Shown here one piece after another: positions 1-32,000 of a stretch of 32,000 bases of DNA (position 1 is its first letter; every line of letters starts with the position of its first letter). The notes beneath the pieces were generated by a model, which worked only from the letters and a program-made list of their open reading frames with translations, did no database searches and was not told the origin of the DNA. The stretch covers positions 4,500,001 through 4,532,000 of the forward strand of contig NC_009483.1 of assembly GCF_000016745.1 (NCBI RefSeq). The letters are read 5' to 3'. The DNA comes from Geotalea uraniireducens Rf4. Its GTDB lineage: Bacteria; Desulfobacterota; Desulfuromonadia; Geobacterales; Geobacteraceae. A program made the translations under genes and the position numbers.

Positions 1-1356
1 ACCGTCCTCCAGTACCGCAACAAGATGGGCGATGCCGAGGACAAATTCACCGTGGGCATGGAGTTGAAAACCATTTGCGCCGAAGCGGGGATCACTTTCA
101 TCGTCAACGACGATCTGGAATTAGCCAGAGAACTCGACGCGGACGGCCTCCACCTGGGGCAGGAAGACGGCGATCCGATTGGAGCCCGCAAACTGCTCGG
201 ACCGCGGAAAATCATCGGCGTCTCCACCCACAACCTGGAGGAAGCGCTGCGGGCGGAAGCCGCCGGAGCCGACTACATCGGCTTTGGCGCCATGTACCCC
301 ACCGGGAGCAAGGATATCGAGCATCTCCCCGGACCCGACATGCTTGTCGAGGTCAAGGCGAAGGTCAAGATCCCCGTGGTGGCCATCGGCGGCATCAACC
401 GGGACAACGGGGCACGGGTAATCGACAACGGCGCAGACGCCGTTGCGGTCATCTCCGGCATACTCGGTAGCAGAGAGCCGGGGCTGGCGGCGGCCGAACT
501 GTCGCTTCTCTTCAACCGCAAGGGGGCCTTTCCGCGCGGCAATGTCTTGACCATCGCCGGCAGCGACTCCGGCGGCGGGGCCGGCATCCAGGCCGACCTC
601 AAGACCGTAACCCTGCTCGGCTCTTACGGCGCCTCGGTAATCACCGCACTCACCGCCCAGAACACCCGCGGGGTGAGCGCCATTCACGGCGTGCCTCCCG
701 AGTTTGTCGCAGAGCAGCTCGATGCGGTACTTTCCGACATCAGGATCGACGTGGTCAAGACCGGTATGCTCTTTTCCGCGGAAATAATCAGCGTCATTGC
801 CGACAAGCTGGGCGAATACAACAGGAAAATAGTGGTCATCGATCCGGTAATGCTGGCCAAGGGGGGAGCGGAGCTCATTGACCATGAGGCCCTGGCCATA
901 TTCAAAAAGCGGCTTATGGCCGCGGCCTATCTCCTCACTCCGAACATCCCGGAGGCGGAAAAGCTGACCGGCATCGCTATCAGCAATGAAGATGGGATGG
1001 AGCAGGCAGCCCGCGCCATCTGCAGTATGGGGGCAAGAAATGTACTGATAAAAGGGGGGCACCTCCCCGAAGGGATTGCCGTGGACATCCTCTATGACGG
1101 CAGCGCTTTCACCCGCTTCCCCGTGCCGCGCATCCTCACCAAGAACACCCACGGCACCGGCTGCACCCTGGCTTCAGCCATCGCCGCGTTCCTCGCCCAA
1201 GGGGAACCGCTGCCGGTTGCAATCGCCAAAGCCAAGGAATTCATCACCACCGCCATAAAACTCGCCCAACCGCTGGGCAAGGGACATGGCCCGGTGAACC
1301 ATTACAGAGCAGCATGCGAACTTCGGGACTTGGGACCTGGGACCAGGGATCGGTAA
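1..1356 (+). CDS. thiD: Fused thiamine-phosphate synthase (ThiE) / hydroxymethylpyrimidine-phosphomethylpyrimidine kinase (ThiD); 5' end lies outside the window
   Basis: The frame of ORF 25..1356 stays open back to base 1 (TVLQYRNK, ThiE-like LQxRxK). The N-terminal half has ThiE-like GADYIGFG and VVAIGGI. The C-terminal half has ThiD-like LTIAGSDSGGGAGIQADLKT and THGTGCTLASAIAA. Confidence 0.9.
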   Translation, partial: TVLQYRNKMGDAEDKFTVGMELKTICAEAGITFIVNDDLELARELDADGLHLGQEDGDPIGARKLLGPRKIIGVSTHNLEEALRAEAAGADYIGFGAMYPTGSKDIEHLPGPDMLVEVKAKVKIPVVAIGGINRDNGARVIDNGADAVAVISGILGSREPGLAAAELSLLFNRKGAFPRGNVLTIAGSDSGGGAGIQADLKTVTLLGSYGASVITALTAQNTRGVSAIHGVPPEFVAEQLDAVLSDIRIDVVKTGMLFSAEIISVIADKLGEYNRKIVVIDPVMLAKGGAELIDHEALAIFKKRLMAAAYLLTPNIPEAEKLTGIAISNEDGMEQAARAICSMGARNVLIKGGHLPEGIAVDILYDGSAFTRFPVPRILTKNTHGTGCTLASAIAAFLAQGEPLPVAIAKAKEFITTAIKLAQPLGKGHGPVNHYRAACELRDLGPGTRDR

Positions 1357-1461
1357 CTTCAGAGATGCGGAATCAGGCCCTCCTTGGACCTTAAGGAACC
1401 GGACCTGGAAGAGCCCTTCCGGATCCCGGCTCTCGTCTCTCTTCAATAAAAGGAGCAGTAG

Positions 1462-2769
1462 ATGACAAAGACTCAACTTGACTACGCCCGCCAGGGCACG
1501 ATCACCAAAGAAATGAAGGAAGCAGCCCTCGCCGAAGGGGTAAGCCCGGAGTTCATCCGCGACGGACTGGTTGCCGGCAACATCATCATCTGCCATAACA
1601 TCAAGCACGCAGGCGGTCGACCGCTGGCGGTAGGCCGCGGACTGCGCACCAAGGTCAACGCCAACATCGGCACCTCGGCCGACGACCTGGACATAGCCAA
1701 GGAGCTGGAAAAGGCCCGCGTAGCGGTAAAACACGGCGCAGACGCCATCATGGACCTCTCCACCGGCGGACCGGTTGATGAGATCCGCCGCGCCATCATT
1801 GCCGAAACCAGTGCCTGCATCGGCAGCGTACCCCTCTATCAGGCGGCCCTCGATGCGGTACGGACAAAGAAGAAGGCGATCGTCGACATGACCGTGGACG
1901 ACATTTTCGCCGGGATAATCAAGCATGCCGAAGACGGAGTGGATTTCATCACCGTCCACTGCGGCGTGACCTGCGCAACGGTGGAGCGGATGAAAAACGA
2001 GGGTCGGATCATGGACGTGGTCTCCCGCGGCGGGGCGTTCACCATCGAGTGGATGGCCCACAACAACAAGGAAAACCCGCTCTTCGAGCACTTCGACCGG
2101 CTCCTGGAAATCACCAAAGAGTATGACATGACCCTCTCCCTGGGTGACGGCTTCCGCCCCGGCTGCCTCGCCGACGCCACCGACCGGGCGCAGATCCACG
2201 AACTGATCCTTCTGGGCGAGCTGACCCAGCGCGCCCAGGCATTCGGCGTCCAGGTCATGATTGAAGGTCCGGGGCACATGCCGCTCAACCAGATCGAGGC
2301 CAACATCCTCCTGCAGAAGAGGCTCTGTCACGGCGCCCCATTCTATGTGCTCGGCCCGCTGGTCACCGACATCGCCCCGGGCTACGACCATATCACCTGC
2401 GCCATCGGCGGCACCATCGCCGCCGCCGCCGGGGCCGACTTCCTCTGCTATGTCACCCCCAGCGAACACCTGCGCCTCCCGACCGTGGACGACGTGAGAG
2501 AAGGGGTCATCGCCTCCCGCATCGCCGCCCACGCTGCCGACATCGTCAAGGGGGTGAAGGGGGCGATGGACAAGGACATCCAGATGGCCAAGTGCCGGAA
2601 AAAGCTCGACTGGGAAGGGCAGTTCGCCCTGGCCCTCGACCCGGAAAAGGCCCGGCGGCTGCGCGCCGAATCAGGGGTTGCCGACCACGGCGCCTGCACC
2701 ATGTGCGGCGAGTTCTGCGCCTACAAGGTGATGGACGACGCCATGGAAAAGCAGGCGGTCGAATCGTAA
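1462..2769 (+). CDS. thiC: Phosphomethylpyrimidine synthase ThiC
   Basis: 435-aa ORF with the typical ThiC N-terminus (TQLDYARQGTITKEM) and core (VMIEGPGH). It has the C-terminal Fe-S cysteine motif CTMCGEFCAYK. AAGGAG RBS lies just upstream of the ATG. Confidence 0.95.
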   Translation: MTKTQLDYARQGTITKEMKEAALAEGVSPEFIRDGLVAGNIIICHNIKHAGGRPLAVGRGLRTKVNANIGTSADDLDIAKELEKARVAVKHGADAIMDLSTGGPVDEIRRAIIAETSACIGSVPLYQAALDAVRTKKKAIVDMTVDDIFAGIIKHAEDGVDFITVHCGVTCATVERMKNEGRIMDVVSRGGAFTIEWMAHNNKENPLFEHFDRLLEITKEYDMTLSLGDGFRPGCLADATDRAQIHELILLGELTQRAQAFGVQVMIEGPGHMPLNQIEANILLQKRLCHGAPFYVLGPLVTDIAPGYDHITCAIGGTIAAAAGADFLCYVTPSEHLRLPTVDDVREGVIASRIAAHAADIVKGVKGAMDKDIQMAKCRKKLDWEGQFALALDPEKARRLRAESGVADHGACTMCGEFCAYKVMDDAMEKQAVES

Positions 2770-2813
2770 GGGTTGACTTAGCCGGAGAATTGTTATAATA
2801 AAATAGCTCCATT

Positions 2814-2889
2814 GCCGTTATAGCTCAGTTGGTAGAGCAATTGATTCGTAATCAATAGGTCAGCGGTTCGACTCCGCTTAACGGCTCCA
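2814..2889 (+). tRNA. tRNA-Thr, anticodon CGU, CCA encoded
   Basis: Hand-folded cloverleaf. Acceptor GCCGTTA/TAACGGC, D-arm AGCTCAGTTGGTAGAGC, anticodon arm ATTGA-TTCGTAA-TCAAT (anticodon CGT), T-arm AGCGG-TTCGACT-CCGCT, discriminator T, then CCA. Confidence 0.9.
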
Positions 2890-2897
2890 GAAAAATC

Positions 2898-2932
2898 AAG
2901 GCCCTGCAGGTTATCCTGCAGGGCCTTTTGTA
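2898..2932 (+). terminator. Rho-independent terminator after tRNA-Thr
   Basis: Perfect 13-bp stem AAGGCCCTGCAGG / CCTGCAGGGCCTT with loop TTAT, followed by a short T-rich run (TTGTATT). Confidence 0.8.
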
Positions 2933-3078
2933 TTCGGATTCCGTTTCCCCTTCCTTTGCGGAAAAAAGAAGGTGTCAGTTTCCCTCCACGGTCCACCAGC
3001 TATCGCCGGAGTGGTGTTCGTCCCGGTCGTTACCCTTCCGTATGCGTTCCCTTGTAATAATGCCATGCATTGTTAGAA

Positions 3079-3087
3079 TGTTATAAT
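3079..3087 (+). promoter_or_regulatory. Putative extended -10 promoter (TGtTATAAT) for the lipoprotein gene
   Basis: TG-T-TATAAT at 3079-3087 in an AT-rich stretch about 75 nt upstream of the ATG at 3160. No good -35 hexamer. Confidence 0.35.
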
Positions 3088-3159
3088 TATATCGCGGTCC
3101 GATTTCGTGTGGAGGAAAAATTCACGCGGATGAATCCAAACTGCACGGGAGGTATCGCC

Positions 3160-3858
3160 ATGAAAAGTATCAAAACGGCAGCTGTTTCGGTAACGTTCTT
3201 CGTTCTCGCCTTGCTTATGGGTGGGTGCGCTGCGAGCATGCAGTCGCGGAGCGTTGATCTGAAGGAGTCGCGGCTGGTGAACCCCTCCATCATGGAGAAG
3301 GGGACGGGGGACCAGGCACTCTACCGCTACGTCAATCCGAAGATGGACGTCAAGCAGTACACGAAGATCATGATCGATCCGGTCCTCATCGAAAAGCAGG
3401 CGGAACTCGACGCGGAAGATCTGGCAAACTACCAGAAACTCGCCAACAACGCCTATGTCTACCTGAACAAGGAACTGGAGCAGGATTACAAGATCGTGCA
3501 GTCTCCCGAGCCCGGCACCATGAGGATACAGCTGGCCATCGTCGACGCCGACAACTCGAAGCCGGTCCGCAATGTCACTTCGAGCATCTTGCCCATCGGC
3601 ATCGGGATCTCCCTGGTATCATACGCCGCCACCGGGAAACCGACGGGGGTGGGTGAGATCACGGTCGAGTTCAAGGGAACCGATGCCATGACCGGCGAAC
3701 TGCTCGGAGCAGCACTCGACAAGCGTGTCGGCGGCAAGGACGTCAAGGGGGTCTTCGACACCTGGCACAACGCCGACGCCGCCCTGAAATACTGGGCACA
3801 AAGGACCCGCTACGTGCTCTGCATGGGGCGCGGCGACAAAAACTGCGTCAAACCCTGA
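3160..3858 (+). CDS. Lipoprotein, DUF3313-like
   Basis: The ATG at 3160 is preceded by GGGAGG. Signal peptide with lipobox (MKSIKTAAVSVTFFVLALLMGGC). The YTKIMIDPV and MRIQLAIVDAD motifs fit my recollection of the DUF3313 lipoprotein family. The longer ORF from 3070 lacks an RBS. Confidence 0.7.
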   Translation: MKSIKTAAVSVTFFVLALLMGGCAASMQSRSVDLKESRLVNPSIMEKGTGDQALYRYVNPKMDVKQYTKIMIDPVLIEKQAELDAEDLANYQKLANNAYVYLNKELEQDYKIVQSPEPGTMRIQLAIVDADNSKPVRNVTSSILPIGIGISLVSYAATGKPTGVGEITVEFKGTDAMTGELLGAALDKRVGGKDVKGVFDTWHNADAALKYWAQRTRYVLCMGRGDKNCVKP

Positions 3859-3901
3859 GCCCCGGACTGATATGTAAATAAACAGACCGGGGGGATATGT
3901 C

Positions 3902-6391
3902 ATGGAAAATCAGGACGAAGTAAGTACAGGGGAGAAGTGCCGGAACATCCGCACCGGATCGAGTCCCGACGACATTGCCCAGGCGTTTCTCGACAATCTT
4001 TACTATGCCCAGGGGAGGATACCGGTCCTCGCCACGCGAAACGACCTGTACATGGCGCTTGCCTATACGGTCCGCGACCGGCTTGCGGCCCGCTGGGTCG
4101 CGCAGATGCAGCAATTTCGGCGAGCGGAATTGAAAAAAAGCATCAAGGTGGTCTGCTACCTTTCGGCGGAGTTTCTTCCCGGGCCGCACCTGGGCAACAA
4201 TCTGCTCAACCTGGGGATTTACGATGAAACGCGCCAGGCCATGGAGCAGCTCGGGTACAATCTGGAGGAGCTCATCGATCAGGAAACCGAGCCGGGGCTC
4301 GGTAACGGCGGGCTCGGCAGGCTTGCCTCCTGTTTCATGGATTCGCTTTCGACGATCGTGGTCCCGGCGTTCGGCTACGGGATACGCTACGAGTTCGGCA
4401 TCTTCGACCAGGAGATACGCGACGGCTGGCAGGTGGAGATTACCGACAAGTGGCTGAAGCTCGGGAATCCCTGGGAAATGCCGCTCCCTGAATTGTGCCA
4501 GGAGGTGAAACTAGGCGGCCACACGGAACATTACCAGGACGGACAGGGGCGGTCGCGGGTGCGGTGGATCCCGGCCGGGGTGGTCGAGGGGATCCCCTAC
4601 GACACGCCGATCCTGGGGTATGGCGGCAATATCTGCAATACGCTCCGCCTCTGGAAGGCCGAAGCGGTGGAATCGTTCGACTTCCAGGACTTCAACGTGG
4701 GCAACTATTATGCAGCGGTCGAAGAAAAGGTAAAGTCGGAAACCATCACCAAGGTCCTCTATCCCAACGACGAACCGGAGATCGGCAAGATGCTCCGGCT
4801 CATCCAGGAATACTTTTTCGTCTCCTGTTCGCTGCAGGACATGATCCGCATCGGCAAGATGCTGGGCAATTCTCCAGAATGTTTTGACCAGCGGTACGTG
4901 GCCCAGCTGAACGACACCCATCCCTCCATCGCCGTTGCCGAACTGATGAGACTCCTGGTGGACGAGCACGACGTGGCGTGGGAGAAGGCGTGGGAGATAA
5001 CGCAGAACACCTTCGGCTACACCAATCACACCCTCCTTCCCGAAGCTTTGGAGAAATGGCCCGTCGAACTGTTCGGCCAGATCCTCCCGCGGCACCTGGA
5101 GATCGTTTACGAGATCAACCGCCGCTTCCTCGACCAGGTGAGGTTGGCGTTTCCAGGAGACGAAGAGCAGGCGGCGCGTCTGTCACTCATCGACGAATCC
5201 GGCTGCAGGTACGTGCGGATGGCCCACTTGGCCTGCGTTGGGTGCCATGCCGTCAACGGCGTCGCAAAGCTCCACTCAGAGCTTTTGAAGAGCGAGGTGC
5301 TGCGGGACTTCCATGAAATGTTCCCGGAGAAATTCCATAATGTGACCAACGGCGTCACCCCGCGCCGCTGGATGGCGCTCTCCAACCCGCGGCTTGCCGC
5401 GCTGATTTCCGGGGTTATCGGCGATGGCTGGATCACACAACTGGACGAGCTGAGAAAGCTCGAGCCCTTTGCCGACGATCCCGCGTTCCAGGAGAAGTGG
5501 CGCCGGGTCAAGCGGGAGAACAAGAACGACCTCGCCACCCTTATCCTGAACCGCACCGGGGTGGCGGTCGATCCCGATTCACTCTTCGACATCCAGGTAA
5601 AACGCCTGCACGAATACAAGCGCCAGCACCTGAACGTCCTGCACATCATCACCCTCTATGCAAGGCTGAAGCGGTACCCTGCATCCGACTGCGTTCCCAG
5701 GACGTTCGTCTTCGGCGGCAAGGCCGCGCCCGGATACGCCATGGCCAAACTCATCATCAAGCTCATCAATTCCGTGGCCGGGGTGGTGAACACCGATCCC
5801 GATATCCGCGGCCGGTTGAATGTGGCCTTTCTCCCCGATTTCAACGTGAAGACCGGCCAGCAAGTGTATCCGGCAGCGGACCTGTCCGAACAGATATCCC
5901 TGGCAGGCGAAGAGGCGTCGGGAACGGGCAACATGAAATTTTCCATGAACGGGGCGCTGACCATCGGCACCCTCGACGGAGCCAACGTGGAAATACGTGA
6001 AGAGGTAGGAGCCGAGAATTTTTTCCTCTTCGGCCTGAAGGTGGACGAGGTGGAGGAGCTGAAGGCGCGGGGGTACGACCCGAGAAAATATTACGACTCC
6101 AACCCCGCCCTTCGGGAAGCGATCGACCTCATCCGTTCGGGACATTTCTCCGGGGGGAACGCACAGCTCTTCGCGCCGCTCGTCGACTTGCTCATGCAGC
6201 GCGACAATTACATGCTTTTTGCGGATTACCAGCCGTACATCGACTGCCAGGACCGGGTGTCGGCGGCCTTCCGCGACCAGCAAAACTGGACGAGGATGTC
6301 CATCCTGAACGTGGCGCGGATGGGGAAATTTTCCTCCGACCGCGCAGTTCGGGAATACTGCGACATGATTTGGAAGGTGCAGCCGGTGTAA
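3902..6391 (+). CDS. glgP: Glycogen/alpha-glucan phosphorylase (GT35)
   Basis: 829 aa. It has the PLP-lysine motif EASGTGNMKFSMNGALTIGTLDGANVEI plus GLGNGGLGRLASCFMDS and TNHTLLPEALE. Confidence 0.95.
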   Translation: MENQDEVSTGEKCRNIRTGSSPDDIAQAFLDNLYYAQGRIPVLATRNDLYMALAYTVRDRLAARWVAQMQQFRRAELKKSIKVVCYLSAEFLPGPHLGNNLLNLGIYDETRQAMEQLGYNLEELIDQETEPGLGNGGLGRLASCFMDSLSTIVVPAFGYGIRYEFGIFDQEIRDGWQVEITDKWLKLGNPWEMPLPELCQEVKLGGHTEHYQDGQGRSRVRWIPAGVVEGIPYDTPILGYGGNICNTLRLWKAEAVESFDFQDFNVGNYYAAVEEKVKSETITKVLYPNDEPEIGKMLRLIQEYFFVSCSLQDMIRIGKMLGNSPECFDQRYVAQLNDTHPSIAVAELMRLLVDEHDVAWEKAWEITQNTFGYTNHTLLPEALEKWPVELFGQILPRHLEIVYEINRRFLDQVRLAFPGDEEQAARLSLIDESGCRYVRMAHLACVGCHAVNGVAKLHSELLKSEVLRDFHEMFPEKFHNVTNGVTPRRWMALSNPRLAALISGVIGDGWITQLDELRKLEPFADDPAFQEKWRRVKRENKNDLATLILNRTGVAVDPDSLFDIQVKRLHEYKRQHLNVLHIITLYARLKRYPASDCVPRTFVFGGKAAPGYAMAKLIIKLINSVAGVVNTDPDIRGRLNVAFLPDFNVKTGQQVYPAADLSEQISLAGEEASGTGNMKFSMNGALTIGTLDGANVEIREEVGAENFFLFGLKVDEVEELKARGYDPRKYYDSNPALREAIDLIRSGHFSGGNAQLFAPLVDLLMQRDNYMLFADYQPYIDCQDRVSAAFRDQQNWTRMSILNVARMGKFSSDRAVREYCDMIWKVQPV

Positions 6392-6438
6392 TGGGCACAT
6401 CTGCCCCGTGTGATAACACCGCAAAAAGTCAGAATACA

Positions 6439-6516
6439 CCACTAAGGCACTAAGGACACGAAGTTAACCCCTCTAAAGGATTATAGTATTTCTTAGTGAT
6501 CTTAGTGTCTTAGTGG
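6439..6516. repeat. 78-nt imperfect palindrome whose arms are tandem CACTAAG(G/A) units
   Basis: Left arm CCACTAAGGCACTAAGGACAC (6439-6459). Right arm CTTAGTGATCTTAGTGTCTTAGTGG (6492-6516), whose reverse complement is CCACTAAGACACTAAGATCACTAAG. Five CACTAAG copies in total, two forward and three inverted. Confidence 0.8.
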
Positions 6517-6573
6517 TAAAAAGGGTTTCAGATCGGGTCAATAAACCTCCGTGTCTCCATGGCAAAAGCCGCG

Positions 6574-6785
6574 TCATCTCTGACGTCTCGCCATCCGCCG
6601 GCGCTGGACAACGGCAAACCGGGCGATGATCCGGTCGGCTTCGTAGTTGCGGCTGATGCCGACCATGTCGTAGATCCCGCCGAATCGGACATCACCGCCC
6701 GCAAGGGCATGCATCTTGCCGTCAGCAGTGAGCATGTAGCCGTCAAAGTGGGTCCAGATCGCCTGTGTCCCCCACCCCCAAGGTT
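6574..6785 (-). pseudogene. Orphan coding-like segment without a usable start; either a 5'-truncated remnant or a gene overlapping or frameshifted with the upstream ORF
   Basis: The minus frame encodes WGTQAIWTHFDGYMLTADGKMHALAGGDVRFGGIYDMVGISRNYEADRIIARF with host-like GC3-rich codons (tac, gac, atc, ggc, aac). Between the upstream ORF's stop at 6786 and an internal Met there is no ATG, GTG or TTG. The only upstream starts (GTG; TTG at 6870) overlap the preceding ORF. Confidence 0.25.
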
Positions 6786-7094
6786 TTAGCCGGAGAGCAA
6801 CGACTGGTTCTGCTCGGCGCACTGCTTCATCGACTGCATCTGGCCGCTCAGCTCCTTGACCTCCGCCCAATTCCCCTGCATCATGGCGTTATGGATCCTG
6901 TTCGGCAGATTGCTCAGCTCCGTCTCCATCCTCCTGAGCCCCCGGTAGGTGGTCAACGGCATCTCCTTCTGCAGCAGTTCCCAGGAGCGCCAGAGGTAGA
7001 GGTCGCCGTAAAGGGTGTCGATGCGGCTCAACTCGATGAGGCTCGAAACGCAGTCATAGGTGCTCTTTTCATCTGCACTCTTATTGGTCCCCAT
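6786..7094 (-). CDS. Hypothetical protein (102 aa, predicted helical)
   Basis: The ATG at 7094 is preceded by GAGGAG with about 7 nt spacing. Composition is coding-like (MGTNKSADEKSTYDCV...). I recognise no family. Confidence 0.5.
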   Translation of the reverse strand: MGTNKSADEKSTYDCVSSLIELSRIDTLYGDLYLWRSWELLQKEMPLTTYRGLRRMETELSNLPNRIHNAMMQGNWAEVKELSGQMQSMKQCAEQNQSLLSG

Positions 7095-7213
7095 GCCTGA
7101 TCTCCTCTGCATCTCCTCAATTGGGCACATATTAATAATATCTTATCATACGTTCCCGGATTCGCATGGAGTTCTTCCACAGGTTCTTTCCTAGTACCAT
7201 GAAACATCTAAAT

Positions 7214-7315
7214 CTAACTCCCCCCAACCCCCTCTTATCTTAAGAGGGGGAGCAAACCAGCCAGCTCACTTAGCACGTCCCTCCCCTTAATTAAGGGGAG
7301 GACAGGAGGGGTTAG
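7214..7315. repeat. REP/MITE-like double-hairpin element, copy A
   Basis: Hairpin 1: CCCCCTCTTA-TCT-TAAGAGGGGG (7228-7250). Hairpin 2: GTCCCTCCCCTTAA/TTAAGGGGAGGAC (7277-7303). Ends are CTAACTCCCC ... GGGGTTAG. Near-identical architecture recurs at 23725-23849. Confidence 0.8.
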
Positions 7316-7342
7316 CTGCGAAAAAATAAGTATTACAGTGTA

Positions 7343-8479
7343 CTAGCCGTTTATCACCCGGTCCAGATCGGCAATGAGGTCCTCACACTCCTCCAGCCCC
7401 ACCGACAGGCGCACCAGATTGTCGGTCACCCCGCGCGCTGCCCGCTCCTCCGGCGGCATGGCCGCATGGGACATCTTTGCCGGGTAGGAGATGATGCTCT
7501 CCACTCCGCCGAGACTGACGGCAAAGGCAGCCAATTCGACCGTTTCCAGTACCCGCCGCGTCAGTTCCACCGTTTCCAGCTTGAAGGAGAGAACCGCGCC
7601 CGGCCCCGCTGCCTGGCTGTTGTGGACGGCATAGCCGGGATGGCTTGGCAGGCCCGGGTAGAATACCTCCGTTACCCGCTTTTGTTCGGAAAGCCACTCG
7701 GCAACCGCCCTGGCGCTCTTCTGGCTCTCCTCCAGCCGCACCCGCAAAGTCTTCAACCCGCGCAGCACCAGCCACGAATCCTGCGGCCCAAGCACCGCGC
7801 CGAATGCGTTCTGGACGAACCCGATCCGCTTTGCCAGCGCCTCGTCGCGCACCACGGCAAAGCCGCAGATCACGTCGCTGTGGCCGTTCAGAAACTTGGT
7901 GCCGCTGTGCAGGACGATGTCGCACCCAAGCTCCAGCGGCCTTTGCAGATAGGGGGTCATGAAGGTGTTGTCCACCAGGGTCAGAAGCCCCCTCGATTTG
8001 GCCAGTGCCACTGCCGCGGCCATGTCGGTGACCTTCAGCAGGGGATTTGACGGCGTCTCCAGGTAAATTCCCTTGGTGGCGGGAAGGATGGCTGCGGCGA
8101 TGTTCGCCGGGTCAGTGGCGTCGACAAAGGTCGTCTCGATGCCGAGACGCTTGAAAAGTGTTGTGAGGACCCTGAAAGCGCCGCCGTAGACGTCCTCGCA
8201 GACCACCAGATGGTCGCCGGGAGAAAAGAGCAGGAGTGCCGAGGAGATGGCAGCCATTCCCGAAGCGAAGGCAAAGCCATGGGTGCCGTTTTCCAGGATG
8301 GCAATGGTCTCCTCCAGGGCCTCACGGGTCGGGTTGCCGGAGCGGGCGTAGTCCCACTTGCCAAAATGGTCCACCGATTCCTGGGCAAAGGTGGAAACCT
8401 GGTAAATGGGGATGGAGAGCCCCTTGGTGTAGGGGTCTATGCCATGGCCGTTATGGATGATCTTTGTGCCGATTTTCAT
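7343..8479 (-). CDS. PLP-dependent Cys/Met-metabolism enzyme (cystathionine gamma-synthase / beta-lyase / gamma-lyase family), distal paralog
   Basis: 378 aa. It has YARSGNPTR, the PLP-lysine region HSGTKFLNGHSDV and C-terminal RLSVGLE. AAGGAG RBS upstream. Confidence 0.9.
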   Translation of the reverse strand: MKIGTKIIHNGHGIDPYTKGLSIPIYQVSTFAQESVDHFGKWDYARSGNPTREALEETIAILENGTHGFAFASGMAAISSALLLFSPGDHLVVCEDVYGGAFRVLTTLFKRLGIETTFVDATDPANIAAAILPATKGIYLETPSNPLLKVTDMAAAVALAKSRGLLTLVDNTFMTPYLQRPLELGCDIVLHSGTKFLNGHSDVICGFAVVRDEALAKRIGFVQNAFGAVLGPQDSWLVLRGLKTLRVRLEESQKSARAVAEWLSEQKRVTEVFYPGLPSHPGYAVHNSQAAGPGAVLSFKLETVELTRRVLETVELAAFAVSLGGVESIISYPAKMSHAAMPPEERAARGVTDNLVRLSVGLEECEDLIADLDRVING

Positions 8480-8500
8480 GATGTTGTCTCCTTAAAATAA

Positions 8501-8613
8501 GGTTCGAGGTTCGAGGTTCGAGGTTCTAGGTTCTAGGTGCGAGGCAAACCTATCGCTTTTCCTTTTTCCTTTTTCCTTTTTCCTTTCTCCTCGTTCCTTT
8601 CTCCTCGTTCCTT
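8501..8613. repeat. Two adjacent 7-nt-phased tandem arrays in the spacer between the two paralogs
   Basis: Plus strand: (GGTTCGA)x3 (GGTTCTA)x2 GGTGCGA at 8501-8542. Then TTTTTCC-type heptamers x4 followed by (TTTCTCC TCGTTCC)x2 at about 8557-8611. On the transcribed minus strand this is a nearly pure polypurine GGA-heptad run followed by a CCUNGAA heptad run. Confidence 0.9.
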
Positions 8614-9747
8614 CTATTCAAACGCCTGTTCCAAATCGGCGATCAGGTCGTCCGCATCCTCGATCCCCACCGAGAGGCGCAGGAGCACGTTGTTGATCCC
8701 AAGCCTTTTGCGGATCTCCGGCTTGATGTCTGCATGGGTCTGCGCTTCGGGAAAGGTGATGAGCGTCTCCACCCCGCCCAGGCTTTCTGCGAATGAGATG
8801 AGTTGCGTCTTCATGAGGAGTTGCTCCACCTGCGCCGGCTCCTTCACCTCGAAGGCGATCATGGCGCCGAATCCGGCGGCCTCGGACTGCAACAGGGCGT
8901 GGCCGGGATGATCGGAAAGTCCCGGATAATGGACCTTTGCCACCAGTGGATGGCGCTGCAGCCATGCGGCTATTCGCCCTGCGTTTGCCTCCTGCCGGTC
9001 CATCCTGATTGCGAGGGTCTTCATCCCCCGGATCACCAGCCAGGAGTCCTGGGGGCCGAGCACGGCGCCGACCGAATTCTGCAGGAAGTAGATTTTTTCG
9101 GCAAGTTGCGGCGCCTTCGCCACCACCAGCCCGGCCACCGTGTCGTTGTGACCGGCCAGGTACTTGGAGGCGCTGTAGACGGTGATGTCCGCTCCCAACT
9201 CCAGCGGCCGGAGCAGGTAAGGGGTGAGAAAGGTGTTGTCGACGATGCAAAGCGCCCCCCGTTCCTTGCAAAGGATGGCAAGTGCCCGTATATCGGCCAC
9301 CTTCAGCAGCGGATTGGTCAGGGATTCGACAAACAGTCCGCGGGTATTGGCCTTGAACGCCCCCTTGACCGCCGCCATGTCCGAGGTGTCCACGTAGGTG
9401 AATTCCAGGCCGTACTGCTGGAAAACCTGTTCAAACAGCCGGTAGGTGCCGCCGTAGAGGTCTTCGGTAACGACCAGGTGGTCTCCCCGCTGAAAAAGGA
9501 GGAGCAGGTTGGTGATGGCCGCCATGCCCGATGCGTAGGCAAAGCCCCTGCAACCCCGGTCCAGGCGGGCAATCCCATCCTCCAGCGCCTGCCGGGTAGG
9601 ATTGCCGGAGCGGCTGTAGTCGTAGCCGGTGCTCTGCCCCAACCCGGGGTGGCGAAACGTCGCCGTCTGATAGATGGGAACCGTTACCGCGCCCGTCCTC
9701 GTGTCCCAATCCAAACCAATCTGTACCGCCTGCGTCGAAATCTTCAT
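8614..9747 (-). CDS. PLP-dependent Cys/Met-metabolism enzyme (cystathionine gamma-synthase / beta-lyase family), proximal paralog
   Basis: The ATG at 9747 (MKISTQ) is preceded by GGGAGG; the ORF-track start at 9759 is a TTG inside the RBS. Motifs: YSRSGNPTR, YSASKYLAGHNDT, RLSVGIE. Confidence 0.9.
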   Translation of the reverse strand: MKISTQAVQIGLDWDTRTGAVTVPIYQTATFRHPGLGQSTGYDYSRSGNPTRQALEDGIARLDRGCRGFAYASGMAAITNLLLLFQRGDHLVVTEDLYGGTYRLFEQVFQQYGLEFTYVDTSDMAAVKGAFKANTRGLFVESLTNPLLKVADIRALAILCKERGALCIVDNTFLTPYLLRPLELGADITVYSASKYLAGHNDTVAGLVVAKAPQLAEKIYFLQNSVGAVLGPQDSWLVIRGMKTLAIRMDRQEANAGRIAAWLQRHPLVAKVHYPGLSDHPGHALLQSEAAGFGAMIAFEVKEPAQVEQLLMKTQLISFAESLGGVETLITFPEAQTHADIKPEIRKRLGINNVLLRLSVGIEDADDLIADLEQAFE

Positions 9748-9761
9748 ATAACCTCCCAAAT

Positions 9762-9790
9762 AAAAAATCCCCTTCCGGGGGCGGAAGAGG
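9762..9790 (-). terminator. Intrinsic terminator forming the expression platform of the SAM riboswitch
   Basis: Minus strand CCTCTTCCG-CCCC-CGGAAGGGG followed by ATTTTTTATTT. It lies between the aptamer and the RBS of the first gene. Confidence 0.75.
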
Positions 9791-9820
9791 ATTCACGAGT
9801 GAGGCTCTCTCTTCCTTATC

Positions 9821-9918
9821 TCCCGAAACCTCATGGTTTCGCAGGATTTGGCACCTTCCCTTTTCAGGGGGTTGCCGCGACGTCACAGGGCCGGTCCCTC
9901 AGTCGCTCTTGATAAGAA
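9821..9918 (-). promoter_or_regulatory. SAM-I (S-box) riboswitch aptamer
   Basis: Minus strand reads TTCTTATCAAGAGCGACTGAGGGACCGGCCCTGTGACGTCGCGGCAACC...AAGGTGCCAAATCCTGCGAAACC...GGGAGATAAGGAAG. This matches the conserved S-box core (CTTATCAAGAG, GAGGGA, GGCCC, GCAACC, GGTGCCAA, AGATAAG closing P1). Confidence 0.9.
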
Positions 9919-10017
9919 TATATCTATTCAATTGTTGTGCAACGATGTGACATCATCGTTGCTGGATTTTACCGTTACTCAATTACCGACTAAATCGGTT
10001 AAGTTAACCGCAGACAA

Positions 10018-10046
10018 AAGTTAGCAAGCCGGTATTTTTTTGTCAA
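10018..10046 (-). promoter_or_regulatory. Putative sigma70-type promoter for the riboswitch-controlled operon
   Basis: Minus strand TTGACA (10046-10041), 17-nt spacer, TAACTT (10023-10018). It would give a leader of about 90 nt before the aptamer. Confidence 0.35.
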
Positions 10047-10080
10047 CAATTTTGTTTTTTTATACGTTTGAAGCCCTCTC

Positions 10081-11010
10081 TTAATCCACCTGGAACAGCG
10101 CCGTGGAAAGATACCGTTCACCTGTGTCGGGAAGGATCACCACGATCCGTTTACCGCTGTTTTCCGGCCGACCGGCGACCTGCAATGCGGCAAATGCTGC
10201 TGCGCCCGATGAGATGCCGACCAGAAGCCCCTCTTCCCGGGCCAGACGGCGGCCGGTTTCCAGGGCATCCTCATTGGACACCTTGATGATTTCGTCGACC
10301 ACATCCAGATTGAGCACCTCGGGGACAAATCCCGCACCGATCCCCTGGATCTTGTGCGGCCCCGGCTGTCCGCCGGAAAGAACCGGCGAATCCAGCGGTT
10401 CCACCGCAATCACCCTGACCGCCGGATTTTTCTTTTTAATGACTTCGCCGACACCGGTAATGGTTCCGCCGGTCCCCACCCCGCCGACAATGATATCAAT
10501 GCTCCCGTCGGTATCCGCCCAGATCTCCTCGGCAGTGGTAATGCGGTGAATTGCCGGATTGGCCGGATTCTTGAACTGTTGCGGCACAAATGAGTTCGGA
10601 GTCTGGGCGGCCAGCTCATCCGCCTTGTCGATCGCCCCCTTCATCCCCTTTGCCCCCGGGGTGAGAACCAGCTCCGCACCATACGCCTTCAGGAGGTTCC
10701 TCCGCTCGATGCTCATGGTATCGGGCATGGTCAGGATCAGCCGGTAACCCTTGGCAGCCGCCACAAACGCCAGGGCTATGCCGGTGTTGCCGCTGGTCGG
10801 CTCGATAATCACCGAATCCTTGTTGAGGAGCCCCTTTTCCTCCGCGTCCCGAATCATCGCAAAACCGATCCGGTCCTTGACGCTTCCGCCCGGGTTGAAC
10901 GACTCCACTTTCGCCACGACCTCGGCCCCGACCCCTTTGACCAGCCGGTTGAGCCTGAGCAGTGGAGTTCTTCCGATAAGATCAGTAAGATTGTTTGCAA
11001 TTTTTGCCAT
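10081..11010 (-). CDS. cysK: Cysteine synthase A (O-acetylserine sulfhydrylase)
   Basis: 309 aa. It has [13 protein letters not shown], the PLP-lysine motif [11 protein letters not shown], and [10 protein letters not shown] and [11 protein letters not shown] loops. Confidence 0.93.
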
Positions 11011-11084
11011 GACAAATACCCCCTCCTTCCATATGGTTTATTTCTACAGCAACACCACTATACTTGATTATTCAACTCGGTTTT

Positions 11085-11113
11085 ACATTATCCAATACTA
11101 GTTTTTTTGTCAA
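11085..11113 (-). promoter_or_regulatory. Putative sigma70-type promoter of cysK
   Basis: Minus strand TTGACA (11113-11108), 17-nt spacer, TAATGT (11090-11085), about 75 nt upstream of the cysK ATG. Confidence 0.45.
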
Positions 11114-11195
11114 CAAATAAATTTTACAAATCTATGTATTTGGTAGTCTTATACTAAACTTGGATGTTTTCAGGCTCTACGCACATTGCGTCAAC

Positions 11196-11219
11196 AAAAT
11201 AAACCCCTGGTCAGGGGTA
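11196..11219 (-). terminator. Probable terminator after serA
   Basis: Minus strand ACCCCTGACCAGGGGT followed by TTATTTTGTTG, about 30 nt after the serA stop. Confidence 0.5.
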
Positions 11220-11245
11220 ATTACATCACAAATACATCAAGTATT

Positions 11246-12865
11246 TTATCCGGTGAAGCCACGACTACGGCCGGCACTCGTCATGTTGAGCGGCCTGATG
11301 AAGGTGGCATTAGTGGCATTGCGCAGCTCCTCGACCACATCCGGCGGCACGGCCGAATCAAGGGATAGTATGACCATCGCTTCGCCCTTTTTCTCCCGAC
11401 GGCCCAAATTCATTGAAGCGATGTTGATGTCGCGGGTGCCCAAAATGGTTCCGATCCGGCCTATCATGCCGGGGCGGTCAATATAGTTGAGCAGCAGCAT
11501 GTGCCCTTCCGGGCTGAAGTCCATGGCGTAGTCCCTCAGACGCACAATGCGGGGCGCACCTTCAAAAAGAGTCCCCGAGAGCAGCCGCCGCTTTCCCTGA
11601 CCTTCGACAGTCAGGGTGACCATGTTGGAAAAGGCATCGGCGCGGGTCGATTTATGTTCTTCAACGACGATTCCCATGTTTTCCGCGATCAGCGGGGCGT
11701 TCACCATGTTGACCTCCTGATCGACGACCAGGTTGAGAATCGCCGCCAGGCCACAGACCGTAAGCGGTGAGCAGTCATAGTGGGCAATTGCGCCTGCATA
11801 GCCGAAGGCTAGCTTTGCCGGATTGTCGTCAACCAGCTGGAATGCCAGATCGCACATCACCTTCACCAGGTTGAGGAAGGGACGCATCTGCTCCATGAGC
11901 GTCAGGTCGAAACGGGGGATGTTGACCGCGTTCTCCAGCGGCTGATCGTCAAGGTAATTGAGGATCTCCCTGGAAACGTCCACAGCCACATTGATCTGGG
12001 CCTCGAAGGTATTGGCCCCCAGGTGGGGGGTCACCACCAGCCTTTGTTGAGCGATCAACTCCTTCAACAGCTCGGTTCTAGGTGGTTCCTCGCTCCATAC
12101 GTCCACCGCCGCGCCTGCCACCTTACCCGTCTGCAGCGCGTTCAACAGCGCCTGCTCGTTGAAGATGCCGCCACGTGCGGCATTGATGAGGACCACGCCC
12201 TCTTTCATCATGGCGATTTCTTTTTCGCCGATCATGTCGAGCGTCTCCCCGTTCAGAGGGGTGTGGATGGTAATAATGTCGCAATTTCTGTAAATCTCTT
12301 CGTGCGAAACCAGCCTGACACCCAGATCGTGTGCCCGTTTCACGGCCACGTACGGATCGCAGGCCAGCACCTCACACTCGAACGCCTTCAGACGGGTGGC
12401 AACCCGACCCCCGACCTTACCCAGTCCGATTACGCCGGCAGTCCGCCCCTTGAGCTCATAACCGGTGAACGGGGCGCGCTTCCACTCGCCGCTCTTCAGG
12501 CTGGCATTGGCCTTGGTTATGTTGCGGTAGAAAGCGAGCAAAAGCGCCATGGTATGCTCAGCAGCGCTGTTGGTGTTGCCGAACGGGGCGTTGACCACGA
12601 TCACCCCTCTGGCGCTGGCGTAATCCACATCGACGTTATCGATGCCGACTCCGGCCCTGGCCACCATTTTCAGTTTTTTGGCCGCATCCAGCAGGTCCCG
12701 GTCCACGTTTGTCCCGCTTCTGGTGATAATGGCCTCGTAATCCCCGATAATCGCCAGCAGCTCTTCTTTTTTCAGCCCCAGGCGGATATCCATCTCCACC
12801 CGCGGATCCTGCGCCAAAAGCGCCAGACCTTCAGGTGCAACCTCATCGGTAACGATGACTTTCAT
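11246..12865 (-). CDS. serA: D-3-phosphoglycerate dehydrogenase, long form with C-terminal ACT domain
   Basis: 539 aa. NAD-binding GVIGLGKVGGRVA, catalytic-region TPHLGAST-like TPHLGANT, and an ACT-like C-terminus (HMLLLNYIDRPGMIGRIGTILG). Confidence 0.93.
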   Translation of the reverse strand: MKVIVTDEVAPEGLALLAQDPRVEMDIRLGLKKEELLAIIGDYEAIITRSGTNVDRDLLDAAKKLKMVARAGVGIDNVDVDYASARGVIVVNAPFGNTNSAAEHTMALLLAFYRNITKANASLKSGEWKRAPFTGYELKGRTAGVIGLGKVGGRVATRLKAFECEVLACDPYVAVKRAHDLGVRLVSHEEIYRNCDIITIHTPLNGETLDMIGEKEIAMMKEGVVLINAARGGIFNEQALLNALQTGKVAGAAVDVWSEEPPRTELLKELIAQQRLVVTPHLGANTFEAQINVAVDVSREILNYLDDQPLENAVNIPRFDLTLMEQMRPFLNLVKVMCDLAFQLVDDNPAKLAFGYAGAIAHYDCSPLTVCGLAAILNLVVDQEVNMVNAPLIAENMGIVVEEHKSTRADAFSNMVTLTVEGQGKRRLLSGTLFEGAPRIVRLRDYAMDFSPEGHMLLLNYIDRPGMIGRIGTILGTRDINIASMNLGRREKKGEAMVILSLDSAVPPDVVEELRNATNATFIRPLNMTSAGRSRGFTG

Positions 12866-12933
12866 TCCATCTCCTTGTTTCGTATTTTTATCGTCGTGGG
12901 CGGGACATTGATCTCATGGATTTCCTCAAGCCT

Positions 12934-14214
12934 CTAATCTGCCCCGCTTGACGGCACAACAGAGAAAACCGTTGCGCGTTCGCGCTGCTCATTTCTGCGC
13001 AGTGCGAGGACTCCGAACATCAGGCCGATCGTGATCGCCGTCAGGGCGGCCAGTGCCGCGTTAAAGCCGCCCGTCGCATCATAGAGCGCACCAATCGTCA
13101 GCGGGCCTGTGACCCCGCCGATCTCGGCTGCCGAGAAGAACATGCCGCTCGCCGCGCCGGCGTTGCGGCTGCCGACTCCCGGCGTCTCGACCAGGAGCAA
13201 CACGGCGATCGTAGTTATCGAGCCGCGGGCGATCCCCTGCAGCACGAGGCCTGACCCAAGCAGCATGCCGGGCGGATTGCGCAGCAGAATGCTTGCGCAG
13301 CATTCGGCCGCGAAGAGCACGACAAGCAGGGCAAGCCTCCGCTCGGGAATCGCAAAACGCGGCACCAGCAGCGAGGCGAATATACCGACCGTTGTCGGTA
13401 TGGACGCCCAGAATCCTGCCGTCCTGGGGACCATTCCGGAGGTGCGCAGGATCTCGGGCAGCCAGTTGCCGAGACCGTGACCGTAGAAAAACATGCCGAC
13501 GCTCATCAGCAGAATGATCCGCACGGTGCGGATCCCGAGCAATTCGCGGAATACCTGGCGCTGCGACTGTTTCGGGCCTGCTGCAAACAGGTGGTCGGCC
13601 GCCCGGCTCACCGGGTGAGCCGTGATCGCCAGCCAGACAAGGCTTGCCACCACGATGAACCCGGAATAGGCAAATACCGTGGCTCGCCAGCTGCCGTGCA
13701 TGAGCGGCAGGATCACGCTGTGAGTCAGCGAGAGCGCCGTCACGCTGCCAAGCGCCGAGCCCGTGACATAGAGTCCCATCGAGATGCCGCGCTCCCTTCC
13801 CGCGAACCACTGGCTGACCGTCTTGGGTGCGCCGACCGATATCATCGGCCCGCCGATGCCGAAGAAGGCGACGGCCATAAACAGTGACAGGTTTCCGGTG
13901 GCGCAGCCGCGCAAAAGGCCCGAAGCAGCGATCGTCATCGCCGCCGCGAACAGCATCCAGCGCGGACTGTACTTGCCGAGCAGCGCCCCGCACGGCATGG
14001 CCGAAAAGATGTACACGAGTTGCCATGCGCCCATGACCCCGCCGATTGCCGAATAGCTGATGCCCAGGTCTTTCGCGATCAACGGCACCAGCGGCGCCAT
14101 ACCCGACACGGTCAACCCGAAGGAGAAATAGAGTAGCCACACCCCGAACAGCATCGCCCAGCGGAATGGATGCGTGGCCAGATTGATATTCTGTGCATTG
14201 GGTTGAACAGGCAT
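12934..14214 (-). CDS. MFS transporter
   Basis: The ATG at 14214 (MPVQPNAQ) is preceded by AGGAG. About 12 hydrophobic segments, typical MFS loop motifs (GRERGISMG). The longer ORF from 14313 has no RBS. Confidence 0.8.
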   Translation of the reverse strand: MPVQPNAQNINLATHPFRWAMLFGVWLLYFSFGLTVSGMAPLVPLIAKDLGISYSAIGGVMGAWQLVYIFSAMPCGALLGKYSPRWMLFAAAMTIAASGLLRGCATGNLSLFMAVAFFGIGGPMISVGAPKTVSQWFAGRERGISMGLYVTGSALGSVTALSLTHSVILPLMHGSWRATVFAYSGFIVVASLVWLAITAHPVSRAADHLFAAGPKQSQRQVFRELLGIRTVRIILLMSVGMFFYGHGLGNWLPEILRTSGMVPRTAGFWASIPTTVGIFASLLVPRFAIPERRLALLVVLFAAECCASILLRNPPGMLLGSGLVLQGIARGSITTIAVLLLVETPGVGSRNAGAASGMFFSAAEIGGVTGPLTIGALYDATGGFNAALAALTAITIGLMFGVLALRRNEQRERATVFSVVPSSGAD

Positions 14215-14542
14215 ACTGACTCCTATGGCAGGTAATTTTCGGCAAGTGAATATCGCCATCGATTTGCCGGATGCGACGGTTTGAGCATCCAGACCAGCGC
14301 ATTCCGGTGCCAAAAAACAAAAAGGCCAAGTTCTATCAATAAGATAGGAACTTAGCCTCCAGTTTTCTGGTCAACTAATATTAATATAGTTAGTTGATAG
14401 GCTATGTTTTTAAATAGAAAATGTCAAGACAAATATTTATCAGACGAGCGTCAGTCCCGGTTCTTCAGGCCCTTGGCCCCCATTTTGGGGAGGCATTTTG
14501 ACCTTGATCGGGTACGGTTCAGGGGTGAGGACCAACCCATAG

Positions 14543-14578
14543 GGGCGAGCATGAGCGCGCAGTTCTTGCAGACGACGG
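14543..14578. repeat. 36-nt direct repeat, copy 1 (33/36 identical to 18938-18973)
   Basis: GGGCGAGCATGAGCGCGCAGTTCTTGCAGACGACGG here versus GGGCGAGCATAAGCGCGCAGTTCTTGCAGATGATGG at 18938-18973. Confidence 0.85.
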
Positions 14579-14853
14579 AAAGATTCCGGGACGCAGGAAT
14601 ATACCGTTTCGGTGTAGAATCGCCAGGGGCATGCATCGAGGACAGTTTCGCGAGAAATTTGAAGACCGTCAAGCTCACCGCCAGGCCGATACATAATTGG
14701 ATGTTTGGACTACTTTAAAGATAGAACAAAAGCACTGCTAGACGACATAACTATTTGTTTTTTAATCGTTTTTTCATATTGACATATCCCACTGTCGAGC
14801 GACAATTATTACAAGCAGCCAAACACTGCTCACAAAGAATGGAGGTGAACAAT

Positions 14854-15234
14854 ATGTTTCGTATCTTATTGATCATTGCCATAGTTTTTACAGCGAACAT
14901 GTCATGGGCTCTAGACTGGAACGTCTGTCACAAGGACTTGGAGAGCCTGAGAAAAATGTCACGTACTGAAAGTAATACAAGCTATCTGACTGCCGCAAGC
15001 AATCAGGCGGTCAAACTGCGTGACCTGTACGAAAACATCGAAGCCCAGAGATTCGACTACAATCGGTGTAAGAATTCTGCGGATGGCACGCAATATTGTG
15101 TCTACATGCAGGGGAGGTTGAATGCAATGCTTGGCGAGTATCAAGCCGGAAGGAACGATTTCAACAAGATGATGATATCGTCCGGCAAATACTCGCAGGC
15201 TAAAGAGGAATCATGCGGTTTTAAATTAAATTAG
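14854..15234 (+). CDS. Small secreted hypothetical protein (126 aa, 4 Cys)
   Basis: The ATG at 14854 is preceded by GGAGGTG. Signal peptide MFRILLIIAIVFTANMSWA. AT-rich compared with its surroundings. I recognise no family. Confidence 0.6.
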   Translation: MFRILLIIAIVFTANMSWALDWNVCHKDLESLRKMSRTESNTSYLTAASNQAVKLRDLYENIEAQRFDYNRCKNSADGTQYCVYMQGRLNAMLGEYQAGRNDFNKMMISSGKYSQAKEESCGFKLN

Positions 15235-15305
15235 TTGGGAAAGACAACCAGTCATGAGCAGTTGGCGGCTGCGACTTCCGCTGTAAACGTAAACCCACTG
15301 CAATG

Positions 15306-15342
15306 AAACGAGGCCGATTGCTTTCAATCGGCCTCGTTTTCT
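15306..15342. terminator. Bidirectional intrinsic terminator between convergent genes
   Basis: 15-bp stem AAACGAGGCCGATTG / CAATCGGCCTCGTTT with loop CTTT, followed by T-rich TTCTT; A-run at the base of the 5' arm. Confidence 0.8.
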
Positions 15343-15373
15343 TAAACAAACTAGCCGGTGCAGTGCCACGGCG

Positions 15374-15730
15374 TCAATGTGTCGGCAGTAGTGACAGCGA
15401 AGCCTCATGCAACCGTTTATCAATTGTCCATAGGGGTATTCTGGTCAGCAGGGCAGACATAAGCAAATGAATGTCGATATAACCGAGCCCTTTACCCATA
15501 AGCTTGTGATCGTTAATGAATTCAATTACCTCATCATCATCTGCGCAGGATGCCATAGGAAGGTCCTGAAGAAGAGAGAGTATTTCTGTTCTATTTTTGA
15601 GGTTTCCGCATGCCAGTTCACCAATAACAAATGGGTGAATAACTACCTGGCCATCAGTTAAGAGTGCATCAAGTCCGATAGTTCCGGATCGTAAATGTTC
15701 TACCCAGACCGACGTATCAACAAGAATCAT
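15374..15730 (-). CDS. vapC: Type II toxin VapC (PIN-domain ribonuclease)
   Basis: 118 aa starting MILVDTSVWVEHLR (first PIN acidic residue), with later conserved acidic positions. It starts 1 nt after the antitoxin stop. Confidence 0.9.
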   Translation of the reverse strand: MILVDTSVWVEHLRSGTIGLDALLTDGQVVIHPFVIGELACGNLKNRTEILSLLQDLPMASCADDDEVIEFINDHKLMGKGLGYIDIHLLMSALLTRIPLWTIDKRLHEASLSLLPTH

Positions 15731-15731
15731 G

Positions 15732-15929
15732 TTATATACCCTCTGTTCTTCTTCGAGGAATCATTTTCAAATTCTTTTCAGTCCCACCCAATCCGGCAAG
15801 TCGCTTCGAGCTTTCCTTGGCAATAAGTGCTTGTAACCCAAGCCTGACAAGGGATGTTTTTTCCGTTATGCCAGTCAATTTCGCAGCTTTTTCCAACAGA
15901 GCATCTTCGATATTAAGCGTAGTTCTCAT
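15732..15929 (-). CDS. vapB: Type II antitoxin, VapB family (RHH-like)
   Basis: MRTTLNIEDALLEKAAKLTGITEKTSLVRLGLQALI is the typical VapB-antitoxin N-terminus. The ATG at 15929 has AGGGGA about 7 nt upstream. The longer ORF to 16031 is AT-rich leader. Confidence 0.85.
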   Translation of the reverse strand: MRTTLNIEDALLEKAAKLTGITEKTSLVRLGLQALIAKESSKRLAGLGGTEKNLKMIPRRRTEGI

Positions 15930-15943
15930 GAACATTCCCCTGT

Positions 15944-15992
15944 ATGCATGTTTTATGCATCTTAATATGTATTTAATGTATGCTTTTGTCAA
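15944..15992 (-). promoter_or_regulatory. Putative vapBC promoter with ATGCAT-repeat operator
   Basis: Minus strand TTGACA (15992-15987), 17 nt, CATATT (15969-15964). Two ATGCAT palindromes follow (15955-15960 and 15944-15949) between the -10 and the RBS. Confidence 0.45.
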
Positions 15993-16204
15993 GATCTTAA
16001 TATTGCAGCAGATTGTGCTGCATTTTCTCACTTAGGGCTTCGCACGGAAGCCCGTCTCTTGATTCAGGAAAGGCGTCGTTTCTTCGGCTTGACCATCAGG
16101 CCCCATCGTCTGCCCCTCCCTGTAACAGTCATAGGCTGTGCTGGGAGCGGAGCGAACTCAGCACCAGCCGGTTGTTCGCTGTTATTGCCCCATTTGTCCA
16201 ACAA

Positions 16205-16585
16205 CTAAGGGAAAAACTTTTTAACCTCGATATCATTCATGACTTTATAGTGTTTGTCATTCCCAGTTAAGAGTGGAAGACCATAGGCAATAGCTGAAGC
16301 CCCTATCAAGGCATCAGCTATCTCGATGGAATGACTTAGAAAATGCTGTTCAACGAAAAACATCGCCTTAGCCGATATTTCCTCTGATATGTAAACAATT
16401 TGAGCATTCCACCCATGAAGAGCTTGCCTAAGACTGTTTAGTTCTTTTTTGTTTTTCATCCCTTGGACCAGTTCCATATAGGTGACGACAGAGATGGAAA
16501 AACTGTTCAAATTCTCAATTGTATCATATGCCTTCTCATTGCCTCGCATGTACCAGATCAAAACATCGGTATCTATGAGCACCAT
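16205..16585 (-). CDS. vapC: Type II toxin, PIN domain (VapC family)
   Basis: 126 aa starting MVLIDTDVLIWYMRG. Its ATG immediately follows the antitoxin's TAA. Confidence 0.88.
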   Translation of the reverse strand: MVLIDTDVLIWYMRGNEKAYDTIENLNSFSISVVTYMELVQGMKNKKELNSLRQALHGWNAQIVYISEEISAKAMFFVEQHFLSHSIEIADALIGASAIAYGLPLLTGNDKHYKVMNDIEVKKFFP

Positions 16586-16819
16586 TTAGAATCTTCCTTT
16601 TCTTAATTTTCTGACATACTCTTCAACGTTTTGAGTACTTTCGTTGTCTTTCCAAATCCCAAACAGTTCATTTTTTGCGGCTTTCCTTCCTGCCCCCAAA
16701 TAGGGGATAAGTTTGGCGCAGGGTTTGCCACGATAGGTAATAACAACTTCTTCACCTCTGTTGACGGTATCCAATAATTCCTTTGAATGAAATCTAAGAT
16801 CTTTTGCTGTAGCTTTCAT
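16586..16819 (-). CDS. Type II antitoxin, Phd/YefM family
   Basis: 77 aa. DLRFHSKELLDTVNRGEEVVITYRGKPCAKLIPY is the classical Phd/YefM fold signature. AGGAGG RBS. Confidence 0.85.
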   Translation of the reverse strand: MKATAKDLRFHSKELLDTVNRGEEVVITYRGKPCAKLIPYLGAGRKAAKNELFGIWKDNESTQNVEEYVRKLRKGRF

Positions 16820-16837
16820 GAGCGCCTCCTGTGTTGA

Positions 16838-16880
16838 AGTTTACACTTGAAAGTGTAAACTATTAAGGAGTCGCCGTCAA
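16838..16880 (-). promoter_or_regulatory. Promoter/operator of the Phd-VapC module
   Basis: Perfect palindrome AGTTTACACTT-GA-AAGTGTAAACT (16838-16861). It overlaps a putative -10 TACACT (16857-16852), with -35 TTGACG (16880-16875) and a 17-nt spacer. Confidence 0.55.
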
Positions 16881-17083
16881 TCCAAAAGGTTTTTATTCAG
16901 CGAACATATTAGTCAGCTGCTGGTCTAAGTTACCCATATAAGTAGCTTATGTCTCATATAACCTACGGTCTTATCTTCTCTTCCCTTTGGTGAAATCCTC
17001 CGGGATTCTCCCATTCAGCTCGGTGCTGCCTCATCATCCCTGAGGCTCACGGAGCTGTTCGGCAGAAAACAACACACCCTTCC

Positions 17084-17112
17084 TTGACACACTACCAGAT
17101 ATCATATACGAT
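17084..17112 (+). promoter_or_regulatory. Putative sigma70 promoter of the PIN-RHH module
   Basis: TTGACA (17084-17089), 17-nt spacer, TACGAT (17107-17112), 7 nt before the ATG region. Confidence 0.45.
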
Positions 17113-17118
17113 ACCAAC

Positions 17119-17547
17119 ATGAAACCGATTCGCGTTGTGATTGATACGAACATTCTTTACGCCGCCCTTTATTCATCGAACGGGGCTTCTAACGCGCTTA
17201 TGATTATGTTACGCGACGGCTTAATAATCCCATGCATATCGGTTACGCTGGTTTTGGAATACGAAGACGTACTGACAAGACACCGGAATGTACTTCAATT
17301 AACCCAAGCGGATATCAAGGCGTTTCTTGGTTTTCTGGTAAATCAGGCTGAGCGCACTAAAATTCATTACCTTTGGCGCCCATGTCTCAAAGACCCGAAT
17401 GATGACATGGTTCTGGAGGTTGCTGTTACTGCCGGTGTAGTTTTTATTGTCACGCATAACACCAAGGACTTTGAGGGGGCTGAGCGGTTTGGAGTTCGGG
17501 CCGTCACCCCTGGCTGGTTCATAAAGAATAATGGAGGTGTAAAATGA
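17119..17547 (+). CDS. PIN-family toxin component (TIGR00305 / PIN_3-like)
   Basis: 142 aa. MKPIRVVIDTNILYAAL, then DDMVLEVAV and FIVTHNTKDF, typical of the family annotated as putative toxin-antitoxin system toxin component, PIN family. Confidence 0.8.
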   Translation: MKPIRVVIDTNILYAALYSSNGASNALMIMLRDGLIIPCISVTLVLEYEDVLTRHRNVLQLTQADIKAFLGFLVNQAERTKIHYLWRPCLKDPNDDMVLEVAVTAGVVFIVTHNTKDFEGAERFGVRAVTPGWFIKNNGGVK

Positions 17548-17780
17548 GTACCATGAGTCTGAGACTTCCCGATTATTTACATAAATCGGCCAGGCAGTTA
17601 GCCAAGAGCGAGCACATTTCCGTCAATCAGCTTGTCGCTACCGCACTTGCGGAAAAGATTTCCGCGCTTGCTACCGAGGAATATCTGGACGCATTGGCCG
17701 CCCAAGGCAGCCGCGAGGCATTCGACCGGATCATGTCCAAGGTTAAGGATCGTCCCCCCCTTCATGGAGATGAACGCTGA
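17544..17780 (+). CDS. Ribbon-helix-helix antitoxin (HicB-C-terminal / Arc-like), encoded downstream of its toxin
   Basis: 78 aa. MSLRLPDYLHKSARQLAKSEHISVNQLVATALAEKIS is an RHH signature. It overlaps the PIN gene by 4 nt (ATGA). Confidence 0.75.
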   Translation: MSTMSLRLPDYLHKSARQLAKSEHISVNQLVATALAEKISALATEEYLDALAAQGSREAFDRIMSKVKDRPPLHGDER

Positions 17781-17808
17781 TATGCCGAACCTGAGCCTGC
17801 AGCGGTTT

Positions 17809-18403
17809 TCACCCCTGGCTCTCCCGGAGCTGATGTGCGGCGGTGAAATAATGGCGGTACCCTTGAAGGAGGATGAGAAAGGCGGTGATTGCGACCGCGC
17901 CGGTAATTCGGTTTCGATCTCCTCGCGCCGCTCATGTATCTCTGCCGAGAGCCGCTCTGCTGCAAGGCTGGCGCCGTTCATGGAGTTGCCGATGATCATC
18001 CCCGCCAGGGGTATCAGGTAGCGGGGGTCGTACCAGGGAGAATAACCGACCACCAGGCCGCAGAAGAGGAAAGTCACCCCGCCGCAACCGATGAACAGGG
18101 AGGTCCCCACCACCCGGTAAAAATGCGGCATCTTCTGCCTGATCCGCCCACCCATGACTTGCAGCGAAAAGCCGGCCATGGCAAGCAGATGGCGATTACC
18201 GCCAGGGGACTCCGGACGGCAAATACGAGATGGAGAAGATAGCCCACAGCGAGAAGCTGGAACACCATCCGCACCGAAGCCCACAACATCTGCCCCTCCT
18301 GGCCGATGCGCGACAGGCGCGCCAGGCCGATGGCCAAAAGAACAAGGCCGTAGGCGAGCGCCAGGTCCAGCAACTCCAGATTGATAATCTTTGCGTTTTC
18401 CAC
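17809..18403 (-). pseudogene. fetB: fetB/ybbM-like iron-export ABC permease, decayed by a frameshift plus an internal deletion
   Basis: N-terminal part runs in one frame (MENAKIINLELLDLALAYGLVLLAIGL...QLLAVGYLLHLVF). The middle runs in a second frame from about 18190 (LLAMAGFSLQ...IPLAGMIIGNSMNGASLAAERL...EIET). The C-terminal tail runs in a third frame (ITGAVAITAFLILLQGYRHYFTAAHQL, stop at 17809-17811). The LPGMMTGQ region expected between the last two is missing. Confidence 0.7.
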
Positions 18404-18407
18404 TGGT

Positions 18408-18620
18408 TCAGGACTCCTTTTCGTCCGGCTCCGCCAGGAAGCGCCGTAGCTCGGCTGTTTGCGGGCGGGCGAGAATCTCCTCCCCCCGTCCCTCCTCCAG
18501 AATCCGTCCCCCCTCCAGGTAGATGAGGTAATCGGCGATCCTTCCCGCCAGCCGCAGGTCGTGGGTCACCAGGATAACCGTAATCTGTTGGGAACGGCAG
18601 ATAATGTATTTTACATGATG
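18408..18620 (-). pseudogene. fetA: 3' remnant of a fetA/ybbL-like ABC ATPase; Walker A, signature and Walker B regions deleted
   Basis: Encodes only ...QQITVILVTHDLRLAGRIADYLIYLEGGRILEEGRGEEILARPQTAELRRFLAEPDEKES, with the stop at 18408-18410. An in-frame stop lies at its 5' edge, next to the stop of the 18627 gene. Confidence 0.65.
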
Positions 18621-18626
18621 GTCAAG

Positions 18627-18989
18627 TCAAAAAGTAGGTGGGGGTGAAAAGAAACCGGCTTCCCTGGCGAAGCGTTTTGCCTCGTCAAGTTCCGCCTGGG
18701 TGAGCCGCGCATTCCGCAGATTGCTGAAGCGATTGCCGATCCGGTCGTTGAGAAAGCGAAAGGTTGCGGACTTCTCCTCCAGCTCGGATTTCATGAAGCG
18801 GATGCAGCCTTTGCATTCCGGGTTGCGTACCGCATGTTTCCGTGCGTCGATGCGGTGTCTCCAGGCAAGGATGCGCATACCCAAAAGAAGCGGTTCCCGT
18901 ACAATGGGGAACCACCAGTGTCGCTTATGGACGATTCGGGCGAGCATAAGCGCGCAGTTCTTGCAGATGATGGGGTGGCAGCCCTTCAT
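18627..18989 (-). CDS. Cys-rich hypothetical protein (120 aa), translationally coupled to the ABC exporter
   Basis: ATGA start/stop overlap with the upstream ABC gene. Cysteines sit at MKGCHPIICKNC and NPECKGC, which looks like two CxxC-type pairs. I recognise no family. Confidence 0.6.
   Translation of the reverse strand: MKGCHPIICKNCALMLARIVHKRHWWFPIVREPLLLGMRILAWRHRIDARKHAVRNPECKGCIRFMKSELEEKSATFRFLNDRIGNRFSNLRNARLTQAELDEAKRFAREAGFFSPPPTF
18938..18973. repeat. 36-nt direct repeat, copy 2 (inside the 5' end of the Cys-rich gene)
   Basis: See copy 1 at 14543-14578; 33/36 identical, same orientation. Confidence 0.85.
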
Positions 18990-20743
18990 ACCGCTTCCTC
19001 CAGCAGTATTCCCGACTGGTGCAGCCGCCAGTAATACCCCTGTCGCTGCAACAGCTCGTGATGGTTGCCGGTTTCGACGATCTTTCCCTGGTCGAGCACG
19101 ACGATGGCATCCATTTCCTGCACCGTGGATAGACGGTGGGCAATGACCATCAGGGTGCGCCCTTGCGAAACCCGGTGGATTGCCGCCTGCAATACCGCCT
19201 CGGTATTGGAGTCCAGGCTGGCGGTCGCTTCATCGAGGATCAGGATCTTCGGGTCGAACACCAGTACGCGCGCAAATGACAGGAGCTGCCGTTCACCCGA
19301 AGACAGCGTGCTCCCCCGTTCCGACAACATGGTGTCATACCCTTTCGGCTGCTTCAGGATGAAAGGCTCGGCGCCGATCAGGCGGCAGGCCTCTTTCACC
19401 CGCTCCGCCGGGATCTCTTCCCGGAAAAACCGGATATTGTCGATGATGGTCCCGGAAAAGAGGGTGACATCCTGCTGGACTATGCCCACCGTCTGCCGCA
19501 AGGCATCAAGCGGCCATTCCCGGACATCTTTACCGTCGATCACCACTACCCCGGCGGTTACGTCATAAAACCTGGTTACCAGGTTCATCAGCGATGACTT
19601 GCCGGCGCCCGACGCGCCGACGAAACCGACCCGTTCCCCGGCTTGAATCGCCAGCTGGATCTTGTTGAGGACGGGATGTCCCGGCCGGTAGGCGAGTGAG
19701 ACCTGTTCAAACCTTACCCGACCATGCACCGACGGGGCCAACGCTCCCGGCAGCTCCCTGATTTCCGGCTGTTCCTGCAGGGTCCGGGCGATCCGTTCCG
19801 AGGCGACAATGGAAGATTGCAGCACGTTGAATTGCTGGGTGATTATGTTGATCGGCTGGAAAAACCGCCTCACATAGCCGACAAACGCATAGAGCACCCC
19901 GAAAGAGACCGCCCCGTGAATAACCGCCCGGCCGCCGAACCATACCAGTGCCGCCACCCCCAGATCACCCACCAATTCGGTGAGGTTGTTCAGGAGGACG
20001 TTGATCCGGTTCTCGAAGATTGTCGCGTCCAGCAGGGCCTTGTTCTTCTCGTCGAACTTCCTTTGCTGTTTGGCCTCCTGATTGAAGATCTGGACAATGG
20101 CCATCCCGGTCAGGTTCTCGGCAAGAAAGGCAATGGTTGCCGACAGGCGGCTCCGGATCTCCCGGTAGGTCTTGCTTAATATTCTTCTCAGGGAGAGAGA
20201 AATAATCAAAACTATCGGGATCAGGAGAAAACAGTAGAGTGCGATGGGAATATCCAGCCGGAGCATGAAAAACATGATCAGGATCAGGGAAAGACAGCCG
20301 CGTAACGTGTTCGGCAGGAACTGGGTAAAGAAATTGTTGATGGACTCCGTGTCGTTGACAACATTGGTGATGATGCTCCCCGCAGAATGTTGATCGAAAT
20401 AGCGCAGGGAGAGTTTCTGAATATGCTTGAACAGGTCGACTCGGATGCTCCTGACAATGGCTTGACCTGCGTACTGCAAGAGGATGTCCTGGTAATAGGT
20501 CAGGCCGAAAGAGAGGAGCGACATCCCGAGATACCCTGCCGCCATCCAGAAAATGGCTTCGGCATTGGGGTTCGGCACCACCAGATAGCGGTCTATGGCC
20601 TCTTTGACCAGATAAGGCTGCGCCAGGTCGATGAGGACCACGGTAATTACCAGGCAGAGCACCAGGGCAAGGCGCGCCCGATAGATCCGCATATACGGCA
20701 AAAGGGTGCGCAGAGCACCCTGTGACTGTAATTGAGTGCTCAT
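18986..20743 (-). CDS. ABC exporter half-transporter (TMD-NBD), canonical Walker B, non-canonical signature
   Basis: 585 aa. Six N-terminal TM segments, Walker A GASGAGKSS, signature LSSGERQ (deviates from LSGGQ), Walker B ILILDEA, H-loop VIAHRLST. Confidence 0.9.
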   Translation of the reverse strand: MSTQLQSQGALRTLLPYMRIYRARLALVLCLVITVVLIDLAQPYLVKEAIDRYLVVPNPNAEAIFWMAAGYLGMSLLSFGLTYYQDILLQYAGQAIVRSIRVDLFKHIQKLSLRYFDQHSAGSIITNVVNDTESINNFFTQFLPNTLRGCLSLILIMFFMLRLDIPIALYCFLLIPIVLIISLSLRRILSKTYREIRSRLSATIAFLAENLTGMAIVQIFNQEAKQQRKFDEKNKALLDATIFENRINVLLNNLTELVGDLGVAALVWFGGRAVIHGAVSFGVLYAFVGYVRRFFQPINIITQQFNVLQSSIVASERIARTLQEQPEIRELPGALAPSVHGRVRFEQVSLAYRPGHPVLNKIQLAIQAGERVGFVGASGAGKSSLMNLVTRFYDVTAGVVVIDGKDVREWPLDALRQTVGIVQQDVTLFSGTIIDNIRFFREEIPAERVKEACRLIGAEPFILKQPKGYDTMLSERGSTLSSGERQLLSFARVLVFDPKILILDEATASLDSNTEAVLQAAIHRVSQGRTLMVIAHRLSTVQEMDAIVVLDQGKIVETGNHHELLQRQGYYWRLHQSGILLEEAV

Positions 20744-22611
20744 GCCACCTCCTCTGTCAAGCCGGCCTGCATGGCTGCCAAACCTTCCGTCAAACCGGGC
20801 GGGATAAAAGCCTCATCATCCGTCAAACCGGGTCGCCCGGGTGACCCTTCCTCCGTCAGACCGGCCTGCATCTGCCATAATCCGGCATAGGGGCCGCCCG
20901 CCTTGATCAGCCCGGCGTGGTCACCCCTTTCCACGATGCGCCCTTCGTCGAGGACCAGGATCTCGTCCGCCTGCTGGACCGAGCTCAGCCGATGGGAGAT
21001 GATGATGGTCGTCTTTTTGTCTTTGCAGCTCAAACGCGCCTTCAGGCGTCCCTTGTCTCCCATATTTCTCAGGATCTGCCGTTCCGTATTCGTGTCTATG
21101 GCACTCAGACTGTCATCAAGTATCTGGATGGGCGCATCCTTGTAAATTATCCGCGCTATGGCGACGCGCTGCTTCTGACCGCCGGACAACCTTACCCCCC
21201 GTTCACCGACCTCGGTTGCAAAACCCTCGGGAAAGCGCTCGATGTTTTCGTAAACAGCGGTAATTCTCGCGGCGTTTTTTACCCGTTCCAAGTCGGGCGC
21301 CTCATCTGAAAAGCCGATGTTTTCATTGAGGGTGGTCGAAAAGAGAAAGCCGTCCTGCGGCACATACGCCATCCCCTGCCGGAGCCGCGCCAGTGGATAC
21401 TGAAGGATATCCGCGCCGTCGATGAAAACCGTCCCCTCCGGCGGGTCGTACAGCCTGAGGAGCAGGTCGGCCAAGGTGGTCTTGCCGCTTCCCATGGGAC
21501 CGATAATGCCCAGGGTCTTCCCCCTTTTCACGTGAAAGGAGATATCGGTCAGGACATCCCGCTCTGTGCCCGGATAACGGAAGGTCAGTCCGTTCACGCT
21601 CAAGGTCCCCTGAAGCGGCCGGTCGAGCAAAGCCCCTTGCCGGTCACGGACTGCCGGCACGACCTGCATCAGCTCCGAGATCCTGTTGAGGGATGCGCTT
21701 GCACGTTGAATGACGTTGAGCACCTGCCCCAGGTGCTCCAGCGGGTTACGGAGCAGGGCTATGTATAAGGTGAAGGCAACATAGTCCCCGATGGTGATCA
21801 CCTTGGTGATGGTCAGGAAGCCGCCGTAACCGAGGACGCCGATGAAACCCAGATTGGCCATCAAGGGGACGAGGGCGCCGAAGAGGGAAGAGTTGCGGAC
21901 AAATCTGATTTTTTCCGCAACGATGGTATCCACTTTCTGTTCGAATTGTCCGATAACCACCCGTTCGTTGCCGAAGGCTTTGACAGCGCGGATGCCGCCG
22001 ATGACCTCTTCAACGGTCTGGGCCATGGAGCCCAGTGCCTCCTGGCAATGGGTGGACTGCGTTCTGATTTTGGGCCCAAGATATCTGACCAGAACCGGAA
22101 TGATAAAGAGCGGCCCCAGACCGACAACGGTCAGCCTCCAGTCTCCGTGCACCACCATCATATACAGCACGGCCGTCAGCATGGTCAGGCCGGCTGCCGC
22201 CTGATTGATCCCCATGGTGGCGAATTCCCGGATAACCTCCACATCGCTCAGGGCATGGGACAAAAGTTCGCCCGTGCTGTGGCCGTGATAATAGGCAGGT
22301 GAAAGGGTCCCCCATTTTTGCAGCAGGTCCCGGCGCAGGTCATAGGTGAGAATGCGCCCCCGGCGGTGGGAAAGGGTGCGCCCCGTCCATGCCGCCGTCA
22401 CCCTGCCGAGACCGAGCAGGATCAGCACCCCCGCACAACTAGCCGTATCCTCGATACTCAGGTTGCCATGCTGCAAACGGTCGGCAAAGCGGCCAAGCAC
22501 CCTGGGAATGAATACCGATAAGAGGCTTGAAGTCGCGATGATGATGACGGCGATACAGTAGACAAGCCTGTGCCGGTAAATATATGACAGCATGATGCGC
22601 CAACCTGACAT
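20740..22611 (-). CDS. ABC exporter half-transporter (TMD-NBD), degenerate Walker B, with a repeat-containing C-terminal tail
   Basis: The ATG at 22611 is preceded by GGAGAG; the track start at 22632 is a TTG. Walker A GPMGSGKTT, signature LSGGQKQR, Walker B IQILDDS (Asp replaces the catalytic Glu). Tail carries 4 GLT(E/D)x motifs. ATGA overlap with the next gene. Confidence 0.88.
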   Translation of the reverse strand: MSGWRIMLSYIYRHRLVYCIAVIIIATSSLLSVFIPRVLGRFADRLQHGNLSIEDTASCAGVLILLGLGRVTAAWTGRTLSHRRGRILTYDLRRDLLQKWGTLSPAYYHGHSTGELLSHALSDVEVIREFATMGINQAAAGLTMLTAVLYMMVVHGDWRLTVVGLGPLFIIPVLVRYLGPKIRTQSTHCQEALGSMAQTVEEVIGGIRAVKAFGNERVVIGQFEQKVDTIVAEKIRFVRNSSLFGALVPLMANLGFIGVLGYGGFLTITKVITIGDYVAFTLYIALLRNPLEHLGQVLNVIQRASASLNRISELMQVVPAVRDRQGALLDRPLQGTLSVNGLTFRYPGTERDVLTDISFHVKRGKTLGIIGPMGSGKTTLADLLLRLYDPPEGTVFIDGADILQYPLARLRQGMAYVPQDGFLFSTTLNENIGFSDEAPDLERVKNAARITAVYENIERFPEGFATEVGERGVRLSGGQKQRVAIARIIYKDAPIQILDDSLSAIDTNTERQILRNMGDKGRLKARLSCKDKKTTIIISHRLSSVQQADEILVLDEGRIVERGDHAGLIKAGGPYAGLWQMQAGLTEEGSPGRPGLTDDEAFIPPGLTEGLAAMQAGLTEEVA

Positions 22612-22643
22612 TCTTATCTCTCCGTACACCAAAGACTGCTTGT

Positions 22644-23675
22644 TTATTTCCCGGGCGATTCCGCATACACCTGATCGATGAGACGGCTGTCGATCCAGCT
22701 GACGTAGTCGACGGAGCCGTTGGCAAGACCGGCATCCTTGAGGAATGCCTCCTCGGCTTTAAACGCTTCGATCGCTTTCCCCGTAATTCGGGGATACTGG
22801 TAAAACATATTGTCCGGATAATCCCTTTGCACGGCGCTTTCTTTCTTTTTGGTCGTCTCGGAGAAAATCTTTATGGTCTCTGCCGGATGTGCATCGGCCC
22901 AGCGGGCGGCCTCCAGGTCGATCTTCAGGAGGCGCTTGATCAGGGACTGATGTTTTTTGAGAAAATCACCGTTGGCAGAAATAGCCGAAGGACTGGACCA
23001 TTCGGGATGGCTTCTTCCATCGTGGATAATCCTTATTGATCCGGTTTCCAATAAGGGAGTAAAAGTATTCCTCCCCTCGACGACGGCATCGATATCTCCG
23101 CGCATCAAGGCTGGCCCGGAGGCTTCGAAGGCAAGATTGAGCCCATCGATATCCTTGAGGGAAAGACCCTCATGCTTCAAGGCTTTGGCAATGGTGGAGT
23201 GCCGTACCGTGCCAGTTAAATACGCAACCTTTTTCCCCTTCAGGTCCTTCACCGAATTGATCGGAGAGTCCTTCCTGACGGCGATGTCGGAGCCTCCGTT
23301 TTTACCAAAGCTGGAAAGGCCTATCAACTTGACATTAGCGCCCGATGCCGCTGTGCGCAGGGCGGGATCCGATGCGGTATACGCCACATCCAGACCACCG
23401 GTAGCCAATGCTGTCATGGCTTCCTGTCCACCGCCGGAAAAGGGATAGTACTCGACCTTAATGCCATCCTTGGCAAATTCCTCGTCCCACAATCTCTTTT
23501 GTTGGCTGAGAATAAACTTCAGATGGCCCGGGGCTGTGCTTCCGATGCGGATTACAGGCACTTTTTTCTCAGCGGGATTCGGTTTACCGGACAGAGCATA
23601 TCCGGCCACCACTAATATCGTCACCAGCAGAAAGCTGCCGATGACCAAGGGCTTTTTTGATTTTTTATCGGTCAT
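22644..23675 (-). CDS. ABC transporter substrate-binding protein, NitT/TauT (NMT1/SsuA-like) family
   Basis: 343 aa. N-terminal membrane anchor (PLVIGSFLLVTILVVAGYAL), then a type-2 periplasmic binding fold pattern (IRIGSTAPGH..., GGLDVAYT, YLTGTVRHS). GAGGAG RBS. Confidence 0.8.
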   Translation of the reverse strand: MTDKKSKKPLVIGSFLLVTILVVAGYALSGKPNPAEKKVPVIRIGSTAPGHLKFILSQQKRLWDEEFAKDGIKVEYYPFSGGGQEAMTALATGGLDVAYTASDPALRTAASGANVKLIGLSSFGKNGGSDIAVRKDSPINSVKDLKGKKVAYLTGTVRHSTIAKALKHEGLSLKDIDGLNLAFEASGPALMRGDIDAVVEGRNTFTPLLETGSIRIIHDGRSHPEWSSPSAISANGDFLKKHQSLIKRLLKIDLEAARWADAHPAETIKIFSETTKKKESAVQRDYPDNMFYQYPRITGKAIEAFKAEEAFLKDAGLANGSVDYVSWIDSRLIDQVYAESPGK

Positions 23676-23724
23676 CTGTTACTCCTCATCTACGTTCTTC
23701 GTAAAATTATTCAGCACCGATGAA

Positions 23725-23849
23725 TAACTCCCCCTGTCCCCCTCTTAACTTAAGAGGGGGGACGTGAAAATCGGCTTCGTCTGGGACTTCCGATACAGCG
23801 ACAACATTGCGTCCCTCCCCTTAGCTTAAGGGGAGGACAGGTGGGGTTA
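23725..23849. repeat. REP/MITE-like double-hairpin element, copy B
   Basis: TAACTCCCCC..CCCCCTCTTA-ACT-TAAGAGGGGG (23738-23760) ... GTCCCTCCCCTTAGCTTAAGGGGAGGAC (23811-23838) ... GGGGTTA. Same ends and both hairpins as copy A, with a longer central segment. Confidence 0.8.
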
Positions 23850-24066
23850 TTGGTTTTGGCAGTAAGCTGAATAGTTACCTTTCTTCTTGGTTACCATTTC
23901 TTAGCCGGCAAAACTGGAACCAGCGTGAAAAGCGACCCCTTCGGGACGACAGGAGGATAGGCATCCTGCCTGTCATGGCAGCGAAGCTGCCAACGCAGGC
24001 GAGACGCCTACGCTCCAACGAATCTTCTTCTGGCAACATGTTGTCATGAGATTGGCGCTAAAGCGC

Positions 24067-24936
24067 CTAATGGGTTGATGCTTTCCAGGGGGTTGCAGAC
24101 TTTTCGAACCAGACGAGCAGGTAATTGATTAACAGGCCGAAAATTGCGAGTGCCAGAATACCCGCATACATCTCCGGAATGCGGTACATTAAATGGGAGT
24201 TCTGGATGAAAAAGCCCAAACCCGATTTTGCTGCCAGCATTTCGGCGCCGATCACCGCCATGAGTGAGGATTTGACCCCCAGACGCGCACCTGAAACGAT
24301 GGAAGGAATACTTGCCGGCAAGATTACCTTTATGAACAGATCCGTATCCGAGGTACCCATTGATTTTGCGGCCTTGAGATAGAGAGGATCCACACATTTC
24401 ACGCCGCTGATGGTGTTGATGAGGATAAACCAGACCGCTGCCAGGAAGGTGATCGCAATCTTCGATGACTCACCGATACCCAGGACCATGATGAACACCG
24501 GGAGTAACGCGAAATGAGGGGTATTGCGCAGTCCCTGGATCATCAGGTCGGCGATTTTCTCCAGCCGGGAGTATCTTCCCATCAGGAACCCCAGGGGAAC
24601 GGCGACCACCACCGCCAGGAAAAATCCCGTAAGCGCGCGTTGCAGGCTCACTCCGATATGGCCGAACAATTCACCTGAAAGGATCAAACCCTTGAGGGCG
24701 ATTATTGCCTTGGAAAACGGGGGAAAAAAAATCGGACTGACGATCCCTGTCAGCGGCGCGATTTCCCAGACGGCAAAAAAGACGAAGACAAGGGGCAATC
24801 CGTACAGAACGGTTCCGGCTTTCTCCTTCCAATGGAGAATCCGACTGAGAACCTGTACTGTTTTTGATTTGGGGAGCCCGACCGAATCTTTTGCGCTCTG
24901 ATTCAATCCGAGTTTTTTCAAGATGATCTCCGTCAT
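24067..24936 (-). CDS. ABC transporter permease, NitT/TauT (SsuC/TauC-like) family
   Basis: 289 aa. Six hydrophobic segments and the EAA-like loop (LKAAKSMGTSDTDLFIKVILPASIPSIVSG). GGAAGGTG RBS. Confidence 0.88.
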   Translation of the reverse strand: MTEIILKKLGLNQSAKDSVGLPKSKTVQVLSRILHWKEKAGTVLYGLPLVFVFFAVWEIAPLTGIVSPIFFPPFSKAIIALKGLILSGELFGHIGVSLQRALTGFFLAVVVAVPLGFLMGRYSRLEKIADLMIQGLRNTPHFALLPVFIMVLGIGESSKIAITFLAAVWFILINTISGVKCVDPLYLKAAKSMGTSDTDLFIKVILPASIPSIVSGARLGVKSSLMAVIGAEMLAAKSGLGFFIQNSHLMYRIPEMYAGILALAIFGLLINYLLVWFEKSATPWKASTH

Positions 24937-25015
24937 TTTAACACCTTCCTTTCACGTATTTGCCGTTCAAGTCTGCTGAAAGTTTCCGGTCATGCCCGGT
25001 TTGTATGGATCGTGG

Positions 25016-25909
25016 TCATATGGATGCAAACGTTGAAATCACATCGGCCACGGGGGGACCGTTAACCTGTTTCCGCTCGATGATGTCGTTCTTGTCCTGC
25101 AACAGCTCCTTGATCTTGTGCCTGGTCCAGCTGAATTCCGCAGATGATCTGATGTCGCTCTTGTAGCGCGGTCTGGGTAGATTGGTGGCGACGATTTCCC
25201 TGATCGTACCGGGGTTGGTGGTCAGGACTGCAACCCGATCCGCAAGGTAAACCGCCTCGTCAATGCTGTGGGTGACGAAGATGATCGTTTTTTTCGTTTC
25301 ATCCCAGATGCGGAGCAGTTCGTCCTGTAGCGTTTCCCTTGTTTGGGCATCCACTGCGGCGAACGGCTCATCCATGAGAAGAACTTCCGGATCGTATGCA
25401 AGGGCGCGGGCGATTGCAACCCGCTGTTTCATACCGCCGGAAAGCTCAAGGGGATAACGGTTTTCGAATCCATCCAGGCCGACGAGCCGGATGAAATGCT
25501 GACTGATATCCTTGCGCTCTTCCTTGGGGACATTCTTCACCTCCAGGCCGAACTCGACATTCCTCCGGACAGTGCGCCAGGGGAAAAGGGCGTAACCCTG
25601 AAGGACAATGCCGCGATCAAGTGCCGGTCCGGTAATCTTCTTTCCGTCGATGTGGATTTCTCCGGAAGCGGGCCGGGTAAGCCCCGCCAGAATGTCGAGA
25701 AGAGTGGATTTGCCGCAGCCTGAAGGCCCTACAATGGCGACGAACTCCCCTTTTTTCACCTTCATGTTGATATTGCTGAGGGCCGTGAACTCAGACGGTA
25801 CTTCCCCGTTACTTTTTTTCCGGCGATAAACCTGGCTGATATTTTCCAAAATGATTTTACTCTCGTCGGTCTCGCGTCTTTCACTGGTATCACTTTGCCC
25901 GGCAGCCAT
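25016..25909 (-). CDS. ABC transporter ATP-binding protein, NitT/TauT (SsuB/TauB-like) family
   Basis: Walker [10 protein letters not shown], signature LSGGMKQR, Walker B LLMDEPF, H-loop FVTHSIDEA. The start is placed at the second ATG (25909), which follows GGAGGAGG; the ORF-track start is 25924. Confidence 0.9.
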
Positions 25910-26071
25910 CTGTGCCTCCTCCATTTACTGAATGTTAAGCTGTTTTTCCCAACACCAAACTGCCCGCAAGTCCCGGTTCCCGTTTCTACCCCAGCTATGA
26001 AATCCCCCAACCCAAAGAGTGGAGACAAGTTGTCTGAGTTTATGTCCTGCATGATTCTTGGTGTTACTTAC

Positions 26072-26101
26072 GGTAGAGACGCATCGCAATGCGTCTCTAC
26101 C
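26072..26101. repeat. Perfect 30-nt palindrome 6 nt after the stop of the HgdB-like gene
   Basis: GGTAGAGACGCAT-CGCA-ATGCGTCTCTACC, 13-bp stem. No U-tract on the transcribed strand. Confidence 0.85.
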
Positions 26102-26107
26102 CTATTT

Positions 26108-27295
26108 CTAAGCTACATTTGCCAGGGCTACCCTGGTTTCCAGCAATTCAACAAAAGCGCCGACCCGGGTCCTGATCCCTTCGTAATCGGAACCCGCATA
26201 TTCCGTATGAATTTCCAGGACGGCAAAGCCTTCGTTGTTCAGTATCCTTTTTGCTTCGGATGCCTTGAAGGTGAACGGATCGCAATAGCGGAGGGTGTGA
26301 TAGATCACGCCATGGGCGCCGAATTTCCTGGCAAGCGCGGTGCGGGTCGCCAGTCTTCGGTCCGTCTTTGCGTCGAGTATGGGGAGGGCGCCATGGGGAA
26401 AACGGCCGAGATAGGCTTCCGCGATCCCTTTCAGGGTCGGCTCCTTGATGTCCAGCTCGATGGCAGGGGCCAATCCTGACCACAAATCATCGCCGACGAT
26501 CCTCGCCCCGGCCTTTTCGATGATTTCGATCAGCTTGGTGTCGCCGGGTGGGATCACGCTGCCGGAGATGAAGATCCGCGGCTTGTCCCCCAGGTCGTTT
26601 AGTACCGGCTCCCCAACGGCTTCTTTCAGTTCGGCCAACAATTCCTCCAGCAGGGTCAGATACTTGGTTCTGCAGAGGTAATAGCCTGCCTGCACGACAT
26701 TGTAGGTTTCACGCCAGGAAATGGCCGGATTGGTTGCGGCCTGATAGTCGTACAGTTTTCTGACTGCGGCCCTGATGTCGTTGTGCAACTGGACCGACTC
26801 GGCCAGTTTCCCTGCGTCGAGCTTGGTGCCGGCGAATTCTTCCAGTTTTGCGGCGAAATCCGCCACTTCCTTGCGGTAATATTCCACTCCTTCGGGAAGA
26901 TGGAAATTCTTCGGCACGTCGATAAGCAGGGTGTTCACATTGAAATAGTATTTGACCACTTGTGCTGTGCGGAAGGTCTGCAGGCAGGTGGTGTCGAACA
27001 CGACCAGATCCGCGCTCTTGATGTAAGGGTCCGTATTTTCTTCGAAGAGACCAACCGCCTCCCTCAGGAATACGCAATTCTGTGTGGAAAGATAGCGACC
27101 CCCTTTTTCCACCAGGGCCTCGCTACCACCCAGGCCAAGTCTGACCGGGATAAGGCCCAGGGCATGAAATATTTCCACGGGGACGTTGTAGCTGAACCAT
27201 CCGACGACCTTTTTCCCTTTCTGCTTGGCCGCTTCCAGTTGTGCCGGCCTTTCCTTGACAGCATTTTCTATTTTTACCAGTGTGTTAAGCGGCAT
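26108..27295 (-). CDS. 2-hydroxyacyl-CoA dehydratase / benzoyl-CoA reductase family subunit (HgdB / BcrB-BadE-like, HGD-D domain)
   Basis: The ATG at 27295 (MPLNTLVK) is preceded by AAGGAG; the track start at 27328 is a GTG without an RBS. N-terminal KKVVGWFSYNVPVEIFHALGLIPVRL and C-terminal GVIYHTLRYCDPF are typical of HGD-D family subunits. Confidence 0.75.
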   Translation of the reverse strand: MPLNTLVKIENAVKERPAQLEAAKQKGKKVVGWFSYNVPVEIFHALGLIPVRLGLGGSEALVEKGGRYLSTQNCVFLREAVGLFEENTDPYIKSADLVVFDTTCLQTFRTAQVVKYYFNVNTLLIDVPKNFHLPEGVEYYRKEVADFAAKLEEFAGTKLDAGKLAESVQLHNDIRAAVRKLYDYQAATNPAISWRETYNVVQAGYYLCRTKYLTLLEELLAELKEAVGEPVLNDLGDKPRIFISGSVIPPGDTKLIEIIEKAGARIVGDDLWSGLAPAIELDIKEPTLKGIAEAYLGRFPHGALPILDAKTDRRLATRTALARKFGAHGVIYHTLRYCDPFTFKASEAKRILNNEGFAVLEIHTEYAGSDYEGIRTRVGAFVELLETRVALANVA

Positions 27296-27334
27296 TTCTA
27301 ATCTCCTTTTTGGCTTTTTATGTGCCACCCAGCC

Positions 27335-28753
27335 CTATGCGGCTTTCTTGGCTTTACCATTTTTCAGAATCTCGATGAACGATTCAATCCGGTTCTGGGT
27401 CTGCTCGGTGGCTTCGGAGCGGCCAAGCTCGGCAACCTCGATGTTGATGGTCGGAATGCCTGTTTCCTTCTTGACGATGTCCGCCACCAGTCGGGAGGTG
27501 GCCGACTGGTAGTTGCAACCCCAGTTGTAGCCGCATACCACCCCGTCGGCGCCCGATTTCCGCGCCAGGTCGGCGACGTACCGGGCGCGTTCTTCGGCCG
27601 GTTTCTCATAGTTATAGGTGAGCGCCGCTCTGGCCAGATTCACGTATGGGTCATTGCCGGTCTCGTCCACATCCGCGTAAATCTTGCTCAGGTGGTCGTC
27701 GGTGCCGACGAGCAGGCCACCCTTTGCCTCCACGAATTCGCCATTCAAGCCAAAGCAGGAGCCGGATGCCAGCAGCTTCACCGGATCGGAGCTGACGCCG
27801 TGTGCAACCACGGAATTTTTGATCCGTTCCTTGATCTCTACGATAGCCTGCTCCAGGAGCTGGGTCGCTGCCAGGGAATCGCCGGAGGAAAAGCGGCCGG
27901 TAGTGATCAGGCTGCCCAGGTTGGAGCTCTGAACAGGGGGGAGAGCGGCAGACCAGACAAGCTCGGTCACCTCGCGGGCTGCGCGGCGACCCCGGTTTTC
28001 CAGCTTGATCTCGTTCCAGAGATCCTCTTCCGTGGCCTGTTTGCCGCGGATATCGCCGATCTGCTTGATCAACCGGCGGAGCATGTCGGCAAAGTACTCG
28101 ACGGCTGATTCCTTGTCCCCGGTGATCGGATAGTCGATCAGGGTAAAGGGAATACCATTGAATTTATTCCTGTACGCTTCGATGGAAAAACCGATGTCGG
28201 TGCAGCGCAGGTTCAGGTAGGGGGCGATCAGGTCCACCGGTACAATACCTTTGCTGATGGCCGATATGGAGCCGATCGGATTGTTGCAGGCATCGACGGA
28301 TACGGTAATTCTGCCTGCTTCGAGAATTTCATTGGCCACCTGATCCGCTTGACGCAGAGTCAGACCCTCCTTCATGTCCCGCGCCCAGCCTCTCAGCGGC
28401 CCCGGAACAATGGGGATGCCGCCGGCGGCAAAGTAGGGATCAACGGTCTGTCCTCCGGCAACATGGATGATGGGTGTGCCGCTCTCATGGGCCTCCAGCA
28501 GCCGGTCGCGAAAGGAAAGCGCCATGTAGCCCAGCTTGATACCGGTGAAGAACGTGACATCATCGGACAGCCTGCCGTAATAACGGCGGGAGTGGTCGAA
28601 GGCATTGGGAAATCTTTTCGGTGCTTCAATGGTCATGAAATCCCAGATTTCAGCGGCTGAAACATGTTTGCCGTTTTTGAAATCCAGTCCGGGAGTTTTA
28701 ATGAAGTCCGCTTTTAATTCTTCCGGATAATGGAATATGTGGGTACTGCTCAT
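27335..28753 (-). CDS. 2-hydroxyacyl-CoA dehydratase / benzoyl-CoA reductase family subunit (HgdA / BcrC-BadD-like, HGD-D domain)
   Basis: The ATG at 28753 is preceded by GGAGGA; the track start at 28768 is a TTG. About 472 aa. C-terminal ADGVVCGYNWGCNYQS and internal cysteines (VDACNNP, LRCTDIG) fit the family pattern. It is adjacent to the activase. Confidence 0.7.
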   Translation of the reverse strand: MSSTHIFHYPEELKADFIKTPGLDFKNGKHVSAAEIWDFMTIEAPKRFPNAFDHSRRYYGRLSDDVTFFTGIKLGYMALSFRDRLLEAHESGTPIIHVAGGQTVDPYFAAGGIPIVPGPLRGWARDMKEGLTLRQADQVANEILEAGRITVSVDACNNPIGSISAISKGIVPVDLIAPYLNLRCTDIGFSIEAYRNKFNGIPFTLIDYPITGDKESAVEYFADMLRRLIKQIGDIRGKQATEEDLWNEIKLENRGRRAAREVTELVWSAALPPVQSSNLGSLITTGRFSSGDSLAATQLLEQAIVEIKERIKNSVVAHGVSSDPVKLLASGSCFGLNGEFVEAKGGLLVGTDDHLSKIYADVDETGNDPYVNLARAALTYNYEKPAEERARYVADLARKSGADGVVCGYNWGCNYQSATSRLVADIVKKETGIPTINIEVAELGRSEATEQTQNRIESFIEILKNGKAKKAA

Positions 28754-28786
28754 GATCGAATCCTCCAATGTTTGAGTATATGCCCT

Positions 28787-28816
28787 GATAGAAACGCATT
28801 GCGCTCCCGTCTCTGC
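28787..28816. repeat. Degenerate copy of the AGAGACGCATTGCG palindrome, 6 nt after the activase stop
   Basis: GATAGAAACGCATTGCGCTCCCGTCTCTGC versus the reverse complement of 26072-26101, GGTAGAGACGCATTGCGATGCGTCTCTACC. About 24 of 29 positions are shared. Confidence 0.6.
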
Positions 28817-28822
28817 ATGTCT

Positions 28823-29632
28823 TTATGCGGCTTTTCTTGCCTGCTTTGCTTCCAGCTCCTTGGCAAATACCGCAGCACCCAAAGCCCCGACCAGCTGCGG
28901 GTCGAAGTTATCCAGCGTCACTATTTTCGCCTTGAGTACTTCCTCCAGAACTGCTTTCATCCCCTCATTCTTGGCAACCCCGCCGGAGAAGAACAGGTCG
29001 CTCTCGACACCTACGCGGGAGAACATCCCGGCGATCCGGTTGGCGATGGAGTGATGGATCCCCTTGACGATGTTGGCCTTGTTTTCGCCCCGGGCCAGGA
29101 GCGAAATGGTCTCGGATTCGGCAAAGACCGTACAGGTACTGCTGATGGGGACGAATTCCTCGGCTGACAGCGACAGGGGACCCAGCTCTTCCAGCTTCAC
29201 CTGGAAGTTGTTGGCGATGATTTCGAGAAAGCGGCCCGTACCGGCGGCGCACTTGTCGTTCATGTTGAAGTCGATGACGTTGCCGTCCTTGTCCAGGCGG
29301 ATTGCCTTGCAGTCCTGTCCCCCCATTTCCACGATCGTCCGGGTGTTCGGCTTGAGGTGGTGAGCCCCCTTGCCGTGGCAGCTGATCTCGGTGATGATCT
29401 TGGTGGGGATGTTGTCGAAATTGATCGATACCCGGCCGTAGCCGGTACCGACGATGTAGTCGATCTCTTCGTACTTGTGCCCGGACTTCTCCAGCAGTTG
29501 CGAAAGAATCCAGGTCGCCGTTTCCTGCATGTCCAGACCGGTTGCCGTTATGGTCGAGTGAGTCGTCTCGCCGTTCAGAATTACCCCTTTTGCTGTCCTT
29601 GATCCGATGTCGATACCAACCACGATGCTCAT
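28823..29632 (-). CDS. BcrAD/BadFG-type ATPase: activase (archerase) of 2-hydroxyacyl-CoA dehydratase-like enzymes, HgdC-like
   Basis: The ATG at 29632 (MSIVVGIDIGSRTAKG) is preceded by AAGGAG. Acetate/sugar-kinase fold phosphate loops. The conserved cluster-bridging cysteine context NDKCAAGTGRFLE is present, plus a second Cys in EISCHGKGA. Size (269 aa) matches HgdC-type activators. The 71-codon N-terminal extension of the track ORF runs through REP hairpins. Confidence 0.85.
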   Translation of the reverse strand: MSIVVGIDIGSRTAKGVILNGETTHSTITATGLDMQETATWILSQLLEKSGHKYEEIDYIVGTGYGRVSINFDNIPTKIITEISCHGKGAHHLKPNTRTIVEMGGQDCKAIRLDKDGNVIDFNMNDKCAAGTGRFLEIIANNFQVKLEELGPLSLSAEEFVPISSTCTVFAESETISLLARGENKANIVKGIHHSIANRIAGMFSRVGVESDLFFSGGVAKNEGMKAVLEEVLKAKIVTLDNFDPQLVGALGAAVFAKELEAKQARKAA

Positions 29633-29774
29633 GTTATTCTCCTTTTGGTGTTTTGTAGGGTCGGCCTGTGGCCGCCCGGAAATTCCGATTACACGGTTAT
29701 TCCAATTCCAGATCAAGAGTGATATCAAGGCGGCGAGGAATGAGGCGACGAAAGCCCTCACCCGGCCTTTGGCC

Positions 29775-29830
29775 ACCCTCTCCCGGAGGGAGAGGGTAAA
29801 CAGTATTCTCTCTCCCTCTGGGAGAGAGAT
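29775..29830. repeat. Two REP-like hairpins (10-bp stems, 3-nt loops) upstream of the activase gene
   Basis: A-CCCTCTCCC-GGA-GGGAGAGGG-T (29775-29797) and TCTCTCTCCC-TCT-GGGAGAGAGA (29807-29829). Confidence 0.85.
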
Positions 29831-29938
29831 CTGGAGTTTGGACATTTACGTATGTTCCTTTATTAAAAGCTTGACATACATACCCTGTATTTATTAAGAT
29901 GGCGCCTCTGTACAAATTCTCGAATGGAGGATGCCATT

Positions 29939-30265
29939 ATGGAAAAAGAGGAAATCCGCGACATCATTTTAGACACAATGGTAGTTTCCTTGGAAGCGCA
30001 ATTGCGGGCCTTGAAGAAACTTCGGGGTGCTGCCGAGGAAGTGGAGCCCCGCAGCAAAGGTATGTCGCAGATTGACATGGTGCTTAACATACTTAATGCA
30101 GTCGGAAAGCCACTACACATTTCGCAAATCATTGAAGATGTTGAAAAGACTTTTGGAGTAAAGCTGGAGAGGGAGTCTCTCGTCTCTGCTCTTTCAAAAA
30201 AGGTGATGAAGGAGGACCGTTTCATTCGTACCGGCAAAAACACCTTTGCCTTGAAAGGCAGGTGA
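29939..30265 (+). CDS. IS-encoded small protein, putative winged-helix (HARE-HTH-like) DNA-binding protein
   Basis: MSQIDMVLNILNAVGKPLHISQIIEDVEKTFG...EDRFIRTGKNTFALK resembles a winged-helix module. The start at 29939 follows GGAGGA (alternative ATG at 29924). The stop overlaps the transposase ORF. Confidence 0.5.
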   Translation: MEKEEIRDIILDTMVVSLEAQLRALKKLRGAAEEVEPRSKGMSQIDMVLNILNAVGKPLHISQIIEDVEKTFGVKLERESLVSALSKKVMKEDRFIRTGKNTFALKGR

Positions 30266-30270
30266 GGAAT

Positions 30271-31647
30271 ATGCTGAGCGAACAGATGACATCTCTCTTG
30301 CAGGATGCCTGTGCTGGGGCTTTTGTTCAACAGCGAACCCAAATCCGCGCTATGGAGCTTTCTCTTGGAACTTTGTGCGCATTGGGGCGACGGACCCTCT
30401 CCCGTTCCATTTGTGCCGTTGGAAGACAGCATCAGGACTGGAGTGCTGATTACAAGGTGTTTTCCCGTAGCCAGTGGGAGGCCGACCAGTTGTTCTCTCC
30501 GGTCTTGAAAGAGTATTGTACGCGGTACCCTGCGGATCAGCCTGTTTGTGTGGCGTTTGACGATACCAAGCTGGCCAAGAGCGGGCGAAAGATCAAGTCG
30601 GCCTTTTGGCAAAGGGATCCGCTGTCTCCGCCGTTCCATGTCAACTTCCTGTATGGCTTGAGATTTATGCACGCATCCCTGATCTTCCCTCACTACCGGG
30701 ATGGCGATTTCTCCGCTCGCGGATATCCTGTCCGCTTCGTGGAATGCCCAGCGATCAAGAAGCCGGGGAAAAAGGCAACTGATGAAGAGAGGGCGCAATA
30801 CAAGAAGGCGGTGAAGACTCATAATCTCTCGCAGCAGGGACTTGAAATGATCAAGGGGTTGAGAGTCGATCTTGACCGTCTGGGGGAAACAAAGAGGAGA
30901 ATGGTGGTCGCAGTTGATGGCAGTCTCTGTAATCGCACCATCCTCTCCAAACCGCTGGATCGTGTTGAGGTTGTCGGTCGTTGCAGGAAAGATGCGCGGT
31001 TGTGTTTTCCTGCTCCGGCAGGAGGAAGGCGCAAATACAGCGAAGAGCGATTTTCTCCTGAAGGGGTCAGGCAAGATGAGACGATCCCCTGGCAAACCTG
31101 CAGGATTAATTTTGGCGGAGCATGGCGGGATATTCGGTACAAAGAAGTCAATAATGTTCTGTGGCAAAGAGGTGCGAAACTCCGCTCTCTTCGGCTGCTG
31201 GTGGTTGCACCGCAACCGTACAGGACATCGCCAAATGCTAAAAGGAATTATCGTGACCCGGCCTATCTCTTGAGCACTGACATACAAAGTGACTCTCAGA
31301 TGTTGCTGCAAAGTTACTTTGATCGTTGGCAGATAGAGGTCAATCATCGTGAGCAAAAGGATACCATTGGTGTCGGAAACGCTCAGGTCTGGTCTGACAA
31401 GTCTGTCCCACGACAACCGGCATTCGCCGTTGCCAGCTACAGCCTCTTGCTGCTTGCGGGATTGAAAGAATTTGGACCTGGACGTACTCATGACTTTGTT
31501 CCCTTGCCAAAATGGAGAAAAAAAGCAAACAGACCTTCGGCTCTCGACCTGATTACTCTACTCAGAAAGGAGATCAGCGAAGCACCAATTACCGATATTT
31601 TGAAACTTAACATCGCGAAAAATATCATGCCCTACGCATATACTTGA
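30271..31647 (+). CDS. DDE transposase, IS4 superfamily (IS701-like)
   Basis: About 458 aa. The C-terminal YFDRWQIEVNHREQKD matches the Y-x2-R-x3-E-x6-K signature of IS4-type transposases. It lies inside the inverted repeats. First ATG at 30271 (the track uses the GTG at 30262). Confidence 0.75.
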   Translation: MLSEQMTSLLQDACAGAFVQQRTQIRAMELSLGTLCALGRRTLSRSICAVGRQHQDWSADYKVFSRSQWEADQLFSPVLKEYCTRYPADQPVCVAFDDTKLAKSGRKIKSAFWQRDPLSPPFHVNFLYGLRFMHASLIFPHYRDGDFSARGYPVRFVECPAIKKPGKKATDEERAQYKKAVKTHNLSQQGLEMIKGLRVDLDRLGETKRRMVVAVDGSLCNRTILSKPLDRVEVVGRCRKDARLCFPAPAGGRRKYSEERFSPEGVRQDETIPWQTCRINFGGAWRDIRYKEVNNVLWQRGAKLRSLRLLVVAPQPYRTSPNAKRNYRDPAYLLSTDIQSDSQMLLQSYFDRWQIEVNHREQKDTIGVGNAQVWSDKSVPRQPAFAVASYSLLLLAGLKEFGPGRTHDFVPLPKWRKKANRPSALDLITLLRKEISEAPITDILKLNIAKNIMPYAYT

Positions 31648-31670
31648 AACTATATATGTCCAAACTCCAG

Positions 31671-31695
31671 TTCTCTCTCCCTCTGGGAGAGAGAT
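31671..31695. repeat. Right copy of the 25-bp direct repeat (REP-like hairpin) flanking the IS
   Basis: Identical to 29806-29830. Confidence 0.9.
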
Positions 31696-31766
31696 AGAGA
31701 GAGGGGTACGTTGAGGAGCCGAAGACGAGCCAACAAAGATAGCGCCTTGATGTGGAATTGAACGTT

Positions 31767-32000
31767 TCAGATGGCATAGCTGAACAGCTTATCCGCATCC
31801 AGGTGAAACTCCGCCAGCACCTCATCCTTTAGTTTCTGAAAATCATACGATGCCCGATCCCGCGGTCTGGGGAGCTGGACCGGAACGATCTTCCTGATCG
31901 TCCCCGGACGGGACGACATGATAACGATCTTGTCGGATAGATAAATCGCCTCCTCCACGTCATGGGTGACCATGATCATGGTGATGGCTTCTGCTTTCCA
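31767..32000 (-). CDS. ABC transporter ATP-binding protein, NitT/TauT-like, C-terminal part only (continues beyond the window)
   Basis: The frame is open to base 32000. ...AITMIMVTHDVEEAIYLSDKIVIMSSRPGTIRKIV parallels [30 protein letters not shown] of the 25016-25909 ATPase. Confidence 0.8.
   Translation of the reverse strand, partial: WKAEAITMIMVTHDVEEAIYLSDKIVIMSSRPGTIRKIVPVQLPRPRDRASYDFQKLKDEVLAEFHLDADKLFSYAI

What the first reader, a model, noticed from the sequence alone, without database searches (positions are those of the whole stretch)
26108..29632. HgdC-like activase plus two HGD-D subunits embedded in NitT/TauT-type importer genes, with no CoA-activating enzyme in sight
Three tightly spaced minus-strand genes form the module. 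They encode a BcrAD/BadFG ATPase (GIDIGSRTAKG, DKCAAGTGRFLE) and two HgdA/HgdB-like (BcrC/BcrB-like) subunits.

In characterised systems these modules sit beside a CoA-transferase or CoA-ligase, because the substrate is a CoA thioester. Examples are HgdCAB, FldI/FldBC, HadI/HadBC, LcdCAB and the class I benzoyl-CoA reductases.

Here the module is bracketed on the same strand by NitT/TauT-type ABC components. One ATPase lies at 31767-32000. An ATPase, permease and binding protein lie at 22644-25909. No CoA-transferase, CoA-ligase or acyl-CoA dehydrogenase is present in 32 kb.

This suggests an ATP-driven low-potential radical dehydratase or reductase acting on an imported, possibly non-CoA substrate. 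The double-cubane cluster protein with its ATPase is the only loosely comparable precedent I know. The substrate and chemistry cannot be predicted from the sequence.
Basis: partly seen in the sequence, partly recalled or inferred. Interest (0 to 1): 0.7.

Follow-up and report, generated by a model that had tools for sequence, protein, structure and literature searches.

The report
Importer-coupled ATP-driven iron-sulfur enzyme, probably desulfonating
A Geobacter-type anaerobe carries an ATP-powered iron-sulfur radical enzyme that, across bacteria and archaea, is encoded with sulfonate-type uptake pumps instead of coenzyme-A enzymes, and several of its proteins are stripped of sulfur amino acids, so it is probably an undescribed oxygen-free way to obtain sulfur from organic sulfonates.

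Summary
Minus-strand genes encode an HgdC-type activase (28823-29632) and two HGD-D subunits: alpha (27335-28753) and beta (26108-27295). A NitT/TauT ABC importer and two ABC exporters follow. An IS701 element separates the module from a second importer.

The window comes from Geotalea uraniireducens.

- **Linkage:** the pairing is conserved. About 70 related loci from at least 12 bacterial and archaeal phyla keep activase, beta and alpha with SsuA-family importers, often interleaved. Methanoperedens has one activase and one beta followed by five or six tandem binding-protein-plus-alpha pairs.
- **No CoA enzymes:** no CoA ligase, CoA transferase or acyl-CoA dehydrogenase recurs.
- **Family placement:** neither large subunit reaches any equivalog cut-off for the dehydratases (HAD), benzoyl-CoA reductases (BCR) or double-cubane proteins (DCCP). 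Beta lacks the double-cubane cysteines.
- **New evidence:** the binding proteins, beta, the porin and accessory proteins are strongly depleted in Met and Cys. Beta has a median of 1 Met plus its 3 ligand Cys. A sister clade linked to FecB-type importers is not depleted. All 66 distinct binding proteins match the sulfonate-binding family. Several loci adjoin cysK, sulfite reductase or met genes.

Best reading: a sulfur-starvation system that imports free sulfonates and cleaves the C-S bond with ATP-energised low-potential electrons. The function is inferred, not demonstrated.

The parts
31767..32000 (-). C-terminal 77 codons of the ATPase of a second, upstream NitT/TauT-type importer. The gene runs off the window.
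   Evidence: Best matches are SaoA, NtrCD and SsuB-type ATPases. It is 91% identical to the ATPase that ends a porin, binding protein, methyltransferase, permease, permease, ATPase set directly upstream of alpha in the close relative L003.
29807..31694 (.). IS701-family insertion sequence (transposase 30262-31647 on the + strand), inserted between the upstream importer and the activase gene.
   Evidence: NF049999 IS701 transposase at 153.5 bits, below its 170 cut-off, and PF13546. Inverted ends of 42 nt, 88% complementary, at 29807-29848 and 31653-31694. Public contigs of the same sequence break here.
28823..29632 (-). Activase: an HgdC/BcrAD-type ATP-dependent electron-transfer ATPase, 269 aa.
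   Evidence: PF01869 at 211 bits and TIGR00241 at 253.5 bits, both above cut-off. GIDIGS phosphate-binding motif and four Cys, at residues 85, 108, 128 and 167 of the 269-aa product read from the translation. GGAG ribosome-binding site. Present in 60 of 78 sources.
27335..28753 (-). Alpha: the large, variable HGD-D subunit, 472 aa, proposed to bind the substrate.
   Evidence: PF06050 at 167.5 bits. AlphaFold2 model with pLDDT 90.8; TM 0.64-0.70 to HadB, HadC, BzdO, BzdN and DCCP at 14-18% identity. C156, C184 and C413 align with the HadB and BzdO cluster ligands. C333 is conserved in 97% of the family and is family-specific. Alpha is duplicated together with the binding protein in archaeal loci.
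26108..27295 (-). Beta: the small, highly conserved HGD-D subunit, 395 aa (or 406 aa from the GTG at 27328), proposed to accept the electron.
   Evidence: PF06050 at 282.6 bits. Best NCBIfam model is the double-cubane family at 212 bits, below its 350 cut-off. Best solved relative is DCCP 6ENO/7YYL at 120 bits. It has only three invariant Cys, which align with three DCCP cysteines and with the HadC/HadB/BzdO-type three-Cys cluster site; the alignment shows no Cys opposite five further DCCP cysteines. The 395-aa form has no internal Met.
26072..26101 (.). Perfect 13-bp-stem hairpin in the 183-nt spacer between beta and the ATPase gene.
   Evidence: Its role (mRNA processing, stability or attenuation) was not tested.
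25016..25924 (-). ABC importer ATPase, NitT/TauT type.
   Evidence: PF00005. Best NCBIfam matches are SaoA at 263.7 bits (cut-off 360), NtrCD at 257.5 and TauB at 247. Gene callers use the start at 25909, giving 297 aa.
24067..24936 (-). ABC importer permease, NitT/TauT type.
   Evidence: PF00528. Best matches are SaoP at 166.6 bits, TauC at 127 and SsuC at 126, all below cut-off.
22644..23675 (-). Membrane-anchored extracytoplasmic substrate-binding protein of the SsuA (aliphatic sulfonate) family.
   Evidence: TIGR01728 at 229.6 bits against a 163.5 cut-off. Best solved relatives are SsuA 3UIF and 2X26, and TauA. N-terminal hydrophobic anchor. Only 3 Met and 0 Cys in 343 aa.
18986..22632 (-). 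Two overlapping genes for a heterodimeric ABC exporter (20740-22632 and 18986-20743), proposed to remove the product.
   Evidence: PF00664 plus PF00005. MsbA, SmdAB and CydDC-like matches, all below cut-off. An exporter pair lies next to the module in C. kluyveri, R. vannielii, Chlorobiaceae and many Bacillota loci.

Best explanation
This is a sulfur-scavenging system for anoxic conditions, built around a new heterodimeric branch of the BCR/HAD/double-cubane iron-sulfur enzyme superfamily. It acts on free imported substrates, not CoA thioesters.

Proposed sequence of events:
1. An SsuA-family binding protein captures an organosulfonate outside the cell, and the NitT/TauT permease and ATPase import it.
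2. The activase dimer takes an electron from ferredoxin or flavodoxin. It uses ATP hydrolysis to push the electron into the three-Cys [4Fe-4S] cluster of the conserved beta subunit.
3. The electron passes to the cluster of the variable alpha subunit, where the substrate binds.
4. One-electron reduction gives a radical anion that expels sulfite, cleaving the C-S bond. This parallels how ketyl radicals expel hydroxide in 2-hydroxyacyl-CoA dehydratases.
5. Sulfite is reduced and fixed by sulfite reductase, CysK and the Met enzymes.
6. The desulfonated carbon skeleton is pumped out by the linked ABC exporter pair or MFS pumps.

Alpha sets specificity. Genomes widen their substrate range by duplicating alpha together with its binding protein while sharing one beta and one activase.

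Shown here: gene content, conserved linkage, absence of CoA enzymes, the cysteine patterns, binding-protein family membership, sulfur-poor composition and sulfur-assimilation neighbours.

Inferred: the substrate class, sulfite as product, the electron path and the role of the exporters.
For: **Linkage**
- Of 78 sources, 75 hold HGD-D genes, 60 the activase, 62 an ABC-type ATPase (a cluster that also includes the exporter proteins), 56 the permease and 51 the binding protein (77 copies).
- The genes are interleaved (activase, beta, ATPase, permease, alpha, binding protein) in C. kluyveri, R. vannielii, Methanoperedens and spirochaetes.
- Methanoperedens and related archaeal loci have one activase and one beta with five or six tandem binding-protein-plus-alpha pairs.
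- Beta is 55-63% identical across domains, while alpha is 40-54% identical.

**Non-CoA**
- No recurrent CoA ligase, CoA transferase or acyl-CoA dehydrogenase appears.

**Sulfonate and sulfur**
- All 66 distinct binding proteins match TIGR01728 (SsuA family) and 65 match PRK11553. None matches a nitrate or bicarbonate model. The window protein passes the curated cut-off. The best solved relatives are SsuA and TauA.
- Sulfur economy, as median Met+Cys: binding protein 0.9%, beta 1.25%, porin 0.2%, methyltransferase 1.5%, flavoprotein 2.0%, against 3.2% for neighbouring ORFs (p = 2e-27, 9e-21, 8e-10, 7e-5 and 0.02).
- Beta from the 59 loci not linked to FecB-type importers has 0-5 Met (median 1) and a median of 3 Cys.
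- The five betas of the FecB-linked clade (three of them with FecB-type genes visible in the locus) have 7-9 Met at similar identity. The separation is complete (U = 0, p = 1.4e-4). That clade is monophyletic in the alpha tree.
- Neighbours:
  - Bathyarchaeota: cysK plus NIR_SIR sulfite reductase next to the binding protein.
  - R. vannielii: cysK plus a CymR-like Rrf2 regulator directly upstream.
  - Bacillota L050 and L053: CGS and cysK beside the module, with a CysE-like gene upstream in L050. A SAM riboswitch lies downstream in both, before metA in L050 and before the CGS genes in L053.
  - The window: cysK and two SAM-riboswitch-controlled CGS genes about 11 kb away.
  - Methanoperedens: TusA, cysteine desulfurase and a SulP/MOT1 anion transporter.

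**Enzyme**
- Alpha keeps the three-Cys catalytic-type site of HadB and BzdO.
- The activase matches the family model in full.
Against: - No biochemical or expression data exist for any member, and no paper in the library links this family to sulfonates or sulfur starvation.
- Alpha and the activase are not sulfur-poor overall (3.3% and 3.4%). An enzyme with three Fe-S clusters is itself costly in sulfur.
- No sulfur-responsive riboswitch lies directly in front of any module examined.
- Bacillota loci carry a LacI-type regulator rather than a known sulfur regulator.
- In the window, the cys and met genes are separated from the module by a low-GC island.
- Recurrent methyltransferases (ArsM/UbiE-like), a small radical-SAM protein, MFS_3 (EntS-like) pumps, a TonB-dependent receptor and the exporter pairs are not required by a simple desulfonation scheme.
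- Membership of the SsuA family does not prove sulfonate binding. Relatives bind sulfate esters, and TauA also binds the phosphonate 2-AEP, though only weakly (Kd 0.65 mM).
- Extracytoplasmic proteins tend to be Cys-poor anyway. The strongest composition argument therefore rests on the cytoplasmic beta.
Confidence: 0.45

Rival explanations
1. It is an ordinary 2-hydroxyacyl-CoA dehydratase or class I aryl-CoA reductase. The CoA ligase or transferase is encoded elsewhere, and the transporter simply imports the acid to be fermented or degraded.
For: PF06050 and PF01869 match. Alpha keeps the three-Cys site of HadB and BzdO. The fold matches HAD and BCR. A fumarate-reductase-like flavoprotein in 9 loci could reduce an enoate.
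Against: Scores are far below every HAD and BCR equivalog cut-off. No CoA-activating gene recurs in about 70 neighbourhoods. The partner binding proteins are of sulfonate type, not carboxylate type. Sulfur-poor composition is not expected of a catabolic fermentation enzyme. There is only one ATPase gene, unlike BCR. Beta lacks the six-Cys double cubane of BzdN.
Confidence: 0.1
2. It processes a metal chelate, metallophore or organometal(loid) compound. The complex is imported, the compound is reduced or released by low-potential electrons, and the ligand or a methylated product is exported. This resembles Haft's SAO proposal.
For: A TonB-dependent receptor and TonB/ExbB in R. vannielii, and MFS_3 EntS-like pumps in 9 loci. 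ArsM-like methyltransferases. A weak HMA protein. A monophyletic clade in methanogens and one Bacillota genome is linked to FecB-type binding proteins, FecCD permeases and DUF364/DUF4213 'heavy-metal chelation' proteins. Double-cubane proteins co-occur with the NitT/TauT-type SAO transporter.
Against: In the window's clade the binding proteins are SsuA family. The sulfur-poor composition is specific to that clade and absent from the FecB-linked one. SaoA, SaoP and SaoX cut-offs are not met, and no MerB-like SaoL or DsrE-like SaoD family appears among the recurrent gene clusters or the listed neighbour families. Selenocysteine recoding was not examined. Many host habitats are iron-rich.
Confidence: 0.15
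3. It is a double-cubane-like reductase for a small inorganic or nitrogenous molecule, used for nitrogen acquisition or detoxification. Candidates are oxyanions, cyanate, hydrazine or azide-type compounds.
For: Beta's closest relative is DCCP. NitT/TauT importers also carry nitrate, nitrite and cyanate. Many host lineages are, to my own knowledge, diazotrophs.
Against: Beta lacks the distal-cluster cysteines. No binding protein matches a nitrate or cyanate model. Multiple alpha and binding-protein paralogue pairs imply a family of organic substrates. The composition signal concerns sulfur, not nitrogen.
Confidence: 0.1
4. It scavenges phosphorus by reductive C-P cleavage of imported phosphonates or use of reduced phosphorus compounds.
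For: Diderm loci carry a Porin_O_P phosphate-selective-type porin. Some binding proteins give weaker hits to phosphonate-binding models: 13 of 66 to TIGR01098 and 3 to PhnD. TauA can bind a phosphonate weakly.
Against: Sulfonate models score far higher in all 66 binding proteins. No pho or phn genes appear among the recurrent gene clusters or the listed neighbour families. The neighbours concern sulfur assimilation. Sulfur-poor composition fits sulfur starvation.
Confidence: 0.06

Closest known systems
(R)-2-hydroxyacyl-CoA dehydratases with their activators (HgdAB/HgdC, HadBC/HadI, FldBC/FldI, LcdAB/LcdC)
   Same: A single-gene HgdC-type activase plus a heterodimer of two paralogous HGD-D subunits. 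Three-Cys [4Fe-4S] sites align with the HadB and HadC ligands. The fold matches at TM about 0.7. The proposed chemistry, radical-anion expulsion of an adjacent leaving group, is modelled on theirs.
   Different: 14-18% identity. HadB and HadC equivalog scores are 19.6-104 bits against cut-offs of 700-750. There is no CoA transferase. The genes are encoded with importers and exporters. Alpha has a conserved extra N-terminal region of about 70-90 residues and a fourth conserved Cys. Alpha is multiplied together with binding proteins. Beta is sulfur-poor.
Double-cubane cluster protein DCCP with its ATPase DCCP-R (PDB 6ENO, 7YYL)
   Same: It is beta's closest solved and modelled relative, at 120 and 212 bits. 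It uses ATP-driven reduction, its substrates are non-CoA and its physiological function is unknown. Haft reported genomic association of DCCPs with a NitT/TauT-type importer, the SAO system.
   Different: DCCP is a homodimer with a seven-Cys [8Fe-9S] site. Here there are two different subunits, and beta keeps only three of those Cys. The NF040772 cut-off is not met.
Class I benzoyl-CoA reductases (BcrABCD, BzdNOPQ, MbdONPQ)
   Same: Same superfamily and fold. An alpha-type subunit has a three-Cys aqua-[4Fe-4S] site. The reductive chemistry works at very low potential, and from my own knowledge includes ATP-dependent elimination of ring substituents. This is a plausible model for aryl-sulfonate cleavage.
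   Different: BCRs use two distinct ATPase subunits and a six-Cys double cubane in BzdN. They act on CoA thioesters and sit in aromatic-degradation clusters. The equivalog cut-offs are not met.
SsuABC/TauABC sulfonate importers with the oxygen-dependent desulfonating enzymes SsuDE and TauD
   Same: An SsuA-family binding protein and a NitT/TauT permease and ATPase. The logic is the same: import a sulfonate, release sulfite, and build the system from sulfur-poor proteins. That sulfur-starvation-induced proteins are sulfur-poor is my own background knowledge.
   Different: The partner enzyme here is an oxygen-sensitive, ATP-driven Fe-S system rather than a flavin or Fe/2-oxoglutarate oxygenase. 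Hosts are anaerobes, and exporters are linked.
Glycyl-radical sulfonate lyases (IslA, HpsG) and SuyAB, Xsc and CuyA
   Same: They are the known oxygen-independent C-S cleaving enzymes of anaerobes.
   Different: The folds and cofactors are unrelated. They act on specific C2 and C3 hydroxy- or oxo-sulfonates, mostly in dissimilation. None uses an ATP-dependent electron activator.

Membership tests
HgdC/BcrAD-BadFG activase (acyl-CoA dehydratase activase, TIGR00241) | Full-length match above the curated cut-off | tested here: met
   TIGR00241 at 253.5 bits against 125.4. PF01869 at 211 bits against 31.5, covering profile positions 1-271.
HgdC/BcrAD-BadFG activase (acyl-CoA dehydratase activase, TIGR00241) | ASKHA phosphate-binding motif and the two Cys per monomer that hold the bridging [4Fe-4S] cluster | tested here: met
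   GIDIGSRTAKG at residues 6-16. C128 (DKCAAGTG) and C167 are at the positions I recall for HgdC C127 and C166. That numbering is my own knowledge. The residues were read from the translation.
2-hydroxyacyl-CoA dehydratase (HadBC/HgdAB type) | HGD-D domain in two paralogous subunits | tested here: met
   PF06050 at 167.5 bits (alpha) and 282.6 bits (beta).
2-hydroxyacyl-CoA dehydratase (HadBC/HgdAB type) | Score above the HadB or HadC equivalog cut-off | tested here: not met
   HadC: 104.1 (beta) and 42.2 (alpha) against 700. HadB: 28.5 and 19.6 against 750.
2-hydroxyacyl-CoA dehydratase (HadBC/HgdAB type) | Three-Cys [4Fe-4S] site in each subunit | tested here: met
   Alpha C156, C184 and C413 align with the HadB and BzdO ligand positions. 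Beta has three invariant Cys that align with HadC cysteines. Alpha has an additional conserved C333.
2-hydroxyacyl-CoA dehydratase (HadBC/HgdAB type) | Genomic partner that makes the CoA thioester (CoA transferase or ligase) | tested here: not met
   Absent from the window and not recurrent in about 70 related neighbourhoods.
2-hydroxyacyl-CoA dehydratase (HadBC/HgdAB type) | Substrate is a 2-hydroxyacyl-CoA | not testable with these tools
   Needs an enzyme assay.
Class I benzoyl-CoA reductase (BcrBC, BzdNO) | Equivalog score | tested here: not met
   BcrC 89.8 and 28 against 421. BzdN 61.9 against 453.8.
Class I benzoyl-CoA reductase (BcrBC, BzdNO) | Six-Cys [8Fe-9S] double cubane in the small subunit, and two distinct ATPase subunits | tested here: not met
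   Beta has only three conserved Cys. The window has one activase gene, and most related loci also have one.
Double-cubane cluster protein (NF040772) | Equivalog score of at least 350 | tested here: not met
   Beta 212 bits and alpha 82.7 bits.
Double-cubane cluster protein (NF040772) | Seven-Cys motif CX19CX18-19CX29CX166-170CX32-34CX32C | tested here: not met
   The motif is quoted. Residue-by-residue alignment to 6ENO/7YYL shows beta keeps three Cys and has no Cys opposite five further DCCP cysteines (Ser, Pro, Gly, Asp, Ser).
SsuA-family aliphatic sulfonate binding protein / NitT-TauT importer | TIGR01728 above cut-off | tested here: met
   229.6 bits against 163.5 for the window protein. 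66 of 66 family members match the model at E <= 1e-5.
SsuA-family aliphatic sulfonate binding protein / NitT-TauT importer | Export signal or membrane anchor | tested here: met
   An N-terminal hydrophobic segment is seen by eye in the great majority of the 77 listed binding-protein N-termini; a few ORF calls are truncated or over-extended.
SsuA-family aliphatic sulfonate binding protein / NitT-TauT importer | Binds sulfonates | not testable with these tools
   Sulfonate contacts in TauA are one Gln side chain plus three backbone amides. I could not map the residues reliably because the chain numbering did not agree.
SAO system (Haft) | SaoA, SaoP and SaoX equivalog scores | tested here: not met
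   263.7 against 360, 166.6 against 295, and 46.7 against 300.
SAO system (Haft) | MerB-like SaoL and DsrE-like SaoD proteins | tested here: inconclusive
   No such family appears among the recurrent gene clusters or the listed neighbour families, but no dedicated search was made.
SAO system (Haft) | Selenocysteine residues in the transporter subunits | not tested
   UGA recoding was not examined.

The most novel reading that the evidence does not exclude
This family is the missing oxygen-independent desulfonating enzyme of anaerobes. It would be an ATP-energised Fe-S radical enzyme that cleaves the C-S bond of free alkyl- or aryl-sulfonates without CoA, releasing sulfite for assimilation. It would have a modular design: interchangeable alpha specificity subunits, each co-encoded with its own extracellular binding protein, sharing one beta and one activase. 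This would be the first defined physiological non-CoA reaction in the BCR/HAD/double-cubane superfamily. It would also explain the sulfonate-sulfur assimilation by Clostridium reported in the 1990s.
Probability: 0.4. Interest if true: 0.85.

Novelty: new variant of a known kind. Interest (0 to 1): 0.74.

Why it matters
- **A gap in anaerobic sulfur metabolism.** Aerobes free sulfonate sulfur with oxygenases (SsuD, TauD). Strict anaerobes can also grow with alkyl- and aryl-sulfonates as sole sulfur source. Denger and Cook (1997) reported this; the reference is verified through a citing list. That the enzyme was never identified is my own knowledge. A 2026 review passage on sulfonate mineralisation names only SuyAB, Xsc, CuyA and a glycyl-radical enzyme as C-S cleaving routes. 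A widespread ATP-driven Fe-S system would fill that gap. It would bear on sulfur cycling in sulfate-poor anoxic habitats such as peat, humic and ferruginous lakes, aquifers and termite guts.
- **New chemistry for the superfamily.** All defined physiological substrates of the BCR/HAD superfamily are CoA thioesters, and the double-cubane protein's natural substrate is unknown. A clade that is tied to importers and lacks CoA enzymes gives a tractable route to non-CoA chemistry.
- **A route to substrate discovery.** The paired alpha and binding-protein paralogues offer a natural handle, because ligands of the soluble binding proteins can be screened directly.
- **Annotation.** These genes are currently labelled benzoyl-CoA reductase or 2-hydroxyglutaryl-CoA dehydratase subunits in public sources. 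That labelling invites false inference of aromatic degradation or amino-acid fermentation, for example in Methanoperedens and Chlorobium genomes.

Tried and rejected
- **Reading past base 32000.** I tried exact-sequence look-ups of beta (406 aa), the activase (269 and 340 aa) and alpha (477 aa). All failed. The 472-aa alpha was found only on short contigs that break at the IS. I used the 91-94% identical relative L003 as a proxy instead.
- **Riboswitches in front of the module.** None was found in 11 related loci. The SAM riboswitches found belong to neighbouring met genes.
- **Mapping TauA sulfonate-contact residues onto the window's binding protein.** I abandoned this. The contacts are mostly backbone amides, and the paper's numbering did not agree with the chain numbering.
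- **Literature searches.** I looked for any link between HGD-D or activase genes and sulfonates, sulfur starvation or G. uraniireducens. None turned up. The hits for 'sulfonate' with this organism appeared unrelated to sulfonate metabolism, judged from titles and abstracts only. One PMC id I guessed for Denger et al. 1996 is not held.
- **The IS element on plasmids.** No match.
- **Promoter and terminator scan.** Counts were no better than in shuffled sequence.
- **Double-cubane reading of beta.** Considered and rejected because beta lacks the extra cysteines.
- **Thiamine-precursor (ThiY-like NMT1) reading, prompted by thiC and thiDE in the window.** Considered and rejected. Those genes are 25 kb away, no thiamine-biosynthesis family appears among the recurrent clusters or listed neighbour families, and all binding proteins fall in the SsuA subfamily.

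Full report
**1. What is in the window**

The window comes from Geotalea (formerly Geobacter) uraniireducens. Its glycogen phosphorylase (3902-6391) is 100% identical to the NCBI protein of that species, from a 5.14-Mb contig.

On the minus strand, from 32000 down to 18986, the order is as follows:
- The C-terminus of a NitT/TauT-type ABC ATPase (31767-32000).
- An IS701-family element (29807-31694), with 42-nt inverted ends and its transposase on the + strand.
- The activase (28823-29632, 269 aa).
- An HGD-D protein I call alpha (27335-28753, 472 aa).
- A second HGD-D protein I call beta (26108-27295, 395 aa).
- An ABC ATPase (25016-25924).
- A permease (24067-24936).
- A membrane-anchored binding protein (22644-23675).
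- Two overlapping ABC exporter genes (20740-22632 and 18986-20743).

These assignments rest. None of the other annotated products in the 32 kb is a CoA ligase, CoA transferase or acyl-CoA dehydrogenase. They are:
- ThiDE, ThiC and a DUF3313 lipoprotein.
- GlgP and SerA.
- Two cystathionine-type PLP enzymes behind a SAM riboswitch, and CysK.
- An MFS transporter.
- VapBC/PIN modules and a broken UPF0014 gene.

**2. Is the importer linkage conserved?**

Yes, strongly. A search with alpha returned 103 relatives at 40-94% identity. Context look-ups gave the following orders:
- In C. kluyveri: activase, beta, ATPase, permease, alpha, binding protein, MFS_3, with two ABC exporters adjacent.
- In Rhodomicrobium vannielii: TonB-dependent receptor, beta, ATPase, permease, alpha, binding protein, activase, MFS_3 and two ABC exporters.

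The enzyme and transporter genes are therefore interleaved, not merely adjacent.

A scan of one genome per species gave 67 further loci. They come from:
- Archaea: Methanoperedens, Altiarchaeia, Bathyarchaeota and methanogens.
- Green and purple phototrophs: Chlorobiaceae and Thiodictyon.
- Bacillota, including Ruminiclostridium hungatei and Paenibacillus forsythiae.
- Other bacteria: Margulisbacteria, spirochaetes, Chloroflexi and Acetobacteraceae.

I called ORFs in all 78 sources and clustered them. The results were:

| Gene | Sources holding it (of 78) |
|---|---|
| HGD-D | 75 |
| Activase | 60 |
| ABC-type ATPase (cluster also includes the exporters) | 62 |
| Permease | 56 |
| NMT1/SsuA-type binding protein | 51 (77 copies) |

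Many of the sources lacking a gene are short contigs. There were 114 alpha-like and 78 beta-like proteins.

In Methanoperedens and related archaea, one activase and one beta are followed by five or six tandem pairs of binding protein plus alpha. Beta is much more conserved than alpha: 55-63% against 40-54% identity across domains.

The simplest reading is that alpha is the specificity subunit and the compound captured by the binding protein is its substrate.

**3. Is a CoA-activating enzyme hidden nearby?**

No. Every gene cluster recurring in three or more loci was annotated, apart from one cluster of HGD-D fragments. They are listed below.

| Recurrent gene | Loci |
|---|---|
| ABC exporter pairs | about 25 |
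| Porin_O_P | 14 |
| LacI regulator | 13 |
| MFS_1 | 10 |
| MFS_3 | 9 |
| FAD_binding_2 flavoprotein | 9 |
| ABC-2 permease | 8 |
| Small radical-SAM protein | 8 |
| ArsM/UbiE-like methyltransferase | 7 |
| Cystathionine-type PLP enzymes | 5 |
| CysK-type PLP enzymes | 5 |
| FecB-type binding proteins | 4 |
| Unknown 196-aa protein | 4 |
| TonB-dependent receptors | 4 |
| Aconitase large subunit | 3 |
| MFS_1-type transporter (separate cluster) | 3 |
| Cysteine desulfurase (Aminotran_5) | 3 |
| FecCD-type permease candidate (not scanned against Pfam) | 3 |
| DUF364/DUF4213 | 3 |
| O-methyltransferase | 3 |
| EamA | 3 |

Among 148 non-recurrent neighbours, no CoA-ligase, CoA-transferase or acyl-CoA-dehydrogenase family appears among the listed families. 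That list shows only the 25 commonest of 169. Ten of the longer neighbours checked individually were unrelated to CoA metabolism.

**4. Where do the subunits sit in the superfamily?**

Neither subunit reaches an equivalog cut-off.

| Model | Beta (bits) | Alpha (bits) | Cut-off |
|---|---|---|---|
| Double-cubane (NF040772) | 212 | 83 | 350 |
| HadC | 104 | 42 | 700 |
| BcrC | 90 | 28 | 421 |
| HadB | 28.5 | 19.6 | 750 |

- **Beta:** the closest solved relative is DCCP at 120 bits, ahead of HadC, BzdN and MbdN.
- **Alpha:** alone it matches only HadC, at 25 bits. A 64-sequence profile reaches DCCP, HadC, HadB and BzdO.
- **Alpha model:** a confident AlphaFold2 model (pLDDT 90.8) superposes about equally on HadB, HadC, BzdO, BzdN, MbdN, MbdO and DCCP. 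TM scores are 0.64-0.70 at 14-18% identity.
- **Family size:** alpha's family is small, with 26 representatives of 50%-identity clusters at E <= 1e-30 among 1.84 billion.

Cysteines:
- Beta has exactly three invariant Cys. They align with three DCCP cysteines, and with the cysteines of the HadC-type three-Cys site. Opposite five further DCCP cysteines the alignment shows Ser, Pro, Gly, Asp and Ser. Beta therefore cannot hold an [8Fe-9S] double cubane of the DCCP or BzdN kind.
- Alpha's C156, C184 and C413 align with the three ligands of the catalytic cluster in HadB and BzdO.
- A fourth alpha Cys (C333) is conserved in 97% of members and has no counterpart in the solved relatives.
- Two further Cys are present in about 78% of the family but are Asn and Ser in the window protein.
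- Alpha also has a conserved N-terminal extension of about 70-90 residues with no aligned counterpart in HadB.

The activase has the GIDIGS motif. Its Cys128 and Cys167 are where I recall the bridging-cluster ligands of HgdC to be (own knowledge for the numbering).

**5. What is the substrate class?**

Four independent lines point to sulfur scavenging from sulfonates.

(a) *Binding-protein family.* The window protein passes the SsuA-family cut-off. All 66 distinct binding proteins match that model and 65 match the PRK11553 aliphatic sulfonate model. None matches a nitrate or bicarbonate model, and only 13 weakly match a phosphonate-type model. The best solved relatives are SsuA and TauA. In almost all of the 77 binding-protein ORFs the listed N-terminus carries a hydrophobic segment, judged by eye. 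They are therefore true extracytoplasmic receptors.

(b) *Sulfur economy.* Several proteins are sharply depleted in Met plus Cys compared with 346 other ORFs from the same loci, whose median is 3.2%.

| Protein | Median Met+Cys | p against background |
|---|---|---|
| Binding protein | 0.9% | 2e-27 |
| Beta | 1.25% | 9e-21 |
| Porin | 0.2% | 8e-10 |
| Methyltransferase | 1.5% | 7e-5 |
| Flavoprotein | 2.0% | 0.02 |

- The window's beta, read from its 395-aa start, has no internal Met and only four Cys.
- Across the 59 distinct betas not linked to FecB-type importers, Met ranges 0-5 (median 1) and the median Cys count is 3.
- An internal control exists. Seven alphas form a monophyletic clade in the neighbour-joining tree; four come from loci that replace the SsuA-type importer with FecB-type binding proteins (with FecCD-type permeases in three), and three come from short contigs.
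- The five betas of that clade have 7-9 Met at the same 47-54% identity to the window's beta. The two groups do not overlap (U = 0, p = 1.4e-4).
- Archaeal Methanoperedens betas are depleted, while a bacterial FecB-linked beta is not. The signal therefore follows transporter type, not taxonomy.
- Sulfur-poor composition is a known mark of proteins made during sulfur starvation (own knowledge).

(c) *Neighbours.*
- A Bathyarchaeota locus has cysK and a NIR_SIR sulfite reductase diverging from binding protein, flavoprotein, permease, ATPase, activase, beta and alpha.
- R. vannielii has cysK (above its cut-off) and a CymR-like Rrf2 regulator immediately upstream.
- Bacillota locus L050 places the module between CGS, cysK and a CysE-like gene on one side and a SAM riboswitch with metA on the other. 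L053 is similar.
- The window itself has cysK and two SAM-riboswitch-controlled CGS genes about 11 kb away.
- Methanoperedens loci add TusA, a cysteine desulfurase and a SulP/MOT1-type anion transporter.

(d) *Ecology (weak).* Many hosts come from habitats I know to be sulfate-poor and anoxic, such as boreal and humic lakes, bogs, aquifers and termite guts (titles; own knowledge).

**6. Proposed mechanism**

1. The sulfonate is imported.
2. The activase uses ATP to inject a low-potential electron into beta's cluster, and the electron moves on to alpha's open-site cluster.
3. The bound sulfonate is reduced to a radical anion that expels sulfite.
4. The carbon radical is then either quenched by a second electron and a proton (BCR-like, stoichiometric ATP), or the electron is returned (HAD-like, catalytic).
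5. Sulfite enters assimilation through sulfite reductase and CysK.
6. The carbon product leaves through the exporter pair or MFS pumps.

For oxo-sulfonates this mirrors ketyl-radical elimination in the dehydratases. For aryl-sulfonates it mirrors reductive elimination by benzoyl-CoA reductases (own knowledge).

Only the parts list and the associations are shown here. The chemistry is inferred.

**7. What does not fit**

- Alpha and the activase are not sulfur-poor overall.
- No sulfur-sensing RNA lies directly upstream of the module.
- Bacillota loci use a LacI-type regulator.
- The scheme does not explain the methyltransferases, the small radical-SAM protein, the EntS-like MFS_3 pumps, the TonB-dependent receptor or the flavoprotein.
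- These features keep a metal-chelate or organometal reading alive, especially for the FecB-linked clade.
- Haft's SAO system is the only described precedent for pairing NitT/TauT importers with this superfamily, and he proposed organometallic chemistry.
- SAO's own models are not matched here.

**8. State in this genome**

The IS701 element sits between the upstream importer and the activase. Assemblies of the same sequence break at that point.

In the close relative L003 the region is uninterrupted. Its order is: porin, binding protein, methyltransferase, permease, permease, ATPase, alpha, activase, beta, ATPase, permease, binding protein, exporter, exporter. The order of the activase and alpha differs from the window.

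The insertion may affect expression in this strain. This was not tested.

**9. Novelty**

The components belong to known families and the activase mechanism is textbook. Four things appear undescribed in the library searched:
- The clade itself.
- Its obligatory coupling to importers and exporters without CoA enzymes.
- The modular pairing of alpha with binding proteins.
- The sulfur-economy signature.

I classify it as a new variant of a known kind. There is a substantial chance that it is the long-sought anaerobic assimilatory desulfonating enzyme.

Noticed in passing
window 29807-31694: IS701-family insertion sequence with 42-nt imperfect inverted ends (29807-29848 and 31653-31694). Its transposase (30262-31647, + strand) scores 153.5 bits against a cut-off of 170. 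It splits the upstream importer from the activase gene and may be polar on the operon. A spurious 542-aa ORF overlaps it on the other strand.
   Followed up: partly
window 23676-24066: The spacer between permease and binding protein is 390 nt here, against 16 nt in relative L003. It holds two similar G/C-rich palindromes (CCTCCCCTTAAGCTAAGGGGAGG and CCCCCTCTTAAGTTAAGAGGGGG). Related CTCTCCC...GGGAGAG palindromes lie next to the IS ends (29778-29826). This may be a REP- or MITE-like repeat family.
   Followed up: no
window 26072-26101: Perfect 13-bp-stem hairpin in the 183-nt gap between beta and the importer ATPase gene.
   Followed up: no
window 9813-9918 (- strand), with 7343-9759 and 10081-11010: SAM-I riboswitch (98.8 bits) in front of two tandem cystathionine-type PLP enzyme genes. 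cysK (TIGR01139 at 489 bits) and serA lie just upstream. Together they form a cysteine and methionine block about 11 kb from the module.
   Followed up: partly
window about 14300-17600: Low-GC island (43-47% against 55-60% elsewhere). It holds a VapB antitoxin with a PIN toxin (15374-16031), a second PIN gene (16205-16585) and a PIN_3 gene (17119-17547). It looks like an insertion between the cys/met block and the module.
   Followed up: partly
window 17598-18403: The UPF0014 (FetB-like permease) reading frame is split between two overlapping ORFs, so it is probably a frameshifted pseudogene.
   Followed up: no
window 18627-18989 (- strand): A 120-aa ORF with no Pfam match overlaps the end of the second exporter gene. 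Relative L003 also has a small (115-aa) gene right after its exporter pair, so it may belong to the cluster.
   Followed up: no
L037, L039, L064, L065 (also the short contigs L054, L057, L063): A monophyletic sister clade of activase, beta and alpha in methanogens (Methanospirillum, Methanoregula, Methanoculleus) and one Bacillota genome. Here the SsuA-type importer is replaced by multiple FecB-type binding proteins, with FecCD-type permeases in three of the four long loci; the three methanogen loci add DUF364/DUF4213 'heavy-metal chelation' proteins and O-methyltransferases. Their proteins have normal sulfur content, so the substrate is probably different, perhaps a metal chelate.
   Followed up: partly
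L008, L018, L019 (Methanoperedens and related archaea): Arrays of five or six tandem binding-protein-plus-alpha pairs behind a single activase and beta. In L008 they are followed by a methyltransferase, TusA, an ABC-2 exporter, a cysteine desulfurase, a SulP/MOT1 transporter and a radical-SAM protein.
   Followed up: partly
L046 (Ruminiclostridium hungatei): A locus with several alpha and beta paralogues in which two SBP_bac_1 (sugar-type) binding proteins sit among the HGD-D genes. This is a third importer class linked to the family.
   Followed up: no
alpha family alignment, positions 181 and 330 of the window protein: About 78% of alpha proteins carry two extra Cys that form CxxC pairs with the conserved C184 and C333. 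The window's clade has Asn and Ser at these positions. The cluster type in alpha may therefore differ between clades.
   Followed up: partly
window 2814-2889: tRNA-Thr (CGT) between thiC and the DUF3313 lipoprotein gene.
   Followed up: no
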